A program made the translations under genes and the position numbers. Positions 1-64,000 of a stretch of 64,000 nucleotides of DNA are shown piece by piece; positions within the stretch are counted from its first letter, which is position 1; each line of letters starts with the position of its first letter. This DNA comes from Klebsormidium nitens. Its lineage: Eukaryota > Plantae > Klebsormidiophyceae. The stretch lies in NCBI GenBank assembly GCA_000708835.1, contig DF236984.1, positions 186,001-250,000 of the forward strand, given 5' to 3'. The notes under the pieces are model-generated. The model was not told the origin of the DNA. It did no database searches and saw nothing but the letters and a program-made list of their open reading frames with translations.

Positions 1-419
1 CTGGAGAGAGTACGAAGGACGTAAGTTTTCAACAATTTCCGACTTTTTGAAGAGAAAGTTGACCCCTTTCGGAAGGCAGGGTCCCTGATTGGTGCCTCAA
101 CTTCTTAAAACTCTCCACGTGGCCAGAGCTCTCGGAGCCGCAGAGTCACCCTATGAGGCCGCTCCGAAAACCGCAACACTGATCTCCAAACACGCCAAAT
201 CCACTTCATCCGTCGCTTGGCATCCCATATCGCGACTCTCTGACTGCATGCGGCGTCTGTCGAGATGATACAACGTCCGTATGCTACTTCTTGTCTCGAA
301 AACCTTCCTACAGTAGTCAACGTTTTGAACCCTGAAGTAGCAGCCACGCAAAGATAGGCATTGCAGTGTTCAAACGGCCTGTGAAAGCGGTGGAACCAAG
401 AGGAGGTTTGTTTACCCAC

Positions 420-3400
420 CTGCATTCGTAGAGCTCGCTACAGCTGGCGTGGCTCTCGTTCATAAGCTGTCCCAAGTCCTCCAGAACTTGATCGGACGAA
501 AAGGACGCCCCGCTGCTGCAAACGGGACACGTGTAAGTTGCTCGGTGTAGAGTCGGTCACATGTGTATGGAAGTAAAGTCCAACACATACAATTGGCGAA
601 TCCCAGTATTCCAAATTCGCCCTGCCGTTACAGCAAGGTGTGGGCCGGGTAACAAGGCCAGTCAATCGCCGAAACAACTTTTTGGTGCGCCGTACTTTAG
701 TTGGAGTAATTTGGATCGGTCGTCCAGCCCAGTGCTTGTGCCAACCACTTTTTTCAGGATCGTTGGTAACAACCAGAGTGGGGGAGGGCGTGCCACGTGG
801 CACTCTCTCGCAGGCTTGACAGATATGATGCAGGGGTAAAGGAGGCTCTACTGAGAAGCGCGTCCTACGAGCTGCCGTTTCAAGTCAGAGAATCCAAAAG
901 AGCACGGAGACACATGGTTGATACGGGGCAGGAAGCGCGAGTGTAAAACAGCTCTCGCTGACCTGGATTGTGCACGCGCCGCGGTGTCCCGGAAGGCGTA
1001 GACGCGCTCCTTTTCGCTGAAGACGTGCTTGGCCCTCTGCGGAGCGGTCACTTTTCGCGTGATCAGTATTCTTGAGGAATGGTGCAAAATATGCAATCAC
1101 AACGGCGCCGTCCGCTCAGGAAAAGAAACTCAGTCTCTGCGAGTTGGTCACGAGGAGTGGTTGTCTACATGACCAAAGGAGTACACGGGGGAGTGTAAGC
1201 TGTGCAACGGAGCTCTAGATCGAAGCGCAGACAAGGCGCGGACCCCGATGCTGTTAGTTTAATGCGGACGAGTGGCAGATTCTAAAAGCGCAGGAAGCTT
1301 TTCCGGAAGCACCTCATGCTCGCAGGCCTTTTTAAGAACGCCGATGGACTACCACGCAATTTTAAGTGCTCTTATGGTCGCTTAAAAATCGAAACAACGC
1401 CTGCAAATTCAAGAACACCCGAAGACGGGAACCCAGAAACGAAAGACGGAATCTTCCGTACTGACTCGGAAAATTATCTTTTGATAAGTATTCATCATTT
1501 AAAGATTATTTTGGTTAAGATGGAGATCAGAAACTACATTGGACCCGGCGGGAGAAGAGGAGGATAAACAATATTTTTCGAATTCCAGCCCAGATTGCTG
1601 ACAAAGAAGGCAAATGGAAAAATTGTAAAGTAGTATCTCTCATAGCCGGGTGAAACCTGAGAATTTTCGAAAACGATTATTCACGGTGCTTGCGGGTGAC
1701 CTCTCAAGTCACTGCGGTAATTGGTGGAGAGGGCGTGCCAGAAAGTGGAACAAGGGACCCAAGCGGCAGCGTTTGACGACCCACCTTGTACAGCGCAAAG
1801 TGCTTCGCTGCCGCCAGGACCGCGAGCGAGGTCGGCGAGCTTTTCATGATCGTCTCCAGCTTCTCACCAAGAAGCTCCTCCAACTCCTCCGCAACGTACG
1901 GCTCCGGCTTCAAGTGAGCCTGCGGGACGGAGAGCGGAACCGGAACCGGTGAGTACAATAGCAAGCGGAAATGCCAACGGATTTTCAGAAATTAGAGTCT
2001 GCCAGGACGGCAAGCGAGGTGGGCGGGTCTTCCATGGTCGTCTCCAGCTTTTTCTGGAGCAGCCCCTCCAACTCCGCGGCAACATTCTGCTCCGGCTTCG
2101 GCCTGCGCAACGGAAAGCGGAACCGGAACCGATGAGTACAGTAGTAAGTGGAATTGACCACAGCTTTTTCGAGGATAGAGTCTGCCAGGACGGCAAGCGA
2201 GGTGGGCGGGTCTTTCATGATCGTGTCCAGCTTTTCCCCGAGCACCTCCTCCAATCTTTTGGCCCCATACGGCTCCGGCTTCAAGTGGGCCTGCGCAACG
2301 GCAAGCGGAACCGGAACCGGTGAACCCCCTGATAGTCGACTTGCTTGAGGAGGAAAATCCAAGAAGCTCCGATTATGGTGATCGAGGTGGGGATCCCTTT
2401 TCGATCGCCAGGAGGCTTCCCTAATTCGACGGCGGTGTACGACTCTCGCTTCAAGTGAGCTTAAGCAACGGGGCATGAAAGCGGAACAGTTCAGTATGCT
2501 GATATTCGACTTTTGAGACCCTGCGGGAATACGACCCTGTCAGAACCCCACGCAGACTTTGGATGCTCTTCATGGAGTCCCTGACTTTTCGAGAAGCACC
2601 AGAATTGACGGCGACATGCAGTTCCGCCTTGAACAGGGCCTGTAGTATGGAAAGCAAGAATCTGAGAGGAAAGTATGTTATCTTCGCAATTTTTGTAGGA
2701 CCTGCCCCGATGTCTTAAGGGGCAGAAACAAGGATACAAGAAACAAAAAGCAACGCGCAAAATGACCAAGGAGATTGCGGAGGGTAACTACTGAACCACA
2801 GAAGGGATCCGTAAGAAGAAGGTTCCGTCTCGTTTTTGTGCATTGAAAGGAGCGTGGAGTAAGCAGACGAACTCCTACCGTCAGAAGAAATGAGGAGATT
2901 TACTTCGTCGGACACATGTCTCGGCCAGAAAAGTATTGTCAACTATACGGTGATTGTCTGCAGGAAATAGATCAGATTCTGTAGCGGCATATAGGTGCCA
3001 GTGCTTCAGGAGCAGGGCTGTCGGTGCCTCTCAAAACAGGCTTCGAGGGCGACAAACTCTCCTTCTCATCCCCGAATCGGCCAGCGGCTTTCTCTTCTCT
3101 GCTACTCGCGTGCTGAACGTCGCAACCTGGAGCCTGATACCAGACTCCCAAGCGCAATAACTCGTGACGCCCTATTTCCTGCGCTGCAAGCACGCTTACC
3201 TCGACGGCTGGCAGAGGCCCCTCTCCTCCCAGGCCGGGCGCAGCCGCCGAGAGCATGTCCTCAATCTCGCCCAGCGTGTTGATCGCATACACCTCCTGTT
3301 TCGGCAGCCCCAGTCGCAGTCCTAGCACCATCTGCGGAGATAGTGAGAGTATGGAAAAGAAGCAAAGCGGGTATGAAGGGTCCGTTGGGCAGGGCCGGTT

Positions 3401-6400
3401 GCGATGTGCAAAGGAGTAAGTAACGGCTCCGAGAGGGCTGTGGGACCAAGTTGCATAAGAAAGACAGCAGCGAAGAGTTCCAACAGGAATCGACTTCCGT
3501 GATTATTAAGCAGCAAGCCCCGCCTGATGATACAGTTCTAGCTTTGGACCCAACCCAGGGTGGCAGTCCGCTTCCAAGCGATTTTCGTACTGTACAGTTT
3601 CATAAATCCGAAGAGTCACCAAATAAAAGTTTACTGCAAGCATGCGCATGGATGGAGAGTGACAGTTCCTGCACGAGCCGGTGGGTGATGCGAAAGCGTG
3701 CTGAACCTTGAATGCGAACCTTTAATACCAAACCTCATGAAATCTGGAGACTGGAGCTCATTAAATCTGGACACTGGAGGTAAAGTGCAATACAGGGTAC
3801 GGTGCAACGGCAAGGCGCTTACCGCTGCCAGTCTGCATTCTACGACCCGCATGTTGTAGTTAACGGCGGCTGTCTCGGCCTTGTTGGACTCGGTCAGAGA
3901 GTTGGCGATGACGAAGGTACCCCCCTCCGGCAAAGCGACGTCGGTGGCTCGCACCGGGTTGAAGTCGATCAGGAGGGCGACTCCGGGCTTGGCCATGATG
4001 GAAATGGCCTGCAAGTCCAGGTTACGAGACAATCTATGATCAGTAATTTTTGGGATCCAAGCCCTATATAAATCCACCTCCCTAATATCCTGAGACTCTG
4101 AAGCCGTATGCTTGTAAATTCGACCAAAGAGACTTTTGTTAGAAAGATTTCTCAAAATCCAATGCGCACAACTCGTTGCCACATCTTGCTTCTGATTCGT
4201 TATGGTCTCCTGTCTTGAACGGTTCTGGCGAATCTCTTTGCTATATGCAACGTCCTTGTTCTTCAAAATCTTGGTATCCGTCAGAAGGGCCCCAAAGCTT
4301 TTTCCGGGCACCTTTTTCCGGCAAGTAACCAGCTCTTTGCGGCGGTCCATCCGAGCAATACAAAGTTAGTTGCTTCGTCGTCACGTGAACCAAGAGGCTC
4401 CACTTTCTCTCTCAGCGGAGCACGGGTTCCAATCAGAAGCGAATGAGCACTTTACAGAAGCAGTACGGTAGTCTCACCTAGGGATGTTACTCTAAGACAT
4501 AAAGGATACTCAGCGTGATCTAACACGGGGGATCATGGTCGTTGTCTGAACGCCAGTGGCTGATGACCGGACCCCCTACCGCAAGCACGGGGTAATCACC
4601 ACCGTAATCTACAGTAACCGTAGTGATGCCCTTATGAAGAATCTAGACCCCCAGTTTCTCACCTGGTCCATTCCGCCGGATTGTGTGCCGATGTGGCGCT
4701 CGCACTTGCAGCAGAGCTCCGCCATGTCGGTCTGTAGACACGCGGACACGAGTCAGTTTGAGTACGCCGAGAGGCATCCACAACATACTTAGCAACCACA
4801 AGACTTGACGTCATCCACACGTGCATCCGGCATGTCTCCGGCACCCTCCCTGAAATTCTGTGTGCAGCTTGAACAACGAGCCGCAGTTTGCAACTAGGGA
4901 CGAGGAGACAAGGCCACACTTCGGCGAGCAGGTTGACGATCGGACTAGATTTCGAGCTTCGTGGGCGCATCTTGCGATTGAAGCTCAGAGTTTTTGTGCC
5001 AAGGACAACGAAGATGATCCAAGACCACAAAACAGCGTCACTGTCACAGGGTGCCGTCCAGCCAGAGGAAACGCTGCGACAGAAAGCAGCACCGCGCTGG
5101 TGTGACGCCTCTCCGAAGCAGCTTGTTGGCTGCCTACGTGTACCACAGCAAAGCGCAGGTGAACACTCGTGGGTACTTGCACAACGAAACGGGACCGGTC
5201 CATGACCCGACTAAAAACGTTCACCTTGACCTCTTGGCGTCTGTTTGACAACCGTGTCCATAAGCGTGGCCGATGAAACGGTGCCGATGAACAGGTTAAA
5301 TACAGCGTTGTGACTCCACAATCCCGCAGACGCCGGCTCACCTTGCTGACGTCAGCACCAGCCGCCGCAGCGACCGCGACGGCCGATGCGCACACGAGCG
5401 CGGACGAGCTCGAGAGCCCCGCGCCTAGACAAAAGCGATACCACCCTTAGAAAGGAAACCCCAAAGAAGCACTTGAGCAGGGGACAGTTTTGTCATAAAG
5501 GAAGGTTACCTGTGAGAAGTTGAGCCCATGAGCGGCCATCACGGCGCCGGCAGAGGCGCACACAATCGCTGCCGAGCTGGAGAGTCCCGCACCTACAGAA
5601 AGCGTCTGACCTTTCAGCCAAGCCGGAAATTCTAGTGCTCCAAGCCCGACTTCCAATGAGAGCTCTCCTACGTTCTTCCGAAAAGCTCAAGCGAAGGCTC
5701 AATACGAAGTCGAAGTGCGATGCTTTGGCAAAGGTAACTCGACTTGAAATCAGGTCTCTTTCTGTGGGTTCTAACTTCTAGGATAGAGGGCAGTGAGATG
5801 CGCATCAGAAGCTGCCAGCTCATTCTCGCCCTGACAATTTGTGGTGCAGAGAGTTTTCAACGAAGATCCGAATCATCGTTTGAAAAGAACGGCTGAGCAA
5901 AGGAAGTGGTTGATGAAGAACGCGACTGACATCACAGGAGGCTTAGAAACAGAGGAAGAGTATTCGAGCTCACAGGAACTGGAAAATGCATGCGCGGCAA
6001 ACCTCAGTGACGGCGCCAGCAAAACGGACATCCACCAATCGACCCATGACTTGCAGGCTGGCTGGAGCAGGAGCCTTCACGCCCCTCTTTTCAGAGGCCT
6101 TCAAGAATGCACAGCTTAAAAATGGGCACGACGCCCAAGCTGGCAGGGGCAGCGACTTCTATTTCACACTTTTCCAAAGGCCTTCAAGAGTCCATAGCTT
6201 ATCCAGAAACCCATAGCTTATAAAACTGACAAGCTTACCAGTAGGCACGATGCCATCGACCATAACGTCCAGGCTGGCGGGGGTGGGGACTTCGACGTCT
6301 TCCTTTCCAGAGGCCTTGAGCCGCTCTAGATGCTCCCAGACGCCCTTGTAGCCGCACACGAAGTAGTTGGCCCATGAGTGGTTGCCACGATCTACCTCCT

Positions 6401-7961
6401 GCAGAGCACACATCCAAAGGCTGAGGAAGAAATAGATGGATGAGGAAAGAAGAGGGGGGAGCAGGGAGCTGGGGAATAACGTCAAACAAACGCTGTTTGT
6501 CCAGAAACGTCAGAGCAGAGGAGAAGGTAAGCTCCATAACTTGGCTTTGAGGGTGAGATGCAATCAACCGGTGCTGTATCACTTGCAGGAAGTGGTGTCT
6601 GTTGGCTCTCAGTATTGTGAGATCGTTTAGCAATATGACAGGGATTAAGGAAGCACTAGTGTGGTGCAAGGCACTTTGACTCATTCGAGCATGACCTCAG
6701 CTGCCTGAGGAGAGATATGGGATAAGCTCAGATTACCAATGAAGAAGCTCAACTTAAGATGTTTCACCGAAAACATTATTTGCTTGCTTCAGCTCACCAA
6801 CACAACTCCCAGTATCAGCATCGCGCTGGTTGCGTAAGAGAGACAAAGGGAGCGGGAGTAGTGCCCTCTACATGCACCATGCAAGCGGACACCCAGAAAA
6901 CCTGGAGCACCAAAGACGTTCGAAGGTTCCTTGAAGCTGACTCGCCCTCTGTTCCTGAAACCTGGACCTATCAAGCAAAACACCAGCAGGTTCCGTGCAA
7001 ATACACTAGGCTTTTCAATCTCTACCAAGCTCCTGACCTGAGAAGGATCCGCAGGAAACACGACTGCAGGGTACTTCTTGGAGTTGACATTGGCAATCCG
7101 GAGCGATGGCGCTGACCCATCGTCTGGACGCTTTCGAACAGCCACGATTGTGTCTTGACGGATGGCCATCGGGAGCACAGAGTAGCCTTCATAATCAATG
7201 TGTTCGCCGATCAAGTTCACGCGCCCTGCAAAGGACATACATAACCTGTCATATTGCCTCAGCTGACACAGTGGACCTGATGAAACAGTCTGACCGCAAA
7301 TGTGAAGAGCCAGCTGTTGACATGCCTACATGTGGTCCAAGTTGCGAAGTTTAACCTGCAAGTGGCACCCTTCACAGAGGGTCGTATATTCAATCTCAAT
7401 GAGTACTTTCCTATCTTGGAGCACGAAGCGTGGTGGTGGCCACAAATGGTCAAAGCGGGAGTCAAATATGTTCCCACAGACTGAACTGGCTGTGTGGAAA
7501 AAATGAAAATTCAACTTTGTGTCGCACACTTCTTTCTCCAGATTAGACTGGATGTTTGAACCGTTTGTAACCCCTGCTATCCTGCCACTGAATGCAAGCA
7601 GAGCACCTCAAGCTCGTGCACATCCAGGAACATGCAGGCACATCACCTTAGTTTTCTGCCATCAAGCAACTGCACTTTGAGAACCTCAAATGCAATCACA
7701 ATACTTGACCTTCAATCAACTTTAGAAATGTGTCCTTCCTTGAGCACTTAGCTCACCTGGAGAGCGGACAAACAGCACCGGCGGCGCGCCATACGCCTGC
7801 AAAAACTCCAATGCAAGTCCCTCATAGCGCGCATCCGCTGCAGCAAGCTCCTCCGCATCATGCCCATGCACCGGCCGCAGGCTTGAGTAGACTGGAATTG
7901 AACCCTCAGAAACCCCTCCCGCAGTCTCCTGCTTCGCATCTGCAGCAACAAGGGACGCCAT
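420..7961 (-). CDS. GALK: Galactokinase (GHMP kinase, plant GALK/GALK2 type), multi-exon; C-terminal exons lie beyond the left edge of the window
   Basis: Exons with GT-AG borders and consistent phase: 7961-7757, 7225-7038, 6398-6239, 5592-5510 or 5424-5342, 4731-4663, 4008-3823, 3331-3200, 1919-1785, 1036-963, 515-420. Motifs [91 protein letters not shown]. Confidence 0.96.
1785..2320 (-). repeat. Three tandem ~185 bp units: GALK exon 1919-1785 with its acceptor, plus two intronic partial copies (~2320-2178, ~2145-1994)
   Basis: Each unit has the CCGGTTCCGGTTCCGCT...GCAG acceptor followed by a diverged (AH)LKPEPY...TSLAVLA coding sequence; the copies lack the exon 3' end and donor. Confidence 0.9.
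5342..5424 (-). other. GALK: GALK alternative exon 4b (83 nt), [28 protein letters not shown]
   Basis: Acceptor ttttgtctag, donor AAG|gtgagc, same length and phases as 4a, open frame. Confidence 0.85.
5510..5592 (-). other. GALK: GALK alternative exon 4a (83 nt), [28 protein letters not shown]
   Basis: Acceptor ttctgtag, donor CAG|gtaacc, phase 1 in and phase 0 out. Confidence 0.85.
6025..6190 (-). repeat. Two degenerate intronic copies of the 3' part of GALK exon 6398-6239
   Basis: Plus strand ttttcagaggccttcaaga and tttccaaaggccttcaaga, each preceded by gctggc..gg..g, mirror the exon sequence caggctggcgggggtggggac...tttccagaggccttgag. Confidence 0.65.
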
Positions 7962-8440
7962 CTTTGCGCAGCAGCTGCCTCTTCACCAGTTGATTTCAGA
8001 GTAGAACAGCAAGCTGAGCAGCGAGCTGTTCCGATGACTCTGATGCACGAGTCTTCGAGCTAGCTGAGCAAGAGCAGAACCCCGGGTAAACCCTTGCGCG
8101 CGGCCGCGGCGCCCACACCCGCGCCACGCGCGCCTCATGCAGGCGCAGCCTGGAAGAGTCTAGTGCGTTCGCCGCAGTAGGTCAAACCTTAGGCTTGAGG
8201 CAATCGTACGTCACCAGAACGCACCTCGAAATGCAGAATTAGGTATGGTGAGCAAGAAACACAAAAAGATTGGGTTGCGCAGCACTGCTCCACGACCGCA
8301 ACTGGCATGCCGCTTCCAAACAGTAGGATAGGCGTACCAGTCGTTTGCCTGATCAACTGTCGAGTTTCAAGAAGAGATTCGTTTGACAAACGATTTGCAT
8401 TGCAACTGAAGGCCCGATAGTGTTGGTTCGCTAGCCCAGC
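7962..8440. promoter_or_regulatory. Divergent promoter region between GALK and the F-box/LRR-like gene
   Basis: Head-to-head starts at 7961 (minus) and 8441 (plus); GC-rich core at ~8095-8150. Confidence 0.5.
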
Positions 8441-10681
8441 ATGCAGACAAGTATGTGCGGCGCTTCCGGGGGGCGGCCTGAGCCTCAGCCGGCCGGCGGT
8501 CCAGACACAGCCCTGAACAAAGACCAAGAGCTTCTACAGAACAAGCGCCATCACGAGTTCCCTCCCTTCTCCGCCTTGCAGCTGATTGTATCTGGCTACC
8601 TCCAAGAGTCCCCGTCAGCCTTTTTCAACCAATGCAGACTCGTGAACAAAACCTTCAGGTCTGCCATCAACGCAGCACATCCTCCTTACACGTGGCACCT
8701 CCAGGGCGCCTGCCTCAACAGCGAACTTCAGACTGTGCTGCAATGTATGTCCGCTGAGCAGGGCTTCTGGAAGGGAGTCAAGAATGTGAGGCTAAACGGA
8801 AGTGACGTCAGCATGACGGAGGGGGACTGCCAGCTGCTGGTGGCAGCTCTTGGTGCGAGAGCGTGGGAGTCGGTCAGCTTGGTTGAGGTGACACCACTGA
8901 ACCTTTCCTTGGAGCAAACTTGGCCTCATGGCTGGCCAATCGCTACGACCACGTGAAGATTTTACATGGCAGACATTCTTTAGGCACTTACTGAGAGTCT
9001 GTCAACGCATCAGCTCAAGCAAGTAAAGCTTGCGTGATCTTGCTCAAGTACTCAGTTCAATTCTCAGTCCAAACCTTGATTGCAAACATATCTTGAACTC
9101 TGGAACGAGGAGCGTGAGCAGCTAGACTAAAAGTTTCTGACAAAGGACGCACGAATCAACTGCTCTGAAAAAAGGCTTGAGAAAGTGCAGGTTTGATCAC
9201 TCACACAACTCTCACGTCAACGTTTTCGAGGGGCCGTTTGATGGATGTGGATGCTATTGTGTTCCAACTCTAGATTCATTCTGGACGTCTTGAGTTTATG
9301 TGTTGGCTGAACACCCAGTATTGGATGCAACCATGACAAATTCTTTATAAGACGCACTGCAGACGCCCACGACACTCGATGAAAGTTCATGCTGGTCTAA
9401 GGAAACGGCCCGAAACTCTCCAACCTGCATTTTTTTGTATGAAATAGCTCCAATCGTTGGGCTCCCGAACATGGGCTTTCATTTGTGTAACTGCGTCATC
9501 CCCGCTTCCTTTTAATCCTTTGCACTTGACAAGCCTCGCTTCGCATGACTGGATTCTTCTTGATCATATGTTCCGATGCCTTTCAGAAGCCATTTTCGTG
9601 ACTTCGGTGACTGAACCACCAAAACCCAATCATTCTGCAGGTGAACCTTACTCACCCCGCCGTCATGAAGAAGATTCTCCACACATCAGCCGAGCGCGGC
9701 ACGCTGCGCCACCTGTCAATATCCGATTCGCCCGTCTCGGAGCGCGGCCTCCAGCGCTCGCTCGCGTCCGTCAGCCACTGCTTAGAGACGCTCCAGATTC
9801 TGCACGGGGTCACTTTTTACGGACAAGGAGCGTCCAAAGTGGAGTGCCCGAATCTCCGGACACTCGTTCTCGCGAGTCCGAACGGAACCCGCGAGACATT
9901 CCTGGGCTGGCTACTCTACGACATCACTCCGCCCCCTCGAGGCCGGGTTCCGCTCTCCTTCTTCCGCTGTTCCGCCCTGCGGACGCTGTGGCTGGTGGGG
10001 CTCGGGACCTTCTTCGAGATGACGGAAGCTGACGTCATCGGCATCTTCGAGCGGGTGCCGCTCCTGGAGGAGTTCCGGCTGTTCAACGGCGGGCTCTCGA
10101 TGGAGTTCCCCAACGACCAGTACTTTAGCAACGGTTCCGTCCAGGGGTCTGACACCAGGCTGACGTCAGCGGTCATTGCTGGCGTCTTCAAGGGGCTCAC
10201 CCGTCACTGCCCGCGCCTCAAGCGGATATCCATCGGGCAGAAAAGCTCTCCCTGCACCGTCCGGAACGGTAATTTGGACGGCTCCTGGCTGCGGCGCTTT
10301 GCGGACGCGCACCCGAAGCTGACCGAGGTTAACCTCTTTATAACCGGGCGGTTTGCAACCGAGGCATGGCTGTACGCCATCGCCAAGTGGGCGCCCACCC
10401 TGGAAAAGTTCACCGGGCACTTCAAGAAGCGCCCCGGGGACTTCGAATCCGAACGACAGCTGGTGCTCTTGGCAAAGGCACCGGAACTGACGGAACTGGA
10501 GTGCCTCGGCGGAAACTACCGGGAAGAGATTGAGTGGATGCGGCGCCAATCGCCGAAGGCATTTCAAAAGCTGAAAACTTCTACCTACGACAAGGGCAAG
10601 CTGGATTACAAACGGTATCTCCACAGACCCGAAACCGACAGAGGAGACCCTAGTCCATACTGGAATGGGGGCATCTACTGA
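8441..10681 (+). CDS. Putative F-box-like/RNI-type leucine-rich repeat protein, two exons (8441-8887, 9641-10681)
   Basis: Phase-0 join GAG|gtgac...ctgcag|GTG. N-terminal FPPFSALQLIVSGYL...CRLVNKTFRSAI resembles an F-box; repeated CPNLRTLVL, CSALRTLWL, VPLLEEFRL, CPRLKRISI, HPKLTEVNL units are LRR-like. Confidence 0.65.
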
Positions 10682-11573
10682 ACTCCATTGTAAAACAGAG
10701 ACTGGACAGGACAGAGATTTTGATCTCCTTCGATTATCCGCCCAGTTGATGGGTCAAGTCGTTTTGTAACGCACTTGGAGTAGGTCGCTAGAAAGTTTTG
10801 AACGTACGAGACATCATGCCGCGTAGTACCGGGAAATCGTTGTCTGGTCCCCAACATGGGAAGCGCTTCCCGGACTTTCCTCATGCTTTCGCCGAGGTGG
10901 ATTTATTGTTCTATTTGCGCGGCGGGGCGGCCTAAAAACCCCAGTTTCATATAAGCCCACCGTGATCTGTCGATTACAACCTTGGAGCAAAGTTCCCTCA
11001 TGCTTGTGGCGTATCAAATTCCTGCCATACTTTCTCGACGAGCCCTTTGAACTGCAGACGTGAGCCGTCATAAATAATGGCAGCCGCAAATTGTGAGTAC
11101 CAGCCCCCTTCCCTTGATGACTTCCGCTACAAAGTACTCAATACATGACATGAATTTTAGATCGCTGGGCAGTACTTCATACGTTCTACTTATGTCGACT
11201 GCTTGGATCGAGATTTGAGTAGACTGATAGTGTCATGCAATACAGGGTACCCTTTTTTGCCAGGCTTCAGTCACACAGCTGCCTAGTGGAAATCTGTTCT
11301 TTGTGGTGGGCAGAAAAAAGACTTCAGACAGAGCCATGTTGTCGGCTGCCACAACACTGTACGTGGCGCTTACGAGATACATAGTTTTGCCAAAGATAAT
11401 AAGCTAGCACGTAAGATTGAAATCGTGGCCGGCGTCATTGCAAAGCTTACAGCTTCTTGAATGATTGATACATACAGAAAATTCCATCAACCGTGATGTG
11501 CACCGAGTCCAATACAAAAAGCTGAATATGTAGTCCCCTAGGCAAGCCAGCACGATGCAAACTTGTTAACTAG

Positions 11574-11986
11574 TCAGACAAAGCGTGTGGGTGCAACGAA
11601 GCGTTTCATGGCGTCATGTGCTTTTGCGAGTATTTTAAACCTGCGCTCCGCCTCTTCCTTCTCAGCAGCGGTACGGTATTTATCAGGATGCCACTCCAGA
11701 GCCCTCTTCCTGAATGCCTTCTTGATGCTCACGGCCGTTACATCGTCGTTGGCGTCGATGCCAAGAATCTTCTTACATGCGCACTTCGAGCCGCTCGGGC
11801 ATCCAAGGATCCGATATAGACGGTCCAGTATCTCCTTAAGGGCGGCGTCTTCTTCGGGACTGAGCTTAATCCGGCTAAATTCTGAAGACCAATTGGAACG
11901 ACCGCCAGAGACCTTAGAATCCGAGCTTTCCGTTCGATCGTCAAGAGAACACGAAAAGGACGGAAGAGGGGAATCCAGATGGTTTC
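11574..11986 (-). CDS. Terminal exon encoding a DnaJ (J) domain; 5' exon(s) unresolved
   Basis: ILGIDANDDVTAVSIKKAFRKRALEWHPDKY...AERRFKILAKAHDAM with the HPD motif; strong polypyrimidine acceptor before 11986. Confidence 0.75.
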
Positions 11987-13815
11987 CTGCAGTTATAAAA
12001 AGAAAAGAGAAAAAGGCTTCGATCACAAAATCTCAGGCCTACAGATTGTTTGGGAAATTCGAAACGGACATGTCTTCCGGCTTGACGTTTTTTTCGAACA
12101 AAAAATCCGTTGTAACGCGAGCTAGGAGTACTTCAAAGTTCCTCTGATACGACGTTGCAAATGAGAACAAGAAATCATCCATAGGAATGGTATTAAGCTA
12201 CCCGACAAGTGTTCTAACGGTGATTAGGAATCGTGTGCTGACCTTGATCTCGGCAGATTCCTTTCGAGCCAATGAGGAGGGCCTCTTCAAAGTGCATCTT
12301 TTAGAATAGCTTGAGCTCAGGACCATAATCTAGCTGGCTCTATATTCTACGCCGTACCGAACTCCACGACCTCCTTGTTGCATGAGAATAGGAACAGCCT
12401 TGAAGTGCACCACACGTATCCCAGAACATCAATGACTTATGCTCCCACAATGGATGCTGTTCAGACGTCCTTGTACCGTACCCCTTATAACGTGTGCCGT
12501 TATTCATGACGAACGCAAAAATAAAGAAAAGTTTCATAGAACAGTAGGCCAAAGTTTGAGATTTACCGCTCTTGTTCAGGAACCGCGTATGGATTACAAG
12601 GGATGTGCAGGCTGCGGCGTTTTCAGACTGACTCGCTCTTCTAACATCACGTACTTTGTGGTCAGCAAGCAGACTCAACGGACTCGTTTCACTTTGTTCC
12701 CTTGATGCCTGTGCCGAAGAAGCATCTGCACCGTCCTTTCCACTTTTTAGCTGCCAAGCGGATGCAATAATCCTGCACTCTGTTCTGAAGACAGAAATAG
12801 GTTTCTGACTCAAAGCTCCTGAAAGAATCTGTCTGCCCGAAAGACGCAGCATACTGTTTGGCATAATTCGGTTCTGAACAAAGAGATTCTTGTCTCGCCC
12901 GAAAGTCGACATGGAAGGAAGAAGGCAAGAAGGATGAGCTGTCACGAGACGTGAGCTCGTCATATTGCCAGCTACTGAGCCCTTGTGGATCTGCAAGCTG
13001 AGTCCCGTCTTGTGTCAAGGAAAGGGCGCTTTTGTCTAGCGCAGGTCGCTTGATGCTTCTGACTCTGAGATGAAGTGGAACTGGTCGCGTGACGTCCATA
13101 ATTACTGCGCGCGCGATCGCGGCCGTGACATTTGCGCGGGCGCGCGGCCGACCGCGTCGAACGCTGCCATTGCAACCAGGGCTCAAAAAGGGGCCGCGCA
13201 GCCAGACCGACGCGCTCCGCGCTTCTACATCCTGCTAAGAACGTATGTGTCCATTTCGCAAATGGAAAATACGTTGATCATCAACTCGACGATGCACTCA
13301 CGAGAGACTTCTGGCGACTCTAGATCTGCAGATTGAAAAGGGCAATCTGACCGGACCCGCGCTCCAGACCTAATCACAGCTATCACTAAACCAATCCCGC
13401 TTTCCATGTGTGGTAGTTCCGATCAATGTGGAAATTTCGTAGATCTTCACTGCATTGGCACACACTTTGGCACACTACATTTACTACACGGGTGCTCTGC
13501 AACAGTGCTTTCATCTCGTCCAAGGTGCAAGGATGACACCACATCTGATCCATGTGCGCCGCTCATGCATAGATATGATTTGCGTCTCATTTTTGCACAG
13601 TGTGCATCCCAATAAAGCTGCGGCCCGTCCGACCAAGCACCGGTACTCGCTTATCATCACGCGATAAGAATGTACAAATTGAAGGGAGATTCCTTCAGTG
13701 GCAGACCCCCAGAATACATCCGGTCGGTCGAGACGGTCACGGATAACAAAGCGCAGCGAGACGGAAGATGTTTGCAACTAACTGCTCCGGTAAACTCCTT
13801 AGATTGCCACTGTTT

Positions 13816-16800
13816 TTAAAGCACGAACAACCTTCTCTCCCGCAAATCCGTTTGGACAGCCGCATCGTACTCCTCTAACGCGTCTGTCACGGCCTCCTCA
13901 CGCACATAGACATTCTCCAAGCTGGGTTTGAGCTGATGCTCGTCTTTCAATCCGATTATCGCCGCGTCTCTAGCCGTTCCACTCGTCTTACATCCTCTTA
14001 GGTACGCAACATCATGCATAGGATCCAAAAGTTCGCACTCCCTGAGGAAGTCAGCCCCATGCAAGACCAAAAGTCGGACAGCGTCAAAACGGCGGTGGTA
14101 AGCCGCGAGGTGCAGCGGCGGAAACGCACCCTCGACGCTGCCATAAACTTCCGGCCCGCTAAAGCCCAACCGATTCGGGAATGGTCGTCTCGCCACGTGG
14201 ACGTTCGCGCCGCGCCTCAGCAGGGATCTCAACATGGACGTATCCTTACACGTGGCGGCGTATAAGATGGGCCACGAGGCGAGGGACGGGGATGGAAGTG
14301 AACGGCCAGACTCCTCGAAGATGTAGTGACAGTCTGGGTTCGCTCCTAAGTTTAGAAGCCACTCAACAACGAGGCAGTTTCCGGAGAAGACGGCGTATGT
14401 CAGAGGATTCTGTAGACCTTCCCCAGGCACTTCGGAGTAAAGTAAGTCTCGCTCTGGCCCCGGAGAAATGGAGACGAAACTTTCGAGGAAGCCCTCCGGA
14501 GTGGGTGTCTGCGCGAGACGCGCCAGAAAGCGCTGGACGGCCGGATGGTGCGCATCTAAATTGGCGAGGAAATGAAATATGCTTGCGCCGTCGAAGGGCG
14601 TGCCGCCGTACAACGGGTTTGGTCGCAGGGCGGGACACAGCTGCACGTGGCAGAGCAAACGCAGGATGAATGAAACCCTTCATTTCTGATGAAAGCTAGA
14701 AAAGAATCGTTCTGAATGCTACGGACCTTCAGTCGTCGGGTATTACCCGCAATAGTGCAAAGACCAGGATTTCTCTGCGCTCCGAATAAAGCTGGAGCCA
14801 CTTCGCTTGAAAAAGATGGTGCCACCAGCTAGACTGCAAACAAAACCCTTAAGTTACAGGCGGCGAAGGGAAGCATACACTGAAGACTGATCAACATCAC
14901 GCTTCACATTCCACAACAAAATCGGGTCGTTTTTATGATTGATGCTATCCTATGCGCTTACAAGGGAAGTGAAGGAAAGAGCTTGCCAAGCGCTTGACCG
15001 ACTAACGTGCACCCAACACAAGGAATTAGCAGTCAGTCTTCCTCGAAGCTCTAGCCCAACTTAGGAAGAACACTTACCTTTACTGAGAAGCTGCGTCCAG
15101 GTGCCACGTGTCATGCTGCAGTTGCGAGCTGAGCCACTCGAGCATCTCGTGGGCTTTGAACCACACCGCCAAAAAGAGGGGCGTCCTGCCGAAGGGATCC
15201 CTCATTGCGAGCTGCTCGCGGGGTAAGCTTTTGGCAAACCATACGCTATTGCTGGCGGCAGCGCCCAGCATGTTTGGGATCTGGCGGGCGACATGCAGGA
15301 TAATTGAGCCGGTTTCCAGGACGACGAGCCGTCCCGTTCGGTTCCGGCTATTCCCTGCGAAAGATCAACACTCTAGCGGTTGAGATTCTGGTACGTATCA
15401 TACTGACACTTAGACCGTGTGAGACTACAATAGAAAAGTTTGTTAGAAGCTAGCCATAACTGTTTCAGCCGTGTGGATCCCGAAGCTGCAACGGATGTTT
15501 TTAAAATAACAGAACGAAGAGTCTTGTGTATTGGAGTCTCAACGAATGATTGAATGAGGTTTCTACTGCGTCAAGCTCGTCGGAGATTCTAGACTTTCAT
15601 TCAGACCTCTGAACCAAAGTAGACAATTAGAGATCGATCAGACGAGTATCGTTATCTCGCTTAAACCACAGTTTGCAGCCAGGATTCTTTGCCTATACTC
15701 TTGAGGAGGATACTATTCTGCCGCTTGTTCTAATCTTTCGAATTCAAATTCGAAAACCCAAGTTTCTCGAAGTTTCAGAACAACAACGAGAGAGCTTTCC
15801 AACTGTCAGGGAAAGCAGCAAAACATAAAATTGCGGGTGTCGCTTTACCTTGGTACCACACCTCCCCTTCCAGCGTGATGCCCCAAGGCTTCAGTATATT
15901 GTCGGCAGTCCATTGGATCCAGAAAATAGCGTCATTGAAGTTGAAGTGCTCATCGGAGTTATATCCGCTGGGGATGCGGTACTCCCGCTCCATACCAAGT
16001 CCGTCCGGTGTTGGCACCCTTGAGAAGGTCCCTTTGTACCGCGGAAGGCCCCCTTCCGGATTTGAGCCGTACTGTTTTCATTCCAAGGATTCTTCACCAA
16101 GGCAAGTTTGCTGGTCTCTTCATGACCCCCCGGAGCCCAGCGACAATTCATGCGGATGCTCCGCTTTTGCAAAAACTCTGTCTGCAACACAGCGAGGTTG
16201 GTACTTGAGGATGTGGCTGCATACAGAGGTTTTGGGGCTTTACTTAAGTTTCTGGGATTGATGTGTCAGAGCTCTCCTCTCGTTTTGAGGCGTTGTTAGC
16301 AGAAAGGATGGAGATGAATCGTCCGTCAGATTGGATATTCTCACAGAAGCTAGAATTCAATCAACCGTGAATCAAGCAAGCTTCTCAACGCCTTCCAAGT
16401 CTGTGATTTTAGATATTGCTCTATTTTCGAAAGAATATAAGCAAACAATCAACTTTGCCGAACACACAACACCCGGAAAGGCAAAGAGGATTCACTGGTA
16501 CTTTCGGACTTCGAGACTCTGAAGAATCAACTCTTGAACAAACACCTTGATCCAAGCACCCGAGTCGATACTTCCTGCCTCGATTGTTTTTCACTATCAT
16601 TGAAAACGTTAGATTCGATCAGAAAATAGAGTCGATGCATAACCTCCAAAACTCTGCTGGTATTTTGAACAGCCTTGACAAACATCCAGTCATGATGGGG
16701 AATCTCACCTGTTTCTCAAGAGGAAGGTCGAGGAAGTCCCTCGAGCTCACCCAAAACTCGCCCTCAGCACCAAAGGGAAGTCCTACAAGCTCCCTGACAG

Positions 16801-16957
16801 GGTGCGCACAGTTCCTTGTTGCCCCTGAGTCCCGCTGTAACTGCTCATTTTGCCAAAAGAGCAGCAAGTGGAGGTACTGATTGTACTCGAGCCTCGTACC
16901 TCCGCAAAACTTGAAAGCACCCTGAAAGTTGTATGTAATACTCATGTTGCGATACAT
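13816..16957 (-). pseudogene. Cluster copy A: uncharacterised N-terminal domain plus ankyrin repeats, disrupted
   Basis: Exon 1 16957-16709, exon 2 ~16180-15850, exon 3 from 15354 to ~15078, exon 4 ~14645-13816. One-base deletion near 16020 relative to copies B and C; frameshift and stop at the end of exon 3 (DAASQ*); early TAA at 13816. Confidence 0.8.
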
Positions 16958-17771
16958 GGCGAAAGTAGATGTGCGGCTAGCTTTTCGACAAATGGTGAGG
17001 CGCGTTGAGGAGAACACGAACTTCAGGGCTTGCTTTGTGTGCACTCATACGCGCGGCCCGCCCGCTATTGATCAGCCAGGGTTCCAAGGTTTTGCCAGAT
17101 CGTTGTATAAACCTCTTTAGCCGGTCACGTGACGTCAGTTGCGACTTCAAGCCCTGGCGGCCGCGTGGGCGCGCGACCCGGCCGGAGGCGCCGCGCGACG
17201 AATTCTGAGCAGCTGGACAATCGCGCTCACCACAGAGCATCCATTATTGAAGTAAGGCGGCCTTGTCGCTTGTCTTGAGGCTTATGTTTTCCGTGATGTG
17301 ACGAGGTTGGTTGCAACTTGCAGATCGACTTCTCTACAAAGTGGGGGATCGACTGTCAATAGAGCTGACGTATGCACCGCAGACATGTAGAATGACCGAC
17401 CGTAGAACTCCGTTCTGATGTAATTGGCTAAACCTATCGTTTTAGTATTATTCCACTCTGATTCGGTCAATTTTCATGAGCAAATCTCAGTCACGGTCCT
17501 TACTACTGCTCAAATGAAGGGTCTGAGACACCTTGCGGTATTATGAATGCGTAAGCTGGGCGGACGTTCACAGCGTAATTTACCGTTAAACATCAATCAG
17601 GTAAAATTGGCTTATTATTTTCACACAACGCACGGTTATCACGTGAAGGATTGCAAAATCTCTTCGATTTCGTAAGATGAGGGAGCGCTTTTCCAAAGCC
17701 TGAAAAGCAAGGCAATCTTCTTTGTCACTTCGCAGAAAGTCAGTTGAGACAGTCAGTCGAGACGGTCAAGG

Positions 17772-20700
17772 TTAATCTAGAGCAGCTAAGTGGAATATTT
17801 TTGCAACTAAATGCTCCGGCAAACCATTCAGGTTGCAGTTCCTACTGAGACAGCAGAGCACAAGCAACTTTCTCTCTTTCAACCCTGCTTGGACAGCGGC
17901 ATCGTACTCTTCTACTGCGTCCGTGACAGCATTCTCGTGCAGAACGACATAGTTCTCACTTCTCTTCCGCACGTGCTCGATCTTGAGCCCCAATTCCACC
18001 GAGCTCTAGCCGTCCCTCCGTCGGTCAATCTCTTCCCATGACCGCGTATGTGCCTATCTCCCAAGTTGCACTCCTTGCGAACGTCAGCACCGTGAAAGAC
18101 CAAGACGCGAACATTGTCGTAGCGGCGGCGGTATGCCGCAAGATGCAGGGGCGTCATCGCTTCCGGCAGGATCCAATAAACTTCCGGCCCGCCTAGTCCC
18201 CACCAACCACGTGATTCACATGTTGGTCTTCTCGACACGTGGACGCTGGCGCCCCACTCAAGCAGCAACCGCAACATGGAGGTATCCTGACACGTGGCAG
18301 CATGTATGAGAGGCCACGAGGAAGGGGAGGGGAAGGGCTTCGAGCGCAAACTCGAGTCGATGTGATGGCAATCCGGGTCCGCGCCCAATTTCAGAAGCAA
18401 TTCAGCGACCAGGCGGTTTCCGGAGAAAACAGCATGTGTAAGCGGATTGTGGATGTCCTCATCAGCCGGTCCCATATGGTCTGGCTCCGTCTCTGGTTCA
18501 CCAGAGATTCTCGTGAAGCGTTCGAGCATGCCCACTGGCATAGGGGCCTGCGCAAGACGCGCCAGGAAGCGGGGAACCGCCGGATGGTACGCGTCTAGAG
18601 CGGGGAGAAAGTGGAACACGCTGGCGCCCTCAAAAATCCGAGGGAATTGGTCATAGGTAAAGGAATAGCACGGCTGCAAGGACAAAGGCAGAGTGTAATC
18701 AACTCACTTATGCTTGCGGAGCCGCCGGTTCTTATCAAGATTCTTTACTTGTAGGATCTGGCCGTTGAGCGCGATCTCCGCTGAGCCGCCTTTCCAACTT
18801 GCATGCCAAACTTTCAAGTTTGGCTTGAAAATATCTACCTTTCGGTGAAGGTGTCCACATGTATCTAGTCTCCGAGCAGCCGCAAATCTCAAGCTGCAGA
18901 GGTAGCGGTCATGCCCTGTCACCGATGTAGAATAGCCCTCTACTTGGTGATCGATTCGTATACGTAGGCCACTTTTCTGATTCTGAATGGATGCAAACCA
19001 CCGGAATCATAGTCCCTGTTCAAACCTGGAAACAGCAATCAGAAAACCACATACCTTTCTTGCGAAGACCGCATCCAGCTGCCAAGTGTCGTCCTGTAGC
19101 TGCGTGCTAAGCCAGTCGAGCATCTCGTGTGACTTGAACCAAGCCGCCAGCAGGAGGGGCGTCCTGCCAAAGGGATCCCTCATCACGAGCTGTTCGCCGG
19201 GCAAAGTTTTGGCCAGCGATACGCTATTGCTTGCAGCGGCACCCAGCATGTTTGGTATCTGGTTTCCACGCGCCGTTTGCTTCACTATGGATCCGGTTGT
19301 AAGTATGACGAGCCGACCCGTGCAAGTCTGGCTTTCTCCTGCAGTCGAAGATGCAAAGGGGGTTTCAACCTTGATGTATTTTAGATCATGGGATAAATTT
19401 CATCCGAAGAAACGCGCACTGAATCTACCGGTTCTTTTGTTCCCAGGTGACTGAGATTATGTTGATATCCAATAATGAATTGAATTTAACCTGAGCTGCA
19501 TGTCCCCTGAATGAATTAAAGGTTTCCGAAGTTTTATGCACAAAATAATCAGACCTGCACATGAAGTCGAAACTGACCTCTAAATGTGTGCAGCACTTGC
19601 AGCACTCAAACAAGCCGTTTCTATTTGGCCATTTCACAAATCAGCAGCTCTTGAAATACTAGATTCGACTGAGTATGATTCACAGCTGCCGGGGGCTGGA
19701 TCCCAGAAATCAAAGAGTGCTTGAAATCGTTCTTGGATCGTATGGGGCGCCCTTCAGCAAAAGGATAACTGAAATCCTGGCATTTCACCTTGATACCAGA
19801 CTTCCCCTTCCAACGTCAGGCCCCAGGGCCGCAGTATGTTGTCGGCTATCCACTGAATCCAGAACACGGCACCGTCGAAGCTGACTGAACGCTCGGGAAT
19901 TCCAGTGCGCCGATTATAGCACCACTCTATTCCACAGGCGTCCAGCGTAGGCACCCAGTGACACGGTTCCTTTCTGTCTCGAAACGCCGTGAGAAGCCGA
20001 AAAGTGTGAAAGTGTGATTCTCTTCCGTGCGGGTCGTTCTTTATCAGTCCTGTCTGGGACGTGTCCCAGCCGCCAAGATGGTCATGGTACTCGTTGCCAA
20101 ACCTCCTTGTTTGTAAGAACTGTGTCTGCGGCACACGTCAGCAAACGCGTTATAGGTTTTGCTCAAGAGGTCAGTGTCGGGTTGCGCTTCCGTAAAAGGA
20201 AACGCGCATCTGCCTTTCCAGATTAGCGCGGTCAGATTTGCGGGAGTCGGATGGGTTCACAGCACAATCCAAATGCCCTGCTGACGACCTTTCAAAGATG
20301 GTAGTTGTAAAAACCACCCGACAAACTGCTCCACCCGACGAAGATGGCCTCAGTTGAGGCAAGAATCTGAAGATCAAGCAGAATTTAGAAGCCAAGACAA
20401 AATAACCAGCCTCTTCCTTTCCCGCCGACACACCTAGTTGTTGCATTCTTATGATCTTTTCTGCCCTGATGACGTTTTTCCGATCATATGATCATGCATG
20501 TCCAAACTTGCTGGCCTCGCAAGATAAAAGGCTAGACTAACCCCAATTCTCTCATTGCAGTACCAATAATACGTATATACGTTCTGACCAATTGCAAAAT
20601 TGAGCAATATTTTAAATCTGAATCTGCAGGAATCTTTGTAATAACTTGGTCGAAGTTACAGGCTTCGACAATTTGCTTCCAGATTCAGAGGGCGTTCAAT

Positions 20701-21268
20701 CTTTGTAAAAGCTTAAGGCAAAGAGCTCTTAGGAGATAAAATATGTAACTGGTAAACGACCGCCTTCTTGCTAAGATGATCTGAAAACCTGCTAACAATG
20801 GAACCTGATTGTCTCTCCATGGCAGGCAGTAACCGTGCCTCCAATCCTCCAACGTCGATCTTTAATCCGTACACCACTTAAGATTATAATCTATCGTTCT
20901 TTGACCACCTGAACATCTATGAAATTGATAATATAATCTTGTAGGTGTCTCATTCTAGCTATTGGAGTTGCAGAATTGACAGTAAGGACACAAAAGCCAT
21001 GACCTTTCTTGTATCTTCTCACCTGCGTCTCGGTGGGAAGGTCAAGAAAGTCCTTTGAGCTCAGGAAGAACTCGCCTTTAGCACCAAGAGGAAGGCCGAC
21101 GAGCTCCCGGACAGGGTCAGGACATTCTTTTACTTCATCAATATTCCGCTGGCACCGCTCAATCTGCCAGAATAGCAATAGATAGCGGTACTGATGGTCA
21201 TTGAGCTTCTTGCCTCCAGAGAACCTAAAAGCGCCCTGGAAGGACATGGAGTTCCAATCGACGCCCAT
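17772..21268 (-). CDS. Cluster copy B: uncharacterised N-terminal domain, 4 ankyrin repeats and F-box-like tail; one frameshift near 18005
   Basis: Exons 21268-21023, 20125-19789, 19338-19055, 18673-17772 with consistent GT-AG phases. ANK motifs GRTPLLLAAW, NPLTHAVFSGN...LGADPD, PLIHAAT...WGASVH, TPLHLAAY...HGADV. The tail LPEHLVAKIF is in a shifted frame. Confidence 0.75.
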
Positions 21269-22044
21269 GGCGAAGCTGGATGTGCGTCTGACTTTCAGAT
21301 TGTCCGCTGAACAAACGCAGCGCTCAGTGAACACGATACTGCACTCAACCAGTGCGCGGCCAGCGCGATCGCATCGGTGAGTACTCAGGTTTCCAGGTTT
21401 TTGGCGGATTCGTTCCATCCAAGAGTCGCGTGATGGGTACCCGCGCACGCGGGCGCGCGGCCGACCGTCTCTGCCGGGTTGTCAACCACGGAGTCGCGGC
21501 CGCGCGCGCGACTAGCTCGGAGTTGGCGGCCGCGCAGCTACAGTACACGGTAGACTAAAACACGTGGCGTTTCGACAGAGCGGACGTCCTGTTCAAATCA
21601 TATTGACGCTTGTTGAAGGTAACGCATTCGAAACTTGCAGCATACAGAAACGAAGCATGATTTGGGGCGCCATCGAGGGACAATATGCAGCTTACGGCTA
21701 TGTCCGTGTCCCTTATGCGGCAACCGCTCTCGTGACAAGGAAGATAAACTTACAACCCCCAGATATTGTCGGGTGGCGCAAAGGATCAGGCCTTCAGACG
21801 GAACAGGGCTTTCCGTCTTCTTGAACTAATCTGCAGCCTAAAGGCCCTGAAGGCCAACGCACATAAGCACCCATACATTCTTGTAAATCATGTGGAACCT
21901 CCCAAAACCTGGAATCAAGCAGGATGCCCCAACCAAGCGAAAGGTGCACGGAAAAGATGTCCACTTAGGGAACGCGTTAAATGTATTGGAAACGTCGATG
22001 GAGTGCCTCGTATACCAGATCCTACTTCTGGTCCGTCGAGACGG

Positions 22045-25000
22045 TCAGGGACAATAGAGAGAAGCTAGGTTAAAGATCTTTGCAACCAAGTGTCCTGGTA
22101 GAATCTTCAAATCAATACTCCTTTGAAGGCAGCAGAGCACAAACGACCTCCGCTCTCTCAGGCCCGCTTGGACAGCGCCCCTCACATATGCCGTCTTCTC
22201 CGGAAACTGCCCGGTCGTTGAGTGGCATTTGACCCGAGGGGCGGACCCGGACTGCCGTTACATTTATCCGAACCCTGGTGGCTATGAGCCCTACCCGTCT
22301 CTTTCCTCGTGGCCCGTTTTGTACGCTGCCACGTGGAAGGACGCGTCCATGTTAAGGTGCCTGCTGGAGCACGGCGCAAGCGTCCACGTGGCGAGACGAC
22401 CGCTGATGGATCGGTGGGGTTTTGGCGGTCCTGAGGTGTACGACCGCGTCCCGAATGTCTTGACGCCGCTGCATCTGGCAGCTTACCACCGCCGCTACCA
22501 CGGCATCCGGCTGTTGGTCTTTTACGGGGCTGACTTCCGCAGGAAGTGCGACCTGGAGGAGCCTGGTTGCCGCGGGCGTTATATGGTTGAGTTTAACGCA
22601 AGTGGAACGGCTAGAGACGCGGTGATTACGGGACTCACAATCGAGCATGCGGTGAAATCAACCGCAACAACCGAGTGGCAGGACGACCATTTGCATGAGA
22701 ATGCTTTTACATACGCGCTGGAAGAGTATGGGGGTATGCAGAGCTTCCTCAGCCAGGTCAGTATTCTTAGAGATTCGTTCTGGCCCGCAGGGAAGCCGGA
22801 CGAAGCGTTCGAGGATGCCCACGGGGATGGCTGTCAGCGCGACACGCGCCAAGACACGGGGGACAGCCGGATGGTGCGCATCTAGACCGGCGAGAAGGTG
22901 GAAGACGTTGGCGCCGTCAAAAGCTGGGCCGCGGCGGCCGGACGTCTTAAGGCTCAGGACAGAGCACGGCTGCAAGGACAGAATAGAATTGCAGTTGGTC
23001 TCCGCTCACTGGATCCTCGACAATATTTGACTTCAAGATCCATGGCTCCTAGCACGATTTCCGATGGGCCGCCGCTTCTGAACTATCTTCAGTACGATCT
23101 TACACAAACTTAAGGTTGGTTTGGTTCTGTCCTCCGACCACGCAGATGTGCAGTATCGAGCCTGGGAATTAATGGCGAGCCACAGCTCAAGGTTGCAAAA
23201 GAAGTGCAAGCTGTAGTCTCCAACGCACGAAGAACTCCGAAGTCCAGCAATTGATGCATCTCCTTGGATGCACAACCTTGTTCACGTGTCCTTTCTGTGT
23301 CTACTCTGGACAATGCACATTGAACACCGCATACCTCTCTTGCAAAAAGCGCATCCAGCTGCCACGTGTCGTCCTGCAGCTGCGTGCTAAGCCAGTCAAG
23401 CATCTCGTGCGACTTGAACCAAGCGGCCAGCATCAGGGGCGTCCTGCCAAAGGGATCCCTCATCCCGAGCTGTTCGCGGGGCAGCGTCTTGGCCAGCCAT
23501 ACGCTGTTGCTAGCTGCGGCACCCAGCATATTAGTTATCCGGGGGCTGCCTGCCGGCTGCTTCACGATTGAGCCGTTTTCAAGCACGACGAGCCGACCCG
23601 TGCAGTTTTGGCTTCCTCTTGCATTCGAAAATGCAGAGGACTATTGGAGTTCTGTTGATTTTATCTTAGGGTGCACTGCCGTCCGAAGCTCGCAAACAGG
23701 ATTAGATCAATTGCAGTTTGTTTCCGCTTGGAGGAGCCGAATAGTGGCTGTCCATCGCGTGTGCATTTGTACCTGGAAAGACCCAGATCTACGGAGGAAC
23801 CCGTTTAAGGGGTGTTAGAAGTGACATAGGACGAAGAAGCATGATCTGCAAGTGGACCTAGATCTACAATTTGAAACTCATGCTACTTTAGATCAGACAG
23901 TCTGGTCCAATGCCTGCTTAGATGTATAACTCTTTGCTTGTCTTCATTTCAAAGATACTGAACATATAACCCGTCCCAGATGCTGGAGCTTGAAACTCAG
24001 AAACATGTAGAGCTGCAAAAGCTTCTACAGCAGACATGGAGAGAACAGGTTTCGGCTTCCCACCTTGATACCACACTTCCCCTTCCAACGTAAGGCCCCA
24101 GGGCTTGAGTATGTTGTCAGCAATCCACTGTATCCAGAACACTGCATCACCGAAGCTGACCGTACTTTTCAGGGTCCAGCGCCGGTTGTAAAACCACTCC
24201 ACTCCAAGGCCGTCTCGCGTAGGCACCCAATGACAAGGGTCCTTTCTGTCGCGAAACGCCTTTGGGTATTGAAAAGTGTAGTAGTCGGGTCGGTATTCGT
24301 ACGGGTAATTCTTGATGAGTCCTGCCGGAGACATAAACCAGCAGTCCATCTGGTCCCGGATCTCTTCCCCAAACCTCCGGGTTTGTAGAAACTGACTCTG
24401 CGACACACAGGAATTTCATGTTGTGTTTTTTGAACCTTTAGTATCTGCTTGCTGCCTTGAGGAAGTGCGTTGACTTGCTATTAAGTGAACACACCGATGA
24501 AACCACGGGACGGTTGCATAGGGTGGATCTTGATTCGAAAAGCCTAAGGGACATTTTCACAAGCACCGGGAGGCTTTCAAACGAAACCGCTTCCTTTGAC
24601 GAATTTGGCTTCTTTTGAGGTATGCATCCGGCAAGCAAGCTTTTGGGAGATGTTTCCACGCAACGCTGGTTTCTTTTTTTTCTGACAAAATCACGTTTGG
24701 GTTGGGTCCTAATTCTGCTTCGGTACCATCTGTTCATGTTTAGACTTGCATGCCCAGAAGCAAGTGTATTCATCAGAATATGGAGGAGTCCCTGTGGAGG
24801 TTGTTTGAACAAGCTCATCTCGGTCAGGTTGATTGCAAGAGCTACACAGGAATCTCCAAGTGAGCTTTCGAGAAAGTCACTGTGCTTACAAAGAACATTT
24901 ACTAAAGTCCGTATACTTCTGAAGAAGCTCCTCCTTGTTTTAAACAATGAAGAAGCAGCAGTCAGTCATCTTTGTTCAACAATCATTTTCCCTTTATGGA

Positions 25001-25452
25001 AAGCAGAGACGCACTATTCTGTAATGGGAGTAGCTATGCCTCCCACCTGGATCTCGATACCCACGGAATCATGTGCTTCGCTTCTTCTGGTTTTGAAAGC
25101 CAGATGAAACAGATTTCTACATGCCCAGCCCTGAAGCTGGGAAGTTGCTGATGGAATAGGGACATAACATGTTGAAATGTAAGCATGAAAGCATCCTGCA
25201 TCTTCTCACCTGCCCCTCTCGATGAAGATTAAGAAAGTCCTTGGAGCTGACAAAGAGCTCGCCCTCAGGACCAAGAGGAAGTCCAACAAGCTCCCGGATT
25301 GGATCAGGACAGTCTATTATCTTCTCAATGTCTCGCTGATACCGCTCAATCTGCCAGAAGAGCAGAAGATACAGATACTGATTGTCGTCAAGCTTCTTGC
25401 CTCCAGAAAATCTGAAAGCACCCTGGAAGGAGATAGCGTGATCCATGGCCAA
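22045..25452 (-). pseudogene. Cluster copy C: same gene with an internal inversion (~22178-22730) and a mutated exon 3 acceptor
   Basis: Exons 25452-25210 and 24397-24064 intact; exon 3 acceptor reads caa instead of cag (~23617); the central ankyrin part of exon 4 reads on the plus strand while its flanks read on the minus strand. Confidence 0.85.
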
Positions 25453-25724
25453 GCTGGTATGCGGCTGCTGATGTTCCGTGTTCAGTGTTCAGTGAAAAGT
25501 GGGTATCTGATTTTGCAGCTTGCTAAATCTCCAGCGGCGTCCAGCTGATCAAGCTTATGCGCGCGCGACCCCGCCAGCGGCCGCTTTGCGTCAGTCAGCC
25601 AGGGTTCAAGGGTTTGGGGGAGTCGTACTGATGTCATCAGTGCTCATCACCATACCCGGAACTTTGAGCGCGAGCGGTCCCGCGCAGCGCAAGGTGCGTG
25701 AGCGCCACACAGAGAGACGAAGAT

Positions 25725-25732
25725 TAGGGTTT
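25725..25732. promoter_or_regulatory. Telo-box (TAGGGTTT, reverse of AAACCCTA) in the divergent region between cluster copy C and DRC2
   Basis: Exact motif ~120 bp upstream of the DRC2 ATG; function not demonstrated. Confidence 0.4.
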
Positions 25733-25853
25733 GACGAGAGCAGAAGCTGAAGCCTAAGGAATGCAGGGCGCTCTGTAGCGAAGCCCAGGAGCGGGAGATA
25801 TCGCCCCTTGTTTCGACAATCCTTGAAAGCGGTGCACTAGCAGGATCGCAAGC

Positions 25854-28800
25854 ATGGCGAAGAAAGGAAAGAAGGACTCAAAGCCTTTAACGGAGGAGGA
25901 GAAACTGGTCAGGCAAGAAATGCTGGCTTTGCAAGCAGAGGAGGAGCGCAAGAAGCAGGAGGAAGATGCAAAGAAACGGCTCAAGGATAAGAAGGTAAGG
26001 GTCAGCACGACGTTGGAATTTGATGTATGTTTTGCGACCCTAGTGTCTACTATTATGAATGGAAATCAAGCGGTTTCTGACATGAGATTTCTGGCTGTAG
26101 TTTCAAAGCGAATGCGAGTGCATAGGTACAGTGTGGCCCTTGCAATTGGCCGAGCCAAACTGTCAGCATCTTCAGCAGCCAAACACTACACAAGTGATGA
26201 TGCTGGGCAAGGTCGCTGCCCTGCTGAATAGTGAGTACTTACAGTGAGCAAACTTCTCAGCGTAGCTCGCCGTGTGTAGTGTATACTGCTGCAGAACCTC
26301 TGCTTGTGCAGGGATGCTGATCTCTTCCTGTATTTGTCGCAACTTTCTGCCTCTACCTGTGGCACTCCTTGATTTTGCGCCTCGATTGGGGGATCTGAGA
26401 ATACATTGGCCGGAAAGCGGGGCATGTGGGAAAGTGGTTGAGGAAAAAGCGGAGTTTGCAAGCGTTCTGCAACTTTTGGCATTGCGGGGCAACACTGGAT
26501 TTCCCCTAATCTTCAGAGGTTGCTGGATGCAATGCACCCCAGCCCGTACTGCTATCTGAGCTCAGAGTTGCGCTCGTTCTGCAACCAGCAGACTCGTTCC
26601 TCTGCTTTGACCGACATCACATGTGGCATAACAGCAGATGTACTCGGCAGCTTGTGTGGCTTCCACGTGATGCAGGAAAAGGAAAAGAGTATCATGGAGA
26701 GTCCACATGCATTGGCCAAATCAGAATTGCCAATCAGCTTGGAGACAGTATGTCTACCAAATTCCAAACGTCTTTCTCGACAGAGACACTCAGTTTGAAC
26801 TGCTACCTGTGCACAGCTACTACAGGGAACAAAGGTGAAGCTAGCAGAGGCCAGCAGTCTGGTGACTGAGGCGCAGTCGCACCCAAGCCTTGACAAACTT
26901 ACCCAGCTGAAAATGTTTAGCCAATTACCCTGCTTCACACAGCATTTATTTGTGTCTTTGGACTTTCAATCTGTTCTTTGGGAGGAAGAGAAGTCTGCCT
27001 GCGTCATGTTCCGCCTGACTCGCACGTTGATGCGCATCGGATCTAAGAAAGATAATCTTGAACTTAGCTTTCAAGCCCCTGGTTTTGAAGTAAGGAAACC
27101 GGCATCTTATTTGCAGGCGACGAAGGAAAGATTATCCTCGCATTTAGGATGCCCCGTACGCAGTCTCGCAACCTCGTTATCCGGCAGGTCAGACTTATCT
27201 TTCCGACCTGACCGAAGATTCGAGCTCCCAGATTTCAAAACTCAACTTTCGACTCTCATTTGCAGGAGACGGAGGAGAAGTACGCCCGCATCAATGGCCT
27301 CAAGATCCACACGCAGTGGCGCAAGTTCATGCGGCAGGCCAAGGTGGACGAGCTGCGGCGCGACATCGAGATCCTGAGCCAGCAGCACGAGCGGGAGGTC
27401 GACCGCAAGGATGCCATCATTCAGATGCTGGACAAAGATCTGGACGATGGTGAGATCGTCTGGAACTCCCTATTTCTGCGACTATTTGGTTCTAGGCAGC
27501 TGGACATGCCTTACTCATCTTACATCCATTCTGGTGCTTTGGAGATTGTGCTAGCAGCACAATCGGGAGGTCGAACATAAGGATGCCATCATTCAGATGC
27601 TCGACAAAGATCTGGACGATGGTGAGAATGTCTTAAACTGGTTACATTTTGGGTCTATTGCGTGAGCCGAAATTAGATCGTTCGTTTGTGACCAATTTGG
27701 CTTCATGAGAAGATTTCTGGGGCAGCAGCATGAGGGGAAGGTCAACCGCAAGGACGCCCTCGTTCAGATGCTGGTCACTTTGGTGATGGTGCGCGTCAAG
27801 ATAATTGTATCTGTGATGCCCTTCCGATTGCATTGCCTCTTTGGCAGATGTTTTGAGCTGGCGTTGAAAGAGGAGCGGGCTCGGAAACGGCCGTCAATCA
27901 GATGTGAACGGAAATCTGATCAACAATGAGGCCGTTTGAAATCTGGTGTGTAATGAGCTCTCACGCCAATAGTTCCTTCTCTGACTTGATCAGCAGTTTC
28001 AGCGTAGCAGCACAAGTGTTATTTCACTGTTGGTATCGCATCGATTAAATGCCCAGGACAGGCACAAAGTACCCTGTTTCCTTCTAATATCACGCTTTAC
28101 GTTCTCTTGAATTTCGCGAGTCGGATTCACTCTGGCACGTTCGGAGGTTGAAAGATTGTATGCCATGCGCAGCTGAGAGCCAGCACCAGACGGCCCTACG
28201 CGCGCACCTCCAAACCGTGGACGCAATCATCGAGCTGCAGTATGAGCGGATCAAGGTCCGCGTTGTAACGCTCCTACTTCGTAAAGCGTTCTTATTACAC
28301 GATTCAACGTCCGCTTAGCAAGCTTGTGCACGTGATGGTGCTTCGCTTTCGTCCCACTGCGAATGTATGCTTTGAAAGACCATCGTAAGCTCCAGGAAGC
28401 TTGATCTCACAAGAGCAGCCACCGACTTGGTCACAATCACTGGCCCTTACGGGCCAATGGTGGCTTCAACATGCTGAAGCCCGCAGCGTTTAGCAGCTTC
28501 TCACAAGCTGACCAGAAGCCAAGCCATAGGGTCAAAGAAGCGAGCACGTTACTGGCAGTTCAAGGGGATCCGACCCGACTCAATCACAATAGAGTTATAG
28601 CCACCTCCACGATCTCACGTCAGCTGGCCGTTGTCAAGGGACCGCAAAGGTGGTATGGCGGGCAACTTCTCACCCTTTGCACTTGTATAAGGACGCGTTT
28701 TGTTTAATGTCGCCGTCCTTACGTGAATTCTGAGCGGTTCCTCGCTGGAATTTACTATGAAATCGTTCGGATGCAGGCGTTGGAAGCGGAGTTCCAAAAG

Positions 28801-31800
28801 GCCCTGCAAGCGCTCTCAGACGAGTTTGACAGCGAAAAGGCGGAGATCCAGAACAGCCACAACAAGCAGAAAAAGGTGCGCTTCAGGACGACTTGATCCA
28901 CAATTAGCCGCCCGCCGCTTGAAGCAGTGCCCAAAGAGATCAATTTTATCTCTGTTCTTAAGCAAGGCCAGAAGGCGTTTTCTCTCTGTGCAGCAGCCGT
29001 CAGGCAATGTAATACATACAGACCGCGCTGGAGGAGACTACTCTTTCTAAAAACCGTTGTCCTAATATTTCAGGCCTTGTTTCGCATCTCACGGCATTTT
29101 GATTCAATGACAACCAGTCCTTGCTGATTGCAAGTGGACCATTACGCCCCATGTCTGTCGTTCCCTCCACCTTCCGAAGTCCCATCTGCCTTTTGGACGG
29201 TCAAGTTGGTGGATTTGCTTGAGTATACCAATTTTTCCCTTCAACTTCTGGAATTACAGTCAACCGTCTGATTACTTCCACCTTCCAGAGTTCTGTCTTC
29301 CTTGGACGTTTAAAGTAGTGGACTTGCTAGTGGTGTCCGATCGTCCCTGCATCTCTTCGTAATCACAGTCAACCGTCCGATTACTCCGCAGGAACTGCTG
29401 GAGATGGCGGTGGCCATGGAGGCCGAGTTCGAGGAGGCGGAGGGCGAGGCGCGACAAGAGTTTGAATCTCAAAGAGAAGAGATCAAGGTAAATTGGACCT
29501 TCTAAAACACGCAAAGTGACGCACCAGCTCGTCTGTCAAGCTCACGCACTTATTCGACGCTACGGTGTGATCAAAAGCAAGACCTCAGCGTGCAAGGTAA
29601 AATGTGCGTGTATAGTGGACGTCGATTGGGGGCTGGAGAAGCGTTCATTGCCATCGAACTTGTTATGGCTGATAAGGTATATTTTCGACGACTTTGGTGC
29701 CGGCCTTCGTAGCTTGCAAAGGTGCCGAATGCCTTGAAATGTGAGCAGCTGATTAAATTTCTACCTTTTGAATTCCGTTTAGGGGAACAAGAGACAGCTT
29801 TCAGTCCTCTTTCTTGAGCTGTCAGCTCCAACGCAAATATTCGCGACCAGTGTCCCTGGACAAATGACGTGAGTTTTTTCGATCTGAGCTACGCTGCCAT
29901 CCTCGCTTTGCAGAATCGCAACTCGGAAGAGTACAACGTCCTGAAAATCAGCCTTGAGGGCGCAATCGAGGAGCTCGAGCGAGAATTCGAGCAAGCGCAC
30001 CAGGCGAGTTTGCAAATGTGCTTCTTTCCGCTGTTGGCTGATCGCTCCAATGATGCTGTCTTTGAAGCAGTATCATCAAACCGAACATATGTGCATGAAA
30101 AAGATGGTTTATTCGAGATCAACCCGTTTGGAGAGAAGATTGAGGACATGCGCACAGAAGGCGAAAGCAGTTCTGCGAAAAAATGGACGTCACTGATGGT
30201 TCGTCTAGCAATATTGTCTCGCGACCCGCCACACTTAGAAGAGATGTACCTGCGCCGATTGCGCTACCTTAGGGCCAAAGGCGCCGCCCAGTCCTTAAAG
30301 AAAGTGGAAGAAACGGGAACCACCGCTGACATTGAATCGGTATGCAGGCGTATCTGGACAGCACGGAGAGCCGCACGCAGTCGTTCAAGGAGCTGACGGC
30401 CAAGGACGCGTCGAGCGCTAAGATCATTGAGCAGCGCATGCGCAAGCTGATCCGGCTGCACGAGCAGATCGCGCAGTGGCGCACCAAGATGGCGACCAGC
30501 AGGTGCGCGAGCATTTCGCAAACGCGCATTCTCTGGTTTAGTAAGAAAACGTTTGCCCGAGAAGGCGAGTCGAGTCAAAGTAGCTTATGAGTGCCAAGCG
30601 ATTTGCGCAGTGGCCCACCGAGGTGGCAAACAGCTGGTAGGCGAGATTTTTTTTTATGGGCATCCTTGGGGTCATAAGGTTTGAGAGGAAACCGTTCGCT
30701 CGTGAACCAGGATTTAGAGTAGCTGTGAGTGCTGTGTATACCTGTCCCACGGCGACCGAGGGACTGACGGACCGCGGCTCTATTGCTGGAATTGGGTCTC
30801 ATCAGTCAATACAGAAGTTTTCCAGAGAATTTTCTGGCTGCCGTCAACGCGCAAGTCCTCTATTAACACTCATGTTACGTCCCGCTCAGCCTTTCCAAGA
30901 TGAGCTCTGAGCAGCTATTCGTGGCGCTTAATCCAAGAGTCTTCGAACGTTCCTTCCGAAACCCTGTGAAAAATTCCGTCCGTTCTGCTCCCTTGCAGTC
31001 GTGAGTGGGAGCAGCGGAACAAGGCGCTCAAGGACGAAAAGGACATGATGGTCAAACACTACCAGGTGAGTATTTCTGGGCTTGCTTCAGTTTGAGGTCT
31101 AAGGGTCTCGAGTGCTGGATTTCAAGGAATTTTTCGTTACGTCTCTTCCTCTTGTAACGTTTAGCCATTTGGCACAAAGAGAAATAGAGACCGCAATGCC
31201 GTGAATCAGAGTGATGAGACAGTCATGAACATGAGGGAAAAGGCGAGGAAGAGAGGCATGCTAAAGGATGCCATGTCGCCCCCTTACGAGCTGTTATTGA
31301 AGATGAACCGGACGCGGCAAGCAAACCACCGCTGGTCTTACAGGTCCAATCTCCTCGGACAAAGAGCCCAACACTTTGTGAAGAGGCGTAGAACGTCAAG
31401 AATGATAGCGAGGAAGACATGATCGTTGCTGATGATGACATGCGTCATCACTGCAGAGGCTGAGGTCAAAGTTGAACCGCGGCGCAGCGAACTACAATTG
31501 GTTTCATTGAGCACTTTTTTTTCCACAGAAACCAACAGCTGACAGACAGCCCAATGGACGAAGAGCGATAGCTGAGAGGGGAGTGATCGTTTCTGAGAGT
31601 GCCACGTGTCACTATCGCAGGAGCTCAAGTCGAAGATGAACCGGATGCGGCAGGCGGAGCACGAGCGGCTGAAGCAGCTGTCGCTGTACAGCGGGGAGGC
31701 GATCAAGGAGCTGGAGCGGAAACTGGAGCAGGCGGAACGGATACTCAAGCTAGCGGAACTCAACCGAAAGGTGGGCATATACACTCTGCTGCATCAATAG

Positions 31801-34389
31801 TGCTGATGTGAAATTAGAGGAGTGACTTGTTTTTTGCGGATGCATACGCGAAGGAGGTGAAGTGATACTAGAACAGGCAAGAATAGTGTGAGAAATCATC
31901 AAGAAACAGCCACTTCTAGAATCGGCATCGGGCGTGCTTTAAGTAGTCTCCAGAGCGAGTCTTCCTTTTAAGAGGTGGAGGTCGAGTACTCAAGGTTGAG
32001 GGTTGAGGGCCCTCGCAAATGTTTTGGACTCCGTGACGAACGTGGAACGCTACGCTAACAGCCTGCAGGAGGAACGGCAATGCAAAGTCGAAGCTGCTTG
32101 GTGAACTTTTCTGTCTGGGGCTGATCTGAAGACGACTTCTGTTATTTTCGTTGCTTCGTCCTGCTTCTTGTTCAGGCGGCTCTTCTTGTGTTCTCTTCCA
32201 ATCAGTGTGCTCTTCCTGCCAACTACCTTCGCGTTATCACAGTCAAGGGCGTCCTTGATGTGCCGTCTTCGTCGGGCTTCGCCATCCTTTAAGCTAGTTT
32301 TATCCATTGCTTTCGTCGTATTTTACCAGTCCTTTCTCTGCGCGTTTCCTCCATTTTCATCAAAGTCGTTCATTCTCGCCCGCAGATGGAGACGGAGCAA
32401 GAGAAGATCCTACCGTTCGATCCCACCCACGTGTCAACCATCCCGATACCCGCCGCCGACGAGCTCCTCGCCAGCGCATCGCTCCAGGACGTTCGAGACG
32501 GAGGGTATTCGGATGCAGAGGCTCCAACCAGTCCGCTGAACGGATTTGGAAGCGGAAGAGAAACGGAGGCCCTAGCTCAGGCCATGCGGGACTTTGGAGG
32601 GGGCTTGAATTCAGCGGACGGGTAAGGACCTGCGGGCGTTCCCTTGCCTTATTTGTTCTTAAGGGGTTGAGGATCAGAGCCACGGTACAGCAATCGGTAA
32701 GTTTTCCCTTGAAATTCACGCGATATGATGGTAAGAGAGGATTGCCACGGAGATCCGACGCGTAGCGCAGAAGGAAGCCTTACGAAGGTTTGTCGGGTGC
32801 GCGTTGTGTTTCGACTTTTATCTCCTACTTCACGATCCAGTTTTTGATTCACTGCCGCTTGGTGTTAAACCGTCCCCGAGATGTCTTCAAAGGTGAGCTG
32901 TTCCTAGGGCGACTTGACTAAGTAGCTCCTCTCAAGTGGGGACACGAGATTAGAAGCCTGCTGTTGGTAATTCGGTCGAAGACCCTTCACGAAACTCGAT
33001 TCGTTGTTCACTTGCAAGTTCCTAGTTTTGCGTCTGCGCGGAAGACAAAGGAAAAGGTGCGAGTGTCTCCCATTGCTTCCGTTTTGACTTTGTAGGGACA
33101 GCGTTCTGCTTCACAACGAGGTGTCAAAACGGGGGTGCTTGTAATGTGATGCTAACGATTCTTCGCTTTCAGGGACTTCACGCGCGAAGAAAGCGAAGCG
33201 GCCCCCACGCTATGCGCATACGCAACCGACGAGAACGGGAAGCTCGTACCCGAGTGGCACTACCTATCCAACTTTTTCAAGCGGTACAACAAAGTCATTC
33301 TGGACAAAGCGGCTCTTGACAAAGAAAAGCGGCGGCTTTTGGATGACAACGCAAAGCTCAAGTACGTACTGAAGCAGTACCTGGACGGGATCACGGTCAA
33401 CGGGGAGGTGCTCAAAGACCCGAAGAACCCGCTACTGGTGAGTGCCGGAAGATTCGCGCGCTGGGAAGTCTAGAAGTAATCTAAAAATTGTGGTGGATGG
33501 AAAGGTGCGAAAGGACCTGTAGAACCCGCTACTGGTGAGTGCCGGAAGAATTGCGCGCGGGGAAGGGTAGAGGTTCTAAAATCATTGTGAATGGAATGTT
33601 GCGCAAGGACCCGTAGAACCCGCTTCTGGTGAGTTGCCGGGGAGATTGTTATTTGGGAAGTCTAAAAGCTCTAGGGTGAGTCAAGGACCCGCTACTGGTA
33701 AATGCCAGGGAGAAGGCGTTGTGGGAGGTTTAAAGTTGTTCGTTTCCCTGTATTAGTACGTGCAGCAGGTTCTGTCCATGAGCACAGCTCTGTCTGGTTC
33801 CACGAAAGCTGTCACACCGATGGTCGTGAATCAAAATGTGCCTGTTGTGATAACAGCAAAAGCCCAAGAATGTTTCGATGTCAGCGAGTGCCCAAAAAGT
33901 TATCTTCTGAGTTACAATGAGGAGCTCACGCGAGAACGAGAAGGACAAGAAGGACCCCCTTGATTCGGCTTATGATGACAGCGCGCGACGCAATGAGAAT
34001 TCTCAAATAGTCACAAGTTCCGAGTCGTCCACGCCGACCCACTGCTCTTTTTTCAAAAATTGACGCAGACCGCTCATCCGTCCTCTTTCCGGCCGTTTGC
34101 AGGTGGTAATCTACTGGCGACTAAACTTCATGAAGATTGTGACCGTCATTTCGCTGCTCTCTTACACCTAGACTTAGCACAGAGCTCATTCGCTTCGTTT
34201 TCCGTTCATTCGCAGGTAGTGAACAACCGGCGCCAGAACTTCATGAAGACCGCCAGCATGACCGCCGGTCTCGCGCCCAAGTCCGTCAACACGCTGCCCA
34301 TTCCGTCCGCCGAGCAGAGCCGGCGAAACACCGCGATGAGCAGCCAGAAGAAGGGCGTCACCGTCTTACAATACAACATGCCGTCCTAG
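25854..34389 (+). CDS. DRC2: Dynein regulatory complex subunit 2 (CCDC65), flagellar coiled-coil protein
   Basis: Exons 25854-25994, 27266-27449, 28173-28255, 28777-28875, 29392-29487, 29914-30003 (GC donor), 30348-30502, 30999-31065, 31621-31770, 32386-32621, 33173-33437, 34216-34389, all in phase. Motifs [11 protein letters not shown]...[55 protein letters not shown]...NPLL. Confidence 0.92.
27542..27780 (+). repeat. Two intronic copies of the 3' end of DRC2 exon 2
   Basis: 27579-27627 matches 27407-27455 at all but one base, including the gtgaga donor; a more diverged copy lies at ~27712-27780. Confidence 0.9.
33400..33715 (+). repeat. Four tandem ~70-100 bp units containing the DRC2 exon 33173-33437 end and its donor
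   Basis: agaacccgctactggtgagtgccggaaga at 33424 and 33521 (identical), variants at ~33615 and ~33683. Confidence 0.9.
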
Positions 34390-34454
34390 CAATGGTCTGT
34401 CTTTCAGCGGGGAAAAACTTCATCAACTTGCGGAACGGGTACGGGAAGGTTCTG

Positions 34455-34865
34455 CTAGACTAGCGAGGGCCGTCGCTGCGGTGATGGGCCAATCCAGGAG
34501 TCGGCCGAGCTGCCGAAGAAAACAACTGTTCTCCTATATTCAATCTTAATTGTACAAAATGGTCTGAAAGAATCCAATGTAACAGGCTGCATTGGCGTCG
34601 GGCGCTGCTTCTCGTTGGCCGTCAACGTGCTTTTCGAATTGTCGCTGGGGATTAGCTTGACAATGCATGGCGCGAGATCGCTCCCGGGCCCTCTCTCTTT
34701 TGGAACGAATCTGAATTCGATCATGTATGCTAAATATTCCGTTGTCTGGCCGGCCTGCAGTGACATGCGAAGGTAAATTGCGGCCTCACCAGGCAACACT
34801 GAGCGGCGGCCTTGAACATTGATGATGCAAATGCCTGATTCAGGCGGCGCCATCCGATAGCTCAT
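34455..34865 (-). CDS. Possible single-exon hypothetical protein (136 aa)
   Basis: ATG-initiated ORF tail-to-tail with DRC2; no recognisable motif; may be non-coding. Confidence 0.25.
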   Translation of the reverse strand: MSYRMAPPESGICIINVQGRRSVLPGEAAIYLRMSLQAGQTTEYLAYMIEFRFVPKERGPGSDLAPCIVKLIPSDNSKSTLTANEKQRPTPMQPVTLDSFRPFCTIKIEYRRTVVFFGSSADSWIGPSPQRRPSLV

Positions 34866-35778
34866 GCAAGTGCGTCAACGCAGGTCATCATTCATTCCGA
34901 TGATCGTTTCCGAATTGCATATCAAAAAGCCTGGCTCTTGGAGTGACGGGGTAAGGACGTTAAAAATGTAGCTAGATATAATGGCTAGGGCCATGTCGGA
35001 TCGGACCGTCGTCGTTTGTATATAGGTCACATTACGGTCGGTCGGACAACACATGTGCTAAATGATAGATATATTGCATGTAGTAAGCCATGCAGTACGT
35101 ACGTACTGCTGGCAAAGCGCTCACGATCGGTAATGCTGTCCAATTACTACATGAGATTTAATATGTTAACATGTGTAAGTGACAAATGACTGCCCGCGGC
35201 GCGGCCCCGGGCCCCGTGACATATGTCACTACTCCGCAACTTGAAGTCAAACCATGCTACATAGCATAAAAGCTTCACTAAGTGCACCAGGCCAATCATT
35301 GCCAGCAGCGACATATATGCCTGGCAGGCATGGGGCGCGCATGTGATTGCGCCCCCGGGCAGCCGTGGTCACACAATGATGGCACCGAAATGCTCCTACT
35401 CAGCAAGTCCTGCCATATGGCATAGTCTACTAGAACGCACATTTGTGGCTGACTGAGTCCTATAGCCTTCGAATCTGAGCGTGACTGTGGTAGCATGTGG
35501 GGAGATTACGACAACATGGATTTAAAACACATCTTATCAAAAAGGCCAGCAGCCAGGCGGCAGCGCCTGACTTGCATTGAACCACATATTAAGCGCAAGC
35601 GTCAAACAGGTCGGTGGCACCCATTGCAGGCCTAAGTTATGATACCGGACATGCCAGAGCACTGATAAGTTATAACCGGACATAAGCAGAAGGCTTGAGT
35701 CGAGATAAATCAGTGCCAGTTCAGAGCGTTGCAATACGTAAGTACATAAGTGTTTTTCGATCGCGACACAACTGTCAA

Positions 35779-38700
35779 TTACGCAGCAGTCTCCTCCTCG
35801 GCAGGGGTGGGAGCTGCCGGCTGGATGAGGGCGATGGGAGAGGGCTCTTTCCGGTCCTCGATACGGCCCGCAATACGGTCCAGATCTCTTTGCCCGTCGG
35901 ACGTGATCCTCCTTCCACTGCAAAAGAGATTGCTTACGAGTAAGATAACCACTTGCACAACTCGACTGTGACATATTCGAAAGTGCTTCGTGAGAGAGGT
36001 TTTCAAACCAATCCTTTCTATTGACCTGACTGAATGTTGTGAACATAAACGGCAACGTGCCCCCAAAATCTCGCATAAAATGAGCCAAAAAAACGATGCC
36101 CGCTTCTCTACTCCACCCCAAGAACGTATTGTTTGCAGAGTCACCCAGCGCAGTTGCCCTTCGCCTATGCAGCCTACAAGTGCTAAGTAGTTTGTTAGCA
36201 GCTGAGATTCAACGCCTGAGCCAACAGACGTGCCCCGCAGTGAACAGGATCACAAAGGTGCACGTCGCCGCACGCTTACGTGCAAACATCGCCACTTGAA
36301 AGGCACCCCTTGAAGCTCAAGTGAGTTTGTCCCAACCTATAGGAATGCCACTCAAACGAACGTATGCTGCTCCCCACCGCAGCACAAACCTGAGTGCGGA
36401 AGACCAAAGGCGCAAACAAGACTGAATGAGGTCTATTAACGCTCACCCGTTGGGGTGCTTCTCCAGGATCTTGAGCGCCTCGAGCTGCTGCATGACGTGC
36501 CGCTGGACGGAGCCGCTCGCCTTGGCGTAGTGCCCGGGCCGCACGCCCCGGTTGCTCTTGCCGCCTGCGGAAGAGAGGGGGGCAATATTGACACGTCAGA
36601 CTGAGGGTCCCAAAGCATGTGTCACAGGGCGCACCTGGCAGATTCAACAAGAAGGGAGGAAGCGAGAAATGCTTAACAAGGTCGTTTACGATGCGGAAGG
36701 TAACAAAGACCCACTCGTGCTTCTATCTTCCAATACTGCTTGAGAATATTGCGTTTTGTGAGCGTCCCTGAGGATCTCCAGATTCTGGTTCTGGAGAAAC
36801 GCTTGAAAGGAAGCACGTTCTTCTGAGAAAAAAGCACAGCTGCAACTCGGGAAAATTGGAGTCACGAGTGGGAACTTGCAACAGCAGACAAGAAAAGGAA
36901 CAACCGAGACGCAAGGACAGGCATACTGAGTGGTTTACAAGCGCAAAATCTCCAAAATGATGGGAACGTTGAAAAGGAACCAGACTTTCCCCCCATCAGC
37001 AATCCTCAGGCCTGGAAGACGAAGAATAGGCAGAGTGCAAAAAACAAGGAGCGGCCTTAGCTTGCAACAAGCATGAAGCGAGCACACAGCTGACAACCAT
37101 TTTGGAACACGAATTACAAAAAGAGCAATCAGACTGCGGAGCAACAAAAACTGCCTTCTGCGTATAGCCACCCATGAGATGAAAGGGCTCATTGATGGCA
37201 TTATCATTGCCTGCCGCTAAGGCTTGCAAGCTGTCGGTGTGCACCAGACCAAAGCTACTGCATATCTTGGTTCTCGGGTTCAAGTTGACTCAAAAGACAA
37301 CCAGACATACTGTCGTGACCAGAGCAGCCCACCATGTACAAAGTGAGGAAACGTTTTGGCACCGGAGGAACCACTTCGTAGATAGCGTCTCGAAACAGCT
37401 TAAACTATCTTGAATGCAAAACGCCAGCAACCCAGCAACTCTAAATCTTGAGAGGTTGGAAGTGCAGATCAAAGTTGAAGCACAAAGAGTATTGAGCAGA
37501 AAAGAACTCTTGTCTTCTATTATGTCAAATCATGACAGGCGCACATGTCAACGAGGGCTTCAGTCAAAGTCAAAAACAGCTATTGATGCGTTAACCCTGT
37601 AGGGTATAGGCCGTAACTGCACCGCGTGTCCCGCATCAGCAGCACATGGTGTTTTCAATGGGCTGCGCCAACTCGTCTTTTTGCGCGTCTCAATCCTATC
37701 AACATTGTGATACATCATCTGCGAGACGGTGCCGCATATAGCCAAAGCTATTCAACAATTACGTCAGACGTGACTCAGCCAACTACGACACTAGCGGAGC
37801 GCGACTGCTTCACCAATAGAAATGTGCATCATCGCAAATATCAGTGCCCTTAGGTGCTTGGAACTATCAGCTATGGAATCTGTGGCTGGTCGTTCCAGCG
37901 CCGGAACAAAACTGTGGACTGATGACGAGAGTGTAGCAGAAAAAGTTGGGAACATCGCCTGGCCTCAGAGATCTTGGTGATATGTTTAACATCAGCCAGC
38001 CGTTTTGACTGTCAAGAGTAGCAAATATTGTGTTCCATCATTGGCCAGGGAACGTATAGAACAAGAAAGCAGGCAACGTCGTTTTAGAAAAAACAACTCA
38101 ACTTTTTCCGCGTGTACATCATCAAGCTGCGCTCCTTTGACAAAAGAGCGGGCCAACAAGCTTAAAAGTGCCGCTCTTTGCAGCTTCTGAGACCCCCGCA
38201 AAAACTACCCCAAAACACGCTAAATGTAACTTGACCAATAGAGCATCATTCAAAACCATCCAGTAGACCAAAGTAGCACACCTTCCGCAGCCCCGCTCAA
38301 TGTTGTCCACAATCAACTAGACTGGCGCACTTTTTTATAAAAACAACCGGTGCCACTCACCGAACCGCTTCTTCAGCCCGCCAACCCCGACGCCCCCCCG
38401 GAGGTAGATGTGCCTAGCGATGGAGGCCGCCCTGACATAGTACCAGTCCGCATCGAAGGGGCACAGCTCCTTGTATGCGGCGGTCTTGACCAGGTCATGC
38501 CAAGGGGGGAGCTCGATCTGTAAAAAAAAAGGAAGAAAAGCAGAGACGATAAATGACAGAGAGCACACGCACTCTGACGCCGTAAGTGGCTGCACGACTG
38601 ACCACAATGCACAGTGGACGCCAAACTGGGTCGGAACAGACTGTAAGGTTCAAAAGCTTGGAGCACTCTGTTTCATGACGGCCAATTCAAATTCCTTCAA

Positions 38701-39814
38701 GCGAGGCTCCAAGTATCAAAGGACTTGTGACCGAAAGATGGGAGCAGATTATGCAACTCATACTACTTCTTTTAAGTACCACGCAAACGGCTTCCAGTTG
38801 GTCATTGCTGATTCTCGAAGCGGCCAAAGTATGTGAGAATCCTATCGGAGCGATCAACTTTTGCAATAGAGGTGAGCCCAAGTGCCCAACAATGTTTGCA
38901 GCCCGCTAACACGGAAATCTACACCAATCTTCCTAGTACAGGATGTGCAGTTGCTCAGTTGAGCAAGATGGTAACGGTGATGGATAATTCCTACACCCCT
39001 AGACTTGATACTGCCATTTTCCCTCAGCAACAGAGCTACCTCCACATGCTGAAAGATGGGCATACACTTTCTCCGGCTTGCCAGCTGCTACTGAAATGCA
39101 TGGCCCTGTCCACGGAGTTTGCCAGCTGTTCAACTAGGCAGCTTCCTTGGTGCATTTCAAAGTAAATATGCTCTGGTAACGGTTTGCATAGACCTCCGTC
39201 GCCACAGCCGGCATGCGCCCAGCCCCCAATCTGTCGCTAGCTACAGCGTCCTACCGCCAGCAGTATTGCTACCAGAGGTACAGAACATCCGCATCTGCTA
39301 AACTAGCGGTCCAACCGCGGCACTGCTTGCGGCTGACTCTCCAAGGACAACCTAATTAACGCCGCCATCCTAATCAGCTTTGCCTTATCCAGGCATCTGG
39401 CAATCTTCCAGGGCGCAGCGGCGCTCTGCTTCCTAACCCCAACAAACTCTTGGCTTGTCTTTCATGCGGACTGCAGGAAGGCCGGTACCAGCAGACCTTT
39501 AGAGGCAGGGCCCCCGCCCCTTGTGTGCACCTTTGAATTGACCATTGCCGCCTGCTTCTTGCTCGGTCCCTCAACAGGCTTCTTTGACTTAGGAGCTGTC
39601 TCACTTTTCCCCTGCCACCAGCATCTCAACGACCATGCCCAGGTATGCGTGCTATTCCGAAAAACAAATGCACAGACCACAAAAAAATACAACCGCCGCA
39701 AGACAATCAGACCGCCGCCCGGCTCACCTTTCCTGTCCTCTTCAGATGTGCTGCGTATGCCTTCACAAACTCATGGGACTGCACGTCCTTGACGGTCTTC
39801 GCCGTGGCCGCCAT
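35779..39814 (-). CDS. RPS19: 40S ribosomal protein S19 (eS19)
   Basis: Exons 39814-39728, 38517-38361, 36564-36447, 35917-35779. [79 protein letters not shown]. Confidence 0.97.
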
Positions 39815-40310
39815 GGCGGAAGCACCTGCGCCCTGACCCGTGAACGTCCTTAGCGCAGAAAGAGGACGAGGGAGACCGTTCCGGCCAGCCAAGTAAAACC
39901 GGGAAGGGGTTTGCGCGCCGCCGTAAACCAGACCTTCAACCACCTTCAACCGGGGCACGAGATGCAAAACTCAAACCCTGTCGTTAGTGTGTATTCCCAG
40001 ATAAGGCTCCCGGATCAAAACCCAAACAGTTTTGGATGACCGGGTTAGCTTGTAATCCGCAATGGTAGCGCCACCAAGGCTAGGGTTTTGCAGAAGGCTG
40101 CTTGGGAGCTTGCTAGCATTTCTCTTTTGCGAAAGCTTGTTCTTGACAAGGCTTGTTCGTCTGTGCTCTGTCAACTTTCAAGTTGCAGGTGCAAGCGAGC
40201 TGCTTTGCGACAATGTTTCGTGCACATCAGAGGTTCTCCTGATCAACCAAGCACGCAGACAAAACTTGCAATTGATTGACAAGTTGGTGGCGGTGCGCCC
40301 ATTGGTAGCT
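39815..40310. promoter_or_regulatory. Divergent RPS19/prenyl synthase promoter region with a telo-box at 40081-40088
   Basis: Head-to-head genes; exact TAGGGTTT. Telo-boxes are typical of plant ribosomal protein promoters. Confidence 0.55.
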
Positions 40311-43300
40311 ATGAATATTGTGGCACGGTTGGGTCGAGGATTCTTGCGCGCTAACGTGCAGGTAAGGGTTCAAAGAATCTGCCTTATTCACTGTGGTGGG
40401 AACACAGATCTTGAGCTCTCAGCTATCTGAGTGAAGTTGCCTTTGGCAAGAAGGCTAGTCTATTTTTGTTCATGTTCCTCACAATTGAAATCTTGATGAC
40501 TCAATTTTATGTGTGGTTGTTCACTTCGCCAGCATCAGGCAAGTCAAGGCAGCAATGATGGTGTATATGGTTTACAAGTGCGCAATGCTGAGATGAAAGC
40601 ACTTCAGTTTTACAAATCTCCGGTAGCACTTTACGCCTCTACATGAACAATCTCGTTATAAGGTGGTTGCTGTGTTAGATCCTCTCAACCTGAAGATTTT
40701 AAAAGCGACAGGAGTCTGGGAGCTGTGTACGTTCTAAGTTGTTTGATGCACAAGAATCCAGATCAAAGCTCATCCGTTTGTGAGAAGAATCAGGCATTGG
40801 AAGGGGCTAAGAAAAACAGAGCTATTCTTTCTCCTACTGCAGGCACTGGATAGCACTGTGCGAAGCCTGCCACATCTTGCAAATCTCCTGCCTGTGCTTC
40901 CCACCACCACACTCCCTGAAACCAACCGCCCCGTCCCTCTGAGAACCGACGACAGCGAAGCATCCTGCAGCAACCGAGAAACAGAGTCCTTGCACAAGTC
41001 ATCTGTTGAGGATCTGACTTGGGGTGTCAGGCAGAGTGAGTACGGTGGAAGGCATAGAGGACAGTATAGCCCAGAAACGACAAGATGGATGTCAAGCGTG
41101 CCGGTTTCGGTGGACGAAACCGAGGGGAGTGGACAAGTAGAGCGGGTAAGTTGCACATATGTCAAGTAGCTTCTATTGTGGCTAGACTGATTTTTGTGAA
41201 AAGTCTACAATCTTCACTATCTCGCCGTGCTTTGACTGCTCAGAAGCCATCACCGCGTTGGTTTTTAAGCAAGCCAGCCTCCTTGCCGATAAGAAAGCAC
41301 CCGATTGAGTCTCGTAGTTGATCGTCAAGGTACTGTTCGCGGCAAGCCTTCAACTTTTTGCAACTCGGCTCCCTGCCTTTTCATCACCTATCGAATCTGC
41401 AATTACACCTTCGGACAGACCTGACTGGCTTTGTCAAACCTTTAGCTCACCATGTGCAGATTCGTGGCAATTGCATAAGATTTGAGCTTTTGTATTCGAG
41501 CAGACTCGTAGACAAGGCTTGAGTACCGAGCTTTTATTGCGACTCGGGGCGGGGCGCAACGCTTGCGTCGGTTCAGATTCTCGAGGATCTTGCCAGAGTC
41601 TTCGAAATTACAGGACTTGGATTTGGAAGTTTGCAAATTCAAAGGTCCTCGAGTTTCACGAGTGCCAAATAATCGGTTATGCAGTTCCAGACAGAAGCGG
41701 TGGATCCCTTCTCCCTGGTGGCGGATGAGCTGGCTCAGCTGGGGGCGAAAATGAGAGACATGGTCGCAACCGAAGTCCCAAAATTGGCTCAGGCGGCCGA
41801 GTACTTTTTTCGGATGGGGGCAGAGGGGAAGCGTTTCCGACCAACGGTGAGCCGGCTGTAAGCTCATCCTGTGCAACTGTGCAACTGGCACTAATGGGAG
41901 TAAGAATAGTTGGTGCGTCAAAAACATGCGGTTGTAAAGGGCCGTCTCTAGGATGCGTTGTGGCGACGATGAGATTATTGGACCCCTTCCTTTTGAAAAA
42001 TCGGAAGTGGAAAGTTTGGAGCCGTGCTAAACTACACAGCGAATGGCAAGTTATTCAAGGTCGTTCTTTACACCCTTCGAATCGCAAACAGGGTCCCTCT
42101 GAGCAGTCTGGTTGTACTCCAACGACCTGAGAGGTTTCACATCCTGGCAGAGCTTGTTGTTCAATCACACTTTCGAGAATGTTGAAAGTGGAGAATGTCT
42201 TGTTCCATCATTAGCAAGGGGCTCTGGCAGACTTTCGTGCACGTGTCTCCTCCATGTTCTGGAAGCAGAAAGCGGCTAGACTCTTTGTTTTGAGACGAGT
42301 TCAATCTATGTGAAGCTCTCTTTTCAACCCTGATCGGGTGTTATCGTTGTTGAAGGTACTTTTGCTGATGGCGACAGCTGTCTCCACGTCAATACCGGGG
42401 AGTACCCTCGCTGCCGAGGCGCAAAGCATCCGCGATCGGCAACGGCGGATTGCTGAAATCACGGAGATGATACATGTGAGTTTCGAGGCGTTTTGAGTTT
42501 CTATCGAGTGGCGGAGTCGCCAGTGGAAGGTTTGCCGATCTTGCTTGTACTACATGGTAGGAAGATACGTTATTATGTTTGAAATTAGAACGAATCCCTG
42601 CAGAGCTGCTCGAACCGCTTAAGCCATAAGGTCTACTGCGAAGGAGCATCTTCCAGTGGATGTTTCTTCCCTGGCTTTCCTCGTCCGAGTCTTCGTTAGG
42701 TGCAGCAAATGACAATACTTCGCTCATTAAGGCTGCTCTTATTCAATTCTCTCCGTTCACCATCTGCCTAGCTACTTCGATTTGTCCGGACAAGTTTCAA
42801 TTGCCCTTGGAACGCTGTCTACTCCGAGTTTGAAAGTGTTACTTTTTTGACTTGCTTCAGAGTGTCTGACAGCATTCCAGTTGATCTGATTGCTTCGCTT
42901 ATAGTCGTTTGACGCTATAGATTGTTTGACAACATCCTAGTTGATCTGATTGCTTCGCTTCAGAGTTGTTGACGCTCATCATAGGACGGAACCCAAAGCA
43001 ACGGCCTGCGGTTCCCCTCAACCGCTTCAAGCGGCGAACTCGTCACACTCTCATTGCTTGGATACCTTGTCTTTCTTGTGAAACAACTGTGAATCTTCCG
43101 TCAAGCAATCAACAATTATCCCCGTTTACCCCTTCAGGTGGCGAGTTTGTTGCACGATGATGTTCTGGACTCTTCCGACACGCGACGGGGCATCAGCTCG
43201 CTGAACTTTCTGATGGGGAACAAGCTGGCGGTTCTGGCTGGGGACTTTCTGCTCGCGCGTGCGTCCGTAGCGTTGGCATCCTTGCGAAACGTTGAGGTGA

Positions 43301-46192
43301 GGGCGTCAAACCCTTGGTTCTCGTTTCTTGCGGACTTTCCTTGACGATATGGTCGATCGTTGGTGTCTTGGTCCCCCGTTTCCAAGTGCGACGTTGCAGT
43401 GTTCCTAGGGCCGAAGATGACAAGAGACGTTTTCTGTCGTGCCTGTTTTGATGTGTTTCGTCTCATCGAGCCGCTTCCAAAGGTCTGCTGTTAGAGGTTG
43501 GACTGGAACGAAAGCAATTGGAGACATAGAAAGCACGATGCCTACGACCAAGAAGTCGCCGAGTCTCTTCGTAAAGCGGAGGCTAAAGGTCAGCAGAGGA
43601 GGGCCGATCAAAGGCCCTTGCTATTTTCAAGTAGTTGCCTTCTGTCTCGCAGATATTGGAGCATCTGGTTTCGCCCAGATCACAAACACGATGAGGATGC
43701 GAAGCCAACCTTTGCTACCCAAAAACCGACTTCCATTGAAAGCTTGCGAATGTGCTTACTAGGTGTGTGAGGTGCTGCCGGCAGCATGTGGTGGTGGGCG
43801 GGACCATAGATTTCTGCGAGTTTAAAATTCCTAGCTTCCGAAACCAAAATCCTAGCTTCCGAAACCTTGACCCCTTCACACTGATGGAGCCGCTGTTGCA
43901 CGCGCTGGAGCGCCCACGGTCGATCACTACATCAAGAAGACCGTGCATCCCGTAAGTAAAGAGTAAACTTGTCAATATCCCTCAGATTGCCTGTTATAAC
44001 GTCCTTAACCCCATCTGAACCCCTATCATAACCCGTTCCAGGTGATTGAGTTGCTGTCGCGCGTGCTGGAGCACCTGGTGTCGGGCGAGATCATGCAGAT
44101 GACGGGCGAGCCGGAGGCGCGCTGCAGCTTCGACTACTACATCAAGAAGACGTACAACAAGACGGCCAGCCTCATCGCCAACAGCTGCAAGTCGGTCGCG
44201 ATCCTCGGGGGCCAGCCGCCGGACGTTGCGGGGCTTGCGTACGACTACGGACGACATTTGGTGAGAACAATATAGCTCTTGCGTTTCTAGTTTCGAATCT
44301 TTGGAAAAGGTTTGGTCAGGTCAAGGTTACCGACAATTGCAAGTCGGTCGTTATCATTGGGGCCCAACCGCTGGATGCGCAGAGGTGCCGCACGACTACG
44401 GACGGCTCTTGGTAGAAAACCGGCTTTCGGATGTCGGTTCTGATTACAGAATAAACGCTGAAGTAATATCACCTGAGGGGTGAGAATCTACATGTGGTAT
44501 TCGGTCACCGAAGTTCATTACAAGAACGTAAGTCGGTTGCAAATGTTTGGGGCCAGGAGGTCCATCTCAAGGTTGCCTAGGTTCGTCGACTGGCCCAGCG
44601 GTGCGATTCTTTTCTCCGTCAACACACAACATTAAGCCAGCCAATCAGTGATCCACATCTCCAGCTGTCGACCAATATTTCAACGCGGAAATCGGCTTCC
44701 TAAACGCAGATCTCCTCTCGAGTTGTAGGGACTGGCGTTTCAGATCGTGGACGACCTTCTCGACTTCGTGGGCACCAGCCTGGTGTTGGGCAAGCCGGCA
44801 CTGGCCGACTTAAATCAGGTAAGCTCGTTGAGACAGCCTTACTTCAGCGCGCGTGCGCCAAAGTCAGGCTTTCCGCACGTTATCTTTCCGATCCTACCTT
44901 TTTTTCTGATCGTACGGGTTTGCGCTGGAGCAGCATTCCACTTCGGCGTCGATCCCTGGGGAACTTCTCGAACAAGTCGAGTTCGGTTTTGCTGCTGAAA
45001 GCTTCGAGTGCTTGTCAAGACTAGAGCCATGAGAGCGGCACGCTAGCTTGCGGCATTCCTTATGCACTTATGCACTTATGAACACCACTTAGACAGCATC
45101 TTCGTTTACCTCTACTTCCGTAATGAGCCGGCTGCTTAGGAAGCCGTTAGGACTAGTCCCTGCCCTGTTCGACTTCGCGTTTCTATAGGAGGAGCTTAGA
45201 GGATGTAGTGCATTCGTGTTTTTCTGTCGGACCGGATCCACTCTGCATCATCGACCAACCTTGCTTGGGGGCCTCACGCTTGGGGCAGACGCCCGGAGAA
45301 GTTGCTGTCAAGTTGCCTGAGCCAGACTTCAGGACGTGGTCGATGCCGTCAAGATGCTTGACCTGACAAGTGACGTTATCGCCGGTTTTTGGCAGGGCAT
45401 TGCAACGGCGCCGGTGCTGTTTGCGGCCGAGGAGTTCCCTATGATGGAAGACCTGATAAAGCGGAAGTTCGCTCGGAGCGGCGATGTTGAGCAGGTGAGC
45501 CAGGAAACTCTACGAAGCTTGAAACATTGAAATCTGCTGCGACGCGAAAACGAGGAACGATGGGCAGCACCCGGCAGCTGCCGGGTTCCAACATGCGGTA
45601 AATGCGAGACTTGTTTACGGAATTCTCAAACGGTTTCATAAACGAGGAGTTTGCAGCAGGTCTTTGTCCCCTACCTTCGTGCATTCGCTGCTTAGAGCTC
45701 AGATTAGCGCCTCACTGGCCACTCGTACTCCTAAGCTCACCCACGCAAGCACGAACGCTTTCTCAATGATGGATATGTTCAAGCTCTGTGCCGCTGCAAT
45801 AATTCATACAGCACTTCGAAAAGGCTGCGTCAGATCACCTCATGTCCTGATTGTTGCGACTTTAATTGCAAGAATCAGAATACATTTTTGTCCTGTCAAG
45901 GCGGCCCAATTTTGTCACTCACGCTAATTTTCGGCCCGTGCATCTTGGGCTAGAAGGAGATTGCAATTAATGGTGCGCCGTAGGGCTTGACTACTTTCAT
46001 ACGATCGTGCAGGCTCTTCAATGGGTACAACAAAGCAAGGGCTTGGAGCGGGCTCGAGAGCTGGCTGCGTATCACGCTTCGCAGGCAGTGCTGGCCATCG
46101 AAAGGCTTCCTCCTCCAGAGTCACAAGGGGCCGCACAAAGTCGACGAGCCCTCGTTGACCTCACACAACGGGTACTGACACGGAAAAAGTGA
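40311..46192 (+). CDS. Trans-long-chain prenyl (solanesyl/polyprenyl) diphosphate synthase, GPS1/SPS3 (Coq1-like) type, probably mitochondrial
   Basis: Exons 40311-40361 (start tentative), 40843-41145, 41685-41846, 42356-42475, 43138-43296, 44042-44260, 44729-44818, 45396-45494, 46013-46192. FARM ASLLHDDVLD..DTRRG, KTYNKTASLIA, SARM GLAFQIVDDLLDF, C-terminus RRALVDLTQRVLTRKK. Confidence 0.94.
43880..44560 (+). repeat. Degenerate copies of prenyl synthase exon 44042-44260 segments in both flanking introns
   Basis: ~43885-43955 echoes the exon start and actacatcaagaagac; ~44340-44415 echoes aagtcggtcg...cgactacggacg..ttggt; a third aagtcggt copy at ~44530. Confidence 0.75.
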
Positions 46193-47730
46193 AGCAGAAG
46201 TGGGCACGTGCGAGCGGAAGCTTATGTTTGGATGCACGCTCACAGTCAAGGTAACGGAGACAGTTGGGCGGGGTTACGCATCAGCTTATTTTTGCCTTAT
46301 TAGGTAAGTATTACAATCTGGTGGTTTATCCAGTTCATTGTATAGCTTCAGCTTTAAGCCTGCGCTTCTTGCCAAGAAAAGCTACTTGTGCGGCGGGCGG
46401 CGGGCTTGGCGGCTTGCGGATGTTCTCATGGTTGCACGGCATTCCTGGTATAGTGCATTCTGATTTGGCATGTGCATCTGCGCCAGGGCTGCCGCGAGAA
46501 CAGTTTCTTTCTAAGTTTGGAACTTCGGAAGAAAGAGGCGGCTGGCCAGCAGCGCAAGATGGTACTCATGGTCTGGCAAACTCACCTGAAGCATCCCAAC
46601 AAAAGGTGTTTCCACGATATGTATGCCCAGACATGCATCATGTCACTTGGCCGGCATGGCCGACGCCCGGCCGCGTTGCGACAGTACAATCTCCCTGCAC
46701 GCGGCAGTTACATGCAGATTGGCCGCGGGCGGCATGCAGTGCAGTGTCGGACCCGTGTGCACTGCGGCAGTCTTGACAGTGATCCGATCTTGCCATGTCC
46801 CAGAGCTAGATCCCTTCACGAGCGCGGGGCATGTTGCAACTTGCAACAGAGCATGATTAAGAATTCGAATGATGTTCCGTGGCGTCTAGATCTAGGCTCC
46901 GTTTATGCAAGTTCTGTTGTATCATGCATTAAAGTATCATTGTCGCCGCACCCGCACTAGCTCGCTGCGTGCGGGCGGCCCTCTACTTGTGCATGTAATC
47001 GCTATCGCGGTCCGACCGATATCAGGCTCGTGACGCGGGCACGGGGTATACTATGTTGAACAGCCTTCGTCCACCAGGGCCTCCGATGAGTCCTTCACTG
47101 CGCAATGGCTTGTAAATAGGTAGTTTGCGCAGCCCGGCGGCCGGCCCGGCGCGCCTATGTGCGCGAGCTCAGGCCAGGCCCGCGGCCGGGCCGCCCGCCC
47201 GGGTCGGACGCGGCCGCCCGGCCCACTAGCCGGCCGCCGCACGGCCGACGGAAACCCCGGCGCCAGGGCGGGGCGCCGATGTGCGTTCAGTTGCATTTTT
47301 CTGCTCAAGCCTGACGCTCATGACTTCTGCCCAGGACCACGCGTTTAAAACCCGTTTCAAAACGTCCCAGCTTAGCTTGCGTGGTCAAAAAAGCCATCTT
47401 GAAGGTCCGTTGAACTTAGCTGGACCAGATCTGCTGCAGTTCATCATGCAGCTCCGACGGGCTGCAGGAGAAACAGAAAAGTGACGTCAGTGTTCTGACC
47501 CTCAATCTAGCTGCAGCAAACAAAACGCCCTGAGTTGCGGCAACGAGACAGGAATGAACAAGGAAGGAGCCGCTTGCAGGGAGCAGGCTGAGGTTGCTGT
47601 GGCCCTTACAGATAGCGTGTCAGAGACGTGTAGCCCCAGAAAGGGGACACCAATATGCACTACCCCAGCTTGAAGCCTTGAAGCTGGCCCCTTGAAGAGA
47701 AAGCAACAACTTTGTAGCTAAAGAGGTGTC

Positions 47731-50700
47731 ATGTCGTGGGCGGACGTGGACGTCTTTCTGTGCCAAAGACATTGGCTCCAACCAAGCAACATTGCCGCGT
47801 TGCTAGGGCGGCTGGAGACATTTGTGGCCGTAAATGAGGATCCAGGGCGGAGCCCTTATTACAAAAACCAGGTGAGCTGGCTTCATGAGTGGAAAGTAGA
47901 GGGCATGAGGACATATATAGTAAAGCTCACCAGGATTTTTAAACATGTATACGGCTGCCCTTCATGAACGGCTGCCAAGAGTACAAAGCGGGACACTAGA
48001 TACTCCGCTTAATCAGGGGTGGCATCTTGCACCACCATTTCAAACACTCAGCCTCACAGGTTCAGGCTCATGATGATGACGAGTAAATCTGGGGCGTAGC
48101 TGCGGTGTGAAGCTAGGCACTAATGAGATCAAAATGACAGTCTAAACATTCAAGGGGATCTCACAAGTCGCTGGCCTTGGGCAGCGAATCCTTTTGCCAT
48201 GCTCTTTTTCAGATAGATAATCTTAGAAACGAGGAGACTACCTGAGTCTCGATCATGCAGCCAGGAAGGTGCTCAGAGCATGCAATCATCCTTTGCACTG
48301 AGCCCGCACTGATGCTAAATCTATTTTTGACCAGCTCTCCTAGAATTGCTGCTCGTAGCTCACTAATGATCTTATTAACGTAACTCTTACAGCATCCGCT
48401 TGATAGTCTCGTGAACGACTCGGACCTCAAGCTTCGCTTATTATATTTGCGCCGGAAGCCTCAACCTGTTCCAGATCCATCCCTCAGCTTTGTAGCTGAA
48501 TCGCAATTCTTTAGAATGCCCCGACGCTTGACCGCTCAAAATCGTATCCTTTGAAATCCATACCATCAGCAGCACCGAGTGAAGTCTTGCAACCTGAGCA
48601 AGCTCAACGAGATCTGCCCGCAATCCTCTGACACCAGATCTGCACATTCTTACAGCATGCTGACTCGCTCGACCGCCTGGTGTCGCTTCTCAAGGACCCG
48701 GGCATCGAGCAGCACCCGGGGCTGGCACTCGCAGCGCTGAAAGCGCTCAAAATACTCTCCCGAAAGACGTGTAATCACTCGGGTATGCGACGGGATGAGA
48801 AAAAGGACGGCAACGCGATTCAAGCCGTCCTCCGCTTTCTGCAGGTACGTAGACCCTTATGTTTTAACGGGAGTGCGGAAGTAAAAGTTTGCTTCAAAGT
48901 TCAACATCGGCGTGCACACGCAGGCTGGTGCATTAAGGGAGCAGTTCGCCAATGTAGGACATGACTTTTCTCACCTCGTTGATTGAAAAACCATCTGTGA
49001 AGACCTTGTCGCAGTTGCTTCCTTCCAATCTCACCCCCTCTACTTTCCCACCAGACAAAAGGCACCAAAATCGTGAAGCCCGGAACAGATGCTTGCCCGT
49101 CTCTTTCCAGTCTACCTACGGTTTTCGTTGAAAGTAACGTGCTTCGGCTTCTGATCAGTGCGTTTAGACGCCTTATCAGGAATATCTCAGAATCTTGTGT
49201 CGTGAGCACAGCCATGAAATGGAAGAATGCCGTTGGTCGCAATGATGATTTCCTTGGGAAAAACTCAAGCCTTCATCTGTGCAGGCTCCTGGGAAAGTAG
49301 ACGAGAGCATCGCGGCGGAGGCTGCAAACGTCCTTATGAATCCCTGCTTCGAAAAGGAGAACGTGGAGGTAGTGCTCCTGAACGAGGGCTGCATTCCACC
49401 AATGGTGAGCGTCGGCCAAACTTGCCGACGTTTTGTCACCTTCAACTTGAAAGGCCCTTGGCAGTCAAAGCTCCTTTGCTTTTGAAACTTCGCAGGGTTT
49501 GTCTTACCTTCATGAGTAGGGAGCTGGTAACTTCCTGCGAAGAGAACATGCGAAGCTCGAAGTGCGTTTGGGGCTCGGTTTTATTTCAGATGGCTCTGAT
49601 AATTAACTGCTTATTTTGCGTCACCCTGACGTAAGAGCGCGCTCAAGTGCAAAATCAAAGCCTCAAGAAACGTCACTGCTCTTTCTGTTACTGTAGACCT
49701 GAGCCTGACACACCCATGACGTCACCGTGGGCATCTGCTGGCGCCAACGTCGTCGCTGACGTCATCTTTGCAATCACTCTATTCTGCATCAGCATCACTA
49801 GCTAGTGCCCTGCCATCCTGCCAGGGTGACGTTTGACGGCTCGCTAACGTGACGTGTCGTGACGCATGCTTTGTAACGCCTTGCCGTCTTCCAAGGAAAC
49901 ACGCAGTGCCTTAACTGTGCTGTCAACCTGCTCAAGACATACTTTGAACGAGATCTGGGTCTGCCTATCTAAGCATTCAAGAAACTCGACGTTGATGCGG
50001 CGGATACCGGGCCATTAATGTCAGCCTTCTTAGAAGGTTCACGCCTTCTATGCGTAGGAGCCTTCGCTTCCAGACGCAGAGCCCTTGTTGGCGACCTTAC
50101 TCAAAGACTTACCCACATGAAGCTGCCCCTTCCGGTCGCCACCTTTGGGTGCCTTCGACAAGGGGACAAACGTTGTGTCCGGCGACCCTCGCGCCAATAT
50201 AAGCTGCAGGCTCGTTAAAGCTCGTCACCATAACCGTCCATGCCAGCGTCTTCTTGGGCGACTCCCGTGAGGTTTGGCGACCCGCTGAACCCGTTGCGAG
50301 TTTCTGCAGGTCGCCTTCTTGGGCGCGGCGGACGAGAACCTCCAGGCAAACGTGGCCGGCGTGCTGCAGAGCGTGTGATTCCCGAAAGACGGCTGTGGGC
50401 GACGCGTCGTGCGGGACGCAGAAGCGATTCCACCTCTAGTCGCTCTGTTGGCGTCTGAAAGCCTGAAGGTAAGGGTTGACAGGCTGCATTCACTTGGAAT
50501 TCACTTGTCTGAGGCGGACACTTTCTGAGAGGCCGAGTCACGCCAGAGCCTTTTTGATTGAAACGGAGGCTCAGGAGAGATTTTAAGCGGACGTATTGAG
50601 CGGGATACATGAGAACGATATATGTTCGCGGTTTTCTTCGCGGTTTCGAACAGCCAAGCGGTGGAATAATCCTGCAGCAAGCAATAGATGTAGGTGAGGG

Positions 50701-52743
50701 AGTCTACCTTCGACCAAGTCCAGATCCGCGGAGATTTGAAAGGCTGGTGGTCCCGAAGAAGCATCAGTTTTGAAGAATCCATTAGCACTTTGAAAGCGCA
50801 TCTGGACGCATTGCAAACGGAGGATATTTGGCCGCTGCACCGATATACAGAAGGCCACACGTGTACCATTCTTGCGTCTCGAGTACTGGAAGGAGCAGCC
50901 CCTCCTATAGCTGGGAAAGTTAACAAAAACGCATGCATTTTTCTATACAGTGCAGCTTTTGGAAAAGTGGAGCGCGGTGTGAGGCGTTACGAAGTCTTCC
51001 TAGGGAGATGACAACTGTCACGCGCGCGCATGCGCCTTGGCAATTTTCCTGAAAGGTGTCTAACACAGTGGCAAAGCCCCAAATAATTTCCTTGCATCCC
51101 TAATTGGGCAACCGAGAGAGAGGAACAATAAAATGCTTGGATTGCCCTCCTTAGATCACCGTTCTGGACGGAGCTTTCTGCACTGACTTGGTGCAATCTC
51201 TCACATCAATGCTTGCCGTTTTCAGGTCCGGACAGGTGCCTTGGGCGCCCTTCACAACATTAGCAGCGACCCATGCTCTACCGGCATTATCCGCCGGAAG
51301 AACGGGATTCCGCCCATTATGAAGCTCCTCCGAAGGTGTGCTATGGCTCATCTCACTTTGTGGTGAAATGGTCCTTGAGCAGTTGCACTTGTTAGAGGCC
51401 AGCTTGCAGCGCTTTCTCCTTACGCCTTTGCTTGGGGTTTTCCGCTCAATGGGCCTACCAACTAGATTACCGAGCTTTCTTCAAAACTGGTCCCGTCAAG
51501 CTGGGCTTTGTTTCCCCGGGCCCTGCTGTTACTTGAGGTAGACGTCCGAGACGGTCGTCATTTAGCGGCAGAGGGATGCATTCCAGATCGATCTATGTTC
51601 AGCGATCTTTGCATTTGCGCAACCTCTCGATGTTGCAGGTCTTACTTAGCGCTCTTTCAAGTATCAGGAGCGTCTTTAGCAAAGTGGGCTCCTCTCACGG
51701 CCTGTTTGCATGTGCACCTATCTGTTCACCAGAACTAGTAAGAGGAAGCATGAAACAAAGGAGCACTTGGAGAACAAATGTGACAGCGTTTTGCTACTTG
51801 CAGCCTGTGCTCGTGCTGCTTGCGGGCGAGGAAAAAGGGACATAAGCAGCTGCCCCGGAATTAAAGTTCGTTAACTTCAAGCGTTTGTGTTCCGAGTTAA
51901 GGTCACTCAGAGCCCTTAGGACGGCCAACCCAGTGTTGAAGTCTAAACCCAATTTTACCCATCTTTGCAGCCCGCAGGCTGCGATCGCCCAGTCCGCGGC
52001 CGGGGCACTGCAGAACGTCAGCCGAGAGGGGGAGAGCCGGCGAGTGATTCGGCGTGACAATGACGCCGTGGTGGCGCTCTTTGACATGCTGGTCGACGGA
52101 AAGGAAGTGCGAACCCAGGTACTTTGGGACAGAGCCTACTCCCGAGCTTACTTCGGATGTCTTCTACGTATCAGCGCTGGTTTTCTCTCCTGTACTCACG
52201 TATGGGATGCTTGGCATTTCGGTGAGCTTTGCTTCCTCAAAGCTCTTCTTTGCTTCGCGCACACGCAATCGATCTATGATGTGGTAATTAATTTACGCTG
52301 TGCTAGTACGCTTTCATAGTTTACAGCGAGAAGTCAGGTTCACAACAACTTCTTCGAGGAAGTCTTTCAAATACTCGAATCGACAAACTGATTCCGTCTT
52401 CGTAAATGCAGCCGCATGATCTGGACTCTGCAAAGTAATGGTTACGGGCTGATCCGATCGCTCAAGCAACGCCACTCTTTCGTATCACGGACAGCGCACC
52501 GCGGATTTAACGCACTGTACTCTCGGAATGAAGTTACGGTCCTATGTTTCTGTGGTCCAGGTGTCTGCCGTGGGCGCACTTATGAACATTCTTGGACCAG
52601 AGTTGGCGGAGAAAGGTAAGAGTAGCAAGGAGGAAAAGGCGGACCGTAAAGGCTTTGCGCGTATCATAACCAGTTGCCTAGTGATGGGCATGGCATACGA
52701 CGGCTTTTTTGGCGCGGGGGGTGCCGCGGCGTCAGTTCGGTGA
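47731..52743 (+). CDS. Armadillo-repeat protein with an in-frame TGA at 50376-50378 (possible pseudogene)
   Basis: Exons 47731-47871, 48656-48844, 49285-49404, 50310-50468, 51978-52118, 52561-52743, all phase 0. ARM-like helices ALKALKILSR, AAEAANVLMN, LQANVAGVLQSV, AIPPLVALL, AAGALQNVSRE, SAVGALMNIL. Confidence 0.75.
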
Positions 52744-54724
52744 CACGAGGACAGACCTGACGGCCTAGAATCGTATAGCATGTGGACGGCAACGTCTACG
52801 GCCAATCATGTGTCGTTGCGCCGGGCCATTGAACCGAACAGATGTTCATCAGTCACGAGATTCCAGAAATAGCTTGTAGAACTGCATCAAGTCTCTAGGT
52901 CAGTAAAGAACGTGCCAACTATTAAGTTTAAGCTAGTAGAGCACGCGCTTGAAATCTGGACCAAATTTCTGAGCCTCATTCTAAGAGCGTAGTGCTCCAG
53001 CCAATCCAGACAAGACCGGACTAGAAGGAGATCTTCGTGCACAGCTCCACTGAGGACGTAGAGCAGAGTCATTTGCAGACGGATCAAGCGGTTGCAGACA
53101 CTCTCAATCAGTTACAGTTTGAGTAGAGCCAGGCAATGTCAAATATCTCCTGACTCCTGCATCGGGGCCGAAACGTGATCGTCAATGAGGGCCGCCGTGT
53201 GTACCAGGCAAAGAGGTTGACGTATGCATCACGAGGTTTGTTGTTTATTGTGTCATTGCCAGTGGTCATCTGCATTCTGGCAGCCCGGATATCTTAGTCT
53301 TAGCACATGCAAGGACGGATGAATGTTTGCGATTGAACATCATCTGACTGGTCATTTGACTGCTGATCTGAACCAAGCGCCCAGACCCGCGGGCCGTGCG
53401 CGGGCCTCTTTGCAAGAATTAAGGTTCACCGAGTATCAAGTGCAATGAGTGAACGGGCTGTTTTCCTCGTGAATTTTGGATTAAAGACTCCCCCGCGACT
53501 CAAAATCTTCGCGAATGCTGATCGACGGACCTGAGTGAAGGAACTGATCAAGAAGGCGAGTAGGAGATAACTGGGTGCCAGATACAGCTCCAGGACGTCT
53601 TTAATAAATAAGATCACTGGCTGATGTTTTTTGAGTTTAAAGATCTGTTCCAGATTTAGCACCGCATGCGCGCACCTTTCATGCTGGCGCCCTGTCAGGA
53701 TCAGATGGGGGGGGGATCGATATAATGACTCAGTCCTTTTTTGAGTAGAAGACGCCACCGAAATCCGCAGTAGCCGGGTTACCGAGTCCCGCTGATCGCG
53801 CGACGCAGACCCATCGGCAACAAAAGCTCAAGTCACGCTGCCATGTCACAAGATCGTTGCTATACCCACCAACTTGACGATTCAGTGCAATCACGCGCGG
53901 AACTAGTGAGCTGCGCAGCGCACGCCAAGATTCATCCCTGGCAAACAATGATCGATACATTTATGTATGTCATGATGATCTGGAATTCGTCTAGAATTCT
54001 AGAATCTAAGTTTAATGGTAGGTGCTGCCGCATTGACACGTGGCCACGTGGTGCCATGAGGCTCCTCTGGCACGACTCTGTCAACTTTAGCTGACAACAT
54101 CTCATCTGCAGCACCGGTCAACCGGTAAGAGTGCTGCGAAGCTAAGCCGCACAGCCCCCCCACAGATAAAGTTCAAAGCTCAATGAGTCAATCACCTGTA
54201 CGGTAGGTCTATCATCTAGGTAGGTATGTACCTATCCCAGGTAATACCTATGTGAGGCTATGGTATCCGGTCGGCGGTCGTAGTATCCGAGGACCGTTGC
54301 TTGGCGCGGCCGCGCACAATGGTAGCGGCAACGCTTGCCACTGCCATCCAGATTCCACAGCTTGTGCAATGTGCCAATGTGCGTGATCGCATTCGGAAAT
54401 GCTGAGTCCTTGCCGGCGGCCCCCATCATACCGGTAGTAGATACTAGACACCTGCCATCCTGGTACGGCACCCGACTACGGTACAAGCCTTGGTACGATT
54501 GATTTATCGACATCTTTGCCATACTTAATATACCAATCATATCAATAAACGCCACACACGGCTGGCGCTGCGCTGGCAGTAGCTCGAGCAGCCACCTGGC
54601 ACTCAAATAGGATTTATTGATTGTGATGAATGTTACGGTTACTGGTCAGTGGTAACTCTTGAAAATGTACTGTGTGCTCTGTGGTGACTTGAAGCGGCCT
54701 GTGACTTCCGGTAAGATTCATGTA

Positions 54725-54988
54725 CCGTACCGCCAAGGGAAATCGCCTGAAAATAAATATTTTGGGGTCGGTGCGAAAAGTTAGAAAGTAAATGGGACAC
54801 TAACTGCGAAAAGGCGAAACTAAAGAATTACCTCAAAATGGCGAAAAGTCCTGTTTTGAAAGGCAGAAAAAGCAAAAAAATCCTTTGTGCGAAATGTAAA
54901 ATAAATTCTCAACGCAACGGGTGAAACCTCAAAACGAACGAAATTAACTTTTCGCACCAAAAGGTGGCGAATTCCCTTGGCGGTACGG
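54725..54988. mobile_element. MITE-like non-autonomous DNA transposon (264 bp), TA target duplication, Tc1/mariner-type ends
   Basis: Terminal inverted repeats CCGTACCGCCAAGGGAAATCGCC and GGCGAATTCCCTTGGCGGTACGG (one mismatch); inner inverted repeat GGTGCGAAAAGTT/AACTTTTCGCACC; TA on both sides; A-rich non-coding interior. Confidence 0.8.
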
Positions 54989-56149
54989 TACCCCGACCAA
55001 TCAAACAGGAATCAAACTGAAAACCCCAACCTTAATAATCACGCACTCCGCACCCCAACCCACCCTAACCACCAGACTAACCCCACCTGTCCCCCGGGTG
55101 TCACACGGCCGTTAGGTACCATAGGTCCAGAGTGATTGTCAGGGTACCTATCCGGACTTGTTGTAGGTACTAGGTTTGTACCGTCTCTATCATACATGTG
55201 CATTGTGGAGTCTGGACTCTGGGCCTCTGGAGTCTGGACTCTGGAGGCGGACGGACACCGCAAAATTGCTCAGTGCTGAGTGTACATACCGGTACATACA
55301 GCCCTGCAGTACGTAGCTAGTGCGCAGTGTGCACTTTTGAGGTTGGAAATTGTGGGGTCGTACCGGCGGAGCAATGATGATGACGTAAAGCAAGGGTTTA
55401 ATTGAAGATGCGAGTCTGCCAGCTGGTGCCGTACCGTTTAATACAGACCCGAAATATGTGGTTCTGATGCAGTCGACGGGCAGTCGACATACCTATCACA
55501 GGCTGTGGGCGGAATCGGGCGTACCGGTAGAAGTTGGCCCCTGGGCAGTGGGTAGGTACCTACAAGGTAGGTACGGTAGCTAGTCCTAGTATCCTAGAGG
55601 CTAGTAGCCTCAATGCAACGCTCAAGCCTCAGCCCCGCTCCGACTCCCGAGTCATGATAGGTACGTGTTGCTGCTTGTGGTTCTGATGCATTTGGCCATT
55701 TAGCATAGCTAATCATGGTGTGCACTGTGGGCATCTCGCTGCTTCGGGTCTCAAAAGACGACACGTACCTAAAGTTCCTAGCACGGTTCCAGGTGCGGTC
55801 TGCGCTCACGAGTCAGAGGTCAAATTCAACGTCATCTCGGTCACAGGTACCCCTACGTGCATTACATCACCCTAATATATATGGGTACGTAGGTAGTACA
55901 AGGGCCCATGAGGGGCCCTCATCGGCCACGGGCCGACGTCAGCTCAGTCATCCACGCCACAAAATCCGCACGTTGTGACGTGGCCGCTTCGAATGATGCG
56001 CATTTCCACATGACGCTCAATGAGTGCCAGGCTGACTAGGTACACTGATAGCGAGACTTGGAGTTTAACCTACTGACTGCAGCTGTGGCCTTGCATTGCT
56101 GGGATTCCGGAATCCGAACCCATCAGTCGACCAGTTCATCAAGAGGGCC

Positions 56150-56309
56150 TATAAAAGGCATTGCCAACAGGCAGAGAGCATCATTCATCACATTCTCTTT
56201 CGCTCACTTCGCTTCTCTCTCAGTTCTCCAGCTTTTGCCAACGCGCCACCAAACGAGGACTCCTCCCTCCAACTTGCCTTCGTCCGTCTGCCTCCTTAAA
56301 AACAGTAAG
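56150..56309 (+). promoter_or_regulatory. TATA box (TATAAAA 56150-56156) and non-coding first exon of the UVI-1-like gene
   Basis: TATA followed by a pyrimidine-rich leader ending in AAG|gtgagt at 56309; acceptor ccctgcag directly before the ATG at 57066. Confidence 0.65.
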
Positions 56310-57065
56310 GTGAGTCAGCCAGTCCCCCACTCAGCTGGCATCGTCGCCTTTCTGGTTCTCCACTTTGCTCTGCGCCATTAGAAGGGTTGCGCCGATTGGT
56401 TTGGACGTGATTGCGAGGAGAGCCTCTCTCTAGGCTTTTGCTTTGTGTCAAGCAGAGAGTGCATTGGTGCGCTAATGATGCCCCACTCTGTGAGTCTGGC
56501 TTTGTCAATAAAGGAAACTTTACTCTGATAGGAGGATAAAGCATTCTGCGGGAGCTCATGTTTATTTGCTGTTAACGCTCGTTGACTATTCTGCACAGAT
56601 TGAGTCAGAAACTGATCTGCTTCTGCATAGATTCGAAGTGGGTGGTACTAGTCTGGGCGGTTCTTGAATCTATACAGTTGTCGCCAAGGCCACCTTACTT
56701 AACCCACCAACTTAAAGCTAGCTCTTCTATTTGAACCTGCCAGAGTCCTGCAGAGCGGTATCTGGTTGTTTCCCATAGGTCGTTTGAAGAGTGCTCTTCT
56801 GATAACTGTAATGTCCTGGGACCCTTACCAGATGTTTTAAGCACCAAAGCTGGACTGCGCACGGCTCTTAAGTTAGGTCTTGGTAGCACCTCAGTTAGCC
56901 ACCAACTTGCAGAGAACCATTTGGGTCACTTCAGCTCTGCTTTTCCGGGGCTTCCGATCTAAACCCAATCCAGGAAAACAAGACATGAAGGAGCTGAGCT
57001 CTAGCTTTCTCTCTTGACCAACTGTGCTTTCTCTTGACAGCTGTCCTTCTTTGATTCCCCTGCAG

Positions 57066-58301
57066 ATGGCCCGCTCCCTGCTCGCCCTGACTGCCCTCTT
57101 GGCCCTCGCCAGCTGCATCGCCACCTCCGAGGCGCAAACGATCACTGCACCCACGGTCGTTGGCTGGCTCAAGAACATCACCACACAGTCGCCGCAGCAG
57201 CTGCAGTCCAGTGCGAACCAGATTACCTTGCTCAGCGGCCCTCTGATCATCATTGGCCAGGGCCCCTTCCCTCCGATTATTAGGGGCTTCACCAGCATCG
57301 TGACGACCGGCACTAGCGCCAATGCGAGTATGCAGTTCTCTACGCTTCTTGCTTGCTTGGTGTGCCTGAGAAACCAACCAGAAGGGCCGCCTTTCCAGCC
57401 CTTGTGAAGGCTTGGCCTGGCAAGGCTTATGACCTTGTGTCTTTGAAATCAATCGCTTGCGTCTGCGTGTACGGTTGTTGCCTTTGACACTCACGTTCCC
57501 TCACTTCCAGTCATTCGACCATATTGAGGCCTGAGTTGAATGAAAGCCTTGTTGGGAGGTGAGTCTGAAGCAGGACCGAAAAGTTGTGACGTCACTTCTT
57601 ATGCTGTGGTTGCAAACTGGACGAGCCTCAACAAATGTTGAAGCATTTGAGCTAGGCTACTTGCAGCACACATCTACTGTGCAAGACTCTTGGATCGAAC
57701 TCGCGTTCTTCGCGTTACACCGGCCAGGGGTTAGAGGACATTCCAAGGGTCGCAAACCTTTCTGTTTTCTGCTTGCCCTTTAGCGTCTTTGTTGGGTCGA
57801 CCAATACCGAACCATGCACTCGAGGCGCTTTGGTTAACCCCTCGACCTCATAATCTACTTTGCCAATCTGCAGACACAGCTTTAGTACCCGACAACCCAG
57901 TTCCACTAACCGCCCCGCCTCTTTCCGCTGCGCAGACCTAGCTCAACGGCGGCACCGTGGGCCCTTTCTCCCCTGCCGACCAGACGGCCATCTTCAATGC
58001 GTTCCGCACCTTCGTCACAGTCCACCAGCAGCTGCTCAACATCCTCATCGGCAAATCCGGCCTCTTCCAAACTGCGCCCTTCATTGGGCAGCCCATCTCT
58101 CAGGTGCTCCGCAGCATCGAGTCTATTGTCGACGCGCTCGCGTTCAATCTGATCGACGCGTGCCAGGCCAGGGCGGCGGACCTGACCTCTGAGAAGGACA
58201 AGCTGAAGGTAACCATCCAACTCGTCATCACCAAGTACGATGGTATCAGCGTGGCCGGCGTCCAGCCCGGCGGCCGGAAGCTGCTGAGCGTGGCGGCATA
58301 A
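57066..58301 (+). CDS. Secreted protein of the fungal UVI-1-like family; exons 57066-~57323 and 57936 or 57942-58301; possibly disrupted
   Basis: Signal peptide MARSLLALTALLALASCIATSEA; motifs GPLIIIGQGPFPPIIRGFTSIV and AIFNAFRTFVTVHQQLLNILIGKSGLF...PFIGQPISQVLR.IE.IVD, which I recall from ascomycete UVI-1. The join needs a GC donor and meets a TAG at 57939. Confidence 0.75.
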
Positions 58302-60759
58302 AAGCGTGCCGTTTCTAGTTTGCCAGGCTTTACAAACTTCAGGTAATAGAGGGTGAAGTAGTAGTAAAGAGTTCGTACGCATGGTCTGTAAGTTCCGTGC
58401 GAGGAAAAGCTTGCAGCTGAAAGAAAGCGAGCCTGTCAAATTCACAATGCAGTTAGAACCAGTGGGGACTGTGGAAATGTCGAAGTTGCGAATGTAAAGG
58501 CTGGGTGTGAGGCACAGAGACTAAACGCTATTGCAAGAAATAAAATTACATGTGGCGCGTAGGACTCGTGCAATTTTGATTACTGCCTGACCGCTACTTA
58601 GGTTACTTTGCTCGCAGCTGCAACTGAACTCAGTAAAGTCGAACTTTGCGTCGTGAAACTTTTGAAAAAGAACAACTCTGAAGTACAGTGAAGTATTCAA
58701 AGTAGAACGCGCACCTTTCTGGCAGACATTAAATAAATAGCATGCATCTCGCTGTCCCATTTTATGAGACAATCTCGATCATTGTCAAAGGCTTACTAAG
58801 TCTTACTAAGTTAACTCCATAGTCTCCAATCTACCGGACATGCCTACTCAACTAAGCGTATTTCATTTATGCTAAGGCCATGGAATATGTTTCAGATCTT
58901 TCCAGTACTAAAAGCCAAAACGTGCACTATTCTATCCAGCTGCAACGTTCACATGTACCATGGCACTCCCATTTGATTTACTCCCAATATAGTATACTAT
59001 TTCGTAGTACATCCTTTTCCTCATAACTTGGCAATAAACGGCCGGACCTAGTACTCACACAATTCGTCATTCTATTCATCAGTTCATCCGCTTCAGCTGG
59101 GCCCGATAAGTAAGTCTCGGCACTGTCACTCCTCGCAACAATGGTCACTGTAAATTCCACTTTAATGACGCTTTCAAGTTCGAATTGTACAGAGAAGAAC
59201 ATCGCGCCAAATCTAGCTGCATGATAACTTGATAAATTTGGTTCGTATCAACTGGATCATACTACCTACTCACGCACGTCAACAGACAATGAACCGTACA
59301 GAGTTGTAACAAAAGACAAGCCGAGCATATGTGCTGGTCAAGGATTGCATGTTAGCTTTTTATACGAGGTCAAATGTGAGCTCTACAATACGTAGACGTT
59401 TGAACCTACACGTACCCATCCAAAGACGTTCAGGCGAAAGAAAGCTCAACCCTTGAACCCGGCGCACCTCAAGTCTGTCATTCGAATCTACATTCCTCAA
59501 ACGCTATATACGTTTCCGTAATTAGTTAGTACGCCTGCGAGCTACGACATCTGCTTGCAAAGCCCGCAGGCCCTGAAGAAGTTCTCGGATTCGAGTTGCG
59601 CCGCGCGGGTCCGCCGGCCTCTCGCCGCCCTCCGACGTAACGGGAATCATGATAGACTGTGTGCCAGAATGTATATATGTCCGCAAACCTAAACGGCCCG
59701 GTTTATGCAAGCGCTTGCTAGGTACAGCTGCACCTCGAGGGCTTTTGGGGGTTGAAAACTCCTCAGGTTTCAATCAAAGAAAGGCACTCTTTAGAACATC
59801 ACTGCTCATATAAGCGTCAGTGAATCTTCGATGTGCGGACAGGTTAGACTCGTGTCATGCTTGGAAAAAGTACCGTCATACGTCACCGGTCGCGGGCCCC
59901 GTTTTTTAGAAGCTGCGCATGTAGTTCGTTCAGCATTTCAGCAGTTAAGCAAGCCATGGAAGCACGATTCCAAGCGGCCCCTCTTCTATCTGTTGGACAA
60001 TTACTAGCCTAGTCTGATTCATACAACGCGCCGCGCACCGGTCAAGAAGACTCCTGCTTGGAGCACGCGCGCTGGCATAAGCCTTGCTCCGCGCGACTCA
60101 CTTTCAGTCCTCTCGCTTTCCCTTGATCCAACACATCAAGTGCGTCGGCCTCTCATATTGGCTTGCCTCTTCCTGAAGGGAAGAGGGCATCCATACAAAT
60201 CGGGGTTTTTGCCGCCGTACGGCGCCGCTCTGCGGGCCCGCCGTCGGACCTGCTTCGCTTGGCCCGTTTCGACGATAAAACTCGGCGTACGGCCTATAAA
60301 TTTGTCAACATAGTTTGGCGAGATTTGTCCGACTGGGCCCGCTTGCGGCGCAGTTCGCAGCTTACGGATCGAACATTTTGGTCCGACCACTGCATGGTGC
60401 AAGTCCCGGTGTCGAGCTTCGTGCATGTTCGCGGACTTCGACGACGAAGTTTCGTGCTTGCTTGGTCGGTGGTGTTACGGCTAAACAATCCACACCGTTC
60501 AAACGAGCTTTCGACGATCGAAAGCAAAATCAGATTGTCAACCGTTGATCGGCGACATAATCAAGGAAGAGGCAAGCGTCCGCCGTCACACAGACGGCGA
60601 CCCATGTAGTAATCTACACTCATCCGAATTTTCGCGTGACCGTGCATGATCCAATTCATCATAAAATGGCCGCTCACATTCATGTGTGCTTAAAGGGGGC
60701 GTCGGGGTATAAAACCCAATTTCCGCCGACCAATTTTGACATCCGGCTTGGCAAATATT

Positions 60760-60849
60760 GGCAACTTGAATAAAGTGGCATGCAAGCGCGCTCGCCTTGA
60801 AGTCGAACTCTGCCGTGAAGCGTGGGTTCGAATCCCAAATTTTTGACAT
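60760..60849 (+). pseudogene. Degenerate tRNA-Leu-like sequence (tRNA pseudogene or SINE head)
   Basis: 3' part gcgtgggttcgaatcccaaatttttgaca resembles the eukaryotic tRNA-Leu end; acceptor, D and anticodon stems pair poorly. Confidence 0.4.
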
Positions 60850-61504
60850 TTCAGTCTCTTTTGCCCCGTTCTTTTTGTGCCCCTTGGCAGCTGACGCAGG
60901 GTGACGTCAATGATTAGGAACCGCGGTACTTGTCGGTATGATACCTACGGCCAGCTTCCGGTCCCTGCCTGGCGCCCCAGCTTCGGTTGGTACCGCATTT
61001 GGCTGGTCCTTGAAAGGTTCCACACCGTGTTGAAATCGAGACAGATTTCAGCCGTCCGATAGATTCAACACCAGTGTTTGCACCGTGCGATCCAAATGCA
61101 CTCGTGAGTGCAGACGCCCACTTTAATCAAATTGCCGCTTGATCGGATCGAAGACTATCATTCTTTTGTTCAACTGAATCTGGATTCGCCCTACTATTAC
61201 TGAACAGACTATTCTCGATGTACTTGACAGTCGAACAGGAGAAACCGCCGTTCAACGAAAGCCTTATTATCCAACGTAACGGGGGGCAGCCAGCCCACTG
61301 GATGCTGCGTCGTACTGATCCCCCTCCCGTTAAAAGCGAGGTAAATCGTCTTCCCCTTGAATGTGAAAAACAAGCTAACGTTTCCCGGCCGCTGAGGCTC
61401 GCCCAGCATCCAGATCGACCGATTGTCCGCATTGAAAACGCTCCGGGGGGGGCAGGTCGTACACCGTTTTCGACGCGTGCGCGGCCCAGCCGCCTGCCTT
61501 CTCT

Positions 61505-63652
61505 TTAATCGTCGAAAACCGTTAGCTCGGAGATGGACCACGTGGCGGGCGACGAGCCCGTCTGACGGATCTCCAGGCAGCGCGCGCTGGCTTGAGTTTT
61601 CAACTTGAGGTCGACGAGACCGGTGAAGGAAGCGGAGACGTTGGCGGTCCCGGTTTGGGCGGTGGCGTATGGATACGTCGCGACCAACTCCGCATACGAC
61701 ATGGGGCTGTGTCAACCGCTTTGACAAGAGGAATGGACATCTCTCCAAGGACATCTCTCCAAGTTAACAGCCGGCGCACGTCCGCGGACCCAAAGCAAGC
61801 AGTTGACATCTGCTAAGCAAACCCTTAGGACTTCAAGATGGTCACGAATTCGCAACTTCCGTGCATCGCGCCCTCGACGCAAAACCTCCGCCTAATAGCG
61901 CTCTACCGGACTGCTCATGTTTGCGGGCCAAGTCTAATCTCGCTTCCTCCAATCACGAGGGCAATCCAGATCGAAGTTCAGTGGACTCTGTCTCAGACCT
62001 TAAAACTGAGCAAAGACCGAAAAATACGATGCCGAGCGACACGAGGCTCGGAATCTTCGACTTCGATGCATCTAATTCACCATGCCTATCCTCAGCGCAA
62101 TGCTTACGCAAGCGCAGTGCCGACAGATTTATCCACCTTCTACTTACACAAAAGGGACCAATTAGAACCTCCGTCGAGTCTCAAGCTTCGCTTTGGAATC
62201 GATACTTCCAGATTCCAACTTTTGATAGCGGCGACTCATGAATGGGCGCGGACTTTTCACTAAAGAAGGGGACAAGATGAGCGCCTCACGAAAGCGAGCG
62301 GAACGAGGCTCGGGTTTCCCCACGTGACGCAGTCCAGTAACGCGTACAGCATTGAGCCGCGGCAGTAGTCGAAGGGCCGCCGGGCAGGGTTCAAAAGCAC
62401 CCGCGACGCCGTCTGTGCGGCTTTCATGTCAACCTGCGGGATGCACTGTTTCAGCTCATTCGTCACTTTCTGGGCGGGCGTTTTGGACGGGGGACGGGTC
62501 AGTACTCCGGCGACCACAGAGCAGGCGAGGCAATTTGAAGTAGTCGCTCAAGACATTTTTCAAGATGGAAGACAGCTCTTTCAGAGACTTGTCATTATTT
62601 GAGTGCAGGAGTACAAGCTCAACTACGAAGCCTGTCGAGGTTGCGTAAGAGGTTTCAAGGTCAAGGCGATGCGACTTTACGGCTTTCTCTCGTGTTTCGG
62701 AATTACAAGAGTTCTGACAGTGCTGGCGCTGATGGAAGTTCTGCAAATGCTGCAGACCCTGTTTCCGAGTCAAAGTCCATAGGCTCTAAGCTCAATAGCA
62801 TCATAGGAAGGGCCTAGGAAAAAGAGGAGCCTTATGACCTGACTTGGGAGAGGAGAGCTTTCGACAGGTCGCTTCTGTGGATTAGATCTTAAAGGACCAG
62901 CTTAAAATGGCGACTACGACACCGCCCGCGGCACATTTCTCAACCACCTGCCAAGCTTCCGGGTTCCTCGAAGTGCAGCAACTACAGATAAACGGGATCG
63001 ACAGAAGACGAAAGCAGAGATTGATCCGAAAGGAAGGCGTAGCTTCTTACCAGGAATCGCTGGTTCGTGTGATCCTGAATGGGCGCCACGAAGTCTGTAA
63101 AGTCTTGAGGCGCCACGTTGGTGTGATCCCGTACTGTCGCGATGAGTCGGCCCCTGGTTGAGCCGATACGCACGTCGACGTGTGCGCGCTGCGAGCTGCG
63201 AAGGAGAGGAACTCAAGATTCAGAGAACTTAACACTCTCTTGTTTAGCCTTACAGGAACCAGATCGGAAACAAAAGCTTTCAGAAAGCGCTAGCAAAATC
63301 GCGCTAGTGATGTTGTCTGCTTTAAGGGCATGCGCATCCAATATCTGTTTAGATGCGGGCGTCTCCATAACGTAACTTCAAGCGAGGAACAAAAGATGAC
63401 GCGGAAAGCACTCTCTTTCCTTCAGAGTACAGCCCGGTATGTCGAATGCATAAGCAGAGCCTAAAAGGGGAGACAAGAGGTAGTATAAATGTCCGAGCTT
63501 GGCATGTACCTGTATGCGGGGATGCGTATTGAATCGATGTTGAATAGGTTCCAGTTGTCGTATCGCAGCCAGTCCCCGTCGGTGACATTGTATACTTCGG
63601 TTTCGCCCCGGATAGGGTCAGCCGTTGGCCGCTCCGAAATGTATGGGCTGCT
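61505..63652 (-). pseudogene. 3' part of a degenerate multi-exon carbohydrate-binding protein gene (CBM6-like plus F5/8 type C/CBM32-like); 5' part probably beyond the right edge
   Basis: In-phase exons 63652-63510 (YNVTDGDWLRYDNWNLFNIDSIRI) and 63195-63051 (VDVRIGSTRGRLIATV); ~62517-62291 QVDMKAAQTASRVLLN...DYCRGSMLYALLDCVTWGNP; ~61680-61505 ARCLEIRQTGSSPATWSISELTVF*. Some joins unresolved. Confidence 0.55.
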
Positions 63653-64000
63653 CTGCAGAAGAAGAGTCAAAATGAAGTTAGGAGGACACGGATCGGTTCT
63701 CTTCCTTCGCTGATTCTGCGACCAGAAAAAACACAAGACCTGGAATCTATTCGACGACCTTAATGATCGCCGGAAAGTCTTTTATTGCCGATAATACCAG
63801 TAGTAAGGAATCTCCTGTCGAGAGAGCAAGATGAACTTCAAACTCTCAGGTCATCATATTTGCTCGCAATCCTCGTCAAAGTCCAAGCGGAAAACAAGAG
63901 CTGATAACGGCAAGTCGTTCATTGGCAGGCACCTTTGTGAATCAAGGGGGCATTTGGCCATTGCATACCTCGCCCTCTTCGGCTAGGAAGATCTAGGAAG

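What the first reader, a model, noticed from the sequence alone, without database searches (positions are those of the whole stretch)
5342..5592. Candidate mutually exclusive exon pair swapping the galactokinase ATP-binding motif
Seen: two adjacent 83-nt exons, each with intact acceptor and donor, identical phases (1 in, 0 out), open frames of 28 codons and an 85-nt spacer. Including both shifts the frame, the usual signature of mutually exclusive exons. Known: they encode GHMP motif 2 (PxGxGLSSSA). From recall, 4a ([10 protein letters not shown]) resembles plant GALK and 4b ([10 protein letters not shown]) resembles animal GALK2/GalNAc kinase. Both kept the motif while diverging downstream, suggesting selection on both. 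Inference: one gene may make two sugar kinases with different specificity or kinetics. Mutually exclusive exons are considered rare in the green lineage.
Basis: partly seen in the sequence, partly recalled or inferred. Interest (0 to 1): 0.85.

Follow-up and report, generated by a model that had tools for sequence, protein, structure and literature searches.

The report
Twin either/or exons in algal galactokinase
The galactokinase gene of the alga Klebsormidium nitens has two old, intact copies of the exon for its ATP-binding loop. Both have been kept as protein-coding sequence, and RNA joins one or the other to the exon before, but a working K. nitens mRNA carrying the second copy has not yet been seen.

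Summary
On the minus strand, the K. nitens galactokinase gene (NCBI model P0202, 528 aa, 100% match) has two 83-nt exons: 4a (5592-5510) and 4b (5424-5342). They are 85 nt apart, share the same phase, both have AG/GT sites, and are 65% identical in nt and 68% in aa. Using both or neither breaks the frame.

RNA contigs from four studies all show 3-4a-5-6. One run also shows exon 3 spliced to 4b, skipping 4a. There the 4b donor joins a cryptic acceptor at 5133, and the RNA runs unspliced into exon 5 with a stop codon. The productive 4b-to-5 joint was not seen in K. nitens.

A cDNA contig from a related alga (L001, 89% aa identity) uses a 4b-type exon joined directly to exon 5. Between K. nitens 4b and that exon, the first 20 codons have 15 nt changes and no amino-acid change, while synonymous sites are saturated. 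So 4b has been under protein-level selection in the K. nitens lineage. Exon 4a keeps ancestral plant-type residues, so the duplication probably predates the species split.

My reading is an old homologous mutually exclusive exon pair, with 4a as the default. Two enzymes with different specificity remains untested. This scan has noted other either/or exon pairs in other genes of this genome, but not in this gene.

The parts
7757..7961 (-). Exon 1 coding part (ATG at 7961)
   Evidence: RNA joint 7756/7226. The spliced translation equals P0202.
7038..7225 (-). Exon 2, galactose-binding signature
   Evidence: RNA joints. Pfam PF10509 58.6 bits.
6239..6398 (-). Exon 3, the constitutive exon upstream of the pair. 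Its donor at 6239 is joined to 4a or to 4b.
   Evidence: Joints to 5592 in four runs and to 5424 in run X1.
6044..6201 (-). Two decayed tandem copies of the 3' end of exon 3 inside intron 3; no donor site kept.
   Evidence: Direct repeats D2-D4. Local alignment score 44 against a shuffle maximum of 29.
5510..5592 (-). Exon 4a (83 nt), the default copy: phosphate-binding loop (motif 2), the following helix and a short loop (residues 185-212).
   Evidence: In the main contig of all four runs. Used in NCBI model P0202. Model has loop 181-189 and helix 190-205.
5425..5509 (-). 85-nt spacer intron between 4a and 4b.
   Evidence: Sequence. No 5510->5424 joint seen.
5342..5424 (-). Exon 4b (83 nt), the alternative copy with the same phase and an open frame.
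   Evidence: Spliced from exon 3 in one X1 contig. Orthologous to the exon used in relative L001. Zero aa changes in 20 codons against 15 nt changes.
5134..5341 (-). 208-nt GT..AG intron removed in the only 4b-containing RNA seen.
   Evidence: Joint 5342->5133 in X1.
4732..5133 (-). Segment kept in that RNA, from the cryptic acceptor at 5133 to exon 5. In the 4b frame it reads 29 codons and then a stop at 5049-5047.
   Evidence: The contig is continuous over 5132-4706. Translation.
4663..4731 (-). Exon 5 ([23 protein letters not shown]), the constitutive exon downstream of the pair.
   Evidence: Joints. Identical in aa to the relative.
3823..4008 (-). Exon 6.
   Evidence: Joints. Translation.
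422..3331 (-). Exons 7-10 (3331-3200, 1919-1785, 1036-965, 517-422). Residues 443-528 lie beyond the window start.
   Evidence: Exact peptide matches of P0202.

Best explanation
Exons 4a and 4b are an old tandem duplicate of the galactokinase exon that encodes the phosphate-binding loop, the helix after it and a short connecting loop. They work as a mutually exclusive pair. The exon 3 donor is joined to one acceptor or the other. Because each exon is 83 nt, an mRNA with both or with neither is frameshifted and hits an early stop, so only single-copy mRNAs can make the enzyme. In K. nitens under the sampled conditions 4a is the default. Exon 4b is a rarely chosen copy that has nevertheless been kept as protein-coding sequence. 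The inference is that a 3-4b-5 mRNA, and a second kinase isoform differing at 9 of 28 residues, is made under some condition or stage. Shown here: the anatomy, the 3-4a-5 and 3-4b joints, productive 4b-type use in a relative, and protein-level selection on 4b. Inferred: the productive 4b mRNA in K. nitens, how the choice is made, and any functional difference.
For: In the RNA, spliced contigs from four studies carry 3-4a-5-6, one X1 contig joins 6239 to 5424 and skips 4a, and no contig holds both exons. The gene is K. nitens galactokinase: P0202 is 100% identical over 297 aa, TIGR00131 scores 285 bits above its cutoff, and the best solved relative is 2a2c. The relative's cDNA L001 reads exon 3 | 4b-type exon | exon 5 in frame. 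In codon counts between K. nitens and L001, the background pS is 0.63 and pN 0.065 over 262 codons. For the first 20 codons of 4b, Sd is 14 and Nd is 1, and the one counted nonsynonymous step is a Leu-to-Leu path, so there are no aa changes. In simulation, neutral drift of 4b for 0.2 substitutions per site gives P about 1e-4 of keeping those 20 residues, and at most about 0.07 is compatible, against roughly 0.7 for the whole branch. Exon 4b and the relative share the derived residues S8, A19 and V26, while 4a keeps the plant consensus A8, M19, N25 and F26. In the tree, 4b and the relative pair with support 93/87. Other exon duplicates in the same gene (exon 3 tail, exon 8) have lost donors or frames. 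Exon 4b has not.
Against: The productive joint 5342->4731 was not seen in K. nitens. The only 4b RNA (one run of four, one low-depth contig) joins 4b to a cryptic acceptor at 5133, keeps 401 nt of intron and has a stop 29 codons after 4b. That contig is unbroken at the end of 4b, so in that run a 4b->5 joint was at best much rarer. The public model uses only 4a. Contigs cannot show absence or level. A recent retirement of 4b, within the last ~10% of the branch, cannot be excluded. The tree rests on 28 columns, and a 4a+4b clade is not rejected (AU p = 0.13). Only one relative is available, as cDNA, so it is unknown whether it also has a 4a-type exon. No mechanism for the choice was found: inverted repeats are at chance level.
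Confidence: 0.55

Rival explanations
1. Reciprocal exon choice with recent retirement. The ancestor had both copies. The relative now uses 4b and K. nitens now uses 4a. In K. nitens 4b stopped being coding only recently, and today gives only unproductive RNA.
For: All four runs show 4a as the assembled form. The only 4b RNA carries a stop through the 5133 acceptor. The relative's assembled mRNA has the 4b type. Simulation allows a neutral period of up to about 0.07 substitutions per site.
Against: Both splice sites, the frame and all 20 motif-side residues are intact. The 4b donor AAG|GTGAGC looks at least as good as that of 4a. This rival needs the loss to fall in a narrow recent window. Other duplicates in the same gene show what decay looks like.
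Confidence: 0.25
2. Exon 4b acts in K. nitens only as a poison exon. Choosing it sends the transcript to decay, through the 5133 acceptor and the stop, which lowers galactokinase output without making a second protein.
For: The observed 4b RNA has a premature stop upstream of several exon junctions.
Against: A poison exon needs no particular amino-acid sequence. Here the changes since the split from the relative are synonymous (15 nt changes, 0 aa changes in 20 codons), which is selection on the protein. The stop lies outside 4b, in retained intron.
Confidence: 0.07
3. Exon 4b is a chance-preserved relic of local tandem duplication with no function, like the decayed exon 3 tail and exon 8 copies in the same gene.
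For: The gene is rich in small tandem duplications. The 4a-versus-4b comparison alone is not decisive (differences by codon position 9/5/14).
Against: P of keeping the 20 residues under neutrality for the whole branch was 0 in 20,000 simulations. Both splice sites are used in RNA. The orthologous exon is used productively in a relative. The Pfam score equals that of 4a.
Confidence: 0.03

Closest known systems
Homologous mutually exclusive exon clusters made by tandem exon duplication, as defined by the WebScipio/Kassiopeia criteria (PMC3923563)
   Same: The exons are adjacent, of equal length and in the same reading phase. They are similar in sequence and have intact splice sites. The frame is lost if both or neither is used.
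   Different: The Kassiopeia paper lists 99 candidate exons in Arabidopsis and states that none of the internal ones was annotated as mutually exclusive. Here there is RNA evidence for the upstream joint of both copies, plus cross-species evidence of selection. The downstream productive joint of the second copy is still missing in K. nitens.
Mammalian ketohexokinase KHK-A / KHK-C
   Same: It is a sugar kinase whose two isozymes come from alternative splicing, with mutually exclusive expression in most cells and different kinetics (PMC11332825). From my own knowledge, adjacent duplicated exons 3A/3C are swapped.
   Different: It belongs to a different kinase fold (ribokinase-like, not GHMP) and to animals. 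Both isoforms are proven at mRNA, protein and enzyme level, which is not so here.
Human N-acetylgalactosamine kinase GALK2 (PDB 2a2c) and plant GAL1-type galactokinases
   Same: This is the same family. P0202 matches 2a2c at 352 bits and plant galactokinases at 57-60% identity. The SSSSALVC of 4b equals the human string, and 4a follows the plant consensus.
   Different: Those genes are not known to me to carry a duplicated motif 2 exon. The likeness of 4b to GALK2 is a few residues and says nothing about GalNAc use.
Other either/or exon pairs noted by this scan in K. nitens (DTC carrier, prolyl 4-hydroxylase, NHX antiporter, MATE, CNGC and others)
   Same: They are in the same genome and have the same layout of tandem look-alike exons. 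Several are reported by those notes to have RNA support.
   Different: They are in different genes. Those are AI notes that I did not check.

Membership tests
Homologous mutually exclusive exon pair | Adjacent exons of like length, the same phase, and intact AG/GT sites | tested here: met
   Both are 83 nt, phase 1 in and 0 out, with AG and GT present.
Homologous mutually exclusive exon pair | The exons are homologous to each other | tested here: met
   54/83 nt and 19/28 aa identical. Direct repeat D1. PF00288 60.3 and 60.4 bits.
Homologous mutually exclusive exon pair | Both or neither gives a non-functional mRNA | tested here: met
   Stops at codon 276 (both) and codon 257 (neither).
Homologous mutually exclusive exon pair | Each exon is joined to the upstream constitutive exon in RNA, and no RNA holds both | tested here: met
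   6239->5592 in four runs, 6239->5424 in X1, and no 5510->5424 joint. These are contigs only, so absence is weak evidence.
Homologous mutually exclusive exon pair | Each exon is joined to the downstream constitutive exon, giving two productive mRNAs in the same organism | tested here: inconclusive
   4a->5 is seen in four runs. 4b->5 is not seen in K. nitens, only 4b->5133 with a stop. The 4b-type->5 joint is seen in relative L001.
Homologous mutually exclusive exon pair | Both copies are kept by selection on the protein | tested here: met
   4a is the default coding exon. For 4b, 0 aa changes against 15 nt changes in 20 codons versus the relative, with P about 1e-4 or less under prolonged neutrality.
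Galactokinase (GHMP kinase superfamily) | Galactose-binding signature, GHMP N and C domains, and a family model above cutoff | tested here: met
   PF10509 in exon 2 and PF00288 over exons 4-5. PF08544 precomputed for P0202. TIGR00131 285.1 bits against cutoff 226.65.
GalNAc kinase (GALK2-like specificity) for the 4b isoform | Phosphorylates GalNAc | not testable with these tools
   Only sequence likeness of a few residues. An enzyme assay is needed.
Poison exon / unproductive splicing | Inclusion leads to a premature stop, with conservation not at the protein level | tested here: not met
   A premature stop is present in the seen RNA, but the conservation pattern of 4b is synonymous-only, which is protein-level.

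The most novel reading that the evidence does not exclude
K. nitens makes two galactokinase isoforms by swapping the ATP-loop-plus-helix cassette. The switch is older than the split between Klebsormidium lineages and is regulated by condition. The isoforms differ in kinetics, nucleotide use or partner binding. Taken with the other pairs this scan has noted in the genome, it would mean that homologous mutually exclusive splicing is a common way of making isozymes in this streptophyte alga, contrary to the view that it is rare in the green lineage.
Probability: 0.3. Interest if true: 0.7.

Novelty: new member of a known kind. Interest (0 to 1): 0.55.

Why it matters
Documented mutually exclusive exons are few in plants and green algae. 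This pair sits in a central sugar-salvage enzyme and swaps a clean structural unit, the phosphate-binding loop and its helix. It also has cross-species evidence that both copies were kept as protein for a very long time. If the second isoform is confirmed, it gives a simple test case for why a single-copy metabolic gene keeps two versions of its ATP loop. It would also add to a growing list of such pairs in K. nitens, and it would correct the public gene model, which lists only one isoform.

Tried and rejected
1. I suspected that the segment after the 5133 acceptor was a decayed copy of exon 5, which would make 4b plus 5' a duplicated two-exon unit. Local alignment of exon 5 against 5341-4760 scored no better than shuffles (656 of 1000 shuffles reached the observed score), and the protein-level matches were trivial. 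I rejected the idea.

2. I looked for docking/selector-type competing RNA structures. The inverted repeats in 4650-6300 have arms of 12-20 nt at 70-92% complementarity, about what chance gives for 1.65 kb by my own estimate. With no relative's intron available, covariation cannot be tested, so I did not pursue this.

3. I searched the 5.8-billion protein set with a 69-aa 4b construct for a K. nitens open reading frame carrying 4b+5. Nothing from K. nitens appeared, but short 4a forms were absent too, and P0202 has a single member on one genomic contig. The blank is therefore uninformative.

4. Two scans of metagenome contigs, one with a degenerate exon 5 DNA pattern and one with an alignment-based query, found nothing. 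The first pattern fits L001 itself, so that collection does not hold L001's sample.

5. My first working idea was that 4b is a decaying relic. I dropped it after the comparison with L001.

6. The 4a-versus-4b comparison alone (9/5/14 differences by codon position) does not separate selection from drift.

Full report
**What is there**

The finding lies in a minus-strand gene. I rebuilt its exons from the RNA joints and from exact peptide matches:
- exon 1: ATG at 7961, ending at 7757
- exon 2: 7225-7038
- exon 3: 6398-6239
- exon 4a: 5592-5510
- exon 4b: 5424-5342
- exon 5: 4731-4663
- exon 6: 4008-3823
- exons 7-10: 3331-3200, 1919-1785, 1036-965 and 517-422

The last 86 residues lie beyond the start of the window. 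The spliced translation with 4a is 100% identical over 297 residues to P0202, named 'Galactokinase [Klebsormidium nitens]' by NCBI. The organism and gene are therefore settled, and the public model uses 4a only.

Family membership is clear:
- Exon 2 carries the galactose-binding signature PF10509.
- Exons 4-5 match PF00288.
- TIGR00131 galactokinase scores 285 bits against a cutoff of 227.
- The closest solved structure is human GalNAc kinase 2a2c at 352 bits.

- Both exons are 83 nt, follow an AG, precede a GT, enter in phase 1 and leave in phase 0, and are separated by 85 nt.
- They are 54/83 identical in nucleotides: 33/42 in the first half and 21/41 in the second. They are 19/28 identical in residues.
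- They fit the GHMP N-domain profile equally well (60.3 and 60.4 bits).
- Using both gives a stop at codon 276, and using neither gives a stop at codon 257.
- In an AlphaFold model of P0202 (mean pLDDT 90) the exon encodes a clean unit. It comprises the loop 181-189 that holds motif 2, the helix 190-205 and the short loop 206-211. The next helix starts with exon 5.

**RNA evidence in K. nitens**

One sequencing-run search gave about 20 holders in 7 studies. I laid four of them, from four studies, on 3800-7950. They are kept as assembled contigs. The contigs are spliced, so they derive from RNA.

- All four runs have one contig with 1-2-3-4a-5-6.
- In run X1 a second contig of 540 nt consists of the last 30 nt of exon 3, all of 4b, a GT..AG joint from 5342 to 5133, and then unbroken sequence from 5132 to 4706, that is 26 nt into exon 5.
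- So the cell does choose 4b instead of 4a at the exon 3 donor, and both 4b splice sites are used.
- The downstream partner seen is a cryptic acceptor, not exon 5. In the 4b frame the retained piece reads 29 codons and then a stop.
- That contig is bounded by the two branch points (end of exon 3, start of exon 5) and is unbroken at the end of 4b. In that run a direct 4b-to-5 joint was therefore at best much rarer.
- No contig joins 4a to 4b.
- Contigs show presence only, not absence or level.

**The relative changes the reading**

A search with P0202 found only one close relative, P0348, with 89% identity over the last 314 residues. It sits on an intron-less 1186-nt JGI contig (L001). The 186 nt upstream of the called ATG are in frame. 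They read the end of exon 3, then a 4b-type exon ([28 protein letters not shown]), then exon 5 directly. A 4b-type exon is thus used productively in a related alga.

**Selection on 4b**

- Over 262 codons of the other exons, K. nitens and L001 differ at 63% of synonymous sites, which is saturated (dS about 1.4), and at 6.5% of nonsynonymous sites.
- In the first 20 codons of 4b there are 15 nucleotide differences and no amino-acid difference. The last 7 codons are fast-evolving (pN 0.42).
- In simulation, if 4b had drifted neutrally in the K. nitens lineage for 0.2 substitutions per site, those 20 residues would survive with P about 1e-4. Only about 0.07 or less is compatible, against roughly 0.7 for the whole branch.
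- Exon 4b has therefore been protein-coding in the K. nitens lineage for about nine tenths or more of the time since the split.
- Other small tandem duplicates in the same gene have lost donors, gained a stop or acquired indels. These are two copies of the exon 3 tail in intron 3 and two copies of exon 8 in intron 7.

**Age and polarity**

- I compared the exons with 122 distinct plant-type galactokinase segments. Exon 4a is the closer one in 111 cases.
- Exon 4a keeps the consensus A8, M19, N25 and F26, and has its own changes G16 and Q28.
- Exon 4b and the relative share the derived S8, A19 and V26.
- A 28-column tree pairs 4b with the relative (support 93/87). A 4a+4b clade is 12 log-likelihood units worse but is not rejected (AU p = 0.13).
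- The likeliest history is a duplication before the two lineages split, with both copies kept in K. nitens.

**How it most likely works**

Exon 3 is spliced to one of two acceptors. The 83-nt length makes double or zero inclusion unproductive, so mutual exclusion at the level of usable mRNA follows from the frame alone.

I found no sign of competing RNA structures. A likely branch site (ctaag, about 24 nt from the 4b acceptor) lies about 60 nt from the 4a donor, so steric exclusion is not compelling; this is my reading of the sequence and is untested.

Exon 4a is the default. That 4b yields a second enzyme under some condition is inferred from selection, not seen. The 9 differing residues lie in the first turn of the helix (A/S at residue 192), along the helix, and in the loop after it. 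From general knowledge of GHMP kinases this region binds the ATP phosphates, while sugar contacts come mainly from the N-terminal signature and the GGMDQ region. A change of sugar specificity is therefore less likely than a change in kinetics or stability.

**Rivals**

- Recent retirement of 4b in K. nitens, with each lineage settling on one copy, fits the RNA data and cannot be excluded.
- A pure poison-exon role does not explain synonymous-only change.
- A chance relic is excluded by the simulation.

**Comparison and novelty**

This is a homologous mutually exclusive exon pair of the kind defined by Kassiopeia/WebScipio. For Arabidopsis that paper lists only predictions, with no annotated internal cases (PMC3923563). 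The nearest functional analogue is mammalian ketohexokinase A/C (PMC11332825). My paper searches found nothing on duplicated exons in galactokinase and nothing relevant on Klebsormidium splicing. Notes from this scan report other such pairs in other K. nitens genes. I did not check them.

I class this as a new member of a known kind, of moderate interest, with one decisive observation still missing.

Noticed in passing
window 6044-6201 (minus strand, intron 3): There are two decayed tandem copies of the last ~90 nt of exon 3 ([18 protein letters not shown]-like frames). The donor site is lost in both.
   Followed up: partly
window 1943-2323 (minus strand, intron 7): There are two extra tandem copies of exon 8 with a period of about 185 nt and 67-81% nt identity. 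The copy at 2290 keeps the acceptor and an open frame ([38 protein letters not shown]) but lacks the exon's tail and donor. The copy at 2107 has a 5-nt deletion and a stop. I laid no RNA data on this part.
   Followed up: partly
window 5133 and 4732-5133 (minus strand): A cryptic acceptor (gtacacgtag|GCAGCC) is used with the 4b donor in run X1, and the 401 nt up to exon 5 are kept. Other runs show low-depth unspliced fragments across 4803-5327.
   Followed up: partly
L001 (JGI sample 3300038448, contig Ga0401388_06619): This is an intron-less 1186-nt contig from an unnamed Klebsormidium-like alga. Its gene call starts at an internal Met, although the frame is open to the contig's first base. 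Synonymous sites against K. nitens are saturated, so this is a distant congener or sister genus.
   Followed up: partly
window 1-520: The galactokinase gene runs off the start of the window. Residues 443-528 of P0202 are not in it.
   Followed up: yes
same genome, other pieces (scan notes): The scan holds 21 notes about duplicated, possibly mutually exclusive exons in K. nitens. Several follow-ups report RNA support. Together they hint at a genome-wide habit that deserves one joint analysis.
   Followed up: no

What the first reader, a model, noticed from the sequence alone, without database searches (positions are those of the whole stretch)
13816..25452. Triplicated gene fusing an uncharacterised phage/giant-virus-like domain to ankyrin repeats and a C-terminal F-box-like tail
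Seen: exons 1-3 encode a ~210 aa domain, FQGAFRFSGGKKL...YLLLFWQ.ER.QR...PDP.RELVGLPLG..GEFF...PCHWVPT.DG.G.EW...F..AVFWIQWIADNILKPWGLTLEGEVWYQGE...GRLVV, conserved in all three copies. Four ANK repeats follow, then LCCLSR...LPEHLVAKIF. Recall, unverified: the domain matches a family of hypothetical proteins of large phages, bacteria and giant viruses (MGYxTxFxG...DPxRxAVGLPxGxEG...CQWVP...IEW...WLxYL...FLxPWGYxLxGxVxWQGE). Known: ANK plus C-terminal F-box is the poxviral ANK-PRANC layout. Inference: a captured, intronised viral or microbial domain serves as sensor or decoy on a ubiquitin-ligase adaptor, evolving by birth and death. Best candidate here for an undescribed system.
Basis: partly seen in the sequence, partly recalled or inferred. 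Interest (0 to 1): 0.8.

Follow-up and report, generated by a model that had tools for sequence, protein, structure and literature searches.

The report
Algal ankyrin genes with phage-type head
Three old tandem copies of a Klebsormidium nitens (green alga) gene join a domain otherwise found in bacteria, phages and giant viruses to ankyrin repeats and a short conserved tail; the family is real and undescribed, its function is unknown, the proposed F-box tail is not supported, and no copy reads intact in this assembly.

Summary
The window is Klebsormidium nitens scaffold DF236984.1, and it is not human. Three diverged tandem paralogues lie on the minus strand between 13737 and 25446.

- **Architecture.** Each copy encodes a head domain of about 215 aa split by two introns, then four to five ankyrin repeats, then a conserved C-terminal tail of about 55 aa.
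- **Head domain.** A profile of exon 2 finds small proteins that fall in PHROG 38666 (function unknown). Relatives occur in at least 101 bacterial or archaeal species genomes, at least 113 viral contigs, a giant-virus MAG and Tupanvirus. It has no Pfam family and no PDB fold match.
- **Wider distribution.** The same three-part architecture occurs in Trebouxia, a chlorophyte.
- **Tail.** It matches no F-box, PRANC or SOCS-box model and no solved structure. It is predicted as two helices.
- **State of the copies.** As assembled, none is intact. A has two frame changes, B has one, and C has one inversion plus one non-canonical donor. Orthologue dN/dS is 0.14-0.31 for head and tail and 0.35-0.62 for the ankyrin exon. 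The lesions are therefore recent, or are 454/Newbler assembly errors.

Best reading: a horizontally acquired prokaryote/phage domain built into an ankyrin adaptor of unknown function. The ubiquitin-ligase idea stays unproven.

The parts
13737..16957 (-). Copy A, whole gene from start codon to the stop after the tail. Broken as assembled: two frame changes, no in-frame stop, no inversion. The deposited 699-aa model runs on into a downstream DnaJ-domain gene.
17772..21268 (-). Copy B, whole gene. Broken as assembled: one frame change. The deposited 542-aa model ends early and lacks the tail.
22045..25446 (-). Copy C, whole gene. Broken as assembled: one internal inversion of about 0.55 kb and one non-canonical splice donor. 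It is annotated as two fragments: 164 aa on this strand and 247 aa on the opposite strand.
21023..21268 (-). Copy B exon 1 (82 codons, phase 0, followed by GTGAGA). It encodes the first strand and helix of the head domain plus the long-form insert.
19789..20125 (-). Copy B exon 2 (337 nt). It encodes the conserved core of the head domain.
19055..19338 (-). Copy B exon 3 (284 nt). It encodes the last strands of the head domain (to about 19270) and the first ankyrin repeat.
17772..18673 (-). Copy B exon 4, first base to last. It encodes one degenerate and three canonical ankyrin repeats, a linker and the tail.
17775..17954 (-). Copy B conserved C-terminal tail (last 60 codons). In the relative P0006 it is predicted as a long helix followed by a short helix.
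25854..34349 (+). Neighbouring gene with NYD-SP28 and NYD-SP28_assoc domains (a DRC1-like axonemal protein). It lies head to head with copy C, about 400 bp apart, and continues beyond 34349. The same neighbour is present in L001.

Best explanation
The region holds three old tandem paralogues of a nuclear gene family of terrestrial green algae. Each gene has three modules.

1. An N-terminal alpha/beta head of about 215 aa. It belongs to a large, unnamed family of small proteins of bacteria (notably filamentous cyanobacteria), a few archaea, phages (PHROG 38666) and giant viruses.
2. Four to five ankyrin repeats.
3. A conserved C-terminal tail of about 55 aa, predicted as two helices.

Shown:
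- The homology of the head.
- The shared architecture in Klebsormidium-type and Trebouxia-type algae.
- Introns inside the head in the Klebsormidium lineage.
- Long-term purifying selection on head and tail, with faster change in the ankyrin exon.
- Lesions in all three copies of this assembly.

Inferred:
- A green alga took the head from a bacterium or phage, and it became fused to ankyrin repeats plus the tail.
- The protein works as a modular adaptor. The variable ankyrin repeats would pick a protein partner. The two constant ends would supply a ligand-binding function (head) and a docking or oligomerisation function (tail).
- My best guess for the head's ligand is DNA or a nucleotide. The reasons are that phage members sit in replication and recombination modules, and that single members are fused to LigA-type BRCT, to a Fis-type HTH and to an Acb2/Tad1 hairpin.
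- The tail is not a recognisable F-box or SOCS box.
For: Identity of the locus:
- K. nitens scaffold DF236984.1.

Head homology:
- The exon-2 profile gave 87 hits at E<=1e-3 among 1.84 billion representatives.
- Ten of ten tested hits fall in phrog_38666, with E down to 5e-24.
- The phage-type proteins P0022 and P0028 hit exon 1 and exon 2, in order, in all three copies.
- Exon 1 is 35-42% identical to 237-254-aa cyanobacterial proteins.
- Nine of nine near-invariant core positions are kept in copy C. In copy B, eight of the eight positions that the exon-2 query covers are kept once an alignment shift at one position is allowed for.

Distribution:
- 101 confirmed loci in GTDB species genomes and 113 in IMG/VR, including contigs of 300-600 kb and one GVMAG.
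- Tupanvirus structural match at E 1.9e-7.
- P0022 lies in a 72-kb phage-like contig.

Structure of the head:
- AlphaFold pLDDT is above 93 over residues 1-160 of P0022.
- There is no PDB match by fold or by sequence.

Architecture in other algae:
- L001, L002 and L170.
- L005/P0036/P0094, and Trebouxia sp. C0004 P0107 on a 1.4-Mb nuclear contig beside DNMT1.

Selection, window versus L001 orthologues:
- dN/dS is 0.15-0.27 for head exons 1-2, 0.15-0.31 for exon 3, 0.35-0.62 for the ankyrin exon and 0.14-0.20 for the tail.
- dS is mostly 0.3-1.0 (1.6 for copy B's tail).

Context and fusions in microbes:
-.
Against: - No function is known for any member of the head family. PADLOC, Pfam, NCBIfam and the PDB give nothing for it.
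- The DNA/nucleotide guess rests on three single fusions and on gene neighbourhood in one group of about 18 related phage contigs. In about 30 cyanobacterial genomes the neighbours are unrelated housekeeping genes.
- No phylogeny was made, so the donor and the direction of transfer are inferred from distribution alone.
- The structure was predicted for a phage relative and for a relative's last exon, not for the spliced algal protein.
- All three copies here are interrupted, so in this strain the genes may do nothing at all.
- The model of the tail has only moderate confidence: pLDDT is 58-87 over residues 241-320 and 32 for the last residue.
Confidence: 0.6

Rival explanations
1. The protein is a substrate adaptor of a cullin-RING ubiquitin ligase. 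The C-terminal tail would be a truncated F-box (as in poxviral ANK/PRANC proteins) or a SOCS box (as in ASB proteins) that docks SKP1 or Elongin BC. The captured head would act as sensor or decoy.
For: - The layout, ankyrin repeats followed by a short conserved C-terminal helical motif, resembles the ANK/PRANC and ASB layouts (established knowledge of those families).
- The tail is under purifying selection, with dN/dS 0.14-0.20, and is conserved from Klebsormidium to Trebouxia.
- Ankyrin-type ligase receptors (FEM1B/C, ASB8) are among the Foldseek hits. They score no better than gankyrin or DARPins.
Against: - There is no Pfam F-box, F-box-like, PRANC or SOCS_box hit at E<=10 in about 17 sequences.
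- The tail profile against all PDB sequences returns only chance-level dodecin hits.
- The predicted tail is two helices.
- Only 13-16 residues follow the LP, which is too few for the three helices of an F-box.
- The LP is replaced in several Trebouxia-type members.
- The head is the most conserved part, which is not what a decoy under an arms race would show.
Confidence: 0.15
2. The head is not a recent horizontal acquisition. It would be an old cyanobacterial gene that came in with the plastid ancestor (endosymbiotic transfer), or an ancient green-lineage gene, kept in a few terrestrial algae and lost elsewhere.
For: - The best exon-1 matches are proteins of filamentous cyanobacteria: Coleofasciculus, Leptolyngbya and Microcoleus.
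- The full three-part architecture is present in both a streptophyte (Klebsormidium) and a chlorophyte (Trebouxia).
- The gene lies in ordinary nuclear surroundings.
Against: - Among the 87 hits of the whole-library search, only about nine look eukaryotic, and all are Klebsormidium-like or Trebouxia-like. No land plant or other alga appeared.
- Distribution within prokaryotes and phages is broad, not limited to cyanobacteria.
- The search profile came from exon 2 of Klebsormidium only, so distant eukaryotic members could have been missed.
Confidence: 0.15
3. The array in this strain is a set of three dead genes: relics of a family that is functional in relatives only.
For: - Every copy is interrupted as assembled. 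A has two frame changes, B has one, and C has one inversion plus one non-canonical donor.
- The deposited gene models are truncated, fused or fragmented.
- One copy in the relative L001 carries an in-frame stop.
Against: - dN/dS is well below 1 in every exon. That includes the tail of B, which is out of frame as assembled.
- The assembly was made from 454 and Illumina reads with Newbler (PMC4052687). The frame changes lie near homopolymers of 4-5 bases, so some may be assembly errors.
Confidence: 0.3
4. Artefact: bacterial or phage contamination, or a chimeric assembly, that mimics a eukaryotic gene.
For: The head is otherwise prokaryotic or viral.
Against: - GT-AG introns interrupt the head at positions shared by K. 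nitens, L001 and L002.
- The array is syntenic in two independent assemblies, beside the same axonemal gene.
- The scaffold is 318 kb of ordinary algal DNA.
- The Trebouxia homologue lies on a 1.4-Mb contig next to DNMT1.
Confidence: 0.01

Closest known systems
PHROG 38666 (phage protein family, function unknown) and its bacterial and archaeal homologues
   Same: The head domain is homologous over its whole length. Both exon-encoded halves match in order, and the near-invariant core residues are kept.
   Different: - The microbial members are stand-alone proteins of 120-250 aa that begin at the first residue of the domain.
- The algal genes carry introns, a short N-terminal extension, ankyrin repeats and a tail.
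- The algal exon pieces on their own do not reach the PHROG model at E<=1.
Tupanvirus soda lake uncharacterised protein A0A6N1NUV7 (BFVD model)
   Same: It is the best structural match to the head-family model: E 1.9e-7, probability 1.0, 24% identity over 159 columns.
   Different: It is a giant virus of amoebae, with no ankyrin fusion known from this result. It was compared with the phage relative P0022, not with the algal protein.
Poxviral ANK/PRANC (F-box-like) proteins
   Same: The general layout: ankyrin repeats followed by a short conserved C-terminal motif (established knowledge).
   Different: - The Pfam PRANC and F-box models do not match.
- The algal proteins have an extra N-terminal head.
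ASB family (ankyrin repeat and SOCS box proteins)
   Same: Ankyrin repeats with a C-terminal helical motif of about 40-55 aa. ASB8 appears among the Foldseek hits at rank 38.
   Different: The Pfam SOCS_box model does not match. The tail profile finds no SOCS-box chain in the PDB. The ASB8 hit scores no better than generic ankyrin proteins.
Pfam DUF6205, and DUF1281_C (the Api92/YubB ferredoxin-like domain)
   Same: - DUF6205 is weakly hit by 5 of 76 head-family members, best E 9e-4.
- YubB-like phage proteins and api92 (2ijr) appear as weak fold hits.
- A DUF1281_C gene is the downstream neighbour of the head gene in about 18 phage contigs.
   Different: All these hits are below the curated cut-offs. 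A profile-profile comparison of the head family with the DUF1281_C neighbours gave probability 0.8%.

Membership tests
Head-domain family (PHROG 38666 type) | Significant sequence-profile relationship to family members | tested here: met
   The exon-2 profile finds members at E 1e-9 to 1e-3 against 1.84 billion proteins. Those members hit phrog_38666 at E down to 5e-24. The direct scan of algal exons against the PHROG model was blank, so the link is transitive.
Head-domain family (PHROG 38666 type) | Both halves of the domain present and collinear | tested here: met
   P0022 residues 1-68 match exon 1 and residues 87-137 match exon 2 in all three copies. See also alignment A8.
Head-domain family (PHROG 38666 type) | Near-invariant core residues retained | tested here: met
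   Nine of nine positions covered by exon 2 are kept in copy C. In copy B the query stops one codon short of the ninth position. Seven of the eight covered positions are kept, and the eighth is an alignment shift that resolves. All six positions covered by copy A's in-frame part are kept.
Ankyrin repeat proteins | Pfam Ank/Ank_2/Ank_3 matches above the curated cut-off | tested here: met
   Exon 4 of A and B scores 50-54 bits against cut-offs of 21-22 bits. The repeat in exon 3 is weaker. Relatives were also tested.
F-box | Match to the Pfam F-box or F-box-like models | tested here: not met
   No hit at E<=10 in the window tails, L001, L002, P0004-7 or P0093-P0105. HMMER's filters can drop very weak hits.
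F-box | Three-helix module of about 40-50 aa starting at the LP motif | tested here: not met
   Only 13-16 residues follow the LP. AlphaFold gives one long helix before it and one short helix after it.
F-box | Binding to SKP1 | not testable with these tools
   No complex prediction or interaction data are available here.
PRANC (poxviral ANK C-terminal domain) | Match to Pfam PRANC | tested here: not met
No hit at E<=10.
SOCS box (ASB type) | Match to Pfam SOCS_box, or sequence similarity to solved SOCS-box chains | tested here: not met
   No Pfam hit. The tail profile against PDB sequences gives only dodecin at E 0.05.
SOCS box (ASB type) | BC-box and Cul-box motifs; binding to Elongin BC | tested here: inconclusive
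   A leucine-rich helix followed by an LP-containing helix can be read that way by eye. However, the key positions vary between Klebsormidium-type and Trebouxia-type tails. Binding is not testable here.

The most novel reading that the evidence does not exclude
The head is a phage-derived ligand-binding module. One phage member is fused to the Acb2/Tad1 hairpin of anti-defence nucleotide sponges. Terrestrial green algae would have domesticated it as the constant end of a rapidly diversifying ankyrin adaptor family used in antiviral or symbiosis-related signalling. That would make it a eukaryotic immune-type gene family built from a phage counter-defence domain.
Probability: 0.08. Interest if true: 0.8.

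Novelty: new variant of a known kind. Interest (0 to 1): 0.5.

Why it matters
- **An unnamed, widespread domain family.** It has hundreds of members in bacteria, phages and giant viruses, a confidently predicted fold, no Pfam entry and no PDB counterpart.
- **A clear case of domain capture.** The domain is built into intron-bearing nuclear genes of two distant lineages of terrestrial green algae.
- **A handle for experiments.** The algal fusion to ankyrin repeats gives an independent way into the function of the microbial family.
- **A natural series for studying gene birth and death.** The tandem, partly decayed array is one such series.
- **A correction.** The attractive ubiquitin-ligase reading is at present only a resemblance in layout.

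Tried and rejected
- **Direct family scans of the algal exons.** Pfam, PHROGs and NCBIfam on the head exons and the tail were blank apart from ankyrin.
- **PADLOC.** It gave nothing for the head.
- **Solved structures for the head family.** The PDB sequence search with the head profile and Foldseek against the PDB found nothing.
- **GenBank phage records.** tblastn of P0018 found no match.
- **Link to DUF1281_C/YubB.** Profile-profile probability was 0.8%.
- **DUF6205.** Only weak hits, in 5 of 76 members.
- **F-box, PRANC and SOCS tests of the tail.** All negative. Foldseek with the ANK-plus-tail model returned only generic ankyrin proteins.
- **P0011.** This 1259-aa hit with 12 matched stretches is a tryptophan-rich repeat with spurious Pfam hits and is not a relative.
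- **The search for related loci with the 76-sequence alignment.** It failed for lack of conserved stretches and worked with 10 sequences.
- **C-terminal extensions of microbial members.** Local clustering was uninformative, because the profile envelope ran to the protein ends.
- **Inverted repeats at the inversion in copy C.** None flanks it.
- **Literature.** There is nothing on DUF6205 or on this family, and the run accessions could not be tied to organisms.
- **Phylogeny.** I did not build a tree. Only about 53 columns are shared by all sequences when the exons are kept apart.
Full report
**Origin and rules followed**

The window is from the charophyte green alga Klebsormidium nitens. The exon-2 ORF of copy C is 99% identical to 'hypothetical protein KFL_000350240 [Klebsormidium nitens]'. 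That protein lies on scaffold DF236984.1 of assembly GCA_000708835.1. It is not human DNA.

I searched the spliced model exon by exon, by reference. I sent no joined (spliced) protein to any search or fold tool, so that step is left out. I predicted structures for relatives that the searches returned. I did not fetch or compare any poxvirus sequence. PRANC membership was tested only through Pfam's model.

**The observation**

Three collinear copies lie on the minus strand:

| Copy | Window coordinates |
|---|---|
| A | 13737-16957 |
| B | 17772-21268 |
| C | 22045-25446 |

- Exons are 67-84% identical at the DNA level, and introns no longer align.
- No further copy exists elsewhere in the window.
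- For copy B I read four exons with GT-AG borders: 21268-21023, 20125-19789, 19338-19055 and 18673 onward.
- As assembled, those exons sum to 542 codons. This is the length of the deposited gene model at that place.
- The head domain takes exon 1 (82 codons), exon 2 (112 codons) and about 22 codons of exon 3.
- Pfam finds one ankyrin repeat in exon 3 and three in exon 4. The AlphaFold model of a relative suggests one more degenerate repeat at the start of exon 4.

**State of the three copies (counts only)**

As assembled, none can be read from start codon to tail in one spliced frame:

| Copy | Lesions |
|---|---|
| A | two frame changes |
| B | one frame change |
| C | one internal inversion of about 0.55 kb and one non-canonical splice donor |

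- There are no in-frame stops in the coding parts.
- The deposited annotation reflects the lesions. B is a 542-aa model that stops early and lacks the tail. A is a 699-aa model fused to a downstream DnaJ-domain gene. C is split into a 164-aa model and a 247-aa model on the opposite strand.
- The genome was assembled from 454 and Illumina reads with Newbler (PMC4052687). The frame changes lie near homopolymers of 4-5 bases. Some may therefore be assembly errors.
- No inverted repeats flank the inversion.

**Relatives in other algae**

- **L001.** This Logan contig (SRR23617307, 39.5 kb) carries the same three-copy array beside the same NYD-SP28 gene.
  - Best-match patterns give one-to-one orthology: A-A', B-B', C-C'. 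The triplication therefore predates the split of the two taxa.
  - The last exons of all three of its copies are single intact ORFs ending in the tail: P0005, P0006 and P0007.
  - One of its copies has an in-frame stop elsewhere.
- **L002/L003 and L170/L171.** A more distant organism has at least two members with the same exon pattern and an intact last exon.
- **Trebouxia-type members.** A word search with a profile of last exons found P0093-P0105 and 'hypothetical protein WJX77_012135 [Trebouxia sp. C0004]' (P0107).
  - P0107 lies on a 1.4-Mb nuclear contig next to a DNMT1-type gene.
  - These members have the same order of head, ankyrin repeats and tail.
  - In them the head is readable in a single frame without introns.

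**The head domain**

Family scans of the algal exons were blank. The word search found only Klebsormidium-like fragments. I therefore used the one whole-library search, with a profile of exon 2.

- It gave 87 hits at E<=1e-3.
- Apart from about nine alga-like fragments and one spurious repeat protein, the hits are proteins of 120-250 aa. The sequences read begin with the domain.
- Ten of ten tested fall in phrog_38666, function unknown, with E down to 5e-24.
- Longer members also carry the insert that exon 1 encodes.
- The phage-type proteins P0022 and P0028 hit exon 1 and exon 2 of all three copies directly.
- Against 218 family ORFs, exon 1 alone hits 69-80 at E<=1e-3 and exon 2 alone hits 167-185. 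The best exon-1 matches are 237-254-aa proteins of Coleofasciculus, Leptolyngbya and Microcoleus, at 35-42% identity.
- Near-invariant core positions are kept in the algal copies.
- Pattern scans confirmed 101 loci in species-representative bacterial and archaeal genomes. The taxa include many filamentous cyanobacteria, planctomycetes, Armatimonadota, Acidobacteria, Saccharibacteria, actinomycetes, Lachnospiraceae and two archaea.
- They also confirmed 113 loci in IMG/VR, including contigs of 300-600 kb and one giant-virus MAG.
- P0022 sits in a 72-kb phage-like contig among helicase, ThyX, dNMP kinase and dCTP deaminase genes.

**Structure and functional hints for the head**

- AlphaFold models P0022 with pLDDT above 93 over residues 1-160.
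- The order of elements is strand, helix, insert, two strands, helix, three strands. That is the order of a ferredoxin-like alpha+beta fold, but I could not check the three-dimensional topology.
- Foldseek finds no PDB counterpart; the best E is 0.42. The family profile finds no solved relative.
- In BFVD the one strong match is an uncharacterised Tupanvirus protein, at E 1.9e-7.
- Weak hints to YubB/Api92-type ferredoxin-like domains did not survive a profile-profile test.
- In about 18 related phage contigs the gene sits next to a DUF1281_C gene, a Sak annealing protein and a PDDEXK nuclease. In about 30 cyanobacterial genomes the neighbours are unrelated housekeeping genes.
- Single members are fused to a LigA-like BRCT end, a Fis-type HTH, or an Acb2/Tad1 hairpin domain.
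- PADLOC gives nothing for the head.
- These hints point loosely to DNA or nucleotide biology. No function is shown.

**The tail**

- It is conserved from Klebsormidium to Trebouxia, with five invariant and two near-invariant positions in 16 sequences.
- It is under purifying selection.
- It matches no F-box, F-box-like, PRANC or SOCS_box model at E<=10 in about 17 sequences.
- A tail profile finds only chance-level hits among all PDB sequences.
- In the AlphaFold model of P0006 it forms one long helix and one short terminal helix. pLDDT over residues 241-320 is 58-87.
- Foldseek with that model returns generic ankyrin proteins only.
- Too few residues follow the LP for an F-box, and the LP is not conserved in several Trebouxia-type tails.
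- The ubiquitin-ligase reading therefore remains a resemblance of layout.

**Selection**

Each exon was compared separately between the window and its L001 orthologue:

| Segment | dN/dS |
|---|---|
| Head exons 1 and 2 | 0.15-0.27 |
| Exon 3 | 0.15-0.31 |
| Ankyrin exon 4 | 0.35-0.62 |
| Tail | 0.14-0.20 |

- dS is mostly 0.3-1.0 (1.6 for copy B's tail).
- The tail of copy B, out of frame as assembled, still shows dN/dS of 0.14.
- The family has thus been under constraint for most of its history. The lesions are recent or artefactual.
- The ankyrin part is the variable module. The head and tail are the constant ones.

**Conclusion**

The finding is real and the microbial/viral affinity is confirmed. 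The best-supported account is a horizontally acquired prokaryote/phage domain fused to ankyrin repeats and a novel tail in terrestrial green algae. It probably acts as a modular adaptor of unknown function. The structural and evolutionary part has a confidence of about 0.85. The functional guess has about 0.2.

1. None went to a tool, a note or this report.
2. Before I settled on the count-only rule I worked out, in my reasoning, roughly where the frame changes lie. An earlier count gave coordinates of the inverted stretch of copy C. Entry 4 names the exon of each frame change.

No repaired, joined or consensus sequence was built or saved.

Noticed in passing
window 37961-38046 (-): A C/D-box snoRNA matches Rfam SNORD24 at 64 bits, above the gathering score of 41.
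   Followed up: no
window 25446-25854: Copy C and the NYD-SP28 (DRC1-like) gene are head to head about 400 bp apart. This looks like a shared bidirectional promoter region, and the arrangement is conserved in L001.
   Followed up: partly
window below 13737 (-), downstream of copy A: The deposited 699-aa model of copy A continues into a DnaJ-domain gene. The two ORFs I tested at 12343-13186 carry no Pfam domain, so the DnaJ part lies further on.
   Followed up: partly
L117:5680-6483: In a 138-kb IMG/VR contig, the head domain is fused to an Acb2/Tad1 hairpin domain (PF24729, E 3.2e-9, above the cut-off). That domain is known from phage anti-defence nucleotide sponges. It is a single case.
   Followed up: partly
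P0064 and P0067 (metagenome proteins): In one protein the head domain is fused to a BRCT-containing C-terminal part that resembles that of an NAD-dependent DNA ligase. In another it is fused to a Fis-type HTH.
   Followed up: no
L132-L164 (about 18 related IMG/VR contigs), e.g. L158:2195-2794 and L142:5714-7067: The head gene is followed by a DUF1281_C (Api92/YubB-like) gene. A Sak single-strand annealing protein and a PDDEXK nuclease lie close by downstream. Together these form a phage recombination module.
   Followed up: partly
L015-L055 (about 30 Microcoleus-type cyanobacterial genomes): The long form of the head protein sits at a conserved chromosomal place beside VTT/DedA, STAS, Uma2 and aldolase genes, with no obvious prophage. 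These are soil-crust cyanobacteria that share habitats with Klebsormidium.
   Followed up: no
L001, copy B' (about 12600-16250): One in-frame stop lies in an otherwise conserved exon of the relative's middle copy, while its last exon is intact.
   Followed up: partly
L166:6001-7498 (Trebouxia sp. C0004): The deposited 381-aa model P0107 appears to splice out part of the head domain, although the DNA aligns to P0036 in one frame across it. This is probably a mis-annotation.
   Followed up: no
P0011 (1259 aa, whole-library hit): A tryptophan-rich repeat protein matched the profile in 12 stretches and gives odd Pfam hits. It is judged spurious.
   Followed up: yes

What the first reader, a model, noticed from the sequence alone, without database searches (positions are those of the whole stretch)
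57066..58301. Fungal UVI-1-like secreted protein in an algal genome: horizontal transfer candidate
The protein matches, motif by motif, my recollection of the UV/light-induced secreted UVI-1 family, which I know only from fungi. It has a host-like structure (TATA box, 5' UTR intron, one coding intron) and lies among algal-type genes, arguing against contamination. Inference: a fungus-to-alga transfer possibly linked to terrestrial light or desiccation stress.
Basis: partly seen in the sequence, partly recalled or inferred. Interest (0 to 1): 0.75.

Follow-up and report, generated by a model that had tools for sequence, protein, structure and literature searches.

The report
Fungal lipid-binding protein gene in Klebsormidium
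The streptophyte alga Klebsormidium nitens carries a real, intron-bearing gene for a secreted five-helix protein of the fungal UVI-1/HsbA/Mp1p kind, most likely captured from an ascomycete fungus, and in the reference strain it carries a stop codon at the splice site that a related strain uses.

Summary
Observation confirmed. Window 57066-58301 is gene KFL_000350290 on K. nitens scaffold DF236984.1. Its two coding exons match Pfam PF17615 (C166, the family that sources name UVI-1) at 1.7e-8 and 1.4e-18. They are 53-65% identical to Pezizomycotina UVI-1 proteins.

It is not contamination:
- It lies on a 318-kb scaffold between algal genes.
- It has a TATA box, a 5'UTR intron and a GC-AG coding intron. 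A ~92%-identical relative splices both.
- Three other algal-type contigs share the coding intron position, and one shares a neighbouring gene.
- A tandem paralog (KFL_000350310) lies about 11 kb downstream.

In trees the algal copies nest inside the Dothideo/Sordario/Leotiomycete clan. Marchantia copies nest elsewhere, with Morchella, Pyronema and Polyporales. Joint algal plus Marchantia monophyly is rejected (AU p 6e-105). So "fungi only" is wrong, but fungus-to-alga transfer is well supported, probably alongside a separate transfer into liverworts.

The paralog's model is a five-helix bundle like the fatty-acid-binding Mp1p/Afmp4p domains.

Caveats:
- The reference allele has TAG at 57939-57941. 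It is in frame if the relative's acceptor is used, and only an acceptor 6 nt downstream avoids it.
- The public gene model is probably wrong.
- The UV or desiccation link is untested.

An overlapping-window note (s1-299643) had flagged the same gene pair.

The parts
56151..56158 (+). TATA box (TATAAAAG), about 30 nt upstream of the inferred transcription start
   Evidence: Read directly. The relative's transcript contig reaches about 105 nt upstream of the ATG in spliced coordinates, which is about 56205.
56185..56309 (+). 5'UTR exon. The 3' end is firm and the 5' end is inferred. It contains no ATG.
   Evidence: The donor is AAG|GTGAGT at 56309|56310. The loose 5' end of the relative's mRNA contig maps to 56279-56308 with one mismatch. 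The public model uses the same exon end.
56310..57065 (+). 5'UTR intron (GT..AG, 756 nt)
   Evidence: The acceptor ctgcag|ATG lies at 57065|57066.
57066..57323 (+). Coding exon 1 (86 aa): signal peptide plus helices 1-2 of the domain
   Evidence: Pfam PF17615 at E 1.7e-8, profile 12-93. It is 60% identical to the paralog and 46-54% to fungal UVI-1 proteins. The exon end at 57323 is fixed by the relative's spliced contig.
57066..57134 (+). Predicted signal peptide (23 aa, ending SEA before Q)
   Evidence: By inspection of the translation: a basic n-region, a 13-residue hydrophobic core, and small residues at -3 and -1. It is nearly identical in the paralog and in L002/L003. No signal-peptide predictor was available.
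57324..57935 (+). Coding intron, GC-AG, phase 0 (612 nt). It runs to 57941 if the downstream acceptor is used.
   Evidence: The relative's transcript contigs in runs X1 and X4 skip it. The same intron position occurs in L001 and L003 and about the same site in L002. This differs from the two Alternaria introns.
57939..57941 (+). TAG. It is an in-frame stop if the acceptor cag|57936 is used. Its AG is also a possible alternative acceptor (tag|57942).
   Evidence: Searches give the sequence. The relative reads ACA CAG CTC here (tables 5 and 5c).
57942..58301 (+). Coding exon 2 (119 aa plus stop): helices 3-5 and a C-terminal tail
   Evidence: Pfam PF17615 at E 1.4e-18 and 68.2 bits, against a cut-off of 36.7. 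There are 317 related clusters in the 1.84-billion-protein library.
58302..58758 (+). 3'UTR, with AATAAA at 58732
   Evidence: The relative's contig runs to 58758. K. nitens-identical contigs cover 58304-58494.
55715..55792 (+). Extra upstream exon that appears only in the public model GAQ79675.1. It is probably not part of the mRNA.
   Evidence: It lies upstream of the TATA box. It gives the protein a 52-aa N-terminal extension in front of the signal peptide that no homologue has.

Best explanation
This is KFL_000350290 of Klebsormidium nitens. It is a resident nuclear gene for a small secreted protein of the UVI-1/C166 family, which belongs to the HsbA/Mp1p superfamily of five-helix, lipid-cavity proteins. 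An ancestor of Klebsormidium and its relatives most likely acquired it by horizontal transfer from a filamentous ascomycete of the Dothideo/Sordario/Leotiomycete group.

After transfer the gene gained host-type features and duplicated. These are a TATA promoter, a 5'UTR intron and a new phase-0 coding intron. The tandem paralog is KFL_000350310.

Inferred mechanism: the signal peptide directs the protein to the cell wall or medium. There the helical bundle encloses a fatty acid or other lipid, or sticks to hydrophobic surfaces, as its fungal relatives do.

Shown here: family membership, gene structure, residence in the algal lineage, phylogenetic nesting, and the fold of the paralog.

Inferred only: secretion, lipid binding, and any role in life on land.

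In the sequenced strain, the usual acceptor puts a TAG two codons into the last exon. The full-length protein may therefore be made only from an acceptor 6 nt downstream, or not at all.
For: Family: Pfam PF17615 matches both exons. The word search gives fungal UVI-1 proteins at 56-66% identity. Full HMMER gives 317 clusters. Of the hits given a source name, all were fungal except two K. nitens proteins, Marchantia, and one Quercus suber record.

Identity and residence:
- The window is DF236984.1:186001-250000, with the gene between algal genes.
- A ~92%-identical relative expresses an intact, spliced orthologue.
- Contigs L001, L002 and L003 have the same two-exon structure.
- L002 also carries the Arm-repeat neighbour.
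- Exon GC3 is 0.83-0.85, against intron GC of 0.52.

Introns: Alternaria has introns after FRE and after VVD. The algal intron lies about 20 residues upstream of the first of these.

Phylogeny:
- In the careful 65-row tree, four algal rows form a 97/95 clade inside the Leotiomyceta clan.
- That clan is separated by a 99/96 split from the clan holding Basidiomycota, Pezizomycetes and Marchantia.
- All five algal rows as one clade is the better tree, 2.5 lnL units higher, p-AU 0.57.
- Algal plus Marchantia monophyly costs 124 lnL units, p-AU 6e-105.

Fold: the AlphaFold model of paralog P0039 has pLDDT 83 and five long helices. The top Foldseek matches are Afmp4p with palmitic or arachidonic acid (5J5K, 5J5L) and the Mp1p ligand-binding domains (5CSD, 5ECF, 5FB7), with TM 0.77-0.86 by target. 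PMC13537970 describes the HsbA family's five-helix hydrophobic cavity and treats it as a fungal family.
Against: - The sister group of the algal clade is unresolved, so no donor class can be named.
- The window row in the trees is exon 2 only, about 100 columns.
- The paralog P0039 was pulled to Pyricularia in the free search.
- Moss members were not placed in the tree.
- No K. nitens transcript covering the coding exons was seen. Only two 100%-identical contigs over the 3'UTR turned up.
- The TAG at 57939-57941 may make the reference copy non-functional.
- The fold was predicted for the paralog, not for this protein.
Confidence: 0.8

Rival explanations
1. Reference-strain pseudogene. The gene is of fungal origin and works in the genus. 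In K. nitens NIES-2285, a CAG-to-TAG change two codons into the last exon truncates the product to 88 aa. The locus would then be a freshly inactivated copy, with the paralog KFL_000350310 carrying the function. This reading concerns present function and is compatible with the transfer.
For: The relative's mRNA uses the acceptor before 57936 and reads ACA CAG CTC. The window has ACC TAG CTC behind an intact cag acceptor. Only fragmentary 3'UTR contigs were found in runs with 100% identity. The public annotation had to skip 27 conserved residues to obtain an open frame.
Against: The same change creates an AG at 57940-57941. Using it keeps the frame and loses only two residues. The rest of the frame is intact and highly conserved. 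Contigs cannot show rare isoforms or absence.
Confidence: 0.4
2. Ancient vertical inheritance. The family was present in the common ancestor of fungi and green plants, or at least of streptophytes. It survives only in Klebsormidiophyceae and bryophytes after many losses.
For: Members exist in two streptophyte lineages, Klebsormidium and Marchantia. Mosses are reported to have them as well (bioRxiv 10.1101/2024.03.26.586753 and 10.1101/2022.10.21.513210).
Against: The two streptophyte groups sit in different, well-separated fungal clans, and their monophyly is rejected at p 6e-105. The algal protein is as similar to Dothideomycete proteins (63-64%) as fungal classes are to each other, and more similar than to Basidiomycota, Morchella or Marchantia copies (about 40%). 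Intron positions are not shared: Marchantia MARPO_0073s0099 is intronless, and the algal and Alternaria introns differ.
Confidence: 0.06
3. Fungal contamination or a chimeric join in the assembly.
For: Identity to fungal proteins is very high for a cross-kingdom pair. No read-level check of the K. nitens assembly was possible here.
Against: The gene lies in the interior of a 318-kb scaffold with algal genes on both sides. Its GC-AG and 5'UTR introns are 612 and 756 nt, while the Alternaria gene has about 134 nt of intron in two introns. A related alga's transcriptome holds the spliced orthologue. Independent contigs from another sample share the structure and a neighbour gene. A diverged tandem paralog has the same signal peptide and tail.
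Confidence: 0.02
4. Transfer in the opposite direction, from a streptophyte alga into fungi.
For: The trees are unrooted.
Against: The family spans Ascomycota and Basidiomycota in hundreds of clusters, and per PMC13537970 also Mucorales. The algal copies form one small, shallow clade. Rooting on the algal branch would make ascomycete classes paraphyletic to Basidiomycota.
Confidence: 0.02

Closest known systems
Fungal UVI-1 proteins (Pfam PF17615 'C166'), e.g. Alternaria atra, Plenodomus lingam, Glarea lozoyensis and Colletotrichum proteins named UVI-1 by their sources
   Same: Same length class (about 180-205 aa), with an N-terminal signal peptide. The conserved blocks are shared along the whole protein, at 53-65% identity, and score above the Pfam cut-off.
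   Different: The host is a streptophyte alga. There is one long phase-0 GC-AG intron at a new position instead of the two short fungal introns. The C-terminal tail is algal-specific (QPGGRK-LSVAA type). Induction by near-UV is recalled from the Bipolaris oryzae uvi-1 work (Kihara et al. 2001, own knowledge, not found in the paper library). It is untested here.
Mp1p ligand-binding domains of Talaromyces marneffei and Afmp4p of Aspergillus fumigatus (PDB 5CSD, 5ECF, 5E7X, 5FB7, 6J6F, 5J5K, 5J5L)
   Same: A five-helix bundle of about 150 residues. These are the best structural matches of the paralog's model, with TM 0.77-0.86 by target and rmsd 2.3-4.2. The solved proteins hold palmitic or arachidonic acid in a central cavity.
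   Different: Sequence identity is only 11-19%. PDB sequence searches with exon 2 and with a family profile found none of them. There is a single domain and no Ser/Thr-rich or GPI region. Ligand binding was not tested, and the fold was modelled on the paralog.
HsbA, hydrophobic surface binding protein A of Aspergillus oryzae (Pfam PF12296)
   Same: A weak but specific Pfam match (E 1.4e-5). Many relatives carry precomputed PF12296 hits. It is secreted and has a helical cavity fold (PMC13537970).
   Different: The score of 25.9 bits is below the PF12296 cut-off of 33.5. Recruitment of cutinase to polyester or plant surfaces is a fungal feeding function with no obvious algal counterpart.
Marchantia polymorpha UVI-1/HsbA-like genes (Mp_5g00760, MARPO_0073s0099, AXG93_4242s1290, MPTK1_4g06545)
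   Same: The same domain family in another land-dwelling streptophyte, on chromosome-scale contigs.
   Different: Only about 40% identical to the algal protein. They nest with Morchella, Pyronema and Polyporales rather than with Leotiomyceta, and joint monophyly is rejected. MARPO_0073s0099 is intronless. Some are tandem arrays of two or five domains.
Other reported fungus-to-plant transfers, such as fungal fruit-body lectins in bryophytes and ferns (PMC11906373)
   Same: Small secreted or stress-related fungal proteins found patchily in early-diverging land plants and explained by transfer from fungi.
   Different: A different protein family. Here the recipient is a streptophyte alga, and the same family seems to have entered streptophytes twice.

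Membership tests
UVI-1 / Pfam PF17615 (C166) | Match to the family HMM above Pfam's gathering score | tested here: met
   Exon 2 alone scores 68.2 bits against the 36.7 cut-off. Exon 1 alone scores 35.4 bits. The two cover profile positions 12-93 and 107-168 of 171. The joined protein was not scored.
UVI-1 / Pfam PF17615 (C166) | Small secreted protein with an N-terminal signal peptide | tested here: inconclusive
   The 23-residue N-terminus has the n/h/c layout and aligns with the fungal leaders. No signal-peptide predictor or experiment was available.
UVI-1 / Pfam PF17615 (C166) | Induction by near-UV or light, the property that named the family | not testable with these tools
   The runs found held only assembled contigs, with no condition data.
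HsbA (Pfam PF12296) | Match to the HMM above the gathering score | tested here: not met
   25.9 bits against the 33.5 cut-off. The relation is at superfamily level only.
Mp1p-type lipid-binding domain | Five-helix bundle superposable on solved ligand-binding domains | tested here: met
   Met for the tandem paralog P0039, which is 49-60% identical to this protein. Its model has pLDDT 83, and the top PDB matches are Afmp4p and Mp1p LBD1/2 with TM 0.77-0.86. It is inferred for this gene.
Mp1p-type lipid-binding domain | Binds fatty acids in a central hydrophobic cavity | not testable with these tools
   This needs recombinant protein and binding or co-crystal data.
Horizontally transferred gene (fungus to streptophyte alga) | Recipient sequences nested within donor-group diversity with support, against the species tree | tested here: met
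   The exact sister group is unresolved.
Horizontally transferred gene (fungus to streptophyte alga) | Physically integrated in the host genome, with host-type gene structure, and inherited in related species | tested here: met
Horizontally transferred gene (fungus to streptophyte alga) | Absent from other green algae and most plants | tested here: inconclusive
   No chlorophyte or other algal name appeared among the hits given a source name. About half of the 150 listed representatives are unnamed, and only the top 150 of 317 were shown.

The most novel reading that the evidence does not exclude
Two land-dwelling streptophyte lineages captured the same fungal family of secreted lipid-cavity proteins independently, from different fungal donors. 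Klebsormidiophyceae took it from a Leotiomyceta-type ascomycete. Liverworts took it from a Pezizomycete- or Polyporales-like donor and expanded it to a five-domain array. Both lineages kept it because it helps manage a hydrophobic, air-exposed cell surface.
Probability: 0.3. Interest if true: 0.75.

Novelty: new member of a known kind. Interest (0 to 1): 0.55.

Why it matters
Fungus-to-plant gene transfers around the move onto land are debated case by case. This one is unusually clean. Identity to the donor group is high. The gene has a host-specific intron, microsynteny across related algae, and an expressed orthologue. The phylogeny also separates it from the liverwort copies of the same family.

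If the two captures are independent, the same surface or lipid-binding protein was selected twice in terrestrial streptophytes. That gives a testable candidate for how early land algae handled hydrophobic surfaces, lipids, or fungal neighbours.

On the practical side, the public model of KFL_000350290 appears mis-spliced, and the reference allele may be a null. Anyone using this gene in comparative or expression work should know this.

Tried and rejected
- A paralog inside the window: tblastn and a family HMM on the six-frame translation found only the gene itself. The paralog lies beyond the window end.
- Pfam on ten long ORFs around the gene gave nothing. The neighbours were identified from the public gene calls instead.
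- NCBIfam gave no hit.
- PDB by sequence, with exon 2 and with a 29-sequence profile, gave only chance-level hits. The fold search was needed.
- The ESM Atlas feature search only repeated HsbA/Ascomycota clusters, with scores under 0.9.
- Pattern scans of prokaryotic genomes and of JGI metagenome contigs with exon 2 found no relative.
- The AU test on the 149-row alignment did not finish in two runs. It was repeated on 65 rows.
- Paper searches for the gene identifiers, UVI-1, and HsbA together with Marchantia found no report of this transfer. Ma et al. 2022 (Mol Plant), which lists many plant transfers, was not in the library. Prior listing there cannot be excluded.
- The donor TTG|GTGTGC at 57356 and the GT donor at 57328 were considered. 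The relative's mRNA uses the GC donor at 57324.
- The joined, spliced protein was never searched, scored or folded.

Full report
**What is there.** The stretch 57066-58301 holds two open pieces in one frame. One is 57066-57323 (86 aa, starting with a typical leader). The other is 57942-58301 (119 aa plus stop). Both match Pfam PF17615, labelled 'C166, family of unknown function'. The E-values are 1.7e-8 (profile 12-93) and 1.4e-18 (profile 107-168 of 171). Exon 2 alone scores 68.2 bits against a cut-off of 36.7. HsbA (PF12296) matches below its cut-off. A word-based search of 5.8 billion proteins with exon 2 returned, as best named hits, Pezizomycotina proteins at 56-66% identity. They come from Alternaria, Plenodomus, Colletotrichum, Glarea and others, and their sources call several of them UVI-1. 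Exon 1 is 46-54% identical to the same proteins.

**Which genome, which gene.** Full HMMER against 1.84 billion representatives found 317 clusters. One of them, GAQ79675.1 (KFL_000350290 of Klebsormidium nitens), is identical to the window over exon 1 and most of exon 2. The gene look-up places the window at DF236984.1:186001-250000 of assembly GCA_000708835.1, a 318-kb scaffold. Upstream lie a polyprenyl synthase and an Arm-repeat gene. Downstream lie a CBM6-like gene, a paralog KFL_000350310 about 11 kb away and outside the window, and then a large ThuA/GSDH gene. Earlier scan notes had named the genome, and this confirms it independently.

**Gene structure.**
- TATAAAAG lies at 56151-56158.
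- A 5'UTR exon without any ATG ends at 56309 (AAG|GTGAGT).
- The first intron ends at ctgcag|ATG, 57065|57066.
- Transcript contigs from two runs of a relative about 92% identical in sequence join 57323 directly to 57936. Their 5' end matches 56279-56308. They run on to 58758, just past an AATAAA at 58732.
- The coding intron is thus 57324-57935, of GC-AG type and phase 0.

The relative's frame is intact. Its only indel in the coding part is 3 nt.

**A problem in the reference allele.** Where the relative's mRNA reads ACA CAG CTC after the junction, the window reads ACC TAG CTC. With the same acceptor the K. nitens message has a stop two codons into its last exon, which gives 88 aa. The T that makes the stop also makes an AG (57940-57941).

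I could not decide between these two outcomes.

The public protein avoids the stop differently. It uses a GT donor at 57328 and an acceptor at 58020|58021, which deletes 27 residues including the best-conserved block. It also adds a 52-aa N-terminal extension, read from the 5'UTR exon and from an exon upstream of the TATA box. No homologue has either feature, so I regard that model as an annotation artefact.

**Residence in the algal lineage.** Three further contigs encode close relatives with the same architecture:
- L001, from an ENA metagenome.
- L002 and L003, from one Logan sample, holding two paralogs.

In each, exon 1 covers profile positions to about 88, an intron of 340-600 nt follows, and then exon 2. 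In L001 and L003 the intron is phase 0 at the same residue position as in the window. L002 also carries four colinear translated matches to the window's Arm-repeat neighbour, at L002 10864-12451 against window 52713-51225, inverted. These proteins share the leader and an algal-type C-terminal tail with both K. nitens paralogs.

By contrast, the Alternaria atra gene has two short phase-0 introns, after FRE and after VVD. Unspliced fungal fragments show the same two positions. The algal intron lies about 20 residues upstream of the first fungal one. Exon GC3 is 0.83-0.85 and intron GC is 0.52. Contamination or a chimeric join is very unlikely.

**Distribution.** Of the hits for which a source gives an organism, nearly all are fungi. 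They include Dothideo-, Sordario-, Leotio-, Eurotio- and Lecanoromycetes, Pezizomycetes and Polyporales/Agaricales. There are three kinds of exception:
- The two K. nitens paralogs.
- Several Marchantia polymorpha genes on chromosome-scale contigs, including an 899-aa protein with five tandem domains and a 380-aa one with two.
- One Quercus suber record, which I suspect is a contaminant.

Two preprints report such proteins in the moss Physcomitrium. One is a secreted PF17615 protein (10.1101/2024.03.26.586753). The other is Pp3c14_22870, described as HsbA-like (10.1101/2022.10.21.513210). So the family is not confined to fungi. No prokaryotic relative was found.

**Phylogeny.** A 149-row tree over 191 columns and a careful 65-row tree agree on two clans, split with 98-99% support.
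- One clan holds Basidiomycota, Pezizomycetes (Pyronema, Morchella) and, nested next to Morchella, all Marchantia domains together with unnamed metagenomic sequences.
- The other clan holds Lecanoromycetes and the large Dothideo/Sordario/Leotiomycete UVI-1 group, and the algal sequences sit inside that group.

Four algal rows form a 97/95 clade. The long-branched paralog P0039 strayed to Pyricularia in the free search. Even so, the tree that holds all five algal rows together is 2.5 log-likelihood units better (p-AU 0.57). Forcing the algal and Marchantia rows together against the 35 named fungi costs 124 units (p-AU 6e-105).

The window's exon 2 is 63-65% identical to Dothideomycete, Sordariomycete and Leotiomycete proteins. 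It is about 40% identical to Morchella, Trametes and Marchantia proteins.

The simplest reading is one transfer from a Leotiomyceta-type ascomycete into an ancestor of these Klebsormidium-type algae, followed by duplication. A separate transfer went into the liverwort lineage.

Limits of the trees:
- They are unrooted.
- The window row is exon 2 only.
- The sister of the algal clade is unresolved.

**What the protein probably does.** A model of the paralog, built with a 29-sequence alignment, has pLDDT 83 and pTM 0.77 and shows five long helices. Its best PDB matches are all of one kind:
- Aspergillus fumigatus Afmp4p with palmitic or arachidonic acid.
- The two ligand-binding domains of Talaromyces marneffei Mp1p.
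- Drechmeria g7941.

The TM-scores are 0.68-0.86 by target. PMC13537970 summarises this family as secreted fungal proteins with a five-helix hydrophobic cavity. They bind fatty acids or adsorb to hydrophobic surfaces and recruit enzymes there.

I therefore propose that the mature algal protein (about 180 aa) is secreted into the wall or mucilage and binds a lipid or a hydrophobic surface. This is inference from fold and family. Nothing here tests UV, light or desiccation regulation. The near-UV induction of the Bipolaris oryzae uvi-1 gene rests on my own recollection of the literature, and I could not find it in the paper library.

**Novelty and verdict.** I found no paper reporting this family in Klebsormidium or Marchantia as a transfer. 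Large published lists that I could not read may include it. Fungus-to-bryophyte transfers of small secreted proteins are known, for example fruit-body lectins (PMC11906373). This is therefore a new, well-documented member of a known kind. Two points add interest: probable independent capture by two terrestrial streptophyte lineages, and a possibly null allele in the reference strain.

Noticed in passing
window 55715-58301: The public model of KFL_000350290 (GAQ79675.1, 232 aa) looks mis-built. It has a 52-aa N-terminal extension read from the 5'UTR exon and from an exon upstream of the TATA box. An internal splice (57327 to 58021) removes 27 conserved residues, apparently to avoid the TAG at 57939.
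   Followed up: yes
beyond the window end (window-equivalent 68960-70325; L004:10001-11366): Tandem paralog KFL_000350310 (219 aa). It has the same leader and C-terminal tail, 49-60% identity, and a roughly 30-residue low-confidence insert between helices 2 and 3. A CBM6-like gene lies between the two paralogs, and a bacterial-type ThuA/GSDH/PKD/CBM6/discoidin gene lies just after them. Putative foreign genes therefore sit close together here.
   Followed up: partly
P0027 (Marchantia polymorpha MPTK1_4g06545, 899 aa); P0090; P0035/P0050: Tandem arrays of the domain occur: five copies in one Marchantia protein, and two copies in another Marchantia protein and in unnamed metagenomic proteins. 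The lichen fungus Pseudocyphellaria also has a two-domain protein. This parallels the two ligand-binding domains of Mp1p.
   Followed up: partly
P0157 (Quercus suber POE62934.1, 403 aa): This is the only seed-plant record among the named hits. It appears in nr only, with no contig on record, and is probably fungal contamination of the cork-oak assembly.
   Followed up: no
L002:10864-12451 vs window 52713-51225: In the more distant alga of sample SRR23617307, the Arm-repeat neighbour lies about 8 kb downstream of the UVI-1-like gene and is inverted. In K. nitens it lies about 4 kb upstream. The neighbourhood is conserved, with an inversion.
   Followed up: partly
window 57239-57304, minus strand: The antisense translation of the GPLIIIGQGPFPPIIRG block resembles the sense peptide (59% over 22 aa). 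The DNA that encodes this motif is partly reverse-palindromic. This is probably a curiosity of the G/P/I codons.
   Followed up: no
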